A DNA stretch of 64,000 nucleotides, from contig OZ239628.1 in the NCBI GenBank assembly GCA_965195345.1, positions 1,152,001 to 1,216,000 of the forward strand, read 5' to 3'. Source of the DNA: an uncultured Thiomicrospira sp. GTDB taxonomy: Bacteria; Pseudomonadota; Gammaproteobacteria; CAKMZV01. Shown here piece after piece: positions 1-64,000 of the stretch. Position 1 is the first letter of the stretch; every line of letters starts with the position of its first letter. The notes below the pieces were generated by a model. It was not told where the DNA came from and ran no database searches. It was given only the letters and a program-made list of their open reading frames with translations. The position numbers were made by a program, and so were the translations under genes.

Positions 1-26
1 AATTGAAAAACTACAGGAGGCTCGTA

Positions 27-272
27 ATGACTGAATTTATTTGCAATGCGGTTATAGATGGATTGGATTCAGAAATATACAAGAATACTCAAAACAGGCT
101 GTACGCAAAAAATGTTAATGGCATGATGAGTTTTCAAACGAAGAAAGGACAAGCACACCTTCAAAGCCTGATTGACAAGGCAAACAAAGTGCCACCGCCT
201 GCAACAGATGACAATCCACAAGAGGATGATCCAGACGGCCACGATGATGGTCCTTTCTTATTCCAAAGGTAG
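27..272 (+). CDS. Small proviral protein, possibly a positional equivalent of the PM2 late transcription activators
   Basis: AGGAGG at 15-20 and ATG at 27 (TAATG junction); acidic/Pro-rich tail. Function inferred from position only. Confidence 0.55.
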   Translation: MTEFICNAVIDGLDSEIYKNTQNRLYAKNVNGMMSFQTKKGQAHLQSLIDKANKVPPPATDDNPQEDDPDGHDDGPFLFQR

Positions 273-275
273 TAC

Positions 276-734
276 ATGAGCGAAGAAAACACAAACACAA
301 TTGATACCAGTGATGACACGATCAATAAAGGCTGGTCCACACTTGAAAATACTATTGTTGATAATCCTGTCATTGATCCAATTGAACCAGATGAACAAGC
401 AGAAGAGCAAACGGATCAACCTGATATTGCATGCGCGGATCTGTTTACCAAAACCTTGAAAATGGGGTTGGGTAATAAGTGGGTTAATGTTGACATTGCA
501 AAGATCGAGCCAGAAATACAAGAATGCGCAAAAGCGTGGGATGCTTTTTTTGTAAAAAGGTTTGGTGGTTTTCATGTTTTCTTAGAACGTTACGGCGTTG
601 AAGTAATGATGGTATTCAATACAGGATATTTGCTTTTCAAAGCAGTTGAACACAGAGAAGAACCCCTTGATCAAACAGAGGGCAAAAGTGGTAGAGCATC
701 CAAAGCAAACACACAACCAATAGACCCATTATGA
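276..734 (+). CDS. Proviral hypothetical protein
   Basis: 152-aa ORF with acidic N-terminus; ATGA overlap with the ATPase gene. Confidence 0.7.
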   Translation: MSEENTNTIDTSDDTINKGWSTLENTIVDNPVIDPIEPDEQAEEQTDQPDIACADLFTKTLKMGLGNKWVNVDIAKIEPEIQECAKAWDAFFVKRFGGFHVFLERYGVEVMMVFNTGYLLFKAVEHREEPLDQTEGKSGRASKANTQPIDPL

Positions 735-1390
735 GAAAAGACGGAAAAATCACGCTTATATTAGGCGTTACTGGATCGGGCAAGACATCGATCGCAAAGG
801 CTTTGATGAAATCACAAAAACGTATATTAGCGTATGATCCAAAACTGGAATTTTGCCAGTTATCAGGATTTGTTAAAACAGAAAGCCAACGTCAATTGTT
901 GGAAAAACTAAAAGCAACAAAGGCAAGCGGGCGAATCGCGCATTGTGTCGCGCAATCCTCGAAAGAATTTGACTTTTTCACGCGATGCTTTAGCAATTGG
1001 GCGCGTCAAAAGGAATGCACGGCCGTGGTTGAGGAGTTATCAGCTGTTACCAGTGTAGGTAAGGCAAAAGATGGCTGGAATATAGCAGTTAATCAATCAA
1101 GAGCATTAGGTGCTAATGTGTTAGTTTTGGCACAAAAACCTGAAGAGATAGATAAAAGCACATTGGATCAGGCAAAAGAAATTTATTGTTGTCAAGTTTC
1201 AACGAAGACTGCAAGCTACATGGGCGATCGCTTTGGATTGGATGCTAAAGCATTAAAATCATTTCCAAGTGAACCGCTAAAGTTTATCCGCATAATAGCG
1301 GGTAAGGGATTAGATTTGTCGAATGGTAAAATTCAATTCAAAGACAAAGCACCGATGCTTTACAGTGGTAATAAATTATTGAAAACTTAG
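731..1390 (+). CDS. Genome-packaging ATPase, FtsK-HerA superfamily (PM2 P9-like)
   Basis: Walker A GVTGSGKT, Walker B VVEE, arginine-finger/sensor QSRALG..VLAQKP; 219 aa, similar in size to PM2 P9. Confidence 0.85.
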   Translation: MRKDGKITLILGVTGSGKTSIAKALMKSQKRILAYDPKLEFCQLSGFVKTESQRQLLEKLKATKASGRIAHCVAQSSKEFDFFTRCFSNWARQKECTAVVEELSAVTSVGKAKDGWNIAVNQSRALGANVLVLAQKPEEIDKSTLDQAKEIYCCQVSTKTASYMGDRFGLDAKALKSFPSEPLKFIRIIAGKGLDLSNGKIQFKDKAPMLYSGNKLLKT

Positions 1391-1421
1391 TAAATCGGGT
1401 GTCATTTTTCTAAATTTCATA

Positions 1422-2783
1422 TCATATATGATCTTTAGGATCGAAGCCTTCAGGAAAAATTGTGTAGATGTTATAAGCAATCTCTTTTAAATTTGCCCCT
1501 TCTAAAATCGCCCCTTCTAAAATCGCCCCTTCTAAATTCGCCCTTTCTAAATTCGCCCCTTCTAAATTCGCCTCAATTAAATTCGCCAATATTAAATCCG
1601 CCTCAATTAAATTCGCCCTTTCTAAATTCGCCCCTTCTAAAGCCGCATCTACTAAATTCTTCTCTTGTAAATTCGCCTCTTGTAAATTCGCCCCTCGTAA
1701 ATTCGCCCATTCTAACTTCACCCCTTGCAAATCCGCCCCAAATAAATCCGCCCTTTCTAAATTCGCCCCTTGTAAATCCGCATTTACTAAATTCGTGTTT
1801 TGTAAATTCGCGTCTTGTAAATTAGCCCTTTGTAAATTCGCCTCTTGTAAATTCGCCCCTCGTAAATTCGCCACTTCTAAATTCGCCCCTCGTAAATTCG
1901 CCCCTTGTAAATTCGCCACTTCTAAATTCGCGTCTTGTAAATTCGTCCTAAATAACTTAGCATCTCGTAAATCCGCCCCTTCTAAATTCGCCCCTTCTAA
2001 ATTTGCTAAAGTGAAATTACTACTTGAAAGACTAGCTTTTTTCAGAGATGAAAAAGAAAAGTTATTTTTCACTTGAAATGTATTACTTAAATCAAGATGA
2101 TCTAATATTGCATTTTTATACTGAATTTTTGAGGAATCATGAGCTTTAGATGTTTGGGGGGGGGGTATGGGTATTTCTGCTTGCACTATTACTTCCTTTT
2201 GTTCTTGTTTTTGTTCTTGTTCTTGTTCTTGTTCTTGTTCTTGTTCTTGTTCTTGTTCTTGTTTTTGTTCTTGTTTTTGTTCTTGTTTTTGTTCTTGTTT
2301 TTGTTCTTGTTCTTGTTTTTGTTTTTGTTCTTGTTCTTGTTCTTGTTTTTGTTTTTGTTTTTGTTCTTGGTTGCCTCTTGTAATGTTATCTATCTGATCT
2401 GTGAATGCGGGCAAGTTTCTTCTTGCATCAGCTATTGATCTTATACCTATAGCCTTTCTTTCCTCGGCATCAGAAGACAAGAGATCATATGCACTAGTTA
2501 AGAGTGAAAGATAGTGACCGTCTTTGGTGTCTTGTGTTCTGAATAACCATAAGGCAATAAATACAGGCAATCCCAATAGCAAAGCTCTTAATGAAGTTAT
2601 TTCTACTGGAGTTCTAAGTCCTAATTTCTCACAGAAAAAGTTCAATACTGACCAATCAAATGTATGAAATATTATGTTGCCACTGATAAAAAACCACCCG
2701 GTTAAACTGGAGGCTAATAAAATAAATAATCGGGTTATTTTTAATTTATCAAGCTCGCTCAATTTTTTTGTATGCCGCTCCAT
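1422..2783 (-). CDS. Membrane-anchored pentapeptide-repeat protein (paralog 1) with (QE/QK)n linker
   Basis: Two hydrophobic segments (LFILLASSLTGWFF, LLLGLPVFIALWLF), ~35 A(N/D)LxG-type repeats plus ~8 degenerate ones, C-terminal TIFPEGFDP. Start placed at 2783 from the AGGA spacing; ORF track extends to 2891. Confidence 0.85.
   Translation of the reverse strand: MERHTKKLSELDKLKITRLFILLASSLTGWFFISGNIIFHTFDWSVLNFFCEKLGLRTPVEITSLRALLLGLPVFIALWLFRTQDTKDGHYLSLLTSAYDLLSSDAEERKAIGIRSIADARRNLPAFTDQIDNITRGNQEQKQKQKQEQEQEQKQKQEQEQKQEQKQEQKQEQKQEQEQEQEQEQEQEQEQKQEQKEVIVQAEIPIPPPQTSKAHDSSKIQYKNAILDHLDLSNTFQVKNNFSFSSLKKASLSSSNFTLANLEGANLEGADLRDAKLFRTNLQDANLEVANLQGANLRGANLEVANLRGANLQEANLQRANLQDANLQNTNLVNADLQGANLERADLFGADLQGVKLEWANLRGANLQEANLQEKNLVDAALEGANLERANLIEADLILANLIEANLEGANLERANLEGAILEGAILEGANLKEIAYNIYTIFPEGFDPKDHI
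1482..2007. repeat. 15-bp tandem repeats encoding pentapeptide repeats
   Basis: Units such as TCTAAATTCGCCCCT and TGTAAATTCGCCCCT, ~35 copies. Confidence 0.9.
2156..2165. repeat. G10 homopolymer inside paralog 1 (encodes PPP on the minus strand)
   Basis: tttGGGGGGGGGGtatgg. Confidence 0.9.
2196..2369. repeat. Hexanucleotide microsatellite (TTGTTC/TTGTTT) x ~29 encoding (QE/QK)n
   Basis: Read directly; 29 Q-E/K dipeptides in the translation. Confidence 0.95.
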
Positions 2784-2822
2784 TGACATTTCCTTTTTTT
2801 GTTTGATTATTAAGGCAATTGT

Positions 2823-2994
2823 ACCCGCTCCGTCTGCGAAAGTTAAAAAAGTGCTTGACACGCGTCTGCATGTGTTTTGTATAAGTCGCATTTAATTATT
2901 AAATGACTGTTTTACTTTGGAGAAAGAATGAACAAAAGCACAATGAAAACGATTACGGGCGTAGTATTTACTGCTGCGGTCGCATTCGCAACGG
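2823..2994 (+). repeat. Direct repeat copy A (late promoter + P7 5' end); partner at 12461-12633
   Basis: Manual alignment gives ~13 differences over ~172 bp (~92% identity). Confidence 0.95.
2855..2885 (+). promoter_or_regulatory. Putative sigma70 promoter for the structural genes
   Basis: TTGACA (2855-2860), 19-bp spacer, TATAAG (2880-2885); GGAG precedes ATG 2928. Confidence 0.5.
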
Positions 2995-3053
2995 TTGCAA
3001 TTGCAACGCGTTTTAAACCAGCACGTAAAGTGTTGAACGTTGACAACTATTAA
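2928..3053 (+). CDS. Small virion membrane protein, PM2 P7-like (41 aa; not in ORF track)
   Basis: MNKSTMKTITGVVFTAAVAFATVAIATRFKPARKVLNVDNY; GGAG RBS; directly precedes the capsid gene, as PM2 gene VII does. Confidence 0.75.
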   Translation: MNKSTMKTITGVVFTAAVAFATVAIATRFKPARKVLNVDNY

Positions 3054-3062
3054 GAGGTTGCG

Positions 3063-3836
3063 ATGAGAATTAGACAACAAAAACTTGATTCGCCTAATGG
3101 AGGCGGATTTGATAACGATTTTATCTTTACCCTGCCAAAAGGCATCAGCATTCATGAAGTGGCATTCGTGCTTTCTGCAATGGCTATAAGCGATGTCAAA
3201 AAGGTAGTGGTTGAAATAGACGGCGTTACTAACGTTGAATGCAGTGGAGAAGATTTGTCCCTATTGCAAGCACTCTACTCAAAACCACAAAAAGACAACA
3301 CTCTGATTATTCCTTTTTCAGGGCAAAACAGTCAAACGTGGGAAGGAGCAACGGACGGACTATTGACAATATTACCAAATGAACAATGCGTTATCCGCTT
3401 AAGCATTGGTGCTGGTAATGGCAATCCCTCAGTTGATGGTTTCATCCGTTATCAGTTTGCAGCAACTCGCACGGCATTACCAAGAATACAACGCATTCCC
3501 CTGCCCCAAGTTGAGGTTGGCGAGCGTTTGTTTTCTTACCCCCATGCACGCCGTTTTGTTCGCACAATGATATTGACTGGTGGCGCACCTGATAAATTCA
3601 AGATTGTGCAAAACGGGCAAGCGTTGTTTGTAACGAGCGATGAATTAAATCGTTTCATGTTAGAGCGCAACGGGCTAACGCCTCAAGACGGGCATTTTGC
3701 CTTTGTTCCAGCAATGGAAGGTTTTGAAGCGGCTGACAAGCTCAATGGTGCTAATGCACGTATTGAATTTTCAGCAACGGAAGTGGGTGCAACGTCTGTG
3801 CTTATTCACACGATTGAACCTACTCAAGCACAGTAA
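3063..3836 (+). CDS. Major capsid protein, double jelly-roll (PM2 P2-like)
   Basis: 257 aa, beta-rich; N-terminal LPKG...VKKVVVEIDG resembles the recalled PM2 P2 pattern LPIG...IKNVRVELDG; GAGG RBS; position after ATPase and P7. Confidence 0.8.
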   Translation: MRIRQQKLDSPNGGGFDNDFIFTLPKGISIHEVAFVLSAMAISDVKKVVVEIDGVTNVECSGEDLSLLQALYSKPQKDNTLIIPFSGQNSQTWEGATDGLLTILPNEQCVIRLSIGAGNGNPSVDGFIRYQFAATRTALPRIQRIPLPQVEVGERLFSYPHARRFVRTMILTGGAPDKFKIVQNGQALFVTSDELNRFMLERNGLTPQDGHFAFVPAMEGFEAADKLNGANARIEFSATEVGATSVLIHTIEPTQAQ

Positions 3837-4183
3837 TGAGTAAACTTTCGTTGAATGACATCATTCGAGGCGGTCAAGACATCACCCGCGATATTGAAAA
3901 CGCGGGTGATACTGATATTAGCAACGAGATAGGCAATGCAGGAACACGCTTATTGAATGAACCAATCAAATATTCACCCATCCACCCTACACAAGCAAGC
4001 ATTGCGGGAAGCGAGCCTATTCATAAAACAGGCGCGCCATTGGCATTGTTTGGTGCTGGTGCGGGAGTTGGTGCGGGATATGGTTTATCGCAAGCCCTAT
4101 CCTCCCCCATTGGGAAAGTAGGCTTGGCAGTGGTTGCTACTGTATTGGGTGCATTTGTAATTAAGCGGTTTAAGTTAGCATGA
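3836..4183 (+). CDS. Virion membrane protein (P3-like by position)
   Basis: TAATG coupling to the capsid gene; C-terminal TM followed by KRFK. Confidence 0.65.
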   Translation: MSKLSLNDIIRGGQDITRDIENAGDTDISNEIGNAGTRLLNEPIKYSPIHPTQASIAGSEPIHKTGAPLALFGAGAGVGAGYGLSQALSSPIGKVGLAVVATVLGAFVIKRFKLA

Positions 4184-4398
4184 TCTCGCCACTCGGACCC
4201 GTTTCAGCAGGTGGCGATATTTCGCCTGATCTATCATCAACCGCAACAAGTGGTGATGCGAGCAATGATAGTGAAAATAACTTTAGCTTTGGAGATAAGC
4301 ACATCAACAACGGCGCACAAGGCATTCCAGCATGGATTGCTGTTGCAGGTGGTATTTTAATCGCGGGTGGATTATGGTTTTTTGGACGGCGGGCATAG
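4180..4398 (+). CDS. Virion membrane protein, PM2 P8-like
   Basis: 72 aa; SSTATSG..FSFG then C-terminal TM and GRR, similar to P8 architecture; ATGA coupling. Confidence 0.7.
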   Translation: MISPLGPVSAGGDISPDLSSTATSGDASNDSENNFSFGDKHINNGAQGIPAWIAVAGGILIAGGLWFFGRRA

Positions 4399-4730
4399 AT
4401 GAAACATTTGTGCCTGCAGGCATTAAAAAAGCACTTGGTACTGCCCTCGATGAAATCAAAATGGAATGTATCAAGGGCGTTAGTCAATGCTGGAAATTTA
4501 ACAATGGGCGTTTCATTACCCGCATTGAGCATAAGGAGTTAGTGATTGTGGCATTTACTGGACGCAATACTTCAAATGTTTTTTCAGCAATCTATCAATC
4601 TGCAAAGAATGGTGGTTTTCAATCGATCCGCATTCACACGAACAATCCAAAATGGGTGCGCTTTATTCGCATTAAAGGGTTTGTATTTGATGAAGTAGCA
4701 ATCGGTATATATCGGCTGGAGGTTGCGTAA
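4374..4730 (+). CDS. Corticovirus-like hypothetical protein (possible GNAT-like fold)
   Basis: ELVIVAFTG...AKNGGFQSIRIHT...GF; TAATG coupling to next gene. Start uncertain (track gives 4332). Confidence 0.6.
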   Translation: MVFWTAGIDETFVPAGIKKALGTALDEIKMECIKGVSQCWKFNNGRFITRIEHKELVIVAFTGRNTSNVFSAIYQSAKNGGFQSIRIHTNNPKWVRFIRIKGFVFDEVAIGIYRLEVA

Positions 4731-5146
4731 TGGGCGGTAGTAGCAAAAGCAGAACCAGTGCGGACGTTTTCAATCAACAGCAAGATAGATCGGTTGTTTT
4801 TGCACCAAGTGGTAACGGAAATCAAACGGCCGTAACTGGCAATGTTGGCGGTGATGTAGTTATTGAGAACACGGATCATGGCGCAATTGAAGCATCGTTT
4901 AGTTTTGGCGAGCGCATTGGCGCATTGGCGATTGATAGAAGTGCAGATTCAGCAGAGTTTGCAATTGAGGCGGTACAGGATGCCCATCGTGAAGCAAGCG
5001 AAAGCGCAAGCGAGCAAAACAAAGCATTCAGTGGCGCAATCAGTGCATTCAAATCAGAAACGCAAGGCATTGGTAAAAACCTCTTGATCGTTAGCGGAGC
5101 GGGCGCGATTTCTTTAGTAGCGGTTGTATTTTTAATTAAGAAATAA
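4730..5146 (+). CDS. Membrane/DNA-delivery protein, PM2 P10-like
   Basis: MGGSSKS N-terminus, TDHGA motif, C-terminal TM ending KK; GGAGG RBS. Confidence 0.65.
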   Translation: MGGSSKSRTSADVFNQQQDRSVVFAPSGNGNQTAVTGNVGGDVVIENTDHGAIEASFSFGERIGALAIDRSADSAEFAIEAVQDAHREASESASEQNKAFSGAISAFKSETQGIGKNLLIVSGAGAISLVAVVFLIKK

Positions 5147-5147
5147 C

Positions 5148-5579
5148 ATGGCAAGAATAAACATAAAAGCGCATGGCGCGATCGATTTACCAATCAATCA
5201 GCGATTTATTCTTTTTCTTAGTAGTTCACGTGCAACGATTGAAGGCGTACGGATCACTCGAGGATTAACAGTTGAGCGTTCAGAATTAGAGCCACTAATC
5301 CGCATTGAAAATCCAAGCAACACTTATACAACAATTGATTATGTCATAAGTGGCAACCGCATTATTATCCCTGTCAATGATGTAGTAATCAGCGAAGCAA
5401 TAGCAATTAGTAATGCGGTAGAAATTGCCAATGCAATTGAAATAAGCAATCAAGTATCAGAAGCCAAGATTGCGCGCAGTGTCGTCATTGGTAACTACTA
5501 CATAGCGCATCCTGATGAAGTGCCAGAGGCAGAACATCCAGCAGACTTGCAAAAAATATTAGAGAAAATCGGAGTTTAA
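5148..5579 (+). CDS. Putative vertex/penton or spike-base protein
   Basis: Beta-rich N-terminus then hexad repeats ISEAIA-ISNAVE-IANAIE-ISNQVS; position after the P10-like gene. Confidence 0.5.
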   Translation: MARINIKAHGAIDLPINQRFILFLSSSRATIEGVRITRGLTVERSELEPLIRIENPSNTYTTIDYVISGNRIIIPVNDVVISEAIAISNAVEIANAIEISNQVSEAKIARSVVIGNYYIAHPDEVPEAEHPADLQKILEKIGV

Positions 5580-5581
5580 CA

Positions 5582-6094
5582 ATGGCAAACAAATATCAAT
5601 CTTACGAAGAACGACAAAACGATCGCATTAGCGCATTGGAGCAAGTCAATGGTATAGAGGTCGATGATGGCAATGTTGGCATACCGTCTATCAAAGGCGA
5701 GCAAGGCGAAAAAGGCGAGCAAGGCATACAGGGCGTACAGGGCGTACAGGGCGAAAAAGGCGACAACGGTGCAGATGGGATAACGACTAACTATATTGAT
5801 ATAGACGTTGTAAAAAACCAGACCTACATAATTCCGCACTCGCTTGGTGCATTGCCTAAAGGCGTACAGTTGTCCGTAAAGATTACCGATGCTGAACGTA
5901 GTGATTTTTCTGTTAACAAATGGCGTTTAATTTCTTCTCCAACGGATTTTTGGAGCGGTCGCCAGCATCATGTAGGCGCAATAGTGGCAATAAATGTTTC
6001 AGAAATAGAGATACAAACGGGGAATTTACTCTACCACGATGAATCAGACGATACGTCCATGGATGCTGGAACTGTCCGCGTCACTTATTTTTAA
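5582..6094 (+). CDS. Collagen-repeat spike / receptor-binding protein
   Basis: Nine consecutive Gly-X-Y triplets (GEQGEKGEQGIQGVQGVQGEKGDNGADG), N-terminal RISALE coil, C-terminal beta domain (HSLGALP). Confidence 0.7.
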   Translation: MANKYQSYEERQNDRISALEQVNGIEVDDGNVGIPSIKGEQGEKGEQGIQGVQGVQGEKGDNGADGITTNYIDIDVVKNQTYIIPHSLGALPKGVQLSVKITDAERSDFSVNKWRLISSPTDFWSGRQHHVGAIVAINVSEIEIQTGNLLYHDESDDTSMDAGTVRVTYF

Positions 6095-6109
6095 TTTATA
6101 AGGAAAAAA

Positions 6110-6499
6110 ATGAGCAAATTTTTAGCATTTAACAAAAAAGGCGAGTGTGTAAGTATTGTTGATGAAAAAGTATTTCTAAACACAACCTATGCAGAAGCCC
6201 CTAAAGGCGCAAATAAAAGAAACTTCACGAACTATGTTATTCGTGATGATGGAACAGTAGAGGAAAAATCAAAAAAAGAAATAGAACAAGAAGCAGTTGC
6301 AGGCTTATTGGCGGGCATAAAAGAAAGACGTAATGCCCTGCTCGCCCGCTCCGACTGGACACAATTGGCAGATGTTGCATTGAGTAATGAAGCAGGTGTG
6401 GAATGGACGCAATACCGCGCAAAGTTGCGTGCAATTGCTGATGGGATAACAACAGCCAAAGAAGCGGATGCCGTTGTTTTTCCTGATGAGCCTGCCTAA
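6110..6499 (+). CDS. Phage tail-fibre assembly chaperone-like protein
   Basis: RNALLARSDWTQLADV...WTQYRAKLR...FPDEP motif; AAGGA RBS. Confidence 0.8.
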   Translation: MSKFLAFNKKGECVSIVDEKVFLNTTYAEAPKGANKRNFTNYVIRDDGTVEEKSKKEIEQEAVAGLLAGIKERRNALLARSDWTQLADVALSNEAGVEWTQYRAKLRAIADGITTAKEADAVVFPDEPA

Positions 6500-6651
6500 T
6501 GGGTCAATCTGTTGGATTTATTGCAGGATTTGCTATTGTGTATTTACTTTTATCGATAAAACCAACCGATAAACAGCTTGCAGAAAGTGGCAACAAGATA
6601 GCACAGAAACGTGTTAATCATGATTATGTTAATGAGTTTGGCAAGTTGTGA
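6499..6651 (+). CDS. Small membrane protein (50 aa; not in ORF track)
   Basis: MGQSVGFIAGFAIVYLLLSIKP...; TAATG coupling upstream and GTGA coupling downstream. Confidence 0.65.
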   Translation: MGQSVGFIAGFAIVYLLLSIKPTDKQLAESGNKIAQKRVNHDYVNEFGKL

Positions 6652-7148
6652 AAGTAGGTTTATTTGCAGGCGCATTGCTTGCAGTTTTAGTCTTTTATTT
6701 AGGGAAAGAAATGCAAAGAAGAAAACCGAGAGGAATTAGAAATAATAACCCTGGGAACATAACGATAAATTTTAGCAATCGTTGGAAAGGTTCAATTCCA
6801 CGCTCCCAAAACACAGACGGTCGTTTTGTCCAGTTTATGACGATGGAAGCAGGCGTGCGCGCTATGACGATTGTGATCATCAACTACTACAAACGTGGAT
6901 TGACGACAATACGCGAAATTATTTCAACTTATGCGCCCTCTTTTGAAAACAAAACGGACGCTTATATTGATCACGTTGAAGATCGGATTGACATTGATGA
7001 AAATCAACATCTTGATCGGGATATGTTCATTGAAAAGATGCCGCTAATTGTCAAGGCAATAATCAGACATGAAAACGGCGAAACCATTGATCCTCAAGAA
7101 GTTTCAGCAGGTGTTTTTATGGGTAAAAAAGATAAAGGATTTTTATGA
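6648..7148 (+). CDS. Virion lytic/structural protein, PM2 P5-like
   Basis: N-terminal TM; RGIRNNNPGNI, F..MEAGVRA, YAPSFENKTDAYI and IIRHENG motifs. Confidence 0.85.
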   Translation: MKVGLFAGALLAVLVFYLGKEMQRRKPRGIRNNNPGNITINFSNRWKGSIPRSQNTDGRFVQFMTMEAGVRAMTIVIINYYKRGLTTIREIISTYAPSFENKTDAYIDHVEDRIDIDENQHLDRDMFIEKMPLIVKAIIRHENGETIDPQEVSAGVFMGKKDKGFL

Positions 7149-7558
7149 TATTTGACTGGATTGCAGACATATTTGAAACAAGTTCAAAGCACATAGACGA
7201 GTGGTTTACCACTGATGAAGAACGCGACAAAATGCGCAACGAATTTGCACGCATTAAGAACGCTGTTTCTATTAAGGTGCTGGCATTAGAAAAACAGCTG
7301 CTAACGGCGCAAACAAAAATAATTACCGCAGAGGCACAAGGGCAATCATGGCTACAACGCTCATGGCGTCCAATAACGATGCTTACCTTTTTAATTCTGG
7401 TCGTACTTGATTCAGGTGGACACTTAGCAAATCCACTTGCACCCGAAGCATGGACGCTTTTGCAAATTGGGATTGGTGGGTATGTAGTCGGGCGAAGCGT
7501 TGAAAAAATCGCGCCTAAAGTAATTGACACATTGAATCAAAATAATGGACGGGTTTAG
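7145..7558 (+). CDS. Holin, 3TM (GTA-holin-like) family
   Basis: TTDEER...AEAQGQSWLQRSWRP + TM + IGGYVVGRSVEK. Confidence 0.8.
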   Translation: MIFDWIADIFETSSKHIDEWFTTDEERDKMRNEFARIKNAVSIKVLALEKQLLTAQTKIITAEAQGQSWLQRSWRPITMLTFLILVVLDSGGHLANPLAPEAWTLLQIGIGGYVVGRSVEKIAPKVIDTLNQNNGRV

Positions 7559-7820
7559 TTTTTTTGAACTCATAGCGGGCGGTATTGGTGTTCAGCTGAT
7601 CGCTAATTATTTGATAACACAACGCGCAGTGCAGTCAGCTGTTCAATCAATAGACAAGCGTTTACTGGTTTTAGAACATAAACAAGCTGAAATGGAAAAG
7701 GAATACATTAGTGATTCAGAATGCAAACACAGAATGCAAACGATAGAAACAGATAAATACAAAGAAATTGCGAAAAACTTAGAAAAAGCAGGTTACCACA
7801 AACCACAAACAAGATTATGA
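7545..7820 (+). CDS. Small membrane/coiled-coil protein (lysis accessory?)
   Basis: N-terminal TM followed by DKRLLVLE coiled coil; overlaps the holin end. Confidence 0.6.
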   Translation: MDGFSFFELIAGGIGVQLIANYLITQRAVQSAVQSIDKRLLVLEHKQAEMEKEYISDSECKHRMQTIETDKYKEIAKNLEKAGYHKPQTRL

Positions 7821-8221
7821 GCAAAACAGCACAAGAGTTCCAAATAACGAAAACAACTAAAATATTTTCGCAAGCCAACAAAAATAGGAAGAAAGGCGAA
7901 AAGCCAGAATATTTTGAGATTATGGAAATGAATGAGCTGATGCCTATTGACCCATTGACAAACAAACTATATGAGCTAACAGCACCAGCACCAACCAAAG
8001 CCAAAGCACCAACCAAGCGAAAAGCACCAACCAAGCGAAAAGCACCAACCAAAGCCAAAGCACTAACCAAAGCCAAAGCACCAGCAAAGCGAAAAGCACC
8101 AGCCAAGCGAAAAGTAAGATCAATTATGTGTAAGGAAGGGCTTAAGGGTAACGGCGCATTAAAAAAGGGGCATAGGTTCTTAAAAGGTGGGCGCGTAGTT
8201 AAGGCAAAAGCAAAAAAATAA
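7817..8221 (+). CDS. Lys/Ala/Pro-rich histone H1-like basic protein
   Basis: Seven AP(T/A)K(A/R)K-type hexads; very basic C-terminus GALKKGHRFLKGGRVVKAKAKK; ATGA coupling. Confidence 0.65.
   Translation: MSKTAQEFQITKTTKIFSQANKNRKKGEKPEYFEIMEMNELMPIDPLTNKLYELTAPAPTKAKAPTKRKAPTKRKAPTKAKALTKAKAPAKRKAPAKRKVRSIMCKEGLKGNGALKKGHRFLKGGRVVKAKAKK
7988..8113. repeat. 18-bp tandem repeat x7
   Basis: GCACCAACCAAAGCCAAA / GCACCAACCAAGCGAAAA units. Confidence 0.9.
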
Positions 8222-8314
8222 TTCCGTAGTATTTTCAGAAAGAACATTTACCAGGGCAAAAAAATAATTCCGTAGTATTTTCAGAAAGAACATTTACCAG
8301 GGCAAAAAAATAAT
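8210..8314. repeat. Perfect 46-bp tandem duplication (2 copies + 13 bp)
   Basis: GCAAAAAAATAATTCCGTAGTATTTTCAGAAAGAACATTTACCAGG at 8210-8255 and 8256-8301. Confidence 0.95.
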
Positions 8315-8516
8315 AAAGCCAAATAGAAAAAGTCATCACGTGGTTAAAAACCCGTCTGGGGGATGGAGTGTAAGAAAATACGGATCACGGCGTGTCTCAA
8401 AAACTTTTCTTACACAAGCTGAAACCATAAAGTATGCAAAAAATATCAGTGATACACAAGGTTCACGGCTTATTATTCATCATCGAGATGGGAAAATAAA
8501 TTCAAACAAATTTTGA
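8313..8516 (+). pseudogene. DUF2188-like small protein lacking an ATG start
   Basis: Translation KPNRKSHHVVKNPSGGWSVRKYGSRRVSKTFLTQAETIKYAKNISDTQGSRLIIHHRDGKI fits the DUF2188 pattern HVV..GGW.V..TQ.EAI..IH.RDG.I; begins at ATA. Confidence 0.7.
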
Positions 8517-8615
8517 TAATTCAAAAAGATAAATAAAGAAAGATAATGAACGGCATTATATTTTTGCTGTAAGTCTTTGATTTTGAAGATAAGTTGCGTA
8601 TGAAGATAATCACGA

Positions 8616-8960
8616 ATGGAGGCTAAAAAAGGTGCTTATAACGTGTTGATCAATCAATCGCGTGCTTTTGGGTTGGTCGTGGTCGTGATTGCTCAACGTC
8701 CAACGGAGATAGACAAAACAACATTCAATCAAGCGGACTTGATCCACATCTGGCGAATACAAGGTAATGATAGAAAATCACTTTCAAAATCAATTGGCAT
8801 TGATGATGGCGCACTACCTGATGAAAATCTAAAATTCATTCAATGGGAAGCATCAAAGGGCTTGACGATTAAAAAAGGCAATTTACAATTTGTTAAAAAA
8901 GGCAATAAAACAATTCCAACGTTCTATAATGGTGAGCGAAAAATGGAAATTAAGCTATGA
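8616..8960 (+). pseudogene. C-terminal half of a second P9-like packaging ATPase (no Walker A/B)
   Basis: NQSRAFGLVVVVIAQRPTEIDKTTFNQA aligns with NQSRALGANVLVLAQKPEEIDKSTLDQA of 731-1390. Confidence 0.8.
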
Positions 8961-9250
8961 GCGCAAACAAACAATTATTGACTATATCAGGATTAGGAGA
9001 CAAGGCAAATCATGCAATATATGGTGCGTCATTTTCCTTGTTGGGTACTGTTGCATTTGCTAACCTTGCAACAACAGACATCAGTAGTACCTATGCATTA
9101 GGGTTTGGGCTTGCTTGTGGTGTTTTCCTTGCTGGAGCAGTTGAAATATACGATCTTATTTCTGGACGTGGTACGCCCTCTTTTCTTGATTTTCTTGCAA
9201 CGATCAGCATTCCCGCTTTGTTATTCGCCATTGCATTACTCATGAAGTAA
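8957..9250 (+). CDS. Small multi-TM protein (VanZ-like pattern)
   Basis: DKANH...AGAVEIYD...GTPSFLDFLAT; about three hydrophobic segments; ATGA coupling. Confidence 0.65.
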   Translation: MSANKQLLTISGLGDKANHAIYGASFSLLGTVAFANLATTDISSTYALGFGLACGVFLAGAVEIYDLISGRGTPSFLDFLATISIPALLFAIALLMK

Positions 9251-9278
9251 TATATCCCCCCAATGGCGAAAACATGTG

Positions 9279-9305
9279 AAGCACCCTGCGGGGTGCTTTT
9301 TTATT
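9279..9305 (+). terminator. Rho-independent terminator
   Basis: AAGCACCC-TGCG-GGGTGCTT followed by a T-run. Confidence 0.8.
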
Positions 9306-10314
9306 CTTTTTTTATCAGGACTGTAAAATTGCCATTTTCGTCAACTTCAATCATGTCGTTTTCTTCAGGATCGAAATCTGCAGGAAAGATTGTTTTTTCG
9401 TTATAATACGCCCCTTGTAACTTCGCCTCTTGTAACTCCGCCCCTTGTAACTCCGCTCCTCGTAAATCCGCTCCTCGTAAATCCGCCTCTTCTAAATTCG
9501 CCCCTTGTAACTCCGCTCCTCGTAAATCCGCCCTTTGTAAATCCGTCCCTTGTAAATACGACCCTTGTAACTTCGCCACCAGTAAGTTCGCCCCTTGTAA
9601 CTTCGCCAGCAGTAAGCTCATCCCTTGTAAATTCGCTCCGAAAAAATTTGCAACCTCTGATGACTCATTTATTTGCTTTATTTGTTCATTTGTTGGATCT
9701 TCGGGTGCATTGAGTTGTGCCTCACTGGTAAGTATCAAGCCATCAGTAGCACTATCAATTTGATCGGAAAAAGCTGGATAATTTCTTCTTAATGTTGCTA
9801 ATGACTTAACACCAATACAACGACTTACTAATTCAGGTGATGTAATCAATATAAAACCATTGGACAGAATTGCAGTATGGATGCTCTTGTCTGATTTTTC
9901 AATATGCTCCTGTGTCTTTTCAATTTGTTCTCTGGTGTCATGTGTTCTGAAATACCATAAACCAATAAATACAGGCAACCCCAATAATAAAACTCTTATT
10001 GAACTCGCTGCGTAACTTTCTTGAGACTCATTACCATCAAAGGATAGAAGTTCAATGATGCAATCAGAAAAGAGAGTAGTTAAAAACATGCCGACAATAG
10101 AAAGAATTATTAAACTTATAAATCGCCCTTTTTTTGTTTGTGTAAGGCATTCCCAAATCTTCATTCCTTTTTTCTTTTTTTGCTTAAACCATTCGATTCT
10201 TTGTTTAGAACTGGTGGAGAAAAAACATAAAAGAAAAATGGCAACTACTAAAGTAATAAATTGCTTTAGCATCGGGCTAAGACTAATTTGCATGATCCAA
10301 TTTTCAATATTCAT
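9301..10314 (-). CDS. Membrane-anchored pentapeptide-repeat protein (paralog 2)
   Basis: Three hydrophobic segments, LLLGLPVFIGLWYFRTHDT, 17 pentapeptides, TIFPADFDPEENDMIEVDENG tail; AGGA RBS. Confidence 0.9.
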   Translation of the reverse strand: MNIENWIMQISLSPMLKQFITLVVAIFLLCFFSTSSKQRIEWFKQKKKKGMKIWECLTQTKKGRFISLIILSIVGMFLTTLFSDCIIELLSFDGNESQESYAASSIRVLLLGLPVFIGLWYFRTHDTREQIEKTQEHIEKSDKSIHTAILSNGFILITSPELVSRCIGVKSLATLRRNYPAFSDQIDSATDGLILTSEAQLNAPEDPTNEQIKQINESSEVANFFGANLQGMSLLLAKLQGANLLVAKLQGSYLQGTDLQRADLRGAELQGANLEEADLRGADLRGAELQGAELQEAKLQGAYYNEKTIFPADFDPEENDMIEVDENGNFTVLIKKE

Positions 10315-10329
10315 TTTTCATTCCTTTTT

Positions 10330-11307
10330 TTATTCTTCTTTTATAGGGTTGCCATTTTCGTCCACTTCAATCATGTCGTTTTCTTCAGGATCGAAATCTG
10401 CAGGAAAGATTGTGTATCTGTCATACTTCGCCCTTTGTAACTTCGCCTCTTGTAACTTCGCCCCTTGTAAATACGCCCCTTGTAACTTCACCTCTTTTAA
10501 ATTCGCCCATTGTAAATTCGCCCCTTGTAACTTCGCCCCTTGTAAATACGCCCCTTGTAACTCCGCCCATTGTAAATACGCCCCTTGTAAATACACCCCT
10601 GTTAACTCCGCCCCTTGTAACTTCGCCCTTTCTAAATTCACCCCTTGTAACTCCGCCCCTACAAAATTTGCAACCTCTGAATTCTTTATTGCTCCTATCT
10701 GTGAACCTGGTACTTTTTGTGGATTGGCTCTTTCTTTGCTGGTGAGTATCAAATCTTTAGTAACATTATCAATTTGATTGGTAAAAGCTGGATAATTTCT
10801 TTTTAAAGTTGCTAATGACTTAACACCAATACAACGACTTGGTAATTCAGTTGATGCCAGTAAAGTATAAGCATTGGATAGAATTGCAGTATGGATGCTC
10901 TCTTGTGCTTTTTGGATTTGTTCTCTGGTGTCATGTGTTCTGAAATACCATAAACCAATAAATACAGGCAACCCCAATAATAAAACTCTTATTGAACTCG
11001 CTGCGTAACTTTCTTGAAATTTATCACCATCAAAGGATAGAAGTTCAATGATGCAATCAGAAAAGAGAGTAGTTAAAAACATGCCTACAATAGAAAGAAT
11101 TATTAAACTTATAAATCGCCCTAATTTTGTTTGTGTAAGGCATTCCCAAATCTTCATTCCTTTATTCTTTTTTTGTTTAAGCCATTCGATTCTTTGTTTA
11201 GAACTGGTGGGAAGAAGACATAAAAGAAAAATGGCAACTACTAAAGTAATAAATTGCTTAAGCATCGGGCTAAGGCTAATTTGTATGAGCCAATTTTCAA
11301 TATTCAT
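10330..11307 (-). CDS. Membrane-anchored pentapeptide-repeat protein (paralog 3)
   Basis: N-terminus nearly identical to paralog 2; 17 pentapeptides; same tail. Confidence 0.9.
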   Translation of the reverse strand: MNIENWLIQISLSPMLKQFITLVVAIFLLCLLPTSSKQRIEWLKQKKNKGMKIWECLTQTKLGRFISLIILSIVGMFLTTLFSDCIIELLSFDGDKFQESYAASSIRVLLLGLPVFIGLWYFRTHDTREQIQKAQESIHTAILSNAYTLLASTELPSRCIGVKSLATLKRNYPAFTNQIDNVTKDLILTSKERANPQKVPGSQIGAIKNSEVANFVGAELQGVNLERAKLQGAELTGVYLQGAYLQWAELQGAYLQGAKLQGANLQWANLKEVKLQGAYLQGAKLQEAKLQRAKYDRYTIFPADFDPEENDMIEVDENGNPIKEE

Positions 11308-11343
11308 TTTTCATTCCTTTTTTTGATTATTAAGTGAATTGTG

Positions 11344-11370
11344 AAGCACTCTGCGGGGTGCTTTTTTATT
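11344..11370 (+). terminator. Second copy of the 9279 terminator hairpin
   Basis: AAGCACTC-TGCG-GGGTGCTT followed by a T-run. Confidence 0.7.
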
Positions 11371-12424
11371 TTTTGTTTATCGGGTAGCCATTTTCGTCTA
11401 CTTCAATCATCCCATGATCTTCAGGTTCAAACCCTGGAGGGAATTTTGTTTCAGTATCATAAAAAGCTCCATCTAAAAGTGCCGTATCTAATTTGGAATT
11501 CAAGTCCGAGGAGAGCATGCTATTAACATCTAAACCAAGTGCCTTTGCCACTTGATGATTCATGTCTGCTGGGCAAAAGCATGCACCTTGTAAGTTAGCA
11601 CCTTGTAATTTACTTTCCTTAAAATCTACCTCTATAAAAGTCGCATTTTCAAAGTTTGAATACCTTAAATCAGAATAGGAAAAATCAACAAAATGCGAAA
11701 TACTATTGGGAAAATTCATCCCTGAAAGATCCACATACATAAGGCGTAATCTTTCCTTATTATCAGAAAAACCGTTTAAAGAAAGAGCAGTAGTAGATTG
11801 ATCAAGTTGAGTTTGGATAACTGAACTTTCAACCGTTTGCTTCAATACAGCCAATGTGACTAATCCAAGTCTACGGGCATTGACATTATTAGTGCTAATT
11901 AAATTTAATCCATTTGATAAGATGGAGGTGTAAGTGTTCTCCTGTGATTTTTCAATCTGCTCTTTTGATTGGGTAGTCTGCTTATGTGATATTTCAATCT
12001 GCTCTTGTGATTTTTCAATCTGCTCTTGTGTCTTTTCAATTTGTTCTCTGGTGTCATGTGTTCTGAAATACCATAAACCAATAAATACAGGCAACCCCAA
12101 TAATAAAACTCTTATTGAACTCGCTGCGTAACTTTCTTGACGCTCATCACCATCAAAGGATAGAAGTTCAATGATGCAATCAGAAAAGAGAGTAGTTAAA
12201 AACATGCCTACAATAGAAAGAATTATTAAACTTATAAATCGCCCTTTTTTTGTTTGAGTAAGCCCTTTCCAACCGAACCGTCTGAACCATCGATAATACT
12301 TCTTGAAAAAAGCATAAACTTTTGACTGTTTTAAGAATTCTGTTCTTGATAAATTAACAAATTGTTTTATTTTTATTTGTTTCAACCATTTCCAATACTT
12401 CTTAATCCATTCAAAAATATTCAT
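11366..12424 (-). CDS. Membrane-anchored pentapeptide-repeat protein (paralog 4, mosaic)
   Basis: Shares the near-identical TQTKKGRF...RTHDTREQIEKTQE block with paralogs 2/3; distinct basic-aromatic N-terminus; five heptads; degenerate pentapeptides. Confidence 0.85.
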   Translation of the reverse strand: MNIFEWIKKYWKWLKQIKIKQFVNLSRTEFLKQSKVYAFFKKYYRWFRRFGWKGLTQTKKGRFISLIILSIVGMFLTTLFSDCIIELLSFDGDERQESYAASSIRVLLLGLPVFIGLWYFRTHDTREQIEKTQEQIEKSQEQIEISHKQTTQSKEQIEKSQENTYTSILSNGLNLISTNNVNARRLGLVTLAVLKQTVESSVIQTQLDQSTTALSLNGFSDNKERLRLMYVDLSGMNFPNSISHFVDFSYSDLRYSNFENATFIEVDFKESKLQGANLQGACFCPADMNHQVAKALGLDVNSMLSSDLNSKLDTALLDGAFYDTETKFPPGFEPEDHGMIEVDENGYPINKK

Positions 12425-12460
12425 TTTTCATCTCTTTTAGTTTTTGAGTAAGTGAATTTT

Positions 12461-12658
12461 ACCCTCTCCGTCTGCGAAAGTTAAAAGGTTGCTTGGCACG
12501 CGTCTGCATGTGTTTTGTATAAGTCGCTTTTAATTATTAAATGATTGTTTTACTTTGGGGAAAGAATGAACAAAAGCACAATGAAAACGATTACGGGCGG
12601 TGGTATTTACTGTTGCGGTCGCGTTCACAACGGGCTAACGCCTTAAGAAGGGTATTTT
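12461..12658 (+). pseudogene. Duplicate late promoter + frameshifted P7 fused to a 25-bp capsid-gene remnant
   Basis: 12461-12633 matches 2823-2994; 12634-12658 matches 3674-3698 (3 mismatches); -35 mutated to TTGGCA; capsid CAA codon changed to TAA. Confidence 0.9.
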
Positions 12659-13407
12659 TAAAAAGATAGTGTCGTCTTTACGGCTAATGCCAAGCCTAAA
12701 ACGCCTAAGATTGTTATAACTATTTTTTTGTAGGTTTTATCAGATGTTCCAGCAAACCGTTTGGATCCTATAATAACCCCGATAATAAGCGCGGGTAAGA
12801 GCCAAATGGTACGGATTGTTGAAGTTTCGGTGAATAAGCCTTGAGCATATCCGCTGAGTGTTGCATAGAAACCAGTGAAAAAGAAAACAGTTATCAGTGA
12901 AGCACGCAAGTGGGCAATTTTGATGTCGGTATTTAACAATAATACGACAATCCACAAGCCACCAAAGGAGAATAATCCCGACATGAAACCTGAAATGCTA
13001 CCGATCACTGTCCAGCCTTTAACGTTGTTTCGAATTGGTAGTTTGAAGTTTATAAGATACAGTGTAACTGCCGTAATCAATGCTGCTGATACGAGTATGC
13101 GCGTCAATTCAACGGGGATTTTTAATAGTAGAAATTGTCCTAAAGGAATCATTACTAAGGAACACAAGAAGAGTACACCAACCATTTTCCATGCTATTTC
13201 TTTCCATACTTGATTCGCCATTTGAATGCTGGCAACGATCTCAAGCACGATTACTAAGGGTACTATTTCTTTGGTTGGTAGGAAGAATGATCCTGCTACT
13301 ACAACGATGGCAGAAAAACCAAAACCAGCATATCCACGGGTTATGGCGGCAAGAAGTACTATTGCCGAAAGCAGTCCATATTCAAGATTGCTAAATACAG
13401 CCGTCAA
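12658..13407 (-). CDS. Sulfite exporter TauE/SafE family protein
   Basis: RGYAGFGFS motif, multiple TMs, 249 aa. Confidence 0.85.
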   Translation of the reverse strand: MTAVFSNLEYGLLSAIVLLAAITRGYAGFGFSAIVVVAGSFFLPTKEIVPLVIVLEIVASIQMANQVWKEIAWKMVGVLFLCSLVMIPLGQFLLLKIPVELTRILVSAALITAVTLYLINFKLPIRNNVKGWTVIGSISGFMSGLFSFGGLWIVVLLLNTDIKIAHLRASLITVFFFTGFYATLSGYAQGLFTETSTIRTIWLLPALIIGVIIGSKRFAGTSDKTYKKIVITILGVLGLALAVKTTLSF

Positions 13408-13412
13408 TTAAA

Positions 13413-14693
13413 TTAATGGCGTGAGTACACTAAATCGCCTGATTTAATGGTGTAGTGAACGATTCCAGGTAATTCCCAGTTTATAAAAGCATTGTTCTTT
13501 CCTTGACTAAGCAACTTGTCTTCAGTAACGAGCCATGAACTGTCTGCGTCAAATATAAATACATCCGCTTTATCACCCACTCCAAGACGACCTGCGCTTA
13601 GCTCTAATGCATTTGCAGGATTATGCGTTATCTTTTGCAGAATATCTTGCAGCGGCATGTCGATTTCTTGTGCCAGTTTAAGAGCAACGCTGAAAAAGGT
13701 GTCAAGACCGCTGTTCCCGTGTTGTGCCAATTCATACGGCAGTAGATAATCATCCAAACGCCAAGGGCGGTGATCACTGCATATAATGTCAATCGTTCCG
13801 TCTTTGAGTGCTTCGCGCAAAGCTTGTTGATCTCGTTGAGTGCGAAAAGGTGGCATAACACGCCCAACCGAGTTGAATCCAGCACTGTCCATGCTAGTGA
13901 ACATAAGATGGTGAATAGTCGTCATCGCAAAGATGCTCAAGCCATCCTCTTTTGCTTCGCGAATCAATTTCAATGATCGAGCGCAGCTCAACGGGCCTAT
14001 GAGAACTCTTGCTCCTGATTTTTCAATGAGTTTCAATAATCTATATAGCCCGATTAATTCATTTTCTTCAGGCACCGTCGGTATTCCGTGGCGTAATGCA
14101 ATCTCATCGTCATTGGCAATTCCATTATTAAGCCAAGGCTCATTTGGTTGCATTATGATTGGAAGATCTATGGTTGCGGCGTACATTAAAGCGTGCAGTA
14201 GCGTTTTAGTATTGATGATTGGCACATCGGCATTACTTAATGCTACACATCCCGCTTCTTTAAGTAAGTGCATCTCTGCAAGTGTTTCTCCATTCAAACC
14301 GCTGGTTAAAGCTCCACTGGCAAATACTTTTGCAGTGTTTGCTTTGATGGCTCTATTGACGACCAATTCTGCTGCTGCTGCTGTATCAATTATGGGTTGT
14401 GTGTCGGGTGGGCATATCAATGTAGTACAACCGTGAGCGACCGCAGCTTTTGTTTCAGAGAGAATAGTGGTTATGTGTTCATGACCGGGTTCACGCATAC
14501 GTGCTTGAGCATCAACCAATCCTGGTGCTACAATCAAACCACTTGCATCAATGACTTGTTCACCCTTCTGCGCTTTAATTGGTTCATTTGAGAGTTGTTT
14601 GATGCGTCTATTTTCTATCAATAGATGCGTAATTTGATTTACGCCGTTGGTAGGATCAATCAAAAGACCGTTGTTTATTATTAAACGACTCAC
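13413..14693 (-). CDS. pyrC: Dihydroorotase-like protein, probably the inactive PyrC' ATCase partner
   Basis: APGLVD-AQAR-MREPG (HxH missing), PPFRT, CSDHRP; follows pyrB. Confidence 0.85.
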   Translation of the reverse strand: MSRLIINNGLLIDPTNGVNQITHLLIENRRIKQLSNEPIKAQKGEQVIDASGLIVAPGLVDAQARMREPGHEHITTILSETKAAVAHGCTTLICPPDTQPIIDTAAAAELVVNRAIKANTAKVFASGALTSGLNGETLAEMHLLKEAGCVALSNADVPIINTKTLLHALMYAATIDLPIIMQPNEPWLNNGIANDDEIALRHGIPTVPEENELIGLYRLLKLIEKSGARVLIGPLSCARSLKLIREAKEDGLSIFAMTTIHHLMFTSMDSAGFNSVGRVMPPFRTQRDQQALREALKDGTIDIICSDHRPWRLDDYLLPYELAQHGNSGLDTFFSVALKLAQEIDMPLQDILQKITHNPANALELSAGRLGVGDKADVFIFDADSSWLVTEDKLLSQGKNNAFINWELPGIVHYTIKSGDLVYSRH

Positions 14694-15676
14694 CCTGCCC
14701 CCACATTGTTTAATATTTCACTCGCTTTGTCTGGGCGAGCAATCAGCATTAATACAGCCATTCGGATAGCGATACCTTCGGTAACTTGTTGTAATATGAC
14801 AGAGCGTTCGCTATCAATTAAAGAAAATTCCATTTCAACACCGCGATTTACTGGACCGGGATGCATAACGATGGCATCAGGTTTTGCTTTTTCCAGTGCC
14901 TTGTTTGTTAATCCGTAACGATGATAAAACTCACGCTCCGTTGGGAAAAAAGCGTGTTCCATTCGTTCTTTTTGCAAACGTAATCCGATAATTACATCGG
15001 CATCTTTTAATCCTTCTTCAAGATTGTGATACACACTTACACCTAAGTTGACGGTGCAAGGCGGCACTAATGTTTTTGGACCAATAACGCGTATTTCGAG
15101 TGCGTCTAATGTATTGAGAGCGTGAATTTGAGAGCGTGCAACTCTTGAGTGTAGGATATCACCTACTATGGCTACTTTCAAGCCTGATATGCTTCCTTTT
15201 ACACGTTTGATTGTTGCCATGTCAAGCAGAGCTTGTGTAGGGTGTGAATAGCTTCCGTCTCCTGCGTTGATTATGGATACGGATGAGTTAGCGTGTTTTG
15301 CAAAGAAGCTGGCGGCGCCGCTAACGTGATGGCGGATGACGAATAAATCAGCGCCCATAGATTCTAAATTGTGTATGGTGTCGAGCAATGTCTCGCCTTT
15401 CTTAGTTGCAGAGTTATTCATATCGAGACTAATGATATTAGCTCCAAGATTTTTCTCGGCAATCTGAAAAGTTGTACGAGTGCGTGTGCTTGGTTCGAAA
15501 AATAGATTGAAAATTGAAATATCTTTTAATAGCGATTGCTTAATGGGGTTGCGATCCGCATCCATGAAAGCATCTGCTAAAGATATGATTTTTTCTATTA
15601 AACTTTTACTTAAGCCGTCAATCGTTAATAAATGTTTTAGGTTCCCGTCGGAATCAAGTTGCATTCTGTTAATCAT
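14690..15676 (-). CDS. pyrB: Aspartate carbamoyltransferase catalytic subunit
   Basis: FFEPSTRTRTTF, HPTQALLD, MHPGPVNRG. Confidence 0.97.
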   Translation of the reverse strand: MINRMQLDSDGNLKHLLTIDGLSKSLIEKIISLADAFMDADRNPIKQSLLKDISIFNLFFEPSTRTRTTFQIAEKNLGANIISLDMNNSATKKGETLLDTIHNLESMGADLFVIRHHVSGAASFFAKHANSSVSIINAGDGSYSHPTQALLDMATIKRVKGSISGLKVAIVGDILHSRVARSQIHALNTLDALEIRVIGPKTLVPPCTVNLGVSVYHNLEEGLKDADVIIGLRLQKERMEHAFFPTEREFYHRYGLTNKALEKAKPDAIVMHPGPVNRGVEMEFSLIDSERSVILQQVTEGIAIRMAVLMLIARPDKASEILNNVGAG

Positions 15677-15909
15677 CGGGGTTGATTGTTAGGATTAATC
15701 ATTTAGCACACTGGATTTATTAATAGATACGTTTTGGTGAAGAACGAATGAGTGATTTGAAAAAATAACATCTTCATTGTCCGAATGGACATTTGCGAAA
15801 ACAAAAGCGGTTGTGAAGATAATGCTTTTCATAGTGATTGAATAGCTATTTTACCTCTTTTTATTGGTTGAAGTGCTGGTTAAAGCAAGGATGCGTTGTA
15901 TTTTGAAAA

Positions 15910-16317
15910 TTAAGAATGCAGCCATGCATTTAGAATAATGGAGGCTGCGATGTCATCAAGTTCTGTATCGTTGCGTGTAACTTTGTTTTCTCTGCACCAG
16001 TTTTTTGCAAGTTTTGTGGTGAAACATTCGTTGATAGTGTGTATTGGTGCGTTTGAAAATAATTTGAGTTGCTCGATAAAACGTTCTATGTATTTCATCG
16101 ATGACATTTTTTGACCTTTAACATCAAGAGGATAGCCAACGACCAGTGCTTTTGGATTGTAATCCTTTATTAATTTTTGCAGTGCATTATGTAACTGATT
16201 ATCGTTAGCTACAATGCTTAAAGGTGTGGCTGTTTTGGTTATGTTTTGAGCGATGGCAATTCCTATACGTTTGGACCCGACATCAAATGCAAGCACATTG
16301 CCATTAAAATCAGGCAA
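15910..16317 (-). CDS. ruvX: YqgF/RuvX family nuclease
   Basis: LAFDVGSKRIGIA, VVGYP, NECFTT, DDIAASIIL. Probable TTG start overlapping the yqgE stop. Confidence 0.9.
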   Translation of the reverse strand: MPDFNGNVLAFDVGSKRIGIAIAQNITKTATPLSIVANDNQLHNALQKLIKDYNPKALVVGYPLDVKGQKMSSMKYIERFIEQLKLFSNAPIHTINECFTTKLAKNWCRENKVTRNDTELDDIAASIILNAWLHS

Positions 16318-16918
16318 TTCCGTGTTCTCTGCTAAGGGCTGACATGTCAATACCTAATTGTTCTGCTGCTACGCTCCAGCGCTGATCGCAAGGCACATCA
16401 AAAATGAGTTCTTTGAAAGCAGGCATTACCCACCAGCAACTTTCTTTTATTTCTTCATCTAATTGATTCGCTCCCCAACCGCTATAGCCTAATGCAACCA
16501 TATATCTTTCCCAGCAGTCGCCTTTAAAGATTTTCTCGAGCAGATCATTTGAGGTAGTTAGTGCTAAACCAGATTCTTCAATGTTAATGGTTGATGCCCA
16601 ACGGCTACCCCCTTCATGCAAAATAAACCCTCTGTCAACTTGAACGGGTCCGCCTTGGTAAACGCATTCATTAGACAATCTGTCCAGTTTTTCGGTAAAT
16701 TCGACGCTTTTGTCTAATTGCTCTTCTTCAACTAAAAACAATTCGTTAAGACTGACTTCTTTGAGCGCATGATTTATGATAATACCTAGTGCGCCCTCTT
16801 CGTTGTGATCAACAACATAAACGATTTTTCGCTCAAAAAAACTCCCATCTAAATTTGGCATAGCAAGCAAGAAGCTATTGCTAAAATTTATAGTGTCAAA
16901 AGGCGGTTTTATTGTCAT
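16310..16918 (-). CDS. yqgE: YqgE/AlgH family protein
   Basis: FLLAMPNL, HNEEGALGIIIN, GGPVQVDRGFILH, LGYSGWGANQL. Confidence 0.93.
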   Translation of the reverse strand: MTIKPPFDTINFSNSFLLAMPNLDGSFFERKIVYVVDHNEEGALGIIINHALKEVSLNELFLVEEEQLDKSVEFTEKLDRLSNECVYQGGPVQVDRGFILHEGGSRWASTINIEESGLALTTSNDLLEKIFKGDCWERYMVALGYSGWGANQLDEEIKESCWWVMPAFKELIFDVPCDQRWSVAAEQLGIDMSALSREHGIA

Positions 16919-16956
16919 AATGATAGTATTCTAACATTCTAAAAAATAATTTAAAA

Positions 16957-17931
16957 ATGAAAAGAAATGTTTCGTATATACTTTTTTTACTGCTTTCTTT
17001 GAGTTTTTCACATCTTCTTTTTGCAGAAAGTTCGTTAACTCTCTCTTCTAATGCACGTGAAAAGATGGACACTGCGCTCTTTTCAGAACCTGTTGAGGTT
17101 ATCTCGGGAATATGGGTGGCCGTTGGCGCAACTGCTCCGCCCTCTTATGAGAATGGTGGTCATAACAATAATTTATCTTTTATTCTTACTAAAGAAGGCG
17201 TTGTTGTTGTCAATGCAGGAAATAGTTATTTGCTTTCTGCAGCTTTGCATGATCGAATCAAAAAAATCACGCAACAGCCCGTTAAATATGTGGTCTTAGA
17301 AAATGGACAAGGACATGCCATGATGGGTATGAATTACTGGCAAGAGTTGGGAGTAAAAATTATTGCGCATGAAGATACCTTCACTGAAATAGAAGAGCAT
17401 GGGCACGACATTGAAGATCGATCGAAGACGTTTTTGCGGGATAAATTTCACAAAACCAAACTTAGTAAACCTGATATTTCTTTTGAAGATAAATACGTTA
17501 TTGATTTGGGCGATGAGCGTATCGAGTTGTTAAACCTTGGTCCAGCACACAGTCCAGGTGACACGATGGTTTGGTTGCCAAAACGTTCACTTATAATTAC
17601 AGGTGATATGGCTTTCCACGAACGATTGTTGCCTATTTTTGAACATACGGATACAGCGGGATGGCTTGACACATGGGAAAAATTTGCCGACTTAAAGGCG
17701 CAACATGTAATACCCGGACATGGCAGTCCAACCAATATGGCAGAAGTGACCAAGTACACGAAGAATTACTTGGAGTATTTGCGGGACAAAATAGGCGTGT
17801 TAATCGAGGACGGGGGAGATTTGACGGATGCCTATGAAATAGACCAAAGCCCTTATAAGCATCTTGATACGTTTAAGGAATTGGCAAAAAGAAATGCTGG
17901 TCGGGTTTTTCAAGAAATGGAATTTGAATAA
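16957..17931 (+). CDS. Secreted MBL-fold metallo-hydrolase, SoxH-like
   Basis: Signal peptide; ENGGHNNNLSF, ENGQGHAMMG, AHSPGD, TGD, IPGHG. Confidence 0.8.
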   Translation: MKRNVSYILFLLLSLSFSHLLFAESSLTLSSNAREKMDTALFSEPVEVISGIWVAVGATAPPSYENGGHNNNLSFILTKEGVVVVNAGNSYLLSAALHDRIKKITQQPVKYVVLENGQGHAMMGMNYWQELGVKIIAHEDTFTEIEEHGHDIEDRSKTFLRDKFHKTKLSKPDISFEDKYVIDLGDERIELLNLGPAHSPGDTMVWLPKRSLIITGDMAFHERLLPIFEHTDTAGWLDTWEKFADLKAQHVIPGHGSPTNMAEVTKYTKNYLEYLRDKIGVLIEDGGDLTDAYEIDQSPYKHLDTFKELAKRNAGRVFQEMEFE

Positions 17932-18098
17932 ACTGCGATATTTGTATTACACTTTCGAGTGCAACCTGAAAAGTTCAGTTGAATCAAAGCCTTGATTGAG
18001 CGCGCGTCTATTCATAAACCCACACTTTATAGAATAAGTTCTCGTAGTTCTATTTATAACGGACGTATTGTCTTTTCTGTGCATGATATATTTTTGGG

Positions 18099-19160
18099 AT
18101 GTATTCATGCGAACAACTTTTTTTCTTACAGTGGTCACTGACTAAAAACTTAGGCAACCATTTATTTAGACAGTTCATTGATGCTGGTTTCTCTTTTGAC
18201 GAAAAAGGAATCAAAGCATTTATTGGTGAAAATAATAAAATCTCAACTGAATGGCGCAATGCCTCTCGAAAGAAGATGGAAGTGGCAGATTTCGTTTTGG
18301 CAGAAAAATACCACATCGTTGCCTATTGCGATGACCATTACCCTAGTCTACTCAAGGAAATACCTGATCCACCACCTATTCTCTATGTCAGGGGAGATAC
18401 ACATGCGTTAAAAAAACAAGCTATTGCAGTCGTTGGCACGAGAACACCTACTCCTATTGGACAAAAAAGTACGCGTTCTCTTGTTAATGATCTTGTCCAA
18501 TTGGATTTTGTAGTTTGTAGTGGGTTGGCTTTGGGAATAGACGGCTGTGCGCATCAATCAACGCTGGATTGTGAAGGAATTACTATAGCAGTGTTGGGCA
18601 CTGGTATAGATAAGATATACCCTAAAAGGCATTTGGAATTGGCAGAAAGGATTGTAGAAAAAGGTGGCATACTGATCAGTGAAATGCCTTTTGGAAGCCC
18701 TCCTTTACCGAGAAACTTCCCACCAAGAAATCGCATAATCAGTGGAATATGCTCTGTTACTATCGTGGTTGAGGCTGCAATGAAAAGTGGTTCATTACTC
18801 ACTGCTCGGCAAGCGATTGAACAAGGCAGAGAGGTTTTTGCTTTCCCAGGTAGTATTCACTCAGAAGTGTCCAGAGGATGCCATTGGCTTATACAGCAAG
18901 GCGCAAATTTATTCATGAGTGTTGATGACATTGTCGAGCAAGGCGGTTGTATCCTTGCGTCCCAAAACCTCCCATCTTCTTTGGATGAAGAGTGTAATGA
19001 CAAGTTGTTGAAGCATATGGGATTTGATGTGTGGCATATAGACGATCTTGTTGAAAGCATTGAGATGGATTTATACAAATTACAGAGTGTTCTTATTGCG
19101 CATGAGATGAAAGGCAATGTTAAATCGATATATGGTATCAAATGGCAACGAATCATTTAG
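18099..19160 (+). CDS. dprA: DNA-processing protein DprA
   Basis: IAVVGTR, SGLALGIDGCAH, FPPRNRIISG, SGSLLTA, GREVFAFPG. Confidence 0.95.
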   Translation: MYSCEQLFFLQWSLTKNLGNHLFRQFIDAGFSFDEKGIKAFIGENNKISTEWRNASRKKMEVADFVLAEKYHIVAYCDDHYPSLLKEIPDPPPILYVRGDTHALKKQAIAVVGTRTPTPIGQKSTRSLVNDLVQLDFVVCSGLALGIDGCAHQSTLDCEGITIAVLGTGIDKIYPKRHLELAERIVEKGGILISEMPFGSPPLPRNFPPRNRIISGICSVTIVVEAAMKSGSLLTARQAIEQGREVFAFPGSIHSEVSRGCHWLIQQGANLFMSVDDIVEQGGCILASQNLPSSLDEECNDKLLKHMGFDVWHIDDLVESIEMDLYKLQSVLIAHEMKGNVKSIYGIKWQRII

Positions 19161-20617
19161 CTATCATTTCATTGTGTAGCACACTTTGTCTGTTTATGAA
19201 CGGGTGTGCTAACCTCCCAGAAGAGTATGAAGAACTTAATGAGCAATCATTTGATCTTTCTTTACCGAAGAAGAAGATAAACAATGTAAGTTATGTAAAC
19301 AGCAATAATCCGCTTTTAAAAGAAACACAAAAAGCGAATAAAAAAAGAGTTGAATTTAGAGATACTGCTTTTTGGCAGAGAGAAGCGTCGGTTCATTTTG
19401 AAGATTTACCTTTGAGTATTGCTTTAAAAGGATTGAGTGAGTCATTTGAATTTGATTTTTCTATCGATTTTGCAATTCATGAGAAAATTAATTTCCAAGG
19501 GAATAACATACCATTAGCACATATTATTGCCAGCCTTGAAAGGCAAAGCGGCGTGCAAGTCAAGTGGTATTCTAAAAAAGTCCTATTTCAAAAAAACGTT
19601 GCATCTTGGCGCGCTCACGATGTTCCGTATCTCAATATACGGCGCAAAAGTATTTCCAGACTAGCACTTAAACAAAGCATAAATCAAGACGGCTCAAATT
19701 CAGGTGATATTACGCAAATTGATAATGCTGTTGAAAATAGTTTTTGGGGGAATTTAAAGAATAATTTAGAGTTTTTCTTGGAAGAAAATGATCGATTGGT
19801 TGTGAACCATGAAGCTGGAGTTATTAGTGTTCATGCCACGCAAAGCACACAAGAAATAATCGATAAGTATTTGAATAAAGTGATGAAATCACATAGTCGT
19901 CAAGTTATTATTGAGGTTTCTATTTTAGAGGTTGAGTTAAATAACGAATATCAACAGGGTATTGATTGGTCGGTTATAAGTGGCAATAATTCAGTCTCTC
20001 AATCGCTATTAGGAGCTGCACTAGTACAATCCCCAAATGGACAAATATTGACTTCATTGGTTTCCGATGATTTGACTGCCAATGTAAATATTCGTTTGTT
20101 AGAGCAGTTTGGCAGCACAAAAGTACTATCATCGCCGCGTCTGCAAGTGCTAAATAACCAAACAGCGTTGCTTAAAGTGGTAGATAACCTTGTTTACTTC
20201 ACTGTTGATTCAGCCACTTCCATTAATCAGAACGGTTCTGTTACAAATTTTGATACAGAAATCAATAGTGTAGCGGTTGGTTTGATTCTCGCGTTAACGC
20301 CATTTATAAATAATCAAGATGAAATATTGCTTAACCTCCGCCCTACTATTTCTCGAATAGCTGGCACTGTTCGTGATCCGCATCCTGTATTGGCACAGCA
20401 AGGGGTTATTTCTGAAGTTCCTATAATTCAAAAGCGTGAATTGGAATCAATTTTAAAAGTACGTTCTGGCTCTACAGCGGTTATTGGCGGGCTTATTCAG
20501 CAACGCGCTGTGCACAGCAATAGCAGCTTGCCAAATTTAAGTGGGCTGGGGCTTGATGGAAGCAGCAAAAGAAATTCTGAATTGGTTCTGTTGATTAAAC
20601 CAAAGATTATTCAATGA
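19142..20617 (+). CDS. Lipoprotein secretin (MshL/GspD/PilQ family)
   Basis: Lipobox-like MNGC; QVIIEVSILEVEL, GIDW, VLSSPRLQVLNNQTA, IGGLI, SELVLLIKP. Confidence 0.9.
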   Translation: MATNHLAIISLCSTLCLFMNGCANLPEEYEELNEQSFDLSLPKKKINNVSYVNSNNPLLKETQKANKKRVEFRDTAFWQREASVHFEDLPLSIALKGLSESFEFDFSIDFAIHEKINFQGNNIPLAHIIASLERQSGVQVKWYSKKVLFQKNVASWRAHDVPYLNIRRKSISRLALKQSINQDGSNSGDITQIDNAVENSFWGNLKNNLEFFLEENDRLVVNHEAGVISVHATQSTQEIIDKYLNKVMKSHSRQVIIEVSILEVELNNEYQQGIDWSVISGNNSVSQSLLGAALVQSPNGQILTSLVSDDLTANVNIRLLEQFGSTKVLSSPRLQVLNNQTALLKVVDNLVYFTVDSATSINQNGSVTNFDTEINSVAVGLILALTPFINNQDEILLNLRPTISRIAGTVRDPHPVLAQQGVISEVPIIQKRELESILKVRSGSTAVIGGLIQQRAVHSNSSLPNLSGLGLDGSSKRNSELVLLIKPKIIQ

Positions 20618-20811
20618 ATTTTAACTTGCTAAAGAACGTTAAAAATAAGGACTGGATAACCCCAAGGAGTAACCTGTTACCGTTTGCGCAAGCGCGAAGC
20701 CAAGCGAAGAAAAAATGGCTATTGCATAGCATGCTTTATGTGGTGTGCATGATGCTGATTATGATTTTAAGTGGTTTCTTATATTCTCAAAACATGATAT
20801 TTTTCTTATGA
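20614..20811 (+). CDS. Short PilN-like N-terminal peptide
   Basis: NLLPF + basic stretch + TM, similar to PilN INLLPW; ATGA overlaps at both ends. Confidence 0.5.
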   Translation: MNFNLLKNVKNKDWITPRSNLLPFAQARSQAKKKWLLHSMLYVVCMMLIMILSGFLYSQNMIFFL

Positions 20812-22349
20812 ATAAAGAAGCAGATAAACATTATTTGAGTACCCTTTTACGTGAGAAAGTAATAGATGAAGAGAATTTTCGTTTAGCGACTTATGAGCAT
20901 AATCTAACAGGAGACTCTGGAGTTAAATTTTTATTGCTTGAAGGTTACCTTGATACAGAATGTTGGTTTGACTTTTGCTTTGAACATTGGAATTTGAATA
21001 AATATAATCCAGAAAAACAGAGTATTGATAATGACTTCACTAAACAATTTGAATTTCACGAATTGTCAAAATTAGATTTTCTACCTATTTCTTATAAAGA
21101 CAATGAATGCATAGTTCTTACGCCCTATCCGTGGTTGAATGAACACGTTCATTACCTACGCGAGCGTCTAAATTTTAACGTTCAAATATGCACCTTGCTT
21201 ACAAGCTATACTAAATTTATATCGTTGCAAAGGCGTTTTACTGAACAGTTGGGGAATTTAACCGACTTAGTGGATGATATTTCTGTTCATCCTCAGTGTT
21301 TACGCGAACAATACTCAAAAATGGATCATCCTGTGGTTCGCTTAGTCACAGCAATTATTGAGGATGCATTAGAAAATAATGCTTCAGATGTTCATTTTGA
21401 TCCTTGTGGATATGAAACTACAGTACGTTATAGGATAGATGGCGTTTTGCGTCATAGAATTTGCATACACTCGCATCTTTGGCAAGCGGTAAGTATTCGT
21501 TTTAAAGTTTTAGCAAATATCGATATTACAGAAAAGCGTTTCCCCCAAGAAGGCAGTTTTGTTGCTGCTCTTACACAACAGGTGGATATTCGCTTGTCGG
21601 TCGTTCCGGGAATGAACGGTGAACACTTCGTACTGCGGTTTCTACGTAAAGAGACGTGCGATATTCTGGATAACTCAGGAATTGGTAGCAAGCAAATAGC
21701 AATGCTTTCCAATATTATTTCCCAACCATATGGGATGATTATCGTTGCAGGACCAACAGGCAGTGGTAAGAGTACTACGCTTTACGGTATGTTGCAACGA
21801 CTCGATAATCAAAAACTTAACGTTATTACTCTCGAAGACCCTGTTGAACAAAGGCTCGTTAATGTTCGTCAAATTCAAATAAATGAAGACAGTGGGCTTG
21901 GCTTCCATAAAGTGCTCAAAAGTGTACTTAGGCAAGATCCAGATGTCATATTGATTGGAGAAATGCGTGATGAACAGACGGCTAACCTTGGAGTAAAAGC
22001 GAGCATGACAGGGCATTTAGTATTGACGACGGTTCATGCCGATGACACTTTGGGTATCTATACGCGTATGCAGGATTTGAATGTGAGAAAGCAATTGTTG
22101 GAAAAACAGTTGAAAGGTTTAATTGCACAAAGACTTTTGAGACGTCTATGCTCGCATTGTAAAGGTGCATCTTGTCCTCGTTGCTCTGGCACTGGTTACG
22201 ATGGGCGTTTCGCCATTATGGAAATCATTGATTTTTCTCAATCAAGTGCGCCACAGAAACATCTAAATGAAATCGCTTTGGAGAGTGTTAGCAAGGGTTT
22301 GACTGATTTAAAAGAAGTAGAAAGAGTTCTAGGCAATGTTTCGCTCTAA
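20808..22349 (+). CDS. GspE/PilB-family assembly ATPase
   Basis: ASDVHFDP, GPTGSGKSTT, LEDPVE, LRQDPDVILIGEMRD, TGHLVLTTVH, two CxxC. Start from the ATGA overlap. Confidence 0.93.
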   Translation: MNKEADKHYLSTLLREKVIDEENFRLATYEHNLTGDSGVKFLLLEGYLDTECWFDFCFEHWNLNKYNPEKQSIDNDFTKQFEFHELSKLDFLPISYKDNECIVLTPYPWLNEHVHYLRERLNFNVQICTLLTSYTKFISLQRRFTEQLGNLTDLVDDISVHPQCLREQYSKMDHPVVRLVTAIIEDALENNASDVHFDPCGYETTVRYRIDGVLRHRICIHSHLWQAVSIRFKVLANIDITEKRFPQEGSFVAALTQQVDIRLSVVPGMNGEHFVLRFLRKETCDILDNSGIGSKQIAMLSNIISQPYGMIIVAGPTGSGKSTTLYGMLQRLDNQKLNVITLEDPVEQRLVNVRQIQINEDSGLGFHKVLKSVLRQDPDVILIGEMRDEQTANLGVKASMTGHLVLTTVHADDTLGIYTRMQDLNVRKQLLEKQLKGLIAQRLLRRLCSHCKGASCPRCSGTGYDGRFAIMEIIDFSQSSAPQKHLNEIALESVSKGLTDLKEVERVLGNVSL

Positions 22350-23346
22350 ATTTAATAAAAAAATGTTTGAACAGTATTTTTGCCAGCAAATGGGAATGCT
22401 GCTTCAAAGTGGCTTGAAACCTGTTGTAGCATTACGTGAATTAGCTTTACAGAATAACCCTATTACATGGCAGGAAAAGATAGAAAAAGTCAATGATCTT
22501 GTGTTTTCAGGTAATACATTTAGTCAGTCGATGAGCGCAATTGATAGCTTTGATGATAATTTATTGAGTTTAATAGAAAACTCAGAGTCAACAAGCTCTG
22601 TAAAGGAAAGTTTTCAGATGTGGACTCAATGGTTAGAATGGCAGAATGCTTGGAAAAAGCGGTTAATTGATAAATTACGTTATCCAATTATCGTACTACT
22701 CGTTGTTTTAACAGCACTTCTTATAGCAATATGGTTCATATTACCCAACTTAAGGTTATTTGAAGCAAGCGGTGGAGAGTTGCCAATAGTTAGCCGTTGG
22801 ATGTTAATTATTTTTGACTATCCTGTGGTATTTATAAGCAGTGTGTTGTTCATGCTTGCTTTTCTTTATTCAGTGCGCAATCGATTAAAGAAAACAATTG
22901 CACTATTACTAAATCGCAATTCTTTTATAAACGCCACGGTTCAAGAGTTTGAGGCGATGCGCTTTTTCCACGTCTTGCAACTTCTACATTGTGCCAATTT
23001 AGCTTTAGAACGACAATTACAAATTGGCTGCAAAATAATACGTGTATCCGCATTTAAAAAGGAATGGATAGAAATTCATCAACGGTTACTAAACGGAGAG
23101 CCTTTCTCTTTGGTTCTGTCAAACTATCCGCATTGGCCTAATGTTATTGGTCATTTAATAGCGAATTGTCGTCATTTAAAAGACTTTGAGAAAGCGTGGG
23201 AGCAGTTGGCGCACTATTTCGAAGAACGTGTAAACACTAAAGTAAATAAGATTGAGCCAGTGATTGAGCCCGTATTGACATCCATAACAGGTCTTATTGT
23301 AGTAGGGTTTGTCATGTTGTTTCTTTTACCTATGTATGCAGGATAG
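22336..23346 (+). CDS. GspF/PilC-family platform protein
   Basis: LLQSG..AL, LRYPIIV, IEPVL...LLPMY. Confidence 0.88.
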   Translation: MFRSKFNKKMFEQYFCQQMGMLLQSGLKPVVALRELALQNNPITWQEKIEKVNDLVFSGNTFSQSMSAIDSFDDNLLSLIENSESTSSVKESFQMWTQWLEWQNAWKKRLIDKLRYPIIVLLVVLTALLIAIWFILPNLRLFEASGGELPIVSRWMLIIFDYPVVFISSVLFMLAFLYSVRNRLKKTIALLLNRNSFINATVQEFEAMRFFHVLQLLHCANLALERQLQIGCKIIRVSAFKKEWIEIHQRLLNGEPFSLVLSNYPHWPNVIGHLIANCRHLKDFEKAWEQLAHYFEERVNTKVNKIEPVIEPVLTSITGLIVVGFVMLFLLPMYAG

Positions 23347-23348
23347 GT

Positions 23349-24185
23349 ATGAGTTTTTGCAAATTATTAGCAAGAGAACAAGTGGTTATAGCAAATAACT
23401 TCTATGTTTTTAAACGTGGGCAATTTATACAAAGTGCAAAATTACCAACGGGAAGGTTGAGCATTCAAGTAAGTCTAGCGCATTTTAATATGTCTGATGG
23501 GCAAATTATTTTTGAAAAAAAATACGATGCATTGCTGAAAAACTTGAAAAATGCTGTTATTTACCCGGGTGTGTCAGCTCCTTATATTGATGGGCATAGT
23601 GCATGTATTCTTGAAGGTAAGCATGCACACATAATTCAGTGCAATGATGGGGTAGTAATAAATTCCCACCCTATTGCTTTGGAGAAAGAAAGTCAGTTGC
23701 CGTGGAAACTTCCAGAAGAAAGGCAAATAGCAAATACATGGGTAGTATATAGACCGGCAATTTCGCTTTGGACATGGCTAATAGGTAGTAGTATTGCTAT
23801 TTTTTTAGGTATATATTGTCTGCAATTTCAAAAAAACAAGCAGATAGAAGGTCAAACAAGCCGAATAGTCCCGAAGGTTAGTATTGCATCGGTCAATACA
23901 GAAGAATTAGCTCAGAAGTATTTGAATGACTTGATGCATATAAGCAAAACTATCAGGAAATATCCTCAAATTAGCATTAAACGTCTTAACTGGCAACAGG
24001 AATCGTTGCACATTTCGGGCGAGTGGCTAATAAGGCAGACGAATTTTGTTGAATTTGAAAACATCTGGAAACAATTTATTGATGACGTAAGTGCCAGTTC
24101 TTCCGTACGTATTGATATAAATCCATTAATGGGTGTTTGGGAGATGGAAAAACAATTTTCTATACGCTTGAATCAGAAAGGTTAG
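23349..24185 (+). CDS. Bitopic membrane protein, possible alignment-complex component (GspL/PilN-like)
   Basis: Central TM; position within the pilus cluster. Confidence 0.5.
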   Translation: MSFCKLLAREQVVIANNFYVFKRGQFIQSAKLPTGRLSIQVSLAHFNMSDGQIIFEKKYDALLKNLKNAVIYPGVSAPYIDGHSACILEGKHAHIIQCNDGVVINSHPIALEKESQLPWKLPEERQIANTWVVYRPAISLWTWLIGSSIAIFLGIYCLQFQKNKQIEGQTSRIVPKVSIASVNTEELAQKYLNDLMHISKTIRKYPQISIKRLNWQQESLHISGEWLIRQTNFVEFENIWKQFIDDVSASSSVRIDINPLMGVWEMEKQFSIRLNQKG

Positions 24186-24186
24186 C

Positions 24187-24609
24187 ATGAATATAGCAAA
24201 GCATATATTGTTTGGAGCGTGTTGGGTTGTCGCCGTAGTTTTCACTTATAACACTTTGTTTTCGCAGGAAATAACAATAAATAGAGAAGTGACACTTGAG
24301 CAAAAGCGTTTGCAGAATGAGCCAACGAAAGGGGTGGATGTGAAAGGAGTATATTCGCCCTCAAAAGATCTTGACGGACTTTCAAAATTACTACTCCAGC
24401 GTAGTTTTAAGGCGGAAGTAAGTCACGGAGAGGGGCAAATAATTTTGCAAAGTTCAAGCGTAAATGAGCACGAATGGTTTCAATTTTGGCAAGAGGTAAG
24501 TGATTTTTCAAAAAACAGCATAACTTACTCAACGTTATATCTAAAAGAGTGTGCCCTCAACTTAAAAGGATTGGGTCAGTTGGAGGCAAAATGCACATTG
24601 CGCTACTGA
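24187..24609 (+). CDS. Membrane protein, possible PilO/GspM-like
   Basis: N-terminal TM and short coil; position. Confidence 0.45.
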   Translation: MNIAKHILFGACWVVAVVFTYNTLFSQEITINREVTLEQKRLQNEPTKGVDVKGVYSPSKDLDGLSKLLLQRSFKAEVSHGEGQIILQSSSVNEHEWFQFWQEVSDFSKNSITYSTLYLKECALNLKGLGQLEAKCTLRY

Positions 24610-24971
24610 TTGCTTTCTTTTTTCTCATTGCACCTATTGCTTCGGCTGTTGCATATGAGCAATATGTGCCAATTTTTAAAACTTCCACTCAGATGAATGA
24701 TGTTGCGGAAGCATCGTCGCATGGATTGAGTGTCACTGAAACCAAGAACAATAATCCCATAGACTTTAAAGATTTACCCGATACAACTCAGGCGGATTTT
24801 GATGTGGAGGATGTGGTGGAGACTGCATTAGATAATAAAGCTAAAGAGGAAGATAAAAATGAAGTAAATAAGATTAAAGAAAATCTCAATGTTCTTTTAA
24901 ATCAATGGATTGAAACAAGAGATTTTGTTTGGGTGTTGCAAGGGAAAAGTTGGGTTAAGAAAACAAAATGA
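24591..24971 (+). CDS. Exported hypothetical protein
   Basis: GGAGG precedes ATG 24591; signal peptide ...IASA. Confidence 0.55.
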   Translation: MHIALLIAFFFLIAPIASAVAYEQYVPIFKTSTQMNDVAEASSHGLSVTETKNNNPIDFKDLPDTTQADFDVEDVVETALDNKAKEEDKNEVNKIKENLNVLLNQWIETRDFVWVLQGKSWVKKTK

Positions 24972-26272
24972 GCGACTATACTGTAGAAAAAATAGTAGGA
25001 GTAACAAGCTCAAATACATCAAAACTCAATCTCAACGGGAACTACAAAAAATCAGTGTATAGTCAAAAGAAAGGCAGCCAGAAAGGCTTTTTATTGCCGA
25101 TGATTCCTGTTCTTGTATTACTATTTATTGCACCGCTGAGTGCTTTAACCCAAAGGATAGATTTAGATAAGGGTTATGAGCTTAGTCAAATGCTCAAAAC
25201 TTTGTTGTCGTTTTCACGAACGTTTGATTTACGCCAATCCACTTCTGGCAATGCTTTTTCTGGACTATATAGATACCTCCCCTGTCCTGGCGGGAAGTAT
25301 GCTGTACGTGATGATGCGTCCGATTGTTTTGCAAGAAGCTCAAGTAATTACTCCATTGGATCTATACCGTGGTTCACTTTGGGATTGCAAAAACCAAAGA
25401 AACTATCAAAATGCTACTGGCTGCTTGTTCCAGGGAATGTTCATCAAAATAGCTTGACCATAAACACCTTACATAACGCAGATATAGAGGAAAAAATTTA
25501 CTTTAATGGTAGCAGAGGAGTAGCTGCTGTAATAGAGAATATTGATCGTATCCGAGTAAATCAATTTGAACAGTGTAATGACGAACGTACACTGAATGCG
25601 CTTAATGAAATACTTGACTTGCCTACAGCTGTTAAAAACTCATTGGTGCTCGATGAATTGGGCGTAAACGTTCGTCTCATCACTGCTAAGCAATTATTTG
25701 TTGATATCTATACAAATAATTCTTTTAAGCGTGTGCGTGATGAGTTTGCTCAATCCATGCTAACTTGCTTAAGCCAAAGATCTAATTCTATTGCAAACGA
25801 CACTCATAACGGACTTCCTGCAGCATTCATAAATACTAATATTGCCAATGGACACAAAATATCGAATTATAGAGAGGGGTCTGAAAGTTTAGGATGGTTG
25901 CCAATCTTGGATGCTAAGGGCAACTCTAAGCGAGATGAGTTGATATACGACTGTGATTATTATAATTTAAATGTTGCTCCTCTTGATCGAGTTTCAGGCT
26001 CTACTACATCAGCGCATAGGCGTTTTTGGATGAACTGGAAAGATCATTGGTTTTGGAAGGTCTCAGTTAAGTGCGGTGTTGGTGGGAAATGTGTTGAATA
26101 CAAGGGAAAATCATATATGGCTATATTACTTTTCGCTGGTGAAAGGCTTGATTCTCAAACGCGCCCTTCTTCCGATTTATCTGATTACTTAGAAGAGCCT
26201 TTCACAGCACACGCCAATTCTAATGACGTGGCTTATTGTCTTGATATTCAACACGATATTGTTATATGTTAA
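24968..26272 (+). CDS. Large pilin-like protein (PilX/GspK-type, no E5)
   Basis: QKG|FLLPMIPVLVLL prepilin-like site; YLPCP...GSIPWFTLGL motif. Confidence 0.65.
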   Translation: MSDYTVEKIVGVTSSNTSKLNLNGNYKKSVYSQKKGSQKGFLLPMIPVLVLLFIAPLSALTQRIDLDKGYELSQMLKTLLSFSRTFDLRQSTSGNAFSGLYRYLPCPGGKYAVRDDASDCFARSSSNYSIGSIPWFTLGLQKPKKLSKCYWLLVPGNVHQNSLTINTLHNADIEEKIYFNGSRGVAAVIENIDRIRVNQFEQCNDERTLNALNEILDLPTAVKNSLVLDELGVNVRLITAKQLFVDIYTNNSFKRVRDEFAQSMLTCLSQRSNSIANDTHNGLPAAFINTNIANGHKISNYREGSESLGWLPILDAKGNSKRDELIYDCDYYNLNVAPLDRVSGSTTSAHRRFWMNWKDHWFWKVSVKCGVGGKCVEYKGKSYMAILLFAGERLDSQTRPSSDLSDYLEEPFTAHANSNDVAYCLDIQHDIVIC

Positions 26273-27003
26273 CAAGATTAAGCAAAGGATTCTCTTTGAT
26301 CGAAATTGCGCTGGTGTTGTTGATTATTGCTATTTTGATAAACAATGTAGGCATCCCCTTGCATCAAAGGGAGGCGCAAGAGAAATTCAGATCGGCAGAG
26401 CGTCAATTGACTCATTTAGGGAGTGTTATAAATGCGTTCGTAGCATCTCAAGGGCGTTTGCCCTGCCCTGCAAGCGCTTCAAGCAATGGTAATGAGACTT
26501 TTGATGGTGATCGTTGTTTAATAAGCAATGGCTTTGTGCCTGCAACGACCCTTGGTTTGGCTGGAAAAAGAAATGCAGATGGGCTGTTGCTTGATCAATG
26601 GAATCAACCCGTGCGTTATCATGTAAGTAAGGCAAGCGAATGGTTGTGGTTTTCATTGAATGATATGAAGAATTTAAAGGATCTTTCCACGTTGACGGGA
26701 GATCTTAAGGTATGCTCTGAGGATTGCGATATAAGCAACGTCTCATTATTTACCAATAGTGCGCCCTATGTACTTTTATCATTAGGGGAGTATGTTAGAC
26801 CTAGAGGGGCTTTGGAGATTGAAAATGCTGGAGAATCGGTGATTCAAGGGAATGGGGATTATGGTATTAATGCCAATGAATATTTTGTGTATACAGAGCA
26901 CAAGCCCCAAACAGAAAGAAATGCAGGGTTTGACGATTTACTACATTGGGAGTCCAGATATGTTTTGCAAAGGATATTGTTGGATTCTGGGTTTTTGCAA
27001 TAG
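26266..27003 (+). CDS. Prepilin-type N-terminal cleavage/methylation protein
   Basis: KG|FSLIEIALVLLIIAIL; GRLPCPA, LDQWNQP, FDDLLHW. Confidence 0.9.
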   Translation: MLTRLSKGFSLIEIALVLLIIAILINNVGIPLHQREAQEKFRSAERQLTHLGSVINAFVASQGRLPCPASASSNGNETFDGDRCLISNGFVPATTLGLAGKRNADGLLLDQWNQPVRYHVSKASEWLWFSLNDMKNLKDLSTLTGDLKVCSEDCDISNVSLFTNSAPYVLLSLGEYVRPRGALEIENAGESVIQGNGDYGINANEYFVYTEHKPQTERNAGFDDLLHWESRYVLQRILLDSGFLQ

Positions 27004-27189
27004 TAGTGCGCTAATCTGTTGATTTTATTTAAAATCGCAGTTTCATACAGAATGAACACTAATGCCGTGATAAATAACTACACTGTCGTTTGCAGTATAA
27101 GAGTACTTTTTGTGTGATATCACGTTTTTTAATGGTTAAAATAGTGGTTAAATCTATTTCACACATTTTAAATACCATCAAACACTTTT

Positions 27190-29412
27190 ATGAAAACTAA
27201 TAAAACATTAGATGCTCAAGCCATAGAGTATCATCGGATTGCCCCAGCTGGGAAACTTGAAATTCGTGCGACAAAGCCAATGGGAAATAGACACGATCTG
27301 AGTCTTGCCTACTCTCCAGGTGTTGCTGCAGCATGTGAACTCATTGCGAAAGATGCCGAGCAGGCATATACGATGACAACGAAAGGAAATTTAGTTGGTA
27401 TTATCTCTAATGGCACGGCTGTTTTAGGCTTAGGCAATATTGGTGCATTAGCTTCAAAGCCTGTTATGGAGGGAAAAGCGGTTCTTTTTAAACGTTTCGG
27501 AGATATTAACGCATTTGATTTAGAAGTTGACGAAACGGATGTTGACCGCTTTTGCCAAGTTGTTTCATCTCTTGAACCTACTTTTGGCGGTATAAATCTT
27601 GAGGACATAAAAGCACCTGAATGCTTTGAAATAGAGAAGAAACTTCAAGAGATCATGAATATCCCCGTTTTTCATGACGATCAACACGGTACAGCTATTA
27701 CAGCTTCTGCGGCACTTATCAACGGTTTAGATCTAGCAAACAAGGAAATAGCTAAGGTACGCATTGTTTGCAATGGTGCCGGAGCGGCAGGTCTCGCATG
27801 CCTCAATATGTTTATCGCTTTGGGAGCTCGTGTGGAAAATATTACTCTGTGCGACTCTAGAGGAGTTGTCTATAAAAATCGTGAACATGGCATTAATAAA
27901 TATAAGAGTAAATTTGCTAATGAAACAGAATACAGAACCCTTGCAGATGCAATGGTTGGAGCCGATGTATTTATTGGCGTATCTAAGCCAAATACGGTTA
28001 CTAAGGACATGGTGCGCTCAATGGCTGATACGCCGTTAGTGTTTGCAATGGCAAACCCAAATCCAGAAATTTTGCCAGAGGACGCAAAGGCTGCACGCCC
28101 TGACGTTATTTGTGCAACAGGTCGCTCTGATTTCCCAAATCAGGTCAACAATGTTTTGTGCTTTCCATTTATTTTTAGAGGGGCTTTAGATGTTGGAGCA
28201 CGATGCATTAATGATGAAATGAAGGTTGCGTGTGCACATGCAGTCGCTAAATTGGCTCGGTTAGAAACTGACGATGCTGTACAAAAAGCCTACGTTGGTG
28301 AAGATTTAAAGTTTGGCTCAGAAATGTTAATACCTAAGCCCTTTGATGGACGGTTGATGCTTTACGTGCCTCCTGCAGTCGCAAAGGCTGCCATGGATAG
28401 TGGCGTTGCCACAAGGCCGATAGAAGATTTCGATGCTTATAAAAGATCTTTAGAACGTTTAGTCTATAGGTCAGCTGGAGTTATGCAGCCTATATTTAAT
28501 GCGGCGTTGGGTGATCCTAAACGCTTAGTCATGAGTGATGGCGATAATTCAAAAGTATTACAAGCCATACAAATTGGAATTAATGAAGGCATTATTGTTC
28601 ACCCTACATTGATAGGAAATCGTAGTACCATCGAATGCAAGATGGCTGAATTTGGATTAAGATTTAAACTGGACGAAGAAGTATTAGTACTGGATACCGA
28701 ATCTGAGAAGTATCAGAACATGCTATCTGAATGTGAGTCAATGGGACTTGATCATCATGGTGTGGCAATGCTTTTATTGGAAAGGAATCAATGCGATGCG
28801 GTCATATCAGGGGTTGATGGCGATGTTAAGAATAATTTTCGTGCAATCCGTAGTATTATCGGTTTGAAAGATGGAAGTGAATATCTAAGTGGCACACATT
28901 GTGTACTAATCAATGAAGAGCCTGTTTTTCTTACTGATACGGTCTTTGCTGATTCACCCTGTCCTCAGCGACTATTAGATATAACTCGTCAAGGAGTGGA
29001 AGTCGTCAAAACATTTGGCTTAACTCCAAGAGTTGCAGTGCTATCACATTCAAATTTTGGTAGTTCCAATCTTGAATCTGCACAAAAAGCACACGAAACT
29101 GCTCAGTTGATACATTCAAATTTTCCAGAATTATCTTTCGATGGAGAAATGAGCGCTGAAGCTGCTTTAAATGAGGATATTAGAAATTATTTTAAGCATT
29201 CTAAAAACCTAACGAGTTTTGCTAATTTGCTCATAATGCCAAACTTGGATGCGGCTAGCATTGCATATCGCATGCTTAAGACGGTAAACGATTTCACAAT
29301 AGGACCAATTTTATCTGGCAGTGCAAAACCAGTGCATATAATGAATGGTACATCATCCATACGGAGTATATATAACATGATGGCCTATTCTGTTGCGCAA
29401 GCACAAAAATAA
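27190..29412 (+). CDS. maeB: NADP-dependent malic enzyme with PTA-like domain
   Basis: LSLAYSPGVA, INLEDIKAPECF, FHDDQHGTAI, NQVNNVLCFPFIFRGALD; C-terminal LSHSNFGSS. Confidence 0.95.
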   Translation: MKTNKTLDAQAIEYHRIAPAGKLEIRATKPMGNRHDLSLAYSPGVAAACELIAKDAEQAYTMTTKGNLVGIISNGTAVLGLGNIGALASKPVMEGKAVLFKRFGDINAFDLEVDETDVDRFCQVVSSLEPTFGGINLEDIKAPECFEIEKKLQEIMNIPVFHDDQHGTAITASAALINGLDLANKEIAKVRIVCNGAGAAGLACLNMFIALGARVENITLCDSRGVVYKNREHGINKYKSKFANETEYRTLADAMVGADVFIGVSKPNTVTKDMVRSMADTPLVFAMANPNPEILPEDAKAARPDVICATGRSDFPNQVNNVLCFPFIFRGALDVGARCINDEMKVACAHAVAKLARLETDDAVQKAYVGEDLKFGSEMLIPKPFDGRLMLYVPPAVAKAAMDSGVATRPIEDFDAYKRSLERLVYRSAGVMQPIFNAALGDPKRLVMSDGDNSKVLQAIQIGINEGIIVHPTLIGNRSTIECKMAEFGLRFKLDEEVLVLDTESEKYQNMLSECESMGLDHHGVAMLLLERNQCDAVISGVDGDVKNNFRAIRSIIGLKDGSEYLSGTHCVLINEEPVFLTDTVFADSPCPQRLLDITRQGVEVVKTFGLTPRVAVLSHSNFGSSNLESAQKAHETAQLIHSNFPELSFDGEMSAEAALNEDIRNYFKHSKNLTSFANLLIMPNLDAASIAYRMLKTVNDFTIGPILSGSAKPVHIMNGTSSIRSIYNMMAYSVAQAQK

Positions 29413-29464
29413 TTGAAAATCGTTGATTATCTTCTCCATGTCCTTCTTTTCTTAACAAAAGGCT

Positions 29465-29481
29465 TGCCGAATATTTCGGCA
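29465..29481. other. Inverted repeat downstream of maeB (possible hairpin)
   Basis: TGCCGAA-TAT-TTCGGCA; no clear U-tract. Confidence 0.4.
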
Positions 29482-29520
29482 GTGATATTGAACATACAAA
29501 ATTACTAAGTTCTAACAGCA

Positions 29521-29559
29521 TTTTCCACAGAGTTATCCACAGGAATAGAGTGTAAATAA
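29521..29559. promoter_or_regulatory. DnaA-box cluster
   Basis: TTTTCCACA (29521-29529), TTATCCACA (29533-29541), inverted near-match TGTAAATAA (29551-29559). Confidence 0.65.
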
Positions 29560-29895
29560 TTAGAAAAAATCATGAATGGAATTAATGAAAGGCATTGAAA
29601 TATAAGAAAATAAGCCATTTTTCCTATAAATCACTTTCATACATGGGCAGAATGTCATTGTTTAGTTATTAACAATGCTTCTAAACGATTGATTATTATG
29701 ATTCTCTTCGAAATGTAAGTACTTTTTGTCCATTCAAACTTTGAAAAAATAGGTCGTTTCAATTGATTATTTCTGTTCACTACGATTGTCTTTTTACTCA
29801 ACGCATTAAACAAGTTTATTAAAACAAAATCACTCAATAAAATGACTCCCTTAAGCAATGCCTTCTTCAAGAAGTGTTCAAGGTAGAATATCCAC

Positions 29896-31179
29896 ATGTT
29901 ATATGGTCTTGGAATTAGTCATGAAACCGCTCCGCTTAGCGCACGCGAGTGCGTTGTTATTTCTGAAGAAAATTTGAAGAAAAATCTTATTGAAATCTTT
30001 GATTTTCCAGAAGTTACAGGAATCGTTTTGCTTTCAACGTGTAATCGAACCGAAATCTATTGCGCTCTAAAAGAACCTAAATTTGATCAATTAAAAAATT
30101 GGCTACACTCATCGCACAATTTAACTAAAGATGCACTTGCCCCTTATTTATACCACCTTAAGGGTATTGATCTTGTACATCATGTTATGCGCGTTTCAGC
30201 GGGTCTAAATTCATTGATTTTAGGGGAGCCACAAATTCTTGGGCAAATGAAGAAAGCACATCAAACTGCACAGCAGGCTGGTACGATTGATGCACAGCTT
30301 GAAAAAATGTTTCAAAGTGCCTTTAGAGCGGCGAAATCAATACGTTCAGAAACAGAAATAGGTGCACATAGCGTTTCTATCGCTTACGCGGCTACACAGC
30401 TCTCACAAAAGATTTTTAATGACCTTTCATCCTGTACCGCCCTTCTTTCAGGTGCTGGAGAAACAATTGAACTGGTTGCTACACACTTAAAACAGCAAAA
30501 CATTGGCAGTATGATGTTCGCTAATCGCAGTATTGAAAATGCTCAAAAACTTGCTGAACGTTTTGATGGCTACGCAATTACGCTGGATAAAATACCACTT
30601 CATGCTTATAAAGCAGACGTTATTATCTCTTCGACGTCCTCGCCTATTCCAATTTTTAGCCACAAGATGATTGAATCTGCATTAAAGAAGCGCAATCATA
30701 GCCCGATTTTTTTAGCAGACCTTGCTGTTCCAAGAGATGTTGAGAGTAGCGTATCAGCATTAGCAGATGCGTATCTTTATACAGTGGATGATCTTAAAGA
30801 CATCATCCAAGAGAATTTAGAGCAAAGAAAGAAAGCCGCACGTGAAGCAGAAAAAATTATTGAGCAGCACGGTGGCGAGTTTATGCAATGGATTAATGAA
30901 AAATCGGTTGTCCCGTCTCTTTTGAAAATCAGAACACTGGCAGATGATTCAAAAACGGCTCTACTTGAGCAAGCTAAGAGGCAACTGAAGAATGGTCGTT
31001 CAACCGATGAAGTGATGGAACAACTGGCAAATCAATTAACTAATAAATTACTTCACCCTCCTACTATTGCTTTAAAAAAGGCATGTGAGACGAATGATAT
31101 AGATTTGGTTGAAACAATTGAAAAGATTTATTTAAATGACAAAAAATTTAAAAAGGATATCGAAGACGGCACAATATGA
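29896..31179 (+). CDS. hemA: Glutamyl-tRNA reductase
   Basis: [31 protein letters not shown]. Confidence 0.97.
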
Positions 31180-32261
31180 TAAAGGCAAACATACGAAATA
31201 AAATTCTAACATTGAATGATCGATTCGATGATTTAGAAAACAAGCTGTCTGATTCCTCCATTTTAAATGATCATGCGCTTTTGCGTCAATATTCACAAGA
31301 ACGCTCCTCTTTAAGTAGCATAATTGAAGCTTGGCAGAGTTATTTGCAAACAGAAATTGATATTGAAGAAACTCATACCCTATTAGATGACCCTGAAATG
31401 GAAGAAATGGCGCAAGGGGAGATTAACAGTCTGAAGCAAAAGTTGAGTGAACTAACTACGCAGATTAATACACTGCTTCTGCCTAAAAATCCACACGATG
31501 ACAATAACATTTTGCTTGAAATTCGTGCGGGAACTGGGGGCAATGAAGCATCTATATTTGTTGGGGACTTATTGCGTATGTATTCTCGATACGCAGAGCA
31601 AAAACGCTGGAAAATTGAAATACTTAGCGTAAGTGAAGGAGAAGTTGGCGGTTATAAAGAAGTTATTACACGTGTTATTGGCAAAGGCGCCTATTCGCGC
31701 TTAAAGTTTGAATCGGGTGCGCATCGAGTGCAACGTGTACCAACAACGGAATCACAAGGACGTATCCATACATCAGCTTGCACCGTAGCAGTAATGGCTG
31801 AACCCGATGATTTCGAAGAGATTGAAATAGATACAAAAGACTTACGTATAGATACCTTTAGAGCTTCTGGTGCAGGTGGACAGCATGTTAATAAAACCGA
31901 TTCCGCTATTCGAATAACTCACCTTCCAAGTGGTATAGTTGTTGAATGCCAGCAAGGGCGTTCTCAGCACCAAAATAAAGCGCATGCATTGACTATTCTT
32001 CAAGCGCGTTTGGCGGATGAACAACAACGTCAAGTAGTGACAAAACAGACGGAAGAACGTAAATCACTCGTTGGCTCTGGCGATCGTTCAGAACGTATTC
32101 GAACTTATAATTTTCCGCAAGGAAGGGTTACTGATCACCGTATAAATTTAACAGAATACAAATTACTGCAAGTTATGGAGGGGAGCTTAGATGTTATTGT
32201 TGAACCGTTAATTCTTGAATATCAAGTGGAGTTAATGGCGCAAACGCACTCTGACTTTTGA
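31176..32261 (+). CDS. prfA: Peptide chain release factor 1
   Basis: [16 protein letters not shown] recognition loop, [11 protein letters not shown]. Confidence 0.97.
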
Positions 32262-33259
32262 AATTTTTTGTTACTCTAGTACTTTCAGTACTTTTCATCT
32301 ATTCTCTCACAGGATGTGAAAAACCCGGCAGCTTGAATAAATTCAAGCTCTATTCTTTTGGAACGGAAATTGAAATCGTATACTTTGCTCCAAAAGGCAA
32401 ACACGCTTTAATTGATCAATCTCTTAAAGCCCGCTTTGATCAATTACATTACGATTGGCATGCTTGGGAGCAAGGTGGCATTTTAAGTAAAATCAACACT
32501 GCTTTGTCTCAAGGAGAATTTATAGAAGTTGATCAAAGAGTACTTGAAGTCATCATTAAAGCGCGTTCCTTGAGTGCTTTATCTAAACAATATTTTAATC
32601 CAGTGATTGGTAATCTTATCGCGGCTTGGGGGTTTCAGAGTAACATTATTGAAGACAGAGCACCACCATTTAACGCTATTGAACGATATTTGAAAAACCC
32701 AGCAAAAATAGAACAATTGCATATTAAAGGGAATCGACTGTCTAGTACTAATCCGCAATTGAAAATTGATTTGGGTGGTATTGCCAAAGGCTATGCTGCT
32801 GATTTAATTTCGAATATCTTACGCACTAACAATGTCGACAATGCCATTATAAATTTAGGCGGTGACGTTAAGGTTCTGGGGCAGTACCAAAATCGCGCAT
32901 GGAAAATTGGAATTACCAACCCAATAAAGCCTGAAGAGGCAGCGATCACGGTTGGGCTATGCCCTAATCAAGCGATATTCAGTTCAGGGACTTATGAGCG
33001 ATTTTTTGAATGGGAAGGAAAAAATTATCATCATATCCTTAACCCTAAGAGTGGATTTCCTGAATATACATGGGTCTCAGCAAGTGTCATTCATGATGAC
33101 GCTGTCGTAGCTGATGTGGCTGCTACTGCTCTAATTGCTGCAGGAGATCGTTGGGAAGAAGTTATTGACTCCATGGATCTCAAATATGTGTATTTGATTG
33201 ACTACGACGGGAATGTTCGTACAACATCTGATTGGAATAATCGACGTTGTTTTGATTAG
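32258..33259 (+). CDS. apbE: FAD:protein FMN transferase lipoprotein
   Basis: Lipobox LTGC; [32 protein letters not shown]. Confidence 0.9.
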
Positions 33260-33613
33260 TGAGCAAGAATACAAAAAATGTTTCATTTTTTTCAAGTAGA
33301 TTGACAATACGATGCCTTAGAGAACCTTCTATTTCGGCTGTAAAGCACGGAATAATACAGACGTAAATCAAGTTTAGTATTGTCACTATGTATATATAGA
33401 ACGAGTTGCACCCATAATTTCAGTATGATGGAAAAAGGCGTTGCATAATCTTACCTTTGGCATTGGATGCATACAATAAATCGCTTGAAAATGGATGGAT
33501 AGACCCAGTGCTTGGAGAAATGAAGATAATTATGCTTCAAAGTCCTGCAAAACATACTCATTTCCAAGATAATACGTTTCCCAATTAACCTTAAACAACA
33601 ATAAAGTTTTAAT

Positions 33614-33850
33614 ATGTCAAAAGTTTGCCAAGTAACTGGAAAGCGCCCTATGGCTGGTAATAACGTATCACACTCTCATCGTAAGACGAGACGTCGATTC
33701 ATGCCTAATCTACATACGCATCGCTTTTGGGTTGAAAGTGAAAATCGGTGGGTTAAATTAAAAACCTCCACAAAAGGTATGCGAATGATTGACAAGCTTG
33801 GTATTGATGAAGTGCTGAAAGATATTCGTAAGCGTGGAGAGAAAGTATAA
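33614..33850 (+). CDS. rpmB: 50S ribosomal protein L28
   Basis: [25 protein letters not shown]. Confidence 0.98.
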
Positions 33851-33903
33851 CTATCAAGTACACAATATTAAGTACAAAGAAATAATGAATATAGGTAACC
33901 CGA

Positions 33904-34062
33904 ATGCGTGAAAAAATAAAGTTGGAATCTTCTGCTAAAACTGGACATTTTTATACTACCGTTAAAAGCAAGAGAAATACTCCTGACAAGCTATCCATTA
34001 AAAAATTTGATCCTGTAGTGCGCAAGCACGTCATATATAAAGAAACAAAGATAAAGTCTTAG
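33904..34062 (+). CDS. rpmG: 50S ribosomal protein L33 (not in ORF track)
   Basis: [19 protein letters not shown]...[15 protein letters not shown], 52 aa. Confidence 0.97.
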
Positions 34063-34101
34063 TTTAGTCTTAATTTTTTTGTTTTCTTAGTCCTGTAAAA
34101 A

Positions 34102-34914
34102 GTGCCTGAGCTACCTGAAGTAGAAGTCACATTACAAGGCCTTCAGCCTCATATAGAGAAAAGTACGCTCAATGAGGTCGTCATAAGAACGCATAAACTG
34201 CGTTATCTAATCCCTGATAATTTAAAAACCACTCTTACTAATCAGCAATTAACATCGATAAAAAGACGTGGTAAATATTTAATATTTTCTTTTGAAAAAT
34301 CTCAATGCATAGTGCATTTAGGCATGTCTGGCAGTCTTCGCATCGTTGAGAAAAAATCTGAATGGCGCAAACATGATCATTGGCATTGGCAGTTTGAATC
34401 TGCTGGAATACGCTATCATGACCCAAGACGATTTGGCTTTTTAACATGGCTAGAAGACCGTACTGAAAGTATAAGGAAAATGGGCGTAGAACCATTGGAA
34501 AAAACTTTTACCGGTCATTTTCTGTACGAAGTTTGCAAAAACAGCAAACGCGCTATTAAATCATTGATAATGGACCAAAAAATAATTGTAGGTGTTGGTA
34601 ATATTTATGCCAATGAAGTGCTTTTTCTATCAAAAATTCACCCATCTCAAAAAGCTTGTATGATTAGTAAAGAAAAATGTATAAGTTTGTGCGTGAACTT
34701 ACAAAACACCCTTCGTACTGCTATAAAGGTTGGTGGTAGCACTCTTAAAGATTTCGTTAATCCAGATGGCACGCATGGTTATTTCTCCCAAAAAATTCAT
34801 GTATATGCACTATGCGGAGAGTCCTGCACGTTTTGTAAGAGCAAAATCGAACGAATAATAATAGGTAATCGATCAACTTTTTTCTGTCCAAATTGTCAAA
34901 AAATTCACTCATAA
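34102..34914 (+). CDS. mutM: Formamidopyrimidine-DNA glycosylase
   Basis: MPELPEVE, HLGMSG, GVGNIYANE, C-terminal zinc finger. Confidence 0.97.
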   Translation: MPELPEVEVTLQGLQPHIEKSTLNEVVIRTHKLRYLIPDNLKTTLTNQQLTSIKRRGKYLIFSFEKSQCIVHLGMSGSLRIVEKKSEWRKHDHWHWQFESAGIRYHDPRRFGFLTWLEDRTESIRKMGVEPLEKTFTGHFLYEVCKNSKRAIKSLIMDQKIIVGVGNIYANEVLFLSKIHPSQKACMISKEKCISLCVNLQNTLRTAIKVGGSTLKDFVNPDGTHGYFSQKIHVYALCGESCTFCKSKIERIIIGNRSTFFCPNCQKIHS

Positions 34915-35126
34915 AAAGCGACTGGGAAAATGAACGTTAGAAACATAATTTACCATATAATGAATTGTATGTATCATGTGTTAAAAGCATTTTCCTCATC
35001 TATCAATACCTTTTACGAAAAATTATCCATGAGTAAAGTTCGGATGCGCATTTAAGCACTTTAAAATTAACGAGAACCCTTAAGAAAACCCTAATGAATT
35101 CAGGCATTGCTTGTTTCTAACAATTT

Positions 35127-35930
35127 TTGAGCCCAATAATGACTAAAAAAATTATTTCATTTATATTATTTTTTCCTAGACTGACTTTATTTAAAGTATT
35201 TAACGTCAGTCTCTTATGCTTGTTCTCTTCTTTTTCAAATGCCGATGCTGAGTTGAAGCCTGGAATGCTATTCGATGGCGTAGATATTAATGTCGGCGTA
35301 GAAGCTGGTGGTTACATTGCTTCTGGTCCTGAAGATGTTTCATGGGTAAATGCTCGCATTCATTTAGACACTACAAGAGGTGCATTATTCAATCGGAATA
35401 TAATTTCTACTGCCTATGGCAAATTATCAGGTCAAGAAATTTTCCGTTTTGATGTGCGCGGTTATACAAATTATGCGCTTTCGGATAACTGGAGTATTAC
35501 TAATAACAGACGTAGTAGAGATACTTGTCAAAATTCAGAATGTTCGACCGATTTTACCATTAGCTTAGGCGGTAGTTATTTTTCAAAGGATTCTACGTTT
35601 GACATACAACAGTACGTTGGTTTGGGTTATCAAAATTTACAATATGACGCTGCTCCAGGTCGCAATGAATTAGATGAGGAACGTTTTGTACTGGATTTGT
35701 TTAATGCACTCGATATTTATATTGAACCAGACTTTTTTATTGAGCAAACTTTCAATATTGAATTCAATTTCGTAAATGTTTATTGGCTTTATTCAGTATC
35801 ACCTACGTACCGTGTTACTGATTTAGTTGCTGTCAAAACGACATTAGAATACCATTTTTATTCTGAACGTCCAGTAAATATAGAAGGTAGCGAAGTGCTG
35901 ACTAGTTTTTCTGTGGTTGTTTTTTTCTAA
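35127..35930 (+). CDS. Putative outer-membrane beta-barrel protein (DUF481-like)
   Basis: Signal peptide, amphipathic beta-strands, terminal Phe. Start uncertain. Confidence 0.55.
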   Translation: MSPIMTKKIISFILFFPRLTLFKVFNVSLLCLFSSFSNADAELKPGMLFDGVDINVGVEAGGYIASGPEDVSWVNARIHLDTTRGALFNRNIISTAYGKLSGQEIFRFDVRGYTNYALSDNWSITNNRRSRDTCQNSECSTDFTISLGGSYFSKDSTFDIQQYVGLGYQNLQYDAAPGRNELDEERFVLDLFNALDIYIEPDFFIEQTFNIEFNFVNVYWLYSVSPTYRVTDLVAVKTTLEYHFYSERPVNIEGSEVLTSFSVVVFF

Positions 35931-35936
35931 TTCTAA

Positions 35937-37232
35937 TTACCTAACACGCACGCACGCTGCAATGTCGTTTACGTGTGCTTTGACTTCTGATAGGACAAGC
36001 CCTTCAACCATCACTCGGATTAAAGGTTGCGTTCCAGACGCTCGTACTAGTACCCTGCCCGATGCTCCCAGTTCTTGTTCAACCTGAGAAATTTTATTCT
36101 TCAATGTGGTGTTTTCTAATATGTTGTTTGCGTTTGATTTTACTCTAATGTTGAGTAAAACTTGCGGCGCAGGTATGTACTCTGCCAGCAATTCGAGCAA
36201 TGGTTTCTTTTCTTGAAACATAATATTCATGATTAAAATGGCAGCAAGTATTCCATCGCCAGTAGGGTTTATTTTCTGAGCGATTACATGTCCTGAGGGT
36301 TCGGCTCCAAAAAACCAGCCTTCTTGTTCTAGCGCGTAAGCTACATATTTATCGCCTACATCCGTTCGTAAAAACTTCTTATTCATCGAAACAATTGCCA
36401 TTTCCAATGCGACGTTGCTCATAAGAGTGCCTACAACTCCTGGAGTATCCGAATATTTTGCCAGCAGGTATAAAATAGCATCGCCGTCGACAATCCCCCC
36501 CTGCTCATCAATTAAGTGCAGACGATCTGCATCGCCGTCCAATACAATCCCTATCTCCGATTTTGATTCGAGCAGTTTATTCTGTGCAGTCTCTAAAAAA
36601 GTTGCTCCACATTCTTCATTGATATTACGTCCATTAGGTGTCGTTGCAACTTCAGTGATCTGATAATGCTCAAATACTTTGCAGGCTGTAATCGAAGCTG
36701 CACCGTTAGCAGCATCAATCAATACGGACTTACACGGCATTCCTTGCATCTGCTTTTTTAAAAAATCACAATACATGGAATCGTCATCGTTCTGAGTGAT
36801 CTCTTCACTAGGAATTGAAGTCAGCTTATCGATGGTTGATTGATTGATTAGTGCTTCGAGTCGTTTTTCTTGCGTGGCGTTGAGCTTTATTCCATCCCTA
36901 AAGCATTTTATTCCATTATCGTGCCATGGATTGTGCGATGCACTAATCATCACGCCTAAACCAATTCCTTTTTGGCGCATAGAATAAGCAAGACCTGGGG
37001 TAGGAATAACTCCAAAATTTATAGTGTGAACGCCAAACTTAGAAAAAACAGCGTTAAGTATTTTGCTAATGACAATTGAGGATTCGCGTGTATCCATCCC
37101 TATAGCAATCGAAGTATTTTCTTCCGTTGCAAAGCAAGATAGGCCTACTGCGATTTGCTTAATTCCTTCGCTATTAAGGGGAAAATCTCCCCAACAACCA
37201 CGAACACCATCTGTCCCAAAAACAATTGTCAA
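35937..37232 (-). CDS. glmM: Phosphoglucosamine mutase
   Basis: FGTDGVRG, ISASHNP, DGDADR, RASGTQPLIRVMVE. Confidence 0.95.
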   Translation of the reverse strand: MTIVFGTDGVRGCWGDFPLNSEGIKQIAVGLSCFATEENTSIAIGMDTRESSIVISKILNAVFSKFGVHTINFGVIPTPGLAYSMRQKGIGLGVMISASHNPWHDNGIKCFRDGIKLNATQEKRLEALINQSTIDKLTSIPSEEITQNDDDSMYCDFLKKQMQGMPCKSVLIDAANGAASITACKVFEHYQITEVATTPNGRNINEECGATFLETAQNKLLESKSEIGIVLDGDADRLHLIDEQGGIVDGDAILYLLAKYSDTPGVVGTLMSNVALEMAIVSMNKKFLRTDVGDKYVAYALEQEGWFFGAEPSGHVIAQKINPTGDGILAAILIMNIMFQEKKPLLELLAEYIPAPQVLLNIRVKSNANNILENTTLKNKISQVEQELGASGRVLVRASGTQPLIRVMVEGLVLSEVKAHVNDIAACVRVR

Positions 37233-38377
37233 CTTCGTTTTTCAATGGGTAAGTATTTTCTTTGATCGTATCCTTTGTATATTTGTGTAGGTCGGAAAAT
37301 ACGGTTGTGAGAAACTTGCTCAAGGTAGTGTGCTAACCATCCAGCTGTACGTGCAACTGCAAAAATAGGAGTAAATAATGCGGGGCGCAGTCCCATTTCT
37401 CTATACAAAATACCCGAATAGAAATCAACATTTGGATAAACGCCTTTTTCACCAAGAATTCTTTCACAAACTTGTTCTACTTTAATGGCAATTTCCAATT
37501 GCTTAGATACTTTTTTCTTTTTAGAGATTAATTCTTCAACCATAGTTTGAAGAATTTTTGCGCGAGGGTCTTTCGTTTTGTATTCTCTATGCCCCATTCC
37601 CCAGATAACTTGCTTGTTTTTGATTCTATTTTGAATGTATTTCTCAACATTACTCAAATCACCAATTTCTTCAATCATATCAACGACTGCTCTGTTCGCT
37701 CCACCATGTAAAGGACCCGAGAGTGATGCAACAGCAGCGGCTATTACCGAACAAGGATTGGCTAATGTAGAAGCCGTGACCATTGCTGTGAAAGTTGAAG
37801 CATTGATTGTGTGCTCTGCATGCAGTATAAAGCAAACATCTAAAATGCGCGCTAGAATAGGATCGGGTTCATCTCCTGTTACTGTATAGAGGAAATTTTC
37901 CGCATAAGTGCTGTCGTATAGTGGACTAATGGCTCGATAACCTTTGCGTGTTTGTTCCCACATTGCTACTAATGTTCCAACATGCGAAAGAATGGTTACG
38001 GCGCTTTGATATTTTTGTTCATCGGAATAATCACCTTCATCTGAAACGTTAGTGCTTGGAAAGAAACTGGATAAGCAGGTAATGCCTATTTGCAAGGCAT
38101 GCATTGGATGCGTAGAATCAGGAAGTCTTTGTAATATCTTTTCAATATTGAATTTTATGCGTCTTTGAGAAATCAAGTCTTTTTTGAACGACTTAAGCTT
38201 TTCTTTATTAGGCAGTTCACCATCAAGCAATAATAACGCTGTTTCAGTAAAGTGACTGTGCTTCGTTAATTCTTCAATTGGATATCCTCGGTAAAAAAGA
38301 ATTCCTTTCTCTCCGTCAATAGATGAAATTGATGATTCTGTTGCAGGTACGCCTGCTAGTCCTGGTATGTAATCCAT
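37229..38377 (-). CDS. gltA: Citrate synthase (short type)
   Basis: HAEHTINASTF, GPLHGGAN, GMGHREYK, YPNVDFYSG. Confidence 0.92.
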   Translation of the reverse strand: MDYIPGLAGVPATESSISSIDGEKGILFYRGYPIEELTKHSHFTETALLLLDGELPNKEKLKSFKKDLISQRRIKFNIEKILQRLPDSTHPMHALQIGITCLSSFFPSTNVSDEGDYSDEQKYQSAVTILSHVGTLVAMWEQTRKGYRAISPLYDSTYAENFLYTVTGDEPDPILARILDVCFILHAEHTINASTFTAMVTASTLANPCSVIAAAVASLSGPLHGGANRAVVDMIEEIGDLSNVEKYIQNRIKNKQVIWGMGHREYKTKDPRAKILQTMVEELISKKKKVSKQLEIAIKVEQVCERILGEKGVYPNVDFYSGILYREMGLRPALFTPIFAVARTAGWLAHYLEQVSHNRIFRPTQIYKGYDQRKYLPIEKRS

Positions 38378-38417
38378 GTTTAATTCCTTAACTCAGATGT
38401 CTCAACGAAGTATAAAG

Positions 38418-38750
38418 CTATACGCTAAAGGAAGATCCGCAACCGCATGTAGTAGACGCATTAGGATTGTCTATGATAAATCGGGCACCCTGTAAATCTT
38501 CAAGATAATCGATTTTAGCGCCTTCAAGATACTGAACACTCATTGAATCAACTAATAAAATGACCCCTTGATTTTGAACTACGGTGTCATCATCCAACTG
38601 GTTTTCATCGAATGTGAATCCATATTGAAACCCTGAACAACCGCCTCCTGTAATGTAAACACGTAGTTTTAAATTGTCATTATTTTCATCTTTGATTAGA
38701 CCACCAACCTTAACTGCAGCGGAATCACTAAAATGTAATACGTTTTCCAT
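38418..38750 (-). CDS. erpA: Fe-S cluster insertion protein ErpA
   Basis: [24 protein letters not shown]. Confidence 0.95.
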
Positions 38751-39112
38751 AAACAAAACCAAGAGAATTTATATAAATGTAATAGTCCTGCAATTATACT
38801 ACGGAGCAAAAGCACATATCATTTATTGTCAAGCATAATTAACAAAATGCCAAAAAAACGCTTTTACTGCTTTGATTTATTGTTTTCTCCACAAATTTTT
38901 CATGATTAGAACAGCATCATGAAAACGTGAAAATATATAAATTGAATGTTGATTATAGTCTTATGAGTATAATGCTTTGTTGATATAGTAGTTTAAGTTG
39001 CAAGGAGCATGCTTAGATTGCATATATTTAAACATCGGCATGTTGAAATTTAAATTGGGATATCTTACTCTAAGCAGGGCTTTCTAAAACAGAACACATC
39101 TGGAAAATCATT

Positions 39113-40540
39113 ATGAAAAAATACTCTTCGCATCTCACATTATTATTAATATCGTTGTTAGCAGCAACACTAACAGGTTGCGGAAGTAGTGATAACGGTG
39201 ACGTTGGCGACAGTAGCTCAAACAATAGTTTAGGCGTCATTTATACGTCTACGAATGATCCTTCTGGTAATAGTGTAATTGCTCTAAACCGATTTTCTGA
39301 TGGCACGCTAAACGAACTTCAAACCACTTTTACAGGAGGGGTTGGCGATGCCGATGATGGAGATTTTGATGGACAGTGGTCTCTTCGTTTAATTGACATC
39401 GGCGCTCGAAGATTTTTGTTAGCGGTTAACGCAGGAGATCATGAACAAAGTGGCATTACTACTGGGAACGGCTCTATTACTGTTTTTGAAGCAAACGTCA
39501 CCAATGGAAGACTTACTCGCGTAGGCGTTTATGATTCAGGTGGTGTACGACCTGTGAGCATTGCCTATACAACCACTAATAATCAGACATGGGTTTTTAT
39601 TGGCAATCAGCTAAGCAACCCTGCTTGTACGAGCTCTACACCAACTACTTTTATGGAGTGTGGTATTAATTTCACAGATTTAGCGACAAGCTCTCAAAAC
39701 AGAAATATTACTGCGTTCTTGATGGATAGCGTTTCAGGTGCTTTAAGCAACCAACAAGTACTGAAAACATTCAGTGGTTTAAATGGAGGGGTTTCCCAGC
39801 TTGATGTGAAAGACAACATTCTTGCAGCGACGCTTTGGGGGGTTCCTCAATTTGGTGTAACTTCACCGACACTGACGAATAATGACACCACGGGAATAAG
39901 CACTGTAGAATTTTATAACATTGCTGTAAGTGGAGTTACTCTTACGCTAACCTCTCGTGCACAGTATAAACGTGCAGGAGTTTCTGGCAGTATTGGTTTT
40001 GAATGGGATCGGCGTTCTTCTGTCTCCGATGACAGAGTATTTGTTTCAAACTTTAATCTTAGCGTTGAACGCAGAGATCAAAGCGTTAGCGTGATTTCAG
40101 TGAGCAGCACTGCTGCAACTTTAACTGGATTTTCTGGAACAAATGGAGACAATGACGAAGCGTGTTGGGTATTGGCAAACAACGACAACATCTATGTCGC
40201 CAGTTTTGGAGGGAATATTGTTTCTGTCTTTGATGTTGCTTCAGATGGTACATTAAGTCCTCGTCAGATATCAGGGAGAGAAATAAACATACCTGCGGGT
40301 ATCGGGGACAACAAAGACATGTATATAGCTGGCAACTATTTTTATTTGTCTGGGGCATTGAATACACACCGCATACTAACGTATTCATTAGAATCCAATG
40401 GTCTTCTAAGTGTACCGCGGAACGTTTATACACCAGTTATTTCAAGGTCTTCGACTCAAACTGAAACTATTCCAGCAATGTTCTCAACCTTTCCTTTGAC
40501 TGAACAAGCATATCTTGGACTAGTAGGGTTTGATTTTTAG
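39113..40540 (+). CDS. Lipoprotein with beta-propeller (lactonase-like) fold
   Basis: Lipobox LTGC; repeated blades (LLAVNAG, SGGVRPVSIA, ACWV, YVASFG). Confidence 0.7.
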   Translation: MKKYSSHLTLLLISLLAATLTGCGSSDNGDVGDSSSNNSLGVIYTSTNDPSGNSVIALNRFSDGTLNELQTTFTGGVGDADDGDFDGQWSLRLIDIGARRFLLAVNAGDHEQSGITTGNGSITVFEANVTNGRLTRVGVYDSGGVRPVSIAYTTTNNQTWVFIGNQLSNPACTSSTPTTFMECGINFTDLATSSQNRNITAFLMDSVSGALSNQQVLKTFSGLNGGVSQLDVKDNILAATLWGVPQFGVTSPTLTNNDTTGISTVEFYNIAVSGVTLTLTSRAQYKRAGVSGSIGFEWDRRSSVSDDRVFVSNFNLSVERRDQSVSVISVSSTAATLTGFSGTNGDNDEACWVLANNDNIYVASFGGNIVSVFDVASDGTLSPRQISGREINIPAGIGDNKDMYIAGNYFYLSGALNTHRILTYSLESNGLLSVPRNVYTPVISRSSTQTETIPAMFSTFPLTEQAYLGLVGFDF

Positions 40541-40699
40541 CGTTTAATTGATCCTCTTGGTTCTTGAATTGGTGAATGACAACGTCTTAATTCAACGAAA
40601 AATAAAAGTCTATTAGTGCCCTTCTAATGTTTCTACGCAATGCTATACTTCTAATATTCAAATACCTATCTCTATCGGTCATAACCCTTTGCATTCATA

Positions 40700-43600
40700 A
40701 TGTCCAACAATACACTAACTAAGCTAAGACAAAATTTGCGCTTGCTCACCCATGCTGATGAGAAAAAATGTGTTGAGTATTTATTAGACCAATCTAATTT
40801 AAAAAGCAGTGATCGCAAAAATATTTTAAAAAACGCTCGTTCTTTGGTTGTTAGTTGTCGCAAAAACAAACATGACAGTGACTTACTCAGCACTTTTTTG
40901 CAAGAGTTCGGTTTGTCTAATAAAGAAGGCGTTGCGCTGATGTGTTTGGCTGAATCTTTATTACGAATCCCTGATGAGTCTACAGCGAATAAACTTATTG
41001 AAGAAAAAATAGCAACGGCAGATTGGTCCTCCCATCAAGGCAACTCAAGTTCAACGTTTGTCAATGCAACTGTGTGGGGATTAATGTTGACTGGTGGGAT
41101 TGTTAAACTTGACAAAAAAGTAACTTCAAACCCTAGTCAATGGCTTGCCAAAGTAACAAAAAAAACTGGTGAACCTATTATTCGTCAGGCAATGTTGCAA
41201 GCTATGCGTATTATGGGCGGGCAGTATGTACTTGGAAGGCACATCAAGGAAGGGATTAAAAGAGGCGTTGCGAATAATAAAACCGACACAAGATTTTCTT
41301 TTGACATGCTCGGCGAAGGTGCACGTACTTACGAAGATGCACAAAACTATTACGATGCATATCGTGATGCCATTGAAGTTATCGCTGAAAATCCCAATAG
41401 GGAAACGGAGAATGACGTATATCACAACAACGGAATTTCCATAAAACTATCAGCATTACATCCTCGCTACGAGTATGGACAAGAATCTAAAGTATTTGAA
41501 GAATTATTACCTAAAGTAAAAGAACTTGCCTTACTTGCTAAAAAGCATCATTTGGGGCTCAGCATTGATGCTGAAGAAGCTGAACGATTAGACTTATCTC
41601 TTGACTTATTTGCGGAGTTGGCGACGGATAGTGAATTATCTGACTGGAACGGGTTAGGCTTTGTTTTACAAGCCTATCAGAAGCGGGCTGTTGCTGTTGT
41701 TGAGTGGTTGATTGAATTGGCGAACCAATCCCAAAGAAAGTTGATGATTCGCTTAGTCAAAGGAGCATATTGGGATGCTGAAATAAAAAACGCGCAAGAA
41801 CAAGGATTGACTGATTATCCTGTATTTACATGCAAAGTAAATACTGATCTTTCTTATCAAATTTGTGCTGAGAAATTGTTGCATGCGAGTGATCGTATAT
41901 TCCCTCAATTTGCTACGCATAATGCTTATAGTGTAGTGCTTGTTATGCACTTAGCATCTCTTTACAATTGCTCTTCACAGCAGTTTGAATATCAACGTTT
42001 ACATGGTATGGGTGACTTGTTGTATAAGCAGTTTAGTTCATTACACTCTGATTTTAAATATCAGATGCGTGTCTACGCTCCTGTTGGAAAACATAAGGAT
42101 TTACTCCCATATTTGGTTCGAAGACTCTTAGAAAATGGTGCAAATAGCTCTTTTGTTAATCGATTTTTAGACGCCAAGGTTCCAGTAGAAGAACTTATAC
42201 TTGATCCTATTGAATTAATCAAATCTTCACAATTAAACCGTCATTCAAAAATTCCCATCCCAGTCAATTTATATCGCTTTCAAAATGATTTGAGAGACAA
42301 CTCGCGCGGGATTGATCTGCATTGTCCTTTATCGATACCATCATTGATGAACGACATCAAACAAGATTGTTATGCTGGCAGCATTACACATGCAACTGCG
42401 CAAGACGCCCTCTATGCCTTATCTGTCGTCAGCGATGCGCAGAAAAGCTGGGATGATTTAGGCGTTGAGAATCGTGCTCAATTGTTGTTGCAAGCAGGTC
42501 AGTTGCTTGAAGATAATACTCAAAAATTGATCAGCATAATAGTCAGTGAAGCACATCGCACGATTGATGATGCTCTTTCGGAAGTTAGGGAAGCCGTCGA
42601 TTTTTGCCGCTATTATGCTGTACAAGCACAATCAATGATGCTTGAGAGCACTATGTCAGGACCAACGGGAGAGCTGAATCAATTGTCATTGCATGGCAAA
42701 GGGACATTTTTATGCATCAGCCCTTGGAATTTCCCATTAGCAATTTTTGTTGGGCAGGTTAGCGCTGCTTTGATTACTGGTAATACTGTACTTGCTAAGC
42801 CCGCTGAGCAAACACCATGCGTAGCGGATTTTGCCGTTAAATTATTTCATCAGGCGGGGATTCCCAAAGAAGTATTGGTTTTTTTACCGGGTGAAGGAGC
42901 TGAATTAGCAAATGCCCTTCTACCCGATGAACGACTGGCAGGTGTTGCCTTTACAGGTTCTAATGACACAGCTATAAGAATTAATAAAAATTTAGCAAAG
43001 CGCACACAATCGATCGCTACTCTTATTGCTGAAACAGGTGGAATAAACTGTATGATTGCTGATTCAACATCATTGATAGAGCAGTTAGTAGATGACATTA
43101 TTCAATCTGCTTTTAAGAGCGCTGGGCAAAGATGTTCTGCTTTACGAGTATTGTTTATTCAAAATGATATAGCGGATAAAACGATAAATATGCTTGCCGG
43201 TGCAATGAATGCGCTTACTATCGGAGATCCTGCTGAATTATCAACTGACATTGGTCCCGTTATTGATGCTCAGGCGGCTCAGAAATTGACAGCATATATA
43301 GAAAAAATGACTGTTGAATCAAAACTTGTTGCGCAATGCACGTTAACCAGAGAACAAAATGCCGCTAATTATGTCGCACCAACTGTTTTTGAAATTGATC
43401 GTCTTGAACAATTATCAGGTGAAGTATTTGGGCCAGTTTTGCATGTGATTCGCTATAAAAACAATGAATTAGAACAAGTAATCGATAGCATCAACAATAG
43501 CGGTTATGGATTAACTTTAGGTATCCATAGTCGCATAGAAAGTTTTGCCGAATCGATTTTCAGAAAAACAAAAGTAGGAAACACTTATATAAATCGCAAT

Positions 43601-43771
43601 ATCATTGGCGCAGTGGTAGGTGTAAATCCATTTGGAGGAAACAAACTATCTGGAACAGGTCCAAAAGCAGGAGGACCAAATTATTTAGTGCGCTTTGTTA
43701 CGGAGAAGACCCGAACTGAAAATTTAATTGCGAAAGGAGGAAATATAGAGTTATTTGGTTTGGTAGATTGA
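40700..43771 (+). CDS. putA: Bifunctional proline dehydrogenase / P5C dehydrogenase
   Basis: SFDMLGE, RLVKGAYWD, YLVRRLLENGANSSF, ETGG, SAGQRCSALR. Confidence 0.97.
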   Translation: MSNNTLTKLRQNLRLLTHADEKKCVEYLLDQSNLKSSDRKNILKNARSLVVSCRKNKHDSDLLSTFLQEFGLSNKEGVALMCLAESLLRIPDESTANKLIEEKIATADWSSHQGNSSSTFVNATVWGLMLTGGIVKLDKKVTSNPSQWLAKVTKKTGEPIIRQAMLQAMRIMGGQYVLGRHIKEGIKRGVANNKTDTRFSFDMLGEGARTYEDAQNYYDAYRDAIEVIAENPNRETENDVYHNNGISIKLSALHPRYEYGQESKVFEELLPKVKELALLAKKHHLGLSIDAEEAERLDLSLDLFAELATDSELSDWNGLGFVLQAYQKRAVAVVEWLIELANQSQRKLMIRLVKGAYWDAEIKNAQEQGLTDYPVFTCKVNTDLSYQICAEKLLHASDRIFPQFATHNAYSVVLVMHLASLYNCSSQQFEYQRLHGMGDLLYKQFSSLHSDFKYQMRVYAPVGKHKDLLPYLVRRLLENGANSSFVNRFLDAKVPVEELILDPIELIKSSQLNRHSKIPIPVNLYRFQNDLRDNSRGIDLHCPLSIPSLMNDIKQDCYAGSITHATAQDALYALSVVSDAQKSWDDLGVENRAQLLLQAGQLLEDNTQKLISIIVSEAHRTIDDALSEVREAVDFCRYYAVQAQSMMLESTMSGPTGELNQLSLHGKGTFLCISPWNFPLAIFVGQVSAALITGNTVLAKPAEQTPCVADFAVKLFHQAGIPKEVLVFLPGEGAELANALLPDERLAGVAFTGSNDTAIRINKNLAKRTQSIATLIAETGGINCMIADSTSLIEQLVDDIIQSAFKSAGQRCSALRVLFIQNDIADKTINMLAGAMNALTIGDPAELSTDIGPVIDAQAAQKLTAYIEKMTVESKLVAQCTLTREQNAANYVAPTVFEIDRLEQLSGEVFGPVLHVIRYKNNELEQVIDSINNSGYGLTLGIHSRIESFAESIFRKTKVGNTYINRNIIGAVVGVNPFGGNKLSGTGPKAGGPNYLVRFVTEKTRTENLIAKGGNIELFGLVD

Positions 43772-44353
43772 TTATTCCAATGGCGTTCGCGCATATATTA
43801 ACAGTTTTTTTTGTACAATGGTATGACACGTTTTACATAGATTCTGACATCTGAACATTAGTGCCACATTGCTGGAGATAATAGATTGACTGCTAATTAT
43901 TTACTAAATACTCTTCTTACTCGTTACTACAATAGTGCGCAATTTTTCACAAACACAGTAGATAAACTGTTCACTTCTATTCGGCAAATGATTGAATACT
44001 ATGCCCAGTTAATGAAAAAGGCTGATTTCTTTATCTTCAGACTGTTTCATTTAAAAAAACGCATTGTTGTATGCTTTGAGCTTTCTAAAGATAAGTACAA
44101 AGCAAGGCTCAGTTTGAAATATTGTGTTGTGATTTCTTTAAATAGAATGCTTGACGAAGAAGAGATAAGAGAACAGCAAAACGCCCTCTCTTTTAATATT
44201 TACCTCAATGCTTGAAAAAGTTCTAATTTGATGAATAGTTTTGAGTCAATTTAAGAAGTCTTTTGTAGCCGTCAAAATGCGCGTGAAAATAGTGCTACTT
44301 GGGCGATATTCAAATCTGCTTCTAAAGAATTTTGATAATGGGAAAGGAAAATT

Positions 44354-45802
44354 ATGATTGATCATTTAAACACGCAATTGTTTATCAACAATGAATGGTA
44401 CACTCCAAGTAATAGTAAAAAAATAATATCCATTAACCCTTCTGATGAAAGTGTTATTGGCGAGGTTATATGTGGTGGGGCTGATGAAATTGACTTGGCG
44501 GTTGACAGTGCGCGCTTAGCATTTGAGAACGTATGGAGCAAAGCCAACCCATGGGATCGAGGACGTGTATTGATGCGTATTTCAACACTTATCCTTGAGC
44601 GCATTGATGCTTTAACTGAGTTGGAAATGTTAGAAACTGGCAAACCACGTTTATTTGCACGTTCAGCAATGCAACAAGTCGCAAGATATTTCGAATTTTA
44701 TAGTGGTGTTGCCGATAAAATTCAAGGGACAACTATTCCTGTTGGTGAAGGTTATCTTGATTTTACCTTGCGTGAAGCGGTGGGAGTAACGGCACACATC
44801 ATTCCATGGAATGTCCCGCTTAACATGTTAGCCAGAGGGGTTGCTCCTGCTTTAGCAGCAGGTTGCACAGCAGTTGTTAAACCTGCTGAATTAACGCCAA
44901 TGACATCATTGATGCTTGCCGATATTTTAAAAGATGCTGGAGTGCCAGCAGGTGTTGTAAATATTATAAATGGGTATGGTGCGGAAGCTGGAGCCGCTCT
45001 TGCCGCACACCCTGGAATTGACGCCCTTATTTTCACTGGATCGGTTGCAACCGGTAGCGCTATTATGAAAGCTTGCGCAGAACATATAACTCCTCTCGTG
45101 CTTGAATTGGGTGGCAAATCACCGCTATTGGTATTTGACGATGCAGATCCAAAAGTTATTGCTGAAGAAGCTATAAAAGGCATCTATTCTAATACTGGTC
45201 AATACTGTGATGCCGGATCAAGATTATTGGTTTCAAAAAAGATACACGACAATGTTGTTGAATGCTTGTTTGAAAAAACAAAAAAAATAACAACGGGTTT
45301 GCCAGAAGACAGCGTTGATATGGGACCCTTGATATCTGCTTCTCAGCATGCAAAAGTTTTTGATTTTATAAAATCTGGGATTGCCGAAGGTGCTGAGCTT
45401 GTTCATGGTGGCAAACGTCCTGAGCATCTGAATAAAGGATATTTTATAGAACCGACTATCTTTACTAATGTTAATCAACAGGCGAGCATTGCACAAGAAG
45501 AGATATTTGGGCCTGTATTGGCGGTGTTCGATTTCGATGATGAGGAGCAGGCTTTAACTATGGCTAATGACACTAAATTTGGTTTGGCTGCTGGAGTTTT
45601 TACTAAAGACATTGATCGTGCTTTGCGACTATCAAAAAAAATACAAGCAGGCACTATTTATGTTAATGAATATTTTTCTGGTGAAATGGCCTCTCCTTTT
45701 GGAGGGATGAAAAAAAGCGGAATAGGACGAGAGCGCGGGCTTGAAACATTGGCTAATTACACACAAGTGAAAAATGTTATCATCCGTGTATCGAACGATT
45801 GA
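44354..45802 (+). CDS. NAD-dependent aldehyde dehydrogenase
   Basis: IIPWN, FTGS, LELGGKSP, GQYC, EEIFGPV. Confidence 0.95.
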   Translation: MIDHLNTQLFINNEWYTPSNSKKIISINPSDESVIGEVICGGADEIDLAVDSARLAFENVWSKANPWDRGRVLMRISTLILERIDALTELEMLETGKPRLFARSAMQQVARYFEFYSGVADKIQGTTIPVGEGYLDFTLREAVGVTAHIIPWNVPLNMLARGVAPALAAGCTAVVKPAELTPMTSLMLADILKDAGVPAGVVNIINGYGAEAGAALAAHPGIDALIFTGSVATGSAIMKACAEHITPLVLELGGKSPLLVFDDADPKVIAEEAIKGIYSNTGQYCDAGSRLLVSKKIHDNVVECLFEKTKKITTGLPEDSVDMGPLISASQHAKVFDFIKSGIAEGAELVHGGKRPEHLNKGYFIEPTIFTNVNQQASIAQEEIFGPVLAVFDFDDEEQALTMANDTKFGLAAGVFTKDIDRALRLSKKIQAGTIYVNEYFSGEMASPFGGMKKSGIGRERGLETLANYTQVKNVIIRVSND

Positions 45803-45818
45803 ATAAACTTGCCATCCA

Positions 45819-46745
45819 ATGAAAAAAATATTAGTCAGCGTTGGTATTCTTCAAAATGATGCTCAATACTTAATTGCTCTTAGGCAAGATGGTAAAGAGT
45901 TATCGGGTTATTGGGAGTTTCCCGGAGGGAAACAAGAGGCGGGTGAATCCCCTTTAGATGCGCTTACACGAGAGTTGAAAGAAGAGATTAATATCATCGT
46001 TGAGCATGCTACGCTTTTCAAAGAGTTCAGTTGGGTTTACAACGATAAAGAAATACACCTGACATTTTTTCATGTGCATTCCTACAAAGGGCAGCCACAT
46101 GCTAATGAAAGTCAAAAAATCAAATGGGTCTATCCTGAAGAATTGCGTACTTATAAATTTCCTGAAGCCAATAGATACGCTATAAACCTATTAACTTTGC
46201 CTAATAGTATCGTCATCACTCCTGATTGCAATGAGATGAACACCTGGATGCAAAGAGTAAAAATGCACCTTGCCAATCAAAATACTATATTACGACTGAG
46301 GTTTTCTAATCGTCTTGCCCCCACAAGTCAGCAATTATCAGAAATTGTTGAGTTAAGTGCTCAAAGTAAAAGTTATGTGATGTTCGATCCCAATGATTTT
46401 GAATACATCATCCCTACTCCCTATACAGGAATTCATTTGAATCGCCATCAAACAATGCGTTTCATGCGATCAGACAATCATGAATTGATTTTGGGAGCAT
46501 CCGTGCATAATGAAGACGAACTAGAGAAAGCGTTGAGATTAGGCGTTGACTATGTCATGATATCACCCGTACTTCCCACGCAGACACACCCTGACGCTGA
46601 AGGAATTGGGTGGCAAAGGTTTTCAAATATTATTGGTAATACTAAAATACTGTGTTATGCGCTTGGAGGAATGACGCCGTCCATGATGGAAATTGCTCAA
46701 GACAACAACGCTCACGGCATTGCTGGATTGAGAGGTTTTTGGTAA
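45819..46745 (+). CDS. Nudix hydrolase (MutT-like) fused to a thiamine-phosphate-synthase-like domain
   Basis: WEFPGGKQEAGE...RELKEE; C-terminal ASVHN, SPVLPTQTHP, YALGG. Confidence 0.9.
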   Translation: MKKILVSVGILQNDAQYLIALRQDGKELSGYWEFPGGKQEAGESPLDALTRELKEEINIIVEHATLFKEFSWVYNDKEIHLTFFHVHSYKGQPHANESQKIKWVYPEELRTYKFPEANRYAINLLTLPNSIVITPDCNEMNTWMQRVKMHLANQNTILRLRFSNRLAPTSQQLSEIVELSAQSKSYVMFDPNDFEYIIPTPYTGIHLNRHQTMRFMRSDNHELILGASVHNEDELEKALRLGVDYVMISPVLPTQTHPDAEGIGWQRFSNIIGNTKILCYALGGMTPSMMEIAQDNNAHGIAGLRGFW

Positions 46746-46777
46746 ACTATTTTGGCGCGCTGTATTAGTAAGTAGTA

Positions 46778-47047
46778 CTAACAGTTTCTGTTTTCTATGA
46801 CCAAATTGTTATTTTGAGCAAAACGGATAATATGCTGGTACAGACCAGGGCTTTCACTGTCTAATTTATCACACACGAAAAGACATTTTTTTCCATCAAC
46901 CACCTCTGGGTGCATGTGAGGGGAAAATACGAGTCGATTTAGTTTATAGTTTGCTCCAAGCGAAGCCATACGATCAATCCAGTCACTTGGTCTGAATGTT
47001 TTTCCCTCAGTGGTTTCGCTACGGATGATATAAGCGTTACTCATCAC
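46778..47047 (-). CDS. DUF3579 family protein
   Basis: GKTFRPSDW...FAQNNNL. Confidence 0.8.
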   Translation of the reverse strand: MMSNAYIIRSETTEGKTFRPSDWIDRMASLGANYKLNRLVFSPHMHPEVVDGKKCLFVCDKLDSESPGLYQHIIRFAQNNNLVIENRNC

Positions 47048-47324
47048 CTTTGTTAAGTTGTGCGAGCATTCTTTTACTAAAACGAAAATGTGGAATACTA
47101 CGAGAGTTCAACACGAGTTTTTCGCCCGTCTTAGGATTTGTCGCGGAGCGACTCTCGTAATTTCTGAGGCTGAATGTTCCAAACCCACGAATTTCAATCC
47201 TATCACCTGCAACTAAAGCATCTGAAAGGGAATCTATCATAACTTTAACAGCCTCCTCTACATCTTTTTCAAATAATAAAGGAACTTGATGGGCTATGCG
47301 TTTTGCCAAATCAACTCGTATCAT
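47037..47324 (-). CDS. ihfB: Integration host factor beta subunit
   Basis: GDRIEIRGFGTF, NPKTGE; follows rpsA. Confidence 0.9.
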   Translation of the reverse strand: MIRVDLAKRIAHQVPLLFEKDVEEAVKVMIDSLSDALVAGDRIEIRGFGTFSLRNYESRSATNPKTGEKLVLNSRSIPHFRFSKRMLAQLNKGDE

Positions 47325-47330
47325 GTGTTT

Positions 47331-48989
47331 CTATTTTTCGAGATTATCGAAAAGTGCCCCTAATGTATTATTCATTTGGCTTCCGTCTTTACTACTCGAC
47401 TTCTTATAGTCTTTAACCGCTTGTTTTTCTTCCATATCGGCTACGCTCTTCATAGATAAGAAAATCTTACGGTTTTTACGATCAACACTGGTTATAGCAA
47501 CTCGCATCGTATCTCCAACTGCCGCTTCACCTATAAGTTCTGATTTTCTTAAAACCCCAAAAACGCCACTACTTAATGTGACAGAATAACCTTTGTCTAT
47601 TTCTTCTGTGATTACGCCTTCAACGATTGCGCCCTTTCCATTATTGCTTACGAATTCCATAAATGAGTCTTTCATCAATTGCTTGACACCCAATGAAATG
47701 CGCTCACGATCAACATCAATGCTCAAAATCATGGCTTCAATCTCAGAGCCTTTCTGGAATTCACGTAATGTATTCTCTTCGCTTTCTTCCCAAGATAAGT
47801 CGGTCAAATGGACAAGTCCATCAATGCCATTTTCCAACCCAATGAACAAACCAAAATCAGTAATGGAACGGATTTGACCAGAGACGATATCTCCACGCTT
47901 ATAATTGTCTGTGAAAGTTACCCATGGATTTTCACTGCATTGCTTTATGGATAAAGAAATGCGTCTTCTTTCAACATCAACTTCGAGAACTTTAACAGCG
48001 ACTTCTTGACCAACGCTAAGCACTTTATTCGGATGAATATTGCGGTTAGTCCAATCTAACTCAGAAGTATGCACTAATCCATCAACAGCTTCTTCAAGGG
48101 CGACAAACGCACCATAATCGGTAATATTAACTACTTTTGCTAATGGAATAATCATTCCTGAAGGATATTTTTCATGAATACTTTGCCACGGATCTTCGGT
48201 TAGCTGTTTCATTCCAAGTGACACACGATACCGTTCAAGATCAAATTTTAAAACCTTAACTTCAATAACGTCACCGATGGATAAAATCTCTGAAGGATGG
48301 TTCACACGTTTCCATGCCATGTCTGTAATATGTAGTAAGCCATCTGTACCGCCCATATCAACGAAAGCACCATAATCGGTTAAATTCTTCACTGTCCCTT
48401 CTAAAACATCGCCTTCTGCCAGATTGCTTAGCAATGCTTGGCGCTCAGCACGATTTTCTTCTTCAATGACTGCGCGTCTTGAGACAACAAGATTGTTCCT
48501 TTCCGCATCAAGTTTTACTATTTTAACTTGAATTTGTTCGCCTTCAAAAACGCCCATATCGGGTATTTGGCGGACATCAATAAGAGAGCGTGGTAAAAAT
48601 GCTCTTACTTTTCCAATATCAAGGCTGAGACCACCTTTCACACGAGTAGTAACTAAACCTGTTACTATTTCTTGGTCTTCCATTGCTTTTTCTAAGCGAT
48701 TCCATGTCGCAATGCGTTGTGCTTTTTCGCGAGAAAGTCGAGTCTCCCCAGACATGTCAACCACTGTCTCTACTAAAACTTCCACATCGTCGCCAATTTT
48801 TATTTCAGGATCGCCACTTATATCTCTAAATTGGGAAATAGGTATGTACGCTTCGGATTTCATCCCAGCGTCAAGAACAGCCTCATCTCCTCTGAATCCT
48901 ATTATTCTTGCTGTTATTATTGCGCCTTGGCTAAATTTCTCTGGCGTATAGGATGCCTCAAACATTTCGGCAAAACTTTGTTCACTCAT
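47331..48989 (-). CDS. rpsA: 30S ribosomal protein S1
   Basis: Repeated S1 domains (DYGAFVD..DGLLH). Confidence 0.98.
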   Translation of the reverse strand: MSEQSFAEMFEASYTPEKFSQGAIITARIIGFRGDEAVLDAGMKSEAYIPISQFRDISGDPEIKIGDDVEVLVETVVDMSGETRLSREKAQRIATWNRLEKAMEDQEIVTGLVTTRVKGGLSLDIGKVRAFLPRSLIDVRQIPDMGVFEGEQIQVKIVKLDAERNNLVVSRRAVIEEENRAERQALLSNLAEGDVLEGTVKNLTDYGAFVDMGGTDGLLHITDMAWKRVNHPSEILSIGDVIEVKVLKFDLERYRVSLGMKQLTEDPWQSIHEKYPSGMIIPLAKVVNITDYGAFVALEEAVDGLVHTSELDWTNRNIHPNKVLSVGQEVAVKVLEVDVERRRISLSIKQCSENPWVTFTDNYKRGDIVSGQIRSITDFGLFIGLENGIDGLVHLTDLSWEESEENTLREFQKGSEIEAMILSIDVDRERISLGVKQLMKDSFMEFVSNNGKGAIVEGVITEEIDKGYSVTLSSGVFGVLRKSELIGEAAVGDTMRVAITSVDRKNRKIFLSMKSVADMEEKQAVKDYKKSSSKDGSQMNNTLGALFDNLEK

Positions 48990-49257
48990 GTGGTTTCCTG
49001 AAAGAATTTATATCTAAGTGAGCTGCAGGTGGCAAACTTGATATAAATGGTAGAAGTTTAATTAAAATTCTTAATCCTGCTTTTAAGACGTTCTTAAGGC
49101 GGGGAATTATACACAATATCAATTAGATAGTGCAAACAAGTACTGTCAATTTAATCGTTTAAAGTTGATTTTTTTAAATAATTGGTGTTTTAAAGTTAGT
49201 AAAACCCAAATTACTATCGTTAAGCTGCTTTATCAGACTATCTCAACTATAGAATAC

Positions 49258-50502
49258 TTACTTATCTAACTCAAAGGCCTTGTGCAAGCAGCGTACTGCG
49301 TGATCAAGTTGAGATTGTTCAATTATTACGGATATTTTTATTTCGGAAGTGGAAATTGATAGAATATTGATGCCTTCTTCTGCTAAAGCACCAAACATAC
49401 TACTTGCAACACCTGCATGCGAACGCATTCCCACTCCAACAATAGAAAGTTTTGCAATGTTATCATCACCAATGACGTCATTTGCCCCTAATTCTTGCGC
49501 TTTTCTTTTCGTTATCCGCATGGCATCTTTAAAGTCTTGCTTGGTAACGGTAAACGTAAAATCAGTCAGTTTATTATCAGGCGATATGTTTTGTACAATC
49601 ATATCTACCTCAATATTTTCGCTAGCGATTTTTCCAAGAATGTCATAGGCAATGCCCGGCTTATCAGGCACTCCAAGGATGGTGATTTTAGCCTCATCAC
49701 GATTAAAGGCAATTCCAGAAATAAGTGGCTGTTCCATGATGTTATCTTCTCCAATATCTGCTCTTATGAGCGTTCCACCAAGATTGTCAAGTTTTACTTC
49801 TTCGTTCATAGAAGACAATACTCGGATTGGAATGTTATTTTTAAAAGCGAACTCAACCGATCGAATTTGCAATACTTTAGAGCCCAAACTCGCCATTTCG
49901 AGCATCTCTTCAAAAGTAATTACTTCCATAGGTCTAGCGTTCGTTTCAACTCTTGGGTCTGTTGTGTAAACACCGTCTACATCGGTATATATTTGGCACT
50001 CATCCGCATTTAGCGCAGCGGCTATGGCAACGGCACTCGTATCTGAGCCTCCACGTCCTAACGTGGTAATATTTTCAAAATCATCAATGCCTTGAAATCC
50101 AGCCACGACAACGACTCTTCCGTCATCCAAACTTTTAAATATACGGTGCGGTTCAATGCCTGTTATTCGTGCTTTAGTGTGTGCGCTATCAGTATGAATA
50201 CCTGCTTGCCAACCTGTATAAGAAACAGCGGGTTGCCCTAATTCTTGCAAAGCCAAACATAAAAGCCCCATGCTAATTTGTTCTCCAGCCGACAGGATAA
50301 CATCCATTTCTCTTTTTGGAGGGGCATGGTTTAAAGAAGTGGATATGTCAACTAAACGATTGGTTTCGCCAGACATGGCAGAGACTACCGTCACCACTTT
50401 GTGACCGGCATCACTCCACTTCTTGATTCTCTCAGCTACCTTTTTTATTCGTTCAGCACTTCCTACAGAAGTGCCACCGTATTTTTGTACGATTAATGCC
50501 AT
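49258..50502 (-). CDS. lysC: Aspartate kinase
   Basis: MALIVQKYGGTSVG, TLGRGGSDTSA, two ACT domains. Confidence 0.96.
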   Translation of the reverse strand: MALIVQKYGGTSVGSAERIKKVAERIKKWSDAGHKVVTVVSAMSGETNRLVDISTSLNHAPPKREMDVILSAGEQISMGLLCLALQELGQPAVSYTGWQAGIHTDSAHTKARITGIEPHRIFKSLDDGRVVVVAGFQGIDDFENITTLGRGGSDTSAVAIAAALNADECQIYTDVDGVYTTDPRVETNARPMEVITFEEMLEMASLGSKVLQIRSVEFAFKNNIPIRVLSSMNEEVKLDNLGGTLIRADIGEDNIMEQPLISGIAFNRDEAKITILGVPDKPGIAYDILGKIASENIEVDMIVQNISPDNKLTDFTFTVTKQDFKDAMRITKRKAQELGANDVIGDDNIAKLSIVGVGMRSHAGVASSMFGALAEEGINILSISTSEIKISVIIEQSQLDHAVRCLHKAFELDK

Positions 50503-50590
50503 TTTTTGAAATTGAGATGATTTTTTTGTCATCGAATATGTATAAGATGACGTCGAACTTTAAGGACACGTATAATACCATAAATTCCCT

Positions 50591-51298
50591 GTGAACTCCA
50601 AAGCTATCGCCCTCCCTTTTCAACAAAATATGACTTTTCGTTTGCCACTAACAAAAACAAAAACAATTAGAGCATGGCTGAAAATGTTGTTCTTAGATGA
50701 TGGTTATGTTCGTCTGTTTTATAACAATTTTTTCAAAGTCAATGATGAAATGTTTCGCTCAAACCACCCTCTCCCCATTCACTTTAGACGTATTCGGCGT
50801 AATAACATAAAAACCATTATCAATTTGCGTGGTGATAGCACAGATTCGGCTTCTACTGCGTTAGAGAGAGTGTTTTGTGAAAAGCATGCAGTAAAGATGG
50901 TATTCATAGCTATTTCATCAAGACGTGCTCCAGTGTTTGAGGAAATCAATAAGATTAAAAAAATGTTTGATGAAAGTGAAAAGCCATTCCTCGTACATTG
51001 TAAATCAGGAGCTGATAGAGCAGGATTGGTGGTAACGCTTTACAATTTAATTTATTATCCTAAGATGAGTGTAGATGATGCTAATCAGTTGCGTTGGTAT
51101 TATGGGCACTTTACAGTGGCAGAAACTGGGGTGCTTGATGTTTTTGTTGATGAGTGGAAAAGTTATCGCGCCGCCCACCCTGACACTCTTTTTTTAGATT
51201 GGGTAGAGAATGTTTACGATCCTGAAGAAACGGCTCGCTCTTTTCAAGCAAATCGCTGGTTTTCTTGGTTTGTCAATCGGGTTTTGAAAAGAGAATGA
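50591..51298 (+). CDS. Protein tyrosine / dual-specificity phosphatase family
   Basis: HCKSGADRAG (CX5R). Real start may be ATG 50630. Confidence 0.85.
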   Translation: MNSKAIALPFQQNMTFRLPLTKTKTIRAWLKMLFLDDGYVRLFYNNFFKVNDEMFRSNHPLPIHFRRIRRNNIKTIINLRGDSTDSASTALERVFCEKHAVKMVFIAISSRRAPVFEEINKIKKMFDESEKPFLVHCKSGADRAGLVVTLYNLIYYPKMSVDDANQLRWYYGHFTVAETGVLDVFVDEWKSYRAAHPDTLFLDWVENVYDPEETARSFQANRWFSWFVNRVLKRE

Positions 51299-53241
51299 AT
51301 TCTTCAAAACTGGATGATTTCCTTAATCAACCTAACAATAAATTACTAGACAAACTCAACCCTGAGCAAGCGCGTGCTGTATGTTTGGAAGGGAATGAAC
51401 ATGCTCTCATAGTTGCCGGTGCAGGCAGTGGTAAGACACGCGTATTAGTGCATAGGATAGGCTGGCTGATTCAACAATTAAAAAATCCTCCTGCATCGAT
51501 TGTTGCTGTTACTTTTACTAATAAAGCTGCAGGTGAAATGCGACATCGTTCTGAAGCCCTACTCAATCAATCGAGTCCGCATATGTGGACGGGAACATTT
51601 CACTCACTTAGCTTAAGGTTCTTGCGCCAACATGCCCAAGAGTGTGGGCTTAATCCCAATTTTCAAATAATCGATAGCGACGATCAAATACGGCTTTGTC
51701 GCCAAATTATTAGAGACATGGCAATTGATGAGAAACATTTTTTACCAAAGCAAGCAGCACACTTTATTTCATCACATAAAGATCAAGGTCAACGCGTTTC
51801 GTCAATAACAAGCGAAAACGAATGGCAAGAAACGATGAAAAAGGTATACGAAAGATACGACGTAATTTGCGATAGAGATGGCTTGGTTGACTTTGGTGAA
51901 TTATTGCTACGTACCGTTGAAGTTTGGCGTGATTATTCGGAAATATTGAAACTTTATCAAAAACGTTTTCAACATATATTGGTTGACGAATTTCAAGATA
52001 CCAACTCAACGCAATATGCTTGGATAAGATTGTTAGCTGGCGATAGCGGGTGCGTATTTGCCGTAGGTGATGATGATCAGTCTATTTATGGTTGGCGAGG
52101 TGCAAAAGTAGAGAACATTCAAAGATTCCAAGACGATTTTTCTTCGACAAAACCTGTTCAAATAATACGCCTTGAACAAAACTATCGATCAACACAGCAT
52201 ATATTAGAAGCTGCTAATGCAGTAATTAGCAAGAATACCCAACGGTTAGAGAAAAATTTATGGACTAATAGCAAGGGCGGACAGCGCATAGGCATATATC
52301 GCGCAATCAATGGACTTGATGAAGCTGAGTTTGTCTGTGACGCGATAAATGATTGGAGTGAGGATGGAAGGGATTTTCAAGATTGTGCCGTCCTGTATCG
52401 ATCTAATGCACAATCAAGGGTTATTGAGCAGTTTTTGCTAAAAAACAAAATCCCATATCAAGTTTATGGAGGGTTACGGTTTTTTGAACGCGCTGAAGTT
52501 AAAGACGTATTAGCCTATGCAGCTTTAATATCAAATCCAGATAACAATACCGCTTTTATGCGCATTATCAATACTCCACCTCGTGGCATTGGTGCTAAAG
52601 CCATCCAAACTTTGGCAGCGTATGCTAATGAACATGATTTTTCAATGTGGCAGGCTGCTAAGGATCTTGCCAGTAATCACTCTAAAGTTGCCGCTTTTTT
52701 AAATTTAATGGATGAATGGCGTGCATTAAATGAAGATTTACAGCTTAGCGAGCTAATCGAGCATATTGTGAAAGCAAGTGGATTGGTTGAGCATTATGAA
52801 AAAGAAGGAAGTGAGCGCGCATTAACACGCAAAGAAAACCTTGATGAATTAATTGCTGCTGCGCATGAATACCAAGGTGGCAATTTGAGTGACTTCCTTG
52901 CAAACACCGCACTTGACAGCGGTGAAACAGAAGAATACAACGAAACGGATAAAGTACAGTTGATGACTTTGCATGCTGCCAAAGGTTTAGAATTTCCTTT
53001 AGTATTTATGATTGGAGTTGAAGACGGCATCCTACCTACTTCACGAAGTTTGAACGACACACTTAAATTAGCAGAAGAGCGTAGATTAACTTATGTGGGT
53101 ATAACCAGAGCAAAAGAGAAGTTGTATATATTATTTGCCTATTCCAGACAGTTGTATGGCAATCAATTCGTTTCTTTTCCACCTTCTAGATTCTTAAGCG
53201 ACTTGCCTGAGAATGCTTTGGATTTGATTAAATACGATTAG
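51295..53241 (+). CDS. uvrD: UvrD-family DNA helicase
   Basis: AGAGSGKT, DEFQD, GDDDQSIY, LEQNYRS, EERRLTYVGITRA. Confidence 0.93.
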   Translation: MNSSKLDDFLNQPNNKLLDKLNPEQARAVCLEGNEHALIVAGAGSGKTRVLVHRIGWLIQQLKNPPASIVAVTFTNKAAGEMRHRSEALLNQSSPHMWTGTFHSLSLRFLRQHAQECGLNPNFQIIDSDDQIRLCRQIIRDMAIDEKHFLPKQAAHFISSHKDQGQRVSSITSENEWQETMKKVYERYDVICDRDGLVDFGELLLRTVEVWRDYSEILKLYQKRFQHILVDEFQDTNSTQYAWIRLLAGDSGCVFAVGDDDQSIYGWRGAKVENIQRFQDDFSSTKPVQIIRLEQNYRSTQHILEAANAVISKNTQRLEKNLWTNSKGGQRIGIYRAINGLDEAEFVCDAINDWSEDGRDFQDCAVLYRSNAQSRVIEQFLLKNKIPYQVYGGLRFFERAEVKDVLAYAALISNPDNNTAFMRIINTPPRGIGAKAIQTLAAYANEHDFSMWQAAKDLASNHSKVAAFLNLMDEWRALNEDLQLSELIEHIVKASGLVEHYEKEGSERALTRKENLDELIAAAHEYQGGNLSDFLANTALDSGETEEYNETDKVQLMTLHAAKGLEFPLVFMIGVEDGILPTSRSLNDTLKLAEERRLTYVGITRAKEKLYILFAYSRQLYGNQFVSFPPSRFLSDLPENALDLIKYD

Positions 53242-53367
53242 TTCAATCTAACAATACTCAGTTTGACAGATCTTTGAAAGTAAAAAAGAAAACAGAGTTA
53301 AATTTTGCATTTTTAATGTTATTTCTTATGTTCGTCTATAATGATAATTTTTTAATTTCTTGCTTCA

Positions 53368-54567
53368 ATGTCCGTGCACTTTAAGAAAAGCTTTACCCAA
53401 CAGCAACCGCTTTCAGAAAACACCATCAAAAAAGCGGTGGAGATTATGCGCACTGGCCGTTTGCATCGTTATAACAGCAATGCAGATGAAATACCTCAAG
53501 CCGCTCAACTTGAAAAGAATTTTGCTCAATACTTAGGAGTTCAGTATTGCTTAGCTTGTGCTTCTGGCGGTTATGCAATGCACATAGCCTTAAAAGCATC
53601 GGGGCTAAAAAGGGGAGATAAAGTCCTCACAAACGCTTTCACACTCTCCCCTGTTCCCGGAGCGATAGACAATGCTGGCGGGAAAGTCGTGTTGGTTGAA
53701 ATCGACACGAATTACTGCATCGATTTGGACGATCTGAAAACCAAGATGCAGAGCAGTAATGCGCGTTTTTTATTGCTTTCACACATGCGTGGACACATGG
53801 CTGACATGGATGCTATAGCTGAATTATGTGCGCAACACGATGTGATTTTGATTGAAGATTGCGCGCATACTATGGGAGCAAAGTGGAATGGAAGACATTC
53901 AGGAACGTACGCGCAAGTAGCTTGCTTCAGTACTCAAACCTATAAGCACTTAAACAGTGGCGAAGGTGGGTTGCTTACAACTAATGACCCACACATAATG
54001 GCTTCAGCAATTATTCTAAGTGGCTCTTATATGTTGTATGAAAAACATGGAACGATACCAAAAGCACATTATTTTGATAAAGTTAAATTGAAAGTTCCCA
54101 ATTACAGCGGAAGGATGGATAATTTAAGGGCTGCCTTACTCAACGAGCAATTATTAGAGCTCGAGCGAAACTGCACACATTGGAACACTTTGTATGATTT
54201 TATGGTGCAGCAAATCAGAAATATAGACGGTATAGAAATCCCTCAAAGAGACCCCAAAGAAAAGTACGTTGGGAGTTCCATACAGTTCTCTATCCCCACA
54301 CTATCTGAACAACAAATTATCACTTTCCAACAAAATTGTTTGCATCGAGGTGTTGAATTGAAATGGTTCGGCAATGAGCACCCTACTGGGTTCACCAGTC
54401 GTTACGATAGTTGGCAATTTATCGATGAAATTCCTAAACTGCCTAACACGCATGCAATTTTAGCTAAAACATTGGATATGCGTATACCATTGACTTTTGA
54501 AAAACAAGATTTGTCGCTTATTGCTCAAATAATCAAGGAAGAATTCACTCCTTTTCGCATTAATTAA
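53368..54567 (+). CDS. DegT/DnrJ/EryC1/StrS PLP aminotransferase
   Basis: IEDCAH, STQTYKHLNSGEGG. Confidence 0.9.
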   Translation: MSVHFKKSFTQQQPLSENTIKKAVEIMRTGRLHRYNSNADEIPQAAQLEKNFAQYLGVQYCLACASGGYAMHIALKASGLKRGDKVLTNAFTLSPVPGAIDNAGGKVVLVEIDTNYCIDLDDLKTKMQSSNARFLLLSHMRGHMADMDAIAELCAQHDVILIEDCAHTMGAKWNGRHSGTYAQVACFSTQTYKHLNSGEGGLLTTNDPHIMASAIILSGSYMLYEKHGTIPKAHYFDKVKLKVPNYSGRMDNLRAALLNEQLLELERNCTHWNTLYDFMVQQIRNIDGIEIPQRDPKEKYVGSSIQFSIPTLSEQQIITFQQNCLHRGVELKWFGNEHPTGFTSRYDSWQFIDEIPKLPNTHAILAKTLDMRIPLTFEKQDLSLIAQIIKEEFTPFRIN

Positions 54568-54626
54568 TCTTTTTGAATAAGAGGTTCTCTTGATTCTCCA
54601 ATCTTCCAGTATGGCATAATTATTGA

Positions 54627-55643
54627 GTGAGAGTTCTAATCATCAAGCAATCCTCTTTAGGTGACGTTGTTCATTGTCTGCCTGCCTTGAGTGATGCCGC
54701 AGACTCCATACCAAATTTTGAAGTTGATTGGGTTGTCGAGAAAAATTTTGCAGAAATTGCAACGTGGCACCCCAACGTCAATGCAACGATAGAAATTGCT
54801 TGGAGACGTTGGAGAAAGTCATTATTTGCAAGTGAAACAAAGAAAGAAATTCATTTGTTCAAACAGCAATTACAATCCCAAAAATACGACTTAATTATTG
54901 ATGCACAGGGTCTTTATAAAAGTGCCATATTAACCAAATTGGCAAATGGGCGCAGTGTCGGTATGGATTGGACCTCCATACGTAAAGAAAAGGCCGCATC
55001 GTTTTTTTATGACGAAAAGATAACAATACCTCAAGGGCAACATGCCGTTGAACGGCTACGCCTTTTATTTGCAACAGCGCTTAACTATCCATATCGACCC
55101 GATAAGATGATAGATTACCGCATACTTCCTAATCTGCCAAAGCCTCAATATTCAAACTATGTAGTTGGTTTACATGGTACAACTTGGAAGAGTAAAGAGT
55201 TATCTAAACAATATTGGATTGAATTGGCATCAACATTGCATAAACATAGGACTATATTATTGCTTCCACATGGAAACATCGAGGAAAAGAAATTTGCCGA
55301 ATCAATTGCCAGTGTGTCAGAAAACGTTGAAGTATTACCACCATCGAATCTGTTAAGTCTTGCCAGTGTGTTAAAGCATGCCCTTGCTGTTTTTTCCGTA
55401 GATACAGGATTGGCACACCTTACTGCTGCACTCAGCACACCTTTAATAAATGTTTTTGGTGCAACTAATCCCAAACTTACTGCAGCATTAGGACAACAAG
55501 TTGAAATTTTAAAAGCGCAATACCATTGTGCACCCTGTATGACGAAACACTGCAAGTATTCAAAAACCAACCCACCTTGCTATGAGAGTATTTCAAACCG
55601 TGTTATGTGTGAAAAACTTGAAACCTTGATCAAGGGATGCTAA
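54627..55643 (+). CDS. waaC: LPS heptosyltransferase I
   Basis: KQSSLGDVVH, DAQGLYKSA, HAVERLRLLF, VDTGLAH. Confidence 0.9.
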   Translation: MRVLIIKQSSLGDVVHCLPALSDAADSIPNFEVDWVVEKNFAEIATWHPNVNATIEIAWRRWRKSLFASETKKEIHLFKQQLQSQKYDLIIDAQGLYKSAILTKLANGRSVGMDWTSIRKEKAASFFYDEKITIPQGQHAVERLRLLFATALNYPYRPDKMIDYRILPNLPKPQYSNYVVGLHGTTWKSKELSKQYWIELASTLHKHRTILLLPHGNIEEKKFAESIASVSENVEVLPPSNLLSLASVLKHALAVFSVDTGLAHLTAALSTPLINVFGATNPKLTAALGQQVEILKAQYHCAPCMTKHCKYSKTNPPCYESISNRVMCEKLETLIKGC

Positions 55644-58471
55644 ACGCATTCAAAGAACTCGCCAAGAATATAACAGGGGAGTTTCGGTTTGATGAGCCCT
55701 ATTGTTCTTTGTACGCACAAGATGCGTCTGTGTATCAAAAAAAACCTGTTGCCGTATGCATTCCTAAATTGGATGAAGACATAGCAGAAGTTCTTGGATT
55801 TGCTCGAAAGCATAATTTTTCTATCATCCCTCGTACAGGTGGCACTTCGCTTGCTGGTCAATTGGTTGGTGAGAGTATCATTCTTGACATGTCGAAATAT
55901 TACCGCACTATTATTTCAATTGATCCAGAGCAGAGGACAGCAGTGGTACAAGCGGGCGTCATTCGTAATGACTTAAACAAAGAACTTAAAAAATACGACT
56001 TGTTTTTTGCTCCAGAAACATCCACAACAAGCAGCTGTACCATCAGCGGAATGGTCGGAAACAACGCTTGTGGCACACGTTCTATTTTTTATGGAACGAC
56101 CAGAGAACATATTCGTTCAATCAAAGGGTTTCTAAGCGATGGCAGCTCCTTCAATTTTTCACCACTATCCCAAAAGGAATTGGCATCATTCAAACAAAAT
56201 AAAGGACTTGAGGGGGAAATCTATAGAGACATTGATGCATTGATCAAAAAACATGAAACGACTATAAAAGAAGCACAGCCTAACGCATCATTGATTAGAG
56301 ACAACAGTGGATATGCTTTAAACACTCTTTTGCAAAAGGGAGAAGGCTTTAATCTAAGTCGATTAATTTGCGGTTCTGAAGGAACACTGGCAATTATTAC
56401 TGAAGTAACCGTTTCTTTGAGTGAACTACCGAAACATACAGGCATAATTTGTGCGCATTTTCATTCGCTATCCGAAGCATTTAAAGCGGTGCCAAAAATA
56501 TTAGAACATCATCCGAGTGCGATTGAGTTGTTCGATCGCTCTACGCTTAATGCCAGCAAGAACAACAGTGAGCAATCAAGGAATCGATTTTGGATTGAGG
56601 ACAATCCCGAAGCGGTACAAGTGATAGAGTGCATAGCAAATGATGCACACGATTTGAAAAGAAAGTTACAAACGATTAGCGAAGCACTGAGTAATACTGC
56701 TTATGCCCTACCGATTCTTCACGCAAATGAAATGGAAAAAGTATGGAATCTACGCAAAGCTTCTCTTGGTTTGCTCATGGGCGAAAAGGAGAACAAAAAA
56801 GCAGTTGCCGTAATTGAAGATGCTGCAATACCAATCCCGCATTTGTTAGACTACGTCGTTCAAATGCAAGAATACGCTAAACAAAATAACATTGATTTGG
56901 TAATTTATGGACACGCTTCTGTTGGAGTGATACATATGCGTCCAAAACTCGATTTGGAGATAACTGATGATAAACTGTTATTCGAAAAAATTGCCCAATA
57001 CTCTGCAGAGTTGGTCAAACAATACAATGGATCCATTTCTGGTGAGCATGGAGATGGCAGGCTACGTTCAAAATGGCTACCGTGGATTCACGGTAAAGAA
57101 TATCATCAATTACTCATTAAAGTTAAACATCTTTTTGACCCAAACAACCGATTAAACCCTGGGAAAATAACGCAAATTCAACCTTTAGTTGAAGATTTTC
57201 GTCCTACCTTGAGCACAGAGTTCAATAAAGAAGTGCGTTTTAATTGGGAGAAAGAAAGCAGTTTTTCTGCTGCCATTCAAAAATGTAACGGCTCGGGTGC
57301 TTGCCGCAAAAGTGACGGGTTGATGTGTCCTTCATTCCAAGCTACGCAAGAAGAATCCCTTTCTACGCGAGGACGTGCAAATTTATTACGGCATATTTTT
57401 TCAGCAAAAGATCCAAAAGCACTTTTCAATCTTCCCTTAATTAAAGAAGCATTAGATACTTGTCTATCTTGCAAAGCCTGTAAAACTGAGTGCCCTGCCA
57501 GTGTCGATATGGCGAAAATAAAATCCGAGTTTTTGAATTTGCGTGCTACGAAGGGCATGCTTAGTGGGCAAGAAAAACGCCAACGCATGGCTATTAAGAA
57601 GTTTCCATTCTTGCTGAAGCTACAGAGTAGTCAACCAATATTTAGTCATATTGCTAATTTGAACGTTATAAAAAAATTGTTAGGTGTTGATCCGCAGAGA
57701 AACTTCCCACATGCCGTTAAACCTTTCCATTCTCAGTGGGAATCACTTCAGAGTGCACTACAGAAAGCATTGCCTGAAAAAGAGCAACTTAGACCTATTG
57801 GGCTAATCATTGACTTGTACAGCAACTTCTACGAGCCTCATGTGTCAATAGCTACTTGTAAAGTTCTCAATAAACTCGGTTATAAGATCTTCCCTGTGTT
57901 TCTTACACATTCCCCAAGATTACTTATTAGCAGTGGTATGCTGCTTGAAGCAACCGAAGTATTGATGAAGTTGAGGATACAAATGGCTCAATTGAAAGTG
58001 GATCATTGGATTGGCATTGAACCTTCAGAAACTTTAGTCTTTAGAGATGATTGCAGCGATTTGATTGGCAATGTTCTTCCTAAAGTATGGTTGCTTGATG
58101 AGTTTTTACCCACCCCATTGTCCAAGCAGGAACATTTAAAGCCTAAAGATGAAACTGTTTATTTGCACACCCATTGTCATCAGCGTACTCTTGTTAAAAA
58201 CACTGCTGAATTGATGCTTAAATGCATTCCAAAAATTAAAGTTAAGCATATTGAAAGCAGTTGTTGCGGTATGGCAGGCCAATTTGGGTATCAACACTTC
58301 CAGTTATCAAAGAAAATTGCCGAAAAAGGAATATTAAAATGCGTCAATGGGATAGATAAAAACGCGATCATCGTAACTGCTGGTACATCATGTCGACATC
58401 AATTTATTGATTTATCCAAACATCGTCCCATTCATCCAATTGAATTGATAGTACAAACGTTGAGCCTTTAA
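55637..58471 (+). CDS. FAD-linked oxidase with 4Fe-4S and CCG domains (YdiJ-like)
   Basis: GGTSLAGQ, GEHGDG, CNGSGAC, CLSCKACKTECP, CCGMAG. Confidence 0.9.
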   Translation: MLNAFKELAKNITGEFRFDEPYCSLYAQDASVYQKKPVAVCIPKLDEDIAEVLGFARKHNFSIIPRTGGTSLAGQLVGESIILDMSKYYRTIISIDPEQRTAVVQAGVIRNDLNKELKKYDLFFAPETSTTSSCTISGMVGNNACGTRSIFYGTTREHIRSIKGFLSDGSSFNFSPLSQKELASFKQNKGLEGEIYRDIDALIKKHETTIKEAQPNASLIRDNSGYALNTLLQKGEGFNLSRLICGSEGTLAIITEVTVSLSELPKHTGIICAHFHSLSEAFKAVPKILEHHPSAIELFDRSTLNASKNNSEQSRNRFWIEDNPEAVQVIECIANDAHDLKRKLQTISEALSNTAYALPILHANEMEKVWNLRKASLGLLMGEKENKKAVAVIEDAAIPIPHLLDYVVQMQEYAKQNNIDLVIYGHASVGVIHMRPKLDLEITDDKLLFEKIAQYSAELVKQYNGSISGEHGDGRLRSKWLPWIHGKEYHQLLIKVKHLFDPNNRLNPGKITQIQPLVEDFRPTLSTEFNKEVRFNWEKESSFSAAIQKCNGSGACRKSDGLMCPSFQATQEESLSTRGRANLLRHIFSAKDPKALFNLPLIKEALDTCLSCKACKTECPASVDMAKIKSEFLNLRATKGMLSGQEKRQRMAIKKFPFLLKLQSSQPIFSHIANLNVIKKLLGVDPQRNFPHAVKPFHSQWESLQSALQKALPEKEQLRPIGLIIDLYSNFYEPHVSIATCKVLNKLGYKIFPVFLTHSPRLLISSGMLLEATEVLMKLRIQMAQLKVDHWIGIEPSETLVFRDDCSDLIGNVLPKVWLLDEFLPTPLSKQEHLKPKDETVYLHTHCHQRTLVKNTAELMLKCIPKIKVKHIESSCCGMAGQFGYQHFQLSKKIAEKGILKCVNGIDKNAIIVTAGTSCRHQFIDLSKHRPIHPIELIVQTLSL

Positions 58472-58480
58472 TATCGTTGA

Positions 58481-59977
58481 TTATTGCGTATTATGCATTT
58501 CAATCGAATCAATGCTTGGCACTACGCGCGCCAATTTTCTCGTAGCCAGCAATTTGTTCAAATACGATTGTGTGATATTTCCAGTTGTATAGCAGCCATT
58601 AAAACAAGAAGCATCAAAGCCATCAAGTTTTGGATTTAGTGCTTTCAAAACTGAGATCATATCGTCCAATTCTTGATAAAACAAGGCATCTGCGCCGATG
58701 AACTCGCAAACTTCTTCAACGCTACGCTCATGTGCTATTAACTCTTGTTGACTGGGCATGTCGATACCATAAACGTATTGATGTCTAACTGGAGGAGAAG
58801 CTGAGGCGAAATATATCTTTTTTGCACCCGCTGACTTTGCCAAACGAACAATTTCTCTTGAAGTTGTACCACGCACGATGGAATCATCAACAAGTAAAAC
58901 ATTTTTACCATTCAGTTCGGAGTGTATAGGATTGAGCTTTCTTCTAACCGATTTTGTTCTTAACTTTTGTCCAGGCATTATAAAAGTTCGTCCAATGTAG
59001 CGATTTTTTATAAACCCTTCTCTAAAGTCAACTTTTAATCCTTTAGCCAATTCAAGTGCTGCAGTACGTGATGTGTCGGGTATTGGCATGACCACTTCAA
59101 CTTGCAGTTTTTCTTTAAATGGTGCAATTCTTTTAGCGAGCATCTCACCCATTTTCAAACGCGCTTGATATACAGAAATGCCGTCCATTATGGTATCAGG
59201 TCGTGCAAAGTATACATATTCAAATAAACAAGGCGAATACTTCTTGCGTTCACCGCATTGAAATGAAGTTAATTCTCCATCGGTATCAATGAAGATTGCT
59301 TCTCCTGGGAGAATATCTCTTTCACGTTCAAACCCTAATATATCAAATGCCACACTTTCTGAAGCAACAACCCACTCCTCACCAACAAGGTTTTTCTTTT
59401 TCCCCAAAATCAAAGGTCTTAATCCATAAGGGTCTCGAAAAGCAAATAAACCAAAATGCGCAATCATTCCAACTACTGCATAAGCACCCTCTGCTCTTTT
59501 ATGAACCTTTGTTATTGCATTGAAAAGCGTTTTTTTGCTAAGCGATTTGCTATTACCAATTTCATCAGCAAACACGTTCAATAGCACTTCAGAGTCTGAA
59601 AAAGTGTTAATGTGTCGGCGATCTTTTGCGAAGATCTCTTGAGCTAAAACTTCCGCATTGGTTAAATTCCCATTATGTCCCATTACTATCCCATAAGGCG
59701 AATTCACATACAAAGGTTGTGCTTCTGCGCTTGAATCAGCACCTGCTGTTGGATAGCGCACATGCCCTATTCCGCTTCTTCCGCGCAAAATTTTCAAATG
59801 CTCTTCTCGGAAAACATCGCGGACTAAGCCTGTGTTTTTTCGTAGACAAAACTGCCCTTCTTCACTCCATGTAACAATGCCAGCAGCATCCTGTCCACGG
59901 TGTTGCAACATACTAAGCCCTTCATACAAAGAATGTATAACATCGCTATGACCAACCATACCTATAATTCCACACAT
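58481..59977 (-). CDS. purF: Amidophosphoribosyltransferase
   Basis: MCGI, LQHRGQD, HVRYPTAG, VDDSIVRGTTS. Confidence 0.98.
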   Translation of the reverse strand: MCGIIGMVGHSDVIHSLYEGLSMLQHRGQDAAGIVTWSEEGQFCLRKNTGLVRDVFREEHLKILRGRSGIGHVRYPTAGADSSAEAQPLYVNSPYGIVMGHNGNLTNAEVLAQEIFAKDRRHINTFSDSEVLLNVFADEIGNSKSLSKKTLFNAITKVHKRAEGAYAVVGMIAHFGLFAFRDPYGLRPLILGKKKNLVGEEWVVASESVAFDILGFERERDILPGEAIFIDTDGELTSFQCGERKKYSPCLFEYVYFARPDTIMDGISVYQARLKMGEMLAKRIAPFKEKLQVEVVMPIPDTSRTAALELAKGLKVDFREGFIKNRYIGRTFIMPGQKLRTKSVRRKLNPIHSELNGKNVLLVDDSIVRGTTSREIVRLAKSAGAKKIYFASASPPVRHQYVYGIDMPSQQELIAHERSVEEVCEFIGADALFYQELDDMISVLKALNPKLDGFDASCFNGCYTTGNITQSYLNKLLATRKLARVVPSIDSIEMHNTQ

Positions 59978-59978
59978 A

Positions 59979-60428
59979 TTATGAATTCACTTTAAATATA
60001 AAACTTTTGATTTTTAACTGCCTATTCAACTCATCACGATACTTTTCAGCTTCTGGACGCTTTACAAATGGGCCCATTCGCAATAGATATAATGATTTTC
60101 CCTCTTGCTCTTTCTTAATTCTATAAATAGGAAAGTTTGCATTTTTCAATTTCTTTTCGAGTGCTTTGGCGTAGCGTTCTTCAGAAAATGCCCCCAGTTG
60201 AATAATCCAAATGGAATCATTTTCTTGTGCTTTTTTTGCTGTGATTTCTTTTTCAAAATCATCAGTGATTTTGGGTGCTTCTTCAACTTTGAAATCAACG
60301 GTAAGAACCTTTTCAGTATTTGATTTTTTTGTGACGCGATCAAGACCTATCCAAGTCAGAATCTGCAACATTATTAATACTGGAATAATCCAAATAGCTA
60401 TGCCGATGGCAATGGCTCGCTTATTCAC
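59979..60428 (-). CDS. dedD: SPOR-domain cell division protein (DedD-like)
   Basis: N-terminal TM; WIIQLGAFS...RMGPF; located between folC and purF. Confidence 0.75.
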   Translation of the reverse strand: MNKRAIAIGIAIWIIPVLIMLQILTWIGLDRVTKKSNTEKVLTVDFKVEEAPKITDDFEKEITAKKAQENDSIWIIQLGAFSEERYAKALEKKLKNANFPIYRIKKEQEGKSLYLLRMGPFVKRPEAEKYRDELNRQLKIKSFIFKVNS

Positions 60429-61725
60429 TTGATTGCTCTGTCAAATATTTCTGTTGCAGCGTCAAAGCATCTTTAACAACCATAAATGAACCAAAAGCCA
60501 GTAAGGGGAATGGACTGTTTTTATTCAAGGCTTTAAACCATAACGCATCAAAATTTTCGCCTGTCGTAATATTTGACTCATGAATTCCCGAGTTAATCAA
60601 GACATCATGGATTATATCCAATCCAGCGTTTCGAAAACCACTTGATGTATCTTCTAATTGATATATATACCAATGTTGAACTATGGGTTTGATTTTAAGA
60701 ATATTCCCTTCTATATCTTTATCGGCGAATGAAGAAAAAATCACGTCTATTTTCTTGAAATTTTCTTGAACATGATGCGCTAATTCTGTGACTGCTTGTG
60801 GATTATGACCAACGTCAACCAGTAATTTCTTATTTGGCATGCTCAAAATTTGAAGTCGCCCATTCAAAGTGATTTGTTGCAGTCCTTCAACAGTATCCTC
60901 TTTATTTAGAGGGCAGACTTGCTTCAATGCTGCGATAGAACAAGCAGCATTTGCCACCTGATAATCACCCGATAGAGCCGGTCTAGGAAGATTTTCGAAC
61001 AGAATATTGTCATCTTGATAGCTCCATGAATTAAAAGGAGGAAATTTTTGCACTGCTCGTTGCTTTTTTGATACAAAATAACCGCTGTCGCTTTTATTTA
61101 TAAACGAAACTTGTGCATCGCATTCCAACGCCTTATTGACATTTACTTCAATGCCAGCACCAATAACAAGAGGCATTTCAGAGCGGGCTATTCCAGCCTT
61201 CTCTTTGAAGATGTTTGTCAAATCCTTTCCCAAAAAGGCTTCGTGATCGTTGGCTATTGAAGTGATAACCGAACAATCAGCATCAATAATGTTTACTGCA
61301 TCAAGTCGACCACCTAATCCAACCTCGAGAATCGCCAGATCTACTTGGCTTTTAGCAATAATATGAAAAATGGCAAGTGTTGTGAATTCAAAATAAGTTA
61401 ACTCAACATGATCTCGTGTATTTTCAACTTCTTCAAAAGCATTCAATAATTTCTCATCGCTAACCTCTTGTCCGCACAAACGAAGGCGTTCGTTAAAGTG
61501 GAGTAGATGAGGCGATGTATATACTGCGGTGCGAAGACCATGAGAGCGTGCGAGAGAATCAATAATGGCGCAACAAGAACCCTTTCCGTTAGTTCCTGCT
61601 ACAGTAATAGTGTGGGTGGCTATCTTTTCAATTCCCAGTTTTTCGGCAACACTTTTAGCCCTGTCAAGCCCCATATGAATGTTTTGGGGATGTTGAAGAC
61701 GTGTCAACCACTTATCAACACGCAT
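60421..61725 (-). CDS. folC: Folylpolyglutamate/dihydrofolate synthase
   Basis: VAGTNGKGS, YTSPHL, LEVGLGGRLDAVN, DVGHN. Confidence 0.96.
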   Translation of the reverse strand: MRVDKWLTRLQHPQNIHMGLDRAKSVAEKLGIEKIATHTITVAGTNGKGSCCAIIDSLARSHGLRTAVYTSPHLLHFNERLRLCGQEVSDEKLLNAFEEVENTRDHVELTYFEFTTLAIFHIIAKSQVDLAILEVGLGGRLDAVNIIDADCSVITSIANDHEAFLGKDLTNIFKEKAGIARSEMPLVIGAGIEVNVNKALECDAQVSFINKSDSGYFVSKKQRAVQKFPPFNSWSYQDDNILFENLPRPALSGDYQVANAACSIAALKQVCPLNKEDTVEGLQQITLNGRLQILSMPNKKLLVDVGHNPQAVTELAHHVQENFKKIDVIFSSFADKDIEGNILKIKPIVQHWYIYQLEDTSSGFRNAGLDIIHDVLINSGIHESNITTGENFDALWFKALNKNSPFPLLAFGSFMVVKDALTLQQKYLTEQSSE

Positions 61726-61743
61726 AACTAATAGATTCTATAT

Positions 61744-62607
61744 TTATAAAGAATGTCTATTTCCAGACATAAGTAAACCGAGTATCTCAAAAATACGATC
61801 GCGCATATCAAGACGTTTTACTATCATATCTATACAACCGTGATCAAGCAAAAACTCACTTCTTTGAAAACCCTCTGGAAGTTTTTCACGAATTGTTTGC
61901 TCTATTACACGAGGTCCAGCGAAGCCAATCAATGCTTTAGGTTCTGCAATGATAACGTCGCCGAGCATGGCAAGGCTCGCAGAGACACCGCCCATCGTTG
62001 GATCTGTTAGCACTGAAATAAAAGGCAATTTGTTTTTTTGCATTTTTTTAAGCACAGCACTTGTTTTAGCCATTTGAGTTAGAGAAAGCATCGATTCTTG
62101 CATACGTGCACCACCGCTGGCTGAAAAGCACACATGTGGAACTTTCTCTTGGATTGCATAATCGCATGCGCGTCTGAACTTTTCGCCCACAACTGAACCC
62201 ATAGAACCGCCTAAAAAATTAAAATCGAAAGCAGAAGCAACAACAGGCATGCCCTTTAATCGACCAGACATAACAAGCATCGCTTCCTTTTCACCAGTTG
62301 AGCGTTTTGCATCCGTAATGCGGTCAACATATCTCTTAGTATCACGGAATTTCAAGCTGTCGATTGCCTCCAAAGATTGAGCCAATTCTTCTTTACCGTC
62401 TTCATCAAGAAAAAGGTCAAGCCTTTTTCGTCCAGTTAGGCGTAGATGATGTTCACATTTATTGCACACATACTGACGTTTATCGACTTCAATACTGTAC
62501 AGCGTAGCGCTGCAATCAGGACACTTAATCCAAATTCCCTCGGGTACGCTTGTTTCTTTGCGGCTTGTTTGGATTTTTGATGGGATTAATTTTTCAAACC
62601 AATTCAT
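61744..62607 (-). CDS. accD: Acetyl-CoA carboxylase carboxyltransferase beta
   Basis: WIKCPDC zinc ribbon, [29 protein letters not shown]. Confidence 0.98.
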
Positions 62608-63470
62608 ATCAGAGCTCTCTCATAGCCTTCAATATTTTTCTTATTAGGCATTGTTGTTAAATCATTGTTGTTTTTTGCATCCATTGCTTCACGCATTCTA
62701 CTCAACAAGTCAAGCATTTGTTCGCGCGCGCCATCGTAGTCATCCTGTCCAAGTACTTTAATTAAAGCACTGCCTACAACTACTGCATCGGCAATGGACG
62801 AAATTTGTTCTGCCTGTTCAGGAGTGCTTATACCAAATCCTACGCCAACAGGAACGCTTGAGTGCATTTTTATTTCCTGTATTTTTTCCTTAACACTTGA
62901 GAAATCCAAAATGCTGTCTCCTGTTACTCCTTTGATAGAAACATAGTATACAAAACCTGTAGCCTGTTTACAAATCATTTGCATGCGTTCACTTGACGTT
63001 GTCGGTGCAGTTAAAAAGATAATGTCAATATTATTCTGTTTGGCAATATTGAGTAAATGCGAGTTCTCCTCAGGAGGACTGTCTACTAATAAAATTCCAT
63101 CAATACCAGCTTTGACAGCCTTTTGCATGAAAGTGTCAACGCCCATAGCAATAATGGGATTCAAATAGCCCATTAAGACTATCGGTGTAGCTTCGTCGTG
63201 CTTGCGAAAATCAGTAACTATTTGTAAAAAACCATTCAAAGACATACCATTCGCCAAGGCCACATCACTGGAATGTTGAATGATTGGACCATCCGCCATA
63301 GGATCTGAAAAAGGCATGCCCAATTCAATGACATCTGCGCCAACACTGACCATGTCATGCAATAATTTTGGAAAAACTTCCCTTTTTGGGTATCCTGCTG
63401 TAATAAAAGGAATTAACGCTGTTTGGTTATTTGCACGCAACTGTGCAAATGTGTCTTTGAGACGATTCAT
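62604..63470 (-). CDS. trpA: Tryptophan synthase alpha chain
   Basis: [30 protein letters not shown]. Confidence 0.98.
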
Positions 63471-64000
63471 GAATCGTCCTCTCTTTCCTCAAGCGAGCGC
63501 ATTGTTTCGATGTCTTTATCACCGCGTCCCGACATACAAACGACGATGGTTTGATCTTTTTGCATTTTCGGTGCTAATTTGCGCGTATAAGCTAAAGCAT
63601 GAGCGCTCTCTAATGCTGGAATAATTCCTTCCATTCGTGTTACTTCATAGAATGCTTCAATAACTTCTTCATCGGTTACACTGGTGTACTCCACACGATT
63701 ACTATCTTTAAGCCAAGAGTGCTCAGGACCAACGCCCGGATAATCTAAACCAGCAGAAATAGAATGCGTGGATGATATTTGACCGTTTTCATCAGACATA
63801 AGATAGGTGTTATTACCGTGCAATATGCCTGGTTTACCTGCACATAACGGAGCGGCGTGTAATCCAGTTGACAAGCCAAGACCACCTGCTTCTACACCAT
63901 AGAGCTTAACTTTTTCATCTCGCACGAAGTCATGGAAAATACCAATTGCGTTAGAACCACCGCCAACGCAGGCAACAACAGCATCTGGAAGCGCTTGTCC
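63467..64000 (-). CDS. trpB: Tryptophan synthase beta chain (3' part; runs off the window)
   Basis: [31 protein letters not shown]. Confidence 0.97.

Follow-up and report, generated by a model that had tools for sequence, protein, structure and literature searches.

Backward-facing pentapeptide-repeat genes in tandem PM2-like proviruses look like exchangeable virus-conflict cargo

Background

An accessory-gene hotspot in tailless Vibrio prophages is enriched in defence systems (PMC11630473), and conflict systems include arrays of pentapeptide-repeat proteins (PRPs) as variable modules (PMC7159879; bioRxiv 10.1101/2022.07.19.500537). The window analyzed here is a stretch of 64,000 nucleotides from an uncultured Thiomicrospira sp., in which a first-pass annotation had noticed antisense PRP genes inside a tailless provirus. 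The current work confirms this observation, which is larger than first described; the interpretation attached to it, a host-retained cassette against viruses, is partly supported.

Organization of the provirus array

Two PM2-like tailless proviruses, unit 1 (13.8 kb) and unit 2 (14.3 kb), lie in tandem and are followed by a 4-kb remnant, copy B (8599-12633). The array begins with a host tyrosine-recombinase gene, and a 31-bp direct repeat precedes unit 1, unit 2 and the remnant in turn; the copy at the end of unit 2 overlaps the start of an ATPase remnant (Table 1). The window starts inside unit 2, with unit 1 upstream of it. Each full unit contains genes for a gpA-type rolling-circle Rep, a Dam-type methylase, a P9-like packaging ATPase, a P7-like protein and a P2-type capsid protein, together with membrane, spike and lysis genes. 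Exactly two copies of the capsid gene are found in the 1.92-Mb genome. In unit 2 the P7-like ORF opens the late/structural block and precedes the capsid gene, just as P7 lies directly before P2 in PM2, and the structural and lysis block shares 97.7% identity with unit 1 across 5.5 kb.

In all three copies, PRP genes are located in antisense orientation, flanked by the packaging ATPase on one side and the P7-like/capsid genes on the other: one in unit 1 (U1, upstream of the window), one in unit 2 (U2) and three in the remnant (B1, B2 and B3), giving five paralogs. The four ORFs reported earlier are all present on the minus strand and all match PF00805, and the fixed slot described for unit 2 and the remnant extends to unit 1. 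All 20 PF00805 matches across the genome fall inside these five genes, and tblastn searches of the genome with their N-terminal module gave no match away from the locus. Because these matches are confined to the locus, the association of PRP and slot is more than chance.

The remnant bears out the earlier description of decayed viral genes beside intact PRPs. Its ATPase differs from that of unit 2 (43% identity to the C-terminus of the latter) and lacks the N-terminal half and Walker A, and its P7-like gene is a frameshifted stub; the three PRP genes and a gene for a 97-aa membrane protein are intact. The 97-aa protein had no family match in profile searches; an 85-aa homolog comes after the ATPase in unit 1, and none is present in unit 2. 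A hairpin near-identical to that before B1 is found at 11343-11364, immediately beyond the B3 stop. Host genes begin at 12658.

Table 1. Features of unit 2 and the remnant, in window coordinates
Feature	Position	Strand	Basis or note
P9-like packaging ATPase, 219 aa, left wall of slot	731-1390	+	phrog_2666 E 7e-18; Walker-A AAA matches
PRP U2, 453 aa from Met37	1422-2783	-	PF00805 E 2e-53
15-bp-period tandem array, 34.7 copies, pentapeptide core of U2 in DNA	1484-2003		TRF
6-bp-period tandem array, 28.5 copies, (E/K)Q linker of U2	2199-2369		TRF and translation
Promoter-like site TTAACT-17-TACAAT upstream of U2	2818-2846	-	consensus scan
P7-like small membrane protein, 41 aa, GGAG upstream	2929-3054	+	sequence and translation
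PM2 P2-type capsid gene	3063-3836	+	PF18628 E 7e-13; PF25513 E 2e-15
Structural and lysis block, unit 2	3836-8221	+	
Collagen-repeat protein	5582-6094	+	in structural/lysis block
Endolysin-like protein	6648-7148	+	in structural/lysis block
3-TM holin	7145-7558	+	in structural/lysis block
Basic AKAPTKRK-repeat protein	7817-8221	+	in structural/lysis block
31-bp direct repeat bounding provirus units	8599-8629	+	3 exact copies in genome
P9-like ATPase remnant, C-terminal 114 aa only	8616-8960	+	phrog_2666 E 1.6e-10
Small membrane protein, 97 aa; start overlaps ATPase stop	8957-9250	+	sequence and translation
GC-rich hairpin between convergent 97-aa gene and B1	9278-9299		terminator-like scan
PRP B1, 337 aa	9301-10314	-	PF00805 E 9e-24
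PRP B2, 325 aa	10330-11307	-	PF00805 E 4e-37
PRP B3, 352 aa	11366-12424	-	PF00805 E 5e-12
Right end of remnant: conserved PRP/late promoter region and P7-like stub (from about 12567)	12450-12633		

Architecture of the pentapeptide-repeat proteins

The PRPs share a general layout. An extra transmembrane (TM) helix is optional; next come a conserved 2-TM hairpin, which ends in P-x4-LW-x-FRT-x-DT, and a stalk formed by a long helix or coiled coil. A small helical domain and a linker then lead to an acidic pentapeptide beta-helix, which has between about 19 and 42 repeats and the cap Y-x3-T-x-FP-x-F-D/E-P. In U2, the hairpin and helical domain are followed by an EQK low-complexity linker, about 42 pentapeptides and the tail FPEGFDP; B3 joins a near-identical TM module to a helical domain that has diverged and a core whose repeats are degenerate. 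Tandem arrays similar to the 15-bp-period array of U2 were detected by TRF at 9405-9607 and 10425-10660. The start of U2 is more likely at Met37 than at the start of the longest ORF (1422-2891, 489 aa), since homology between units 1 and 2 resumes at 2797 and the promoter-like site (2846-2818) lies inside the longer ORF.

Topology and structure predictions, which the first-pass annotation had recommended, fit a membrane-anchored protein. Hydropathy reveals two conserved TM segments, and the AF2 model of B2 (mean pLDDT 86.8) has four predicted helices, at residues 14-31, 36-59, 61-89 and 96-150, followed by a beta-helix that spans about 212-305. From hydropathy and charge counts, the hairpin would tether the beta-helix to the inner membrane on its cytoplasmic side. 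The repeat domains carry a net charge of -7 to -15 (pI 4.3-4.8). Their closest structural matches in Foldseek are the cyanobacterial PRPs Alr5209, Rfr23, NP275/276 and HetL (35-47% identity), whose function is unknown or developmental.

Cassette exchange and divergence

Units 1 and 2 are 88-99% identical throughout, except at the PRP gene of unit 2 (1384-2796). Homology stops at 1383, and inside the cassette only the repeat array and tail align with unit 1, at about 79%. This alignment shows a cassette swap of the PRP gene, which lies behind a promoter-like region that is itself conserved; no other gene is replaced between the two units, in agreement with the earlier view of accessory cargo varying between near-identical viruses. 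The promoter-like site of U2 sits in the backbone conserved between units, and an equivalent site with matching hexamers lies upstream of B3 (12456-12484); these promoter calls, like the terminator calls, are matches to a consensus and do not exceed the shuffle expectation. Identity of the promoter/late region between copies is 97.7% and 93.5%, the latter between the sequences upstream of B3 and of U1. On a low-depth contig from another sample (run X3, depth 2.2), the ATPase 3' end is joined directly to a B2-like 3' end.

The motif LLLGLPVFI(G/A)LW(Y/L)FRT and the FPxxF(D/E)P tail, pointed out earlier as shared, are indeed invariant columns in the alignment of the four window PRPs. Among B1-B3, however, the conserved TM motif probably reflects largely recent gene conversion, as the TM modules are 97-98% identical in DNA and adjoin a domain at 49%. 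The comparison of dN/dS per domain, also recommended earlier, gave values above 1 for the repeat core in 6 of 10 paralog pairs and 0.16-0.95 for the TM and helical modules, and the values on the 15-bp arrays are not reliable, as these arrays evolve in concert and their register is ambiguous. Exposed repeat positions are the most variable (two 84-column pairs).

Relatives in other genomes

The N-terminal module (the 2-TM hairpin with LWxFRTxDT, the stalk and the helical domain) has no Pfam model, and the PRPs sharing it look like a previously undescribed family. A profile of the module reached 255 clusters from several phyla at E<=1e-3 among 1.84 billion representatives, and PF00805 is present in 110 of the best 150 matches. 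Numbered as in B2, D126 is invariant, and conservation is almost complete at P114, L119, W120, F122, R123 and T124. Among relatives, P0004-P0006 are the closest (47-52% identity); they are located on one 39.6-kb contig outside the neighbourhood survey.

The first-pass annotation had tied its reading to the expectation that homologs lie in proviruses with a slot preference, and the data oppose this. None of 23 family loci in other genomes contained homologs of this provirus's genes, none of the 10 genomes searched held a P2-type capsid gene (the positive control worked), and an IMG/VR motif scan returned no family member, suggesting that the family is not generally viral. Nor is the slot general to PM2-like elements: among 10 other corticovirus-like genomes, none has a gene of at least 100 aa between ATPase and capsid, and the gap measures 134-465 bp.

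Defence genes were sought among 30 neighbour proteins, picked by eye at 15 of 21 distinct non-self loci; strong PADLOC matches lie within 6 kb of the family gene at 6 of the 21. They include Olokun OloA/OloB (E 4e-87 and 2e-184), PD-T4-3 (E 7e-105), a type IIG restriction-modification (RM) system with a PLD-SNF2 helicase, the KAP NTPase PDC-S20, type III RM, PD-T4-4 A/B and PDC-S01. Lone methylases are found near the family gene at two further loci, and at one locus the gene overlaps a type III mod by 4 bp, with res coming after. Many relatives lie among housekeeping genes (e.g. L022, L031, L034, L037). The idea of a host-retained antiviral cassette gains from retention in the remnant and from relatives in defence islands, and loses from relatives elsewhere lying outside proviruses. 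PADLOC matched no model to the PRP proper of the four window genes; the sole matches, AbiLii (E 1.8e-4) and PDC-M33A (E 3e-3), fall on the EQK linker of U2.

Possible roles

The backward-facing PRP genes look like exchangeable virus-conflict cargo, and they are tentatively read here as putative accessory conflict genes expressed in lysogeny. Such a gene would be a moron-type cassette with its own transcription from the prophage. The constant N-terminal module would act as an anchor, possibly also as a membrane effector or oligomerization module, and the fast-changing acidic beta-helix as a specificity surface; serving as a sensor or a decoy, this surface would bind a protein of an invading element or its DNA-handling machine. 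The site of action would be the membrane, where viruses that contain a membrane deliver their DNA, replicate it and package it. When the provirus decays, the host would keep the cassette; such retention may explain the origin of the chromosomal family clusters in defence islands of related genomes.

A role for the virus itself, in its life cycle or in counter-defence, is unlikely, though the best of the alternatives. The PRP could be a membrane-tethered DNA mimic blocking host restriction, nucleases or topoisomerases where the genome enters or replicates, or a membrane organizer of replication and assembly. Its acidic repeats resemble those of DNA-mimic PRPs, a PRP adjoins the packaging ATPase in every copy of this virus lineage, and the provirus has its own Dam-type methylase; the RM genes beside relatives could equally mean an anti-restriction or a regulatory link. 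However, the gene is antisense to both viral blocks and is replaced whole between near-identical viruses, unlike a core viral function. The empty slot of the other corticovirus-like genomes and the IMG/VR result also argue against it, as do three intact PRPs in a remnant no longer able to make virions. A membrane anchor is unusual among known anti-restriction mimics.

Lysogenic conversion, in which the PRP alters membrane or envelope functions or the interaction with an animal host, appears rather less probable still. Phage-borne ankyrin proteins of sponge symbionts reportedly alter such an interaction, and several family-carrying genomes are named for sponges (Candidatus Spongiihabitans, Candidatus Poriferihabitaceae), a link of names only. 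The likeness to cyanobacterial PRPs and the many members among housekeeping genes are consistent with this role. Against it, the repeat domain is predicted to be cytoplasmic, and searches of the complete genome (99.7%) for FHIPEP, VirB4 and TssC gave no match, so that an export route of type III, IVA or VI was not found. Cassette swapping and neighbours in defence islands are more in keeping with conflict. Assignment to PipB/PipB2-type secreted effectors fails, with 99 against a cut-off of 274 bits and 107 against 354.

It is improbable that the genes are selfish or neutral cargo, repeat-rich sequences hitch-hiking at a permissive operon boundary and still present in the remnant only through the recency of its decay. 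The comparator gaps mark a gene-block boundary that tolerates insertions, the near-identical TM modules of B1-B3 point to recent duplication or conversion, and any PRP function is so far a predicted one. Nevertheless, all five copies have kept their long ORFs intact although the 15-bp and 6-bp arrays are prone to slippage, dN/dS of the TM and helical modules stays below 1 in divergent pairs (0.16-0.52, U1 against the others), and the N-terminal module is kept across its clusters and phyla.

Protection of DNA gyrase in the manner of Qnr, MfpA or McbG, with the PRP shielding the topoisomerase against a toxin, an antibiotic or an inhibitor from a phage, is very improbable. The beta-helix fold and acidic surface agree with it, and an analogy to MfpA and Qnr had been drawn earlier. 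QnrB1, MfpA and EfsQnr appear in the Foldseek listing, but at 14-21% identity and ranked under the cyanobacterial PRPs. The NCBIfam models for Qnr and MfpA match weakly, and the scores of 16-77 bits, set against cut-offs of 240-500 bits, reject membership. The repeats number just about 19 in the shortest copies, and no member of that family is known to have a TM anchor, stalk or helical domain.

As lysogeny-expressed conflict genes, the PRPs would protect both the lysogen and the prophage it carries from other mobile elements, by defence or heterotypic exclusion, and not from near-identical viruses. Superinfection exclusion of related viruses had been proposed earlier. Two related proviruses coexist here with a remnant bearing three PRPs, so these evidently did not block close relatives; alternatively, as the order of events is uncertain, the remnant decayed later.

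A variable PRP gene between the ATPase and capsid genes

Antisense genes for pentapeptide-repeat proteins (PRPs) occupy the interval between the P9-like ATPase gene and the P7-like and capsid genes (the slot) in two tandem PM2-like tailless proviruses, unit 1 upstream of the window and unit 2 ending within it, and in a decayed third copy, the remnant. The first-pass annotation had described four such paralogs in the window, here named U2 (unit 2) and B1, B2 and B3 (remnant). All four were confirmed as antisense ORFs encoding PRPs, and the packaging ATPase, P7-like and capsid genes proposed as their flanks were found in place (see the table). The complete provirus upstream of the window carries its own PRP of 438 aa (U1) in the same slot as unit 2, and this fifth copy also matched PF00805 in a genome search. 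The motifs proposed as common to the paralogs were recovered as well: the block LLLGLPVFI(G/A)LW(Y/L)FRTxDT is invariant, the tail Y-x3-T-x-FP-x-F-(D/E)-P is common to them, and the repeats differ in number and sequence.

Features of the provirus array and of related loci (window coordinates unless prefixed by a locus name; L001 is the stretch upstream of the window, L020 and L021 are loci in other genomes)
Feature	Position	Description
Tyrosine-recombinase gene	L001:235-1386, minus	single-copy
31-bp direct repeat, copy 1	66 bp upstream of the tyrosine-recombinase gene	exact
Dam-type methylase gene, unit 1	L001:3281-4108	PF02086, E 4e-24
Small membrane-protein gene, unit 1	about 13.1-12.8 kb upstream of window start	85 aa
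31-bp direct repeat, copy 2	junction of the two proviruses	exact
P9-like ATPase gene, unit 2	731-1390	phrog_2666, E 7e-18
U2	1422-2783, antisense	PF00805, E 2e-53
P7-like ORF, unit 2	2929-3054	41 aa
P2-type capsid gene, unit 2	3063-3836	PF18628 and PF25513
Collagen-repeat protein gene	5582-6094	170 aa; PF01391, E 4e-7
Gene with tail-assembly-chaperone domain	6110-6499	PF16778
Basic repeat-protein gene	7817-8221	AKAPTKRK-type repeats
18-bp DNA repeat	7987-8114	7 copies
Perfect 46-bp tandem repeat	8210-8314	2.3 copies
Segment missing from contigs of three runs	8316-8511	
31-bp direct repeat, copy 3	8599-8629	exact
Entry of repeat into remnant ATPase gene	8599-8660	at codon ~113
Small membrane-protein gene, remnant	8957-9250	97 aa
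B1	9301-10314, antisense	PF00805, E 9e-24
B2	10330-11307, antisense	PF00805, E 4e-37
B3	11366-12424, antisense	PF00805, E 5e-12
Family gene, mod and res-like ORF	L021:8064-13788	family gene 198 aa
Two family genes, KAP NTPase and res gene	L020:2939-11317	

Units 1 and 2 are 88-99% identical throughout, save for the PRP gene. Their colinearity ends at the ATPase stop codon (1383) and returns at 2797, a point 14 bp 5' of the PRP start codon; within this cassette only the repeat array and the tail can be aligned, at ~79%. The return of colinearity at 2797, together with a promoter-like site at 2846-2818, favours the start of U2 at 2783 over that of the longest ORF (2891). Domain by domain, the U1 and U2 proteins are 36% (TM module), 44% (helical domain), 54% (repeat core) and 76% (tail) identical. 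The slot has the features of a moron locus, in that it is located between core genes and varies between close prophages, with flanks that are 91-98% identical.

Upstream of B3, 184 bp share 93.5% identity with the sequence preceding the unit-1 PRP. A TTAACT-17-TA(C/A)AAT promoter-like site appears at the equivalent position in both copies scanned, at a consensus that matches no more often than in shuffled sequences. Near-identical GC-rich hairpins are found directly 3' of the B1 and B3 stop codons. These consensus matches mark a candidate promoter and candidate terminators for the PRP genes, and expression during lysogeny is putative.

The stretch was recovered as contigs in four runs of one study, with fragmentary unitigs. 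In one contig from another sample of that study (run X3, depth 2.2), the 3' end of the ATPase gene is joined to a B2-like 3' end, which gives a faint hint that other provirus variants may carry other slot alleles. Joints between paralogs in contigs of run X1 (9981->12227, 12272->10315 and 10354->1814) are probably repeat artefacts. The slot acts like a cassette site, in which a constant backbone and promoter-like region are combined with a different membrane-tethered repeat protein in each copy.

The remnant and the evolution of the PRP paralogs

The decay of viral genes around three intact PRP genes, as first reported for the remnant, was borne out. Its ATPase differs from that of unit 2 (43% identity) and is reduced to the C-terminal 114 aa, and the other parts are a 97-aa membrane protein, the three PRPs and a frameshifted P7-like stub. 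Because the third copy of the 31-bp repeat extends over the opening codons of the ATPase fragment, nothing separates the remnant from the attachment core. At the junction of repeat and fragment, a few bases match the intact ATPase gene as microhomology. This arrangement suggests that an older provirus lost its left half through recombination of the attachment core with a pseudo-site inside the ATPase gene.

A small membrane-protein gene is located directly 3' of the ATPase gene in unit 1 and in the remnant and is absent in unit 2. It is translationally coupled to the ATPase stop codon and convergent with the PRP genes, and searches of Pfam, PHROGs, PADLOC and NCBIfam place its product in no family. 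The gene may encode either a membrane component of the virus or a protein that partners the PRPs.

Across the genome, PF00805 is matched 20 times, always within the five PRP genes, and the N-module (the N-terminal part of the PRPs, with a 2-TM hairpin, a stalk and a helical domain) has no match elsewhere in the genome, so PRPs are exclusively provirus-linked in this organism. The TM modules of B1-B3 share 97-98% DNA identity (dS 0.02-0.07). The adjacent helical domain of B3 is 49% identical to those of B1 and B2 (dS > 1.4), which makes the genes mosaics that recent conversion has homogenised. Conservation of the TM module among B1-B3 is thus not simply the result of purifying selection.

In the TM and helical modules, divergent pairs have dN/dS values of 0.16-0.86; in the repeat core the ratio is above 1 in 6/10 pairs. 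Variation is concentrated at exposed repeat positions in the two pairs of 84 columns that were compared (U2-B1 and U2-B2). Because the cores are 15-bp tandem arrays, subject to register ambiguity and concerted evolution, both patterns are to be read as suggestive. The same tandem organisation accounts for the range of about 19 to 42 repeats among the PRPs.

Architecture of the PRPs

Membership of PF00805, defined by tandem A(D/N)LXX repeats scoring above the gathering cut-off (20.2 bits), is clear for the three other window PRPs (83-178 bits) and for B3 (45.6 bits). An AF2 model of B2, built on a 31-row alignment, has a mean pLDDT of 86.8. Helices are predicted at residues 14-31, 36-59, 61-89 and 96-150, the last of which is TM2 extended into a long stalk. 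C-terminal to it the model has a pair of short helices (155-183), a linker of low confidence and, at ~212-305, a beta-helix (pLDDT 94-98). The modelled domain is a right-handed quadrilateral beta-helix with one strand per 5 residues, and its top Foldseek matches are solved PRPs. Prediction of a B2 homodimer scored 0.01.

Hydropathy profiles show two conserved TM segments, with an extra N-terminal TM segment in U1, B1 and B2. Basic residues precede TM1, and the loop between TM1 and TM2 is acidic; by the positive-inside rule, we infer that the repeat domain is probably cytoplasmic. The repeat domains are acidic, with net charges of -7 to -15 and pI values of 4.3-4.8. No match to the N-module was found in Pfam or NCBIfam, and a search of the ESM Atlas returned matches at <=0.90 to unnamed clusters.

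The best sequence and structure matches to the repeat domain and C-terminal cap are the cyanobacterial proteins Alr5209, Rfr23 and NP275/NP276 (NF052603 matches at E 1.5e-46 to 5e-12; Foldseek matches at E 5e-9 to 2.5e-7 and 35-40% identity; 35-47% across the nearest solved structures). U2 scores 157 bits against the Alr5209 family (NF052603, at least 125 bits, a repeat-only protein of ~113 aa) by way of four repeated stretches, and B1, B2 and B3 score 78, 76 and 46 bits. The cyanobacterial proteins are repeat-only, with 113-181 aa and no TM, stalk or helical module, whereas the PRPs described here carry an N-terminal membrane module. Alr5209, Rfr23 and NP275/NP276 have no assigned function and are not known to be viral.

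Assignment to Qnr/MfpA, to PipB/PipB2 or to a known defence system was rejected. NCBIfam models of Qnr and MfpA gave 16-77 bits, with the best scores all for U2 (QnrS 76.6, MfpA 67.8 and Qnr 62.7 bits) and lower scores for the other PRPs; the equivalog cut-offs are 240 bits for Qnr, 360 bits for MfpA and 425-500 bits for the named Qnr types. Effectors of the PipB/PipB2 type fared no better (PipB2 107 vs 354 bits, PipB 99.5 vs 274 bits), and FHIPEP, a type III marker, is absent. In PADLOC-DB v2, B1, B2, B3 and the 97-aa membrane protein match 0 families; U2 has two matches, at E 1.8e-4 and 3e-3, both on the low-complexity linker.

Comparison with other tailless viruses

Tailless double-jelly-roll viruses are abundant in the sea, are little studied, and have accessory genes that are mostly blank. 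PM2-like proviruses are recognised by a P2-type double-jelly-roll capsid, a P9-like ATPase directly upstream, a rolling-circle Rep, small membrane proteins and a length of 10-15 kb. Units 1 and 2, known from their genes alone, agree with this description (corticovirus type, Vinavirales), with a PF18628 and PF25513 capsid, a phrog_2666 ATPase, a gpA-type Rep of the Phage_GPA family (PF05840, E 2.5e-53) and lengths of 13.8 and 14.3 kb measured from repeat to repeat. Each unit encodes a repressor-like protein, a Dam-type methylase (PF02086), the Rep, the ATPase, the PRP, the P7-like protein, the capsid protein, a collagen-repeat protein, an endolysin-like protein and a 3-TM holin.

PM2, the Corticoviridae GXT1010, fNo16 and PG21, and an autolykivirus have the same gene order as the units (Rep ... 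ATPase - (P7) - P2 capsid - membrane, spike and lysis genes). The P2_N and P2_C capsid domains are common to PM2-type viruses and the units, with capsid proteins only 13-23% identical between the units and those comparators; the units are also larger (about 14 kb) and have no integrase of their own. Close capsid relatives were found neither in IMG/VR nor in an index of 5.8 billion proteins, which returned only the query protein.

The fixed antisense slot described in the first-pass annotation did not recur in ten comparators: the five viruses just named, two Vibrio prophage elements and three proviruses from 400 genomes of the class. Their ATPase-capsid interval is about 100-470 bp and holds 0-2 small same-strand ORFs and no gene that reaches 100 aa; the single annotated antisense ORF in it, of 55 aa, is that of fNo16. 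The PM2 late promoter is presumably located in the P9-P7 gap, hence the slot would be an operon boundary.

Accessory hotspots of tailless prophages are already known. A report on Vinavirales prophages of Vibrio (ISME J 2024, PMC11630473) finds one accessory hotspot in which defence systems are enriched. The Vibrio prophages and the present units are alike as double-jelly-roll proviruses of ~13-15 kb with one variable locus differing between close relatives, and both show tandem or shared occupancy of the integration site. In the two Vibrio elements tabulated here, the cargo (PfiAT, ParD, DUF2971 and bNACHT) is located past the lysis genes or near the regulators, and the ATPase-capsid gap spans 106-254 bp, where no more than a 43-aa ORF on the same strand is present. 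The units differ from these elements in their antisense slot between the ATPase and the P7-like and capsid genes, and in a PRP cargo that matches no known system.

A wider family defined by the N-module

Built from the five paralogs, an N-module profile retrieved 255 clusters at E<=1e-3 and 92 at 1e-10 among 1.84 billion representatives. PF00805 is present in 110 of the best 150 of the 255 matches, so the architecture is conserved. In the family alignment (B2 numbering), D126 is invariant and P114, L119, W120, F122, R123 and T124 are nearly so. The closest relatives, with 47-52% identity, are three paralogs (P0004-P0006) on one metagenomic contig of 39.6 kb. A motif scan of one genome per species gave 13 loci, all in metagenome-assembled genomes labelled as Gammaproteobacteria (two in the genus of the window), Candidatus Spongiihabitans, Candidatus Poriferihabitaceae, Arenicellales, PS1 clade, Leptospirales and Campylobacterales. 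JGI metagenomes added 10 further loci, and no family member was found in the motif scan of IMG/VR.

Provirus linkage did not extend to these relatives: at 0/23 loci was a homolog of any of 19 provirus proteins present in the flanks examined. P2_C was matched in 0/10 of the relatives' genomes by a search that recovers both copies in the genome of the window.

The survey of neighbouring genes covered 30 proteins, chosen by eye, at 15 of the 21 distinct loci (L032 and L033 were dropped as duplicates of L034). As a raw count among these eye-picked neighbours, strong PADLOC matches occur within 6 kb at six loci: Olokun OloA/OloB (L018) and PD-T4-3 (L017), both in the genus of the window; type IIG RM and a PLD-SNF2 helicase (L019); the KAP NTPase PDC-S20, a type III restriction enzyme and PD-T4-4 A/B (L020); PD-T4-4 A and a type III mod (L021); and PDC-S01 (L035). 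Lone methylases are found at L027 and L028, and other loci have housekeeping-gene surroundings. The N-module, although it has no Pfam or NCBIfam model, defines a cross-phylum family that recurs in defence islands.

At L021 the family gene shares 4 bp with mod and lies ahead of a res-like ORF of the L020 type; this copy has only 198 aa. At L020 two family members flank the KAP NTPase and res genes. By gene order, family members at both loci appear embedded in type III restriction-modification operons.

Possible functions of the PRP cassette

The structural facts of the locus are secure. The favoured reading, at a little under an even chance, is that the PRP gene would be an accessory conflict gene expressed in lysogeny, with a product tethered to the inner face of the membrane. 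Four observations suggest it: near-identical viruses differ by a replaced cassette, a dead remnant has kept and triplicated the gene, relatives reside in defence islands, and a constant module is combined with a repeat surface that varies fast. Of the role first proposed for the cassette, retention by the host stood: the cassettes were kept once the virus had decayed. Exclusion of close relatives is made less likely by the two related proviruses that adjoin the remnant with its three PRPs, although the remnant could have been truncated after the other proviruses had integrated.

Prophage-encoded inner-membrane proteins of superinfection exclusion, such as P22 SieA, T4 Imm and HK97 gp15, are expressed apart from the lytic genes, and the PRPs are likened to them by description only. 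In bacterial conflict systems, sensor modules in defence islands combine a constant module with a fast-varying repeat array, pentapeptide repeats included (PMC7159879; bioRxiv 10.1101/2022.07.19.500537). The PRPs similarly join a constant part to rapidly varying superstructure-forming repeats. Unlike those conflict systems, they lack an NTPase, caspase, TRADD-N or any other known effector domain, and their constant part is a 2-TM hairpin. A PRP gene, orf232, is also reported in the accessory region of the P22-like phages L and ST64T, with one 15-bp repeat difference between isolates (PMC8022706).

A broader reading, possible but doubtful, is that the PRPs represent a new single-gene antiviral family, used by viruses as an exchangeable cassette and later domesticated by hosts. 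The constant inner-membrane module (2-TM hairpin, invariant P-x4-LW-x-FRT-x-DT and coiled-coil stalk) would serve as effector or scaffold, and the hypervariable acidic pentapeptide beta-helix would sense, or act as a decoy to, the DNA-handling proteins of incoming viruses. The cassette, at the boundary of ATPase and capsid block, would be a weapon of tailless membrane-containing viruses against competitors. Provirus decay would then lead to host domestication and to the clusters beside Olokun, type III restriction-modification and PD-T4 systems elsewhere. If the family is antiviral, it would provide a new compact system of one 1-kb gene, a role in virus-host conflict for pentapeptide repeats, a fold with few known functions, and a path by which provirus cargo becomes part of a chromosomal defence island. 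Being short, the genes lend themselves to expression tests in laboratory strains.

Among the alternatives, a viral counter-defence or life-cycle factor is unlikely. Conversion of host physiology or symbiosis by the PRP is decidedly unlikely, being weakened by the predicted cytoplasmic topology of the repeat domain and by the absence of FHIPEP, VirB4 and TssC from a genome that is 99.7% complete. That the cassettes are neutral cargo is highly improbable. Gyrase protection of the Qnr/MfpA type has the slightest probability: Qnr, MfpA and EfsQnr share the right-handed quadrilateral beta-helix and acidic surface with the PRPs, but they are soluble gyrase-binding dimers of about 180-220 aa, whereas the PRPs have 325-453 aa, 2-3 TM helices and variable repeat numbers, and the QnrB1 and MfpA structural matches (14-21% identity) rank behind the cyanobacterial PRPs.

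The slot, its cargo, the N-module and the defence-island link were found in none of the literature searched (supplementary cargo lists may hold some), nor in Pfam, NCBIfam or PADLOC. No paper linking corticovirus or PM2 prophages with pentapeptide repeats was retrieved; searches combining pentapeptide repeats with phage defense and transmembrane gave none with the N-module architecture, those with superinfection exclusion gave a marginally relevant match only, and those with sponge symbionts gave nothing relevant. A Piscirickettsia match was a strain-name coincidence, and the presence of pentapeptide repeats in mycobacteriophage Sbash gp31 was not borne out (0 occurrences).

The provirus array and the adjoining recombinase

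Integrase-less tandem proviruses beside a conserved host recombinase are the second point of interest in this closed genome of 1.92 Mb. The exact 31-bp repeat has three copies in the genome and 0 in four related genomes, and no integrase gene was found in either provirus unit. The tyrosine recombinase adjoining the array is 51-60% identical to homologs in 4/4 related genomes searched, and a capsid gene was absent in 3/3 recombinase-carrying related genomes covered by capsid-family searches. Assignment of the recombinase to XerC/XerD was rejected (88 bits against a cut-off of 335 bits). The layout of recombinase, site and insert array resembles host-recombinase-dependent integration, of which CTX-phi with XerCD is an example, or an integron-like platform for whole viruses.

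Several further observations concern the units themselves. A Dam-type N6-adenine methyltransferase is encoded in the early region of each provirus, and it could shield the virus from restriction or convert the host epigenetically. At the end of the structural block lies a gene for a very basic protein with AKAPTKRK-type repeats, whose pattern is not the same in units 1 and 2; it may be a histone-H1-like DNA-condensing protein of the tailless virus. The collagen triple-helix repeat occurs at the place of the spike or receptor-binding genes, and the next protein contains a tail-assembly-chaperone domain, which is odd in a tailless virus. Directly past the last viral gene, the 46-bp tandem repeat is followed by the segment missing from three runs, where the ends of units 1 and 2 differ; this is a variable non-coding stretch beside the attachment site.
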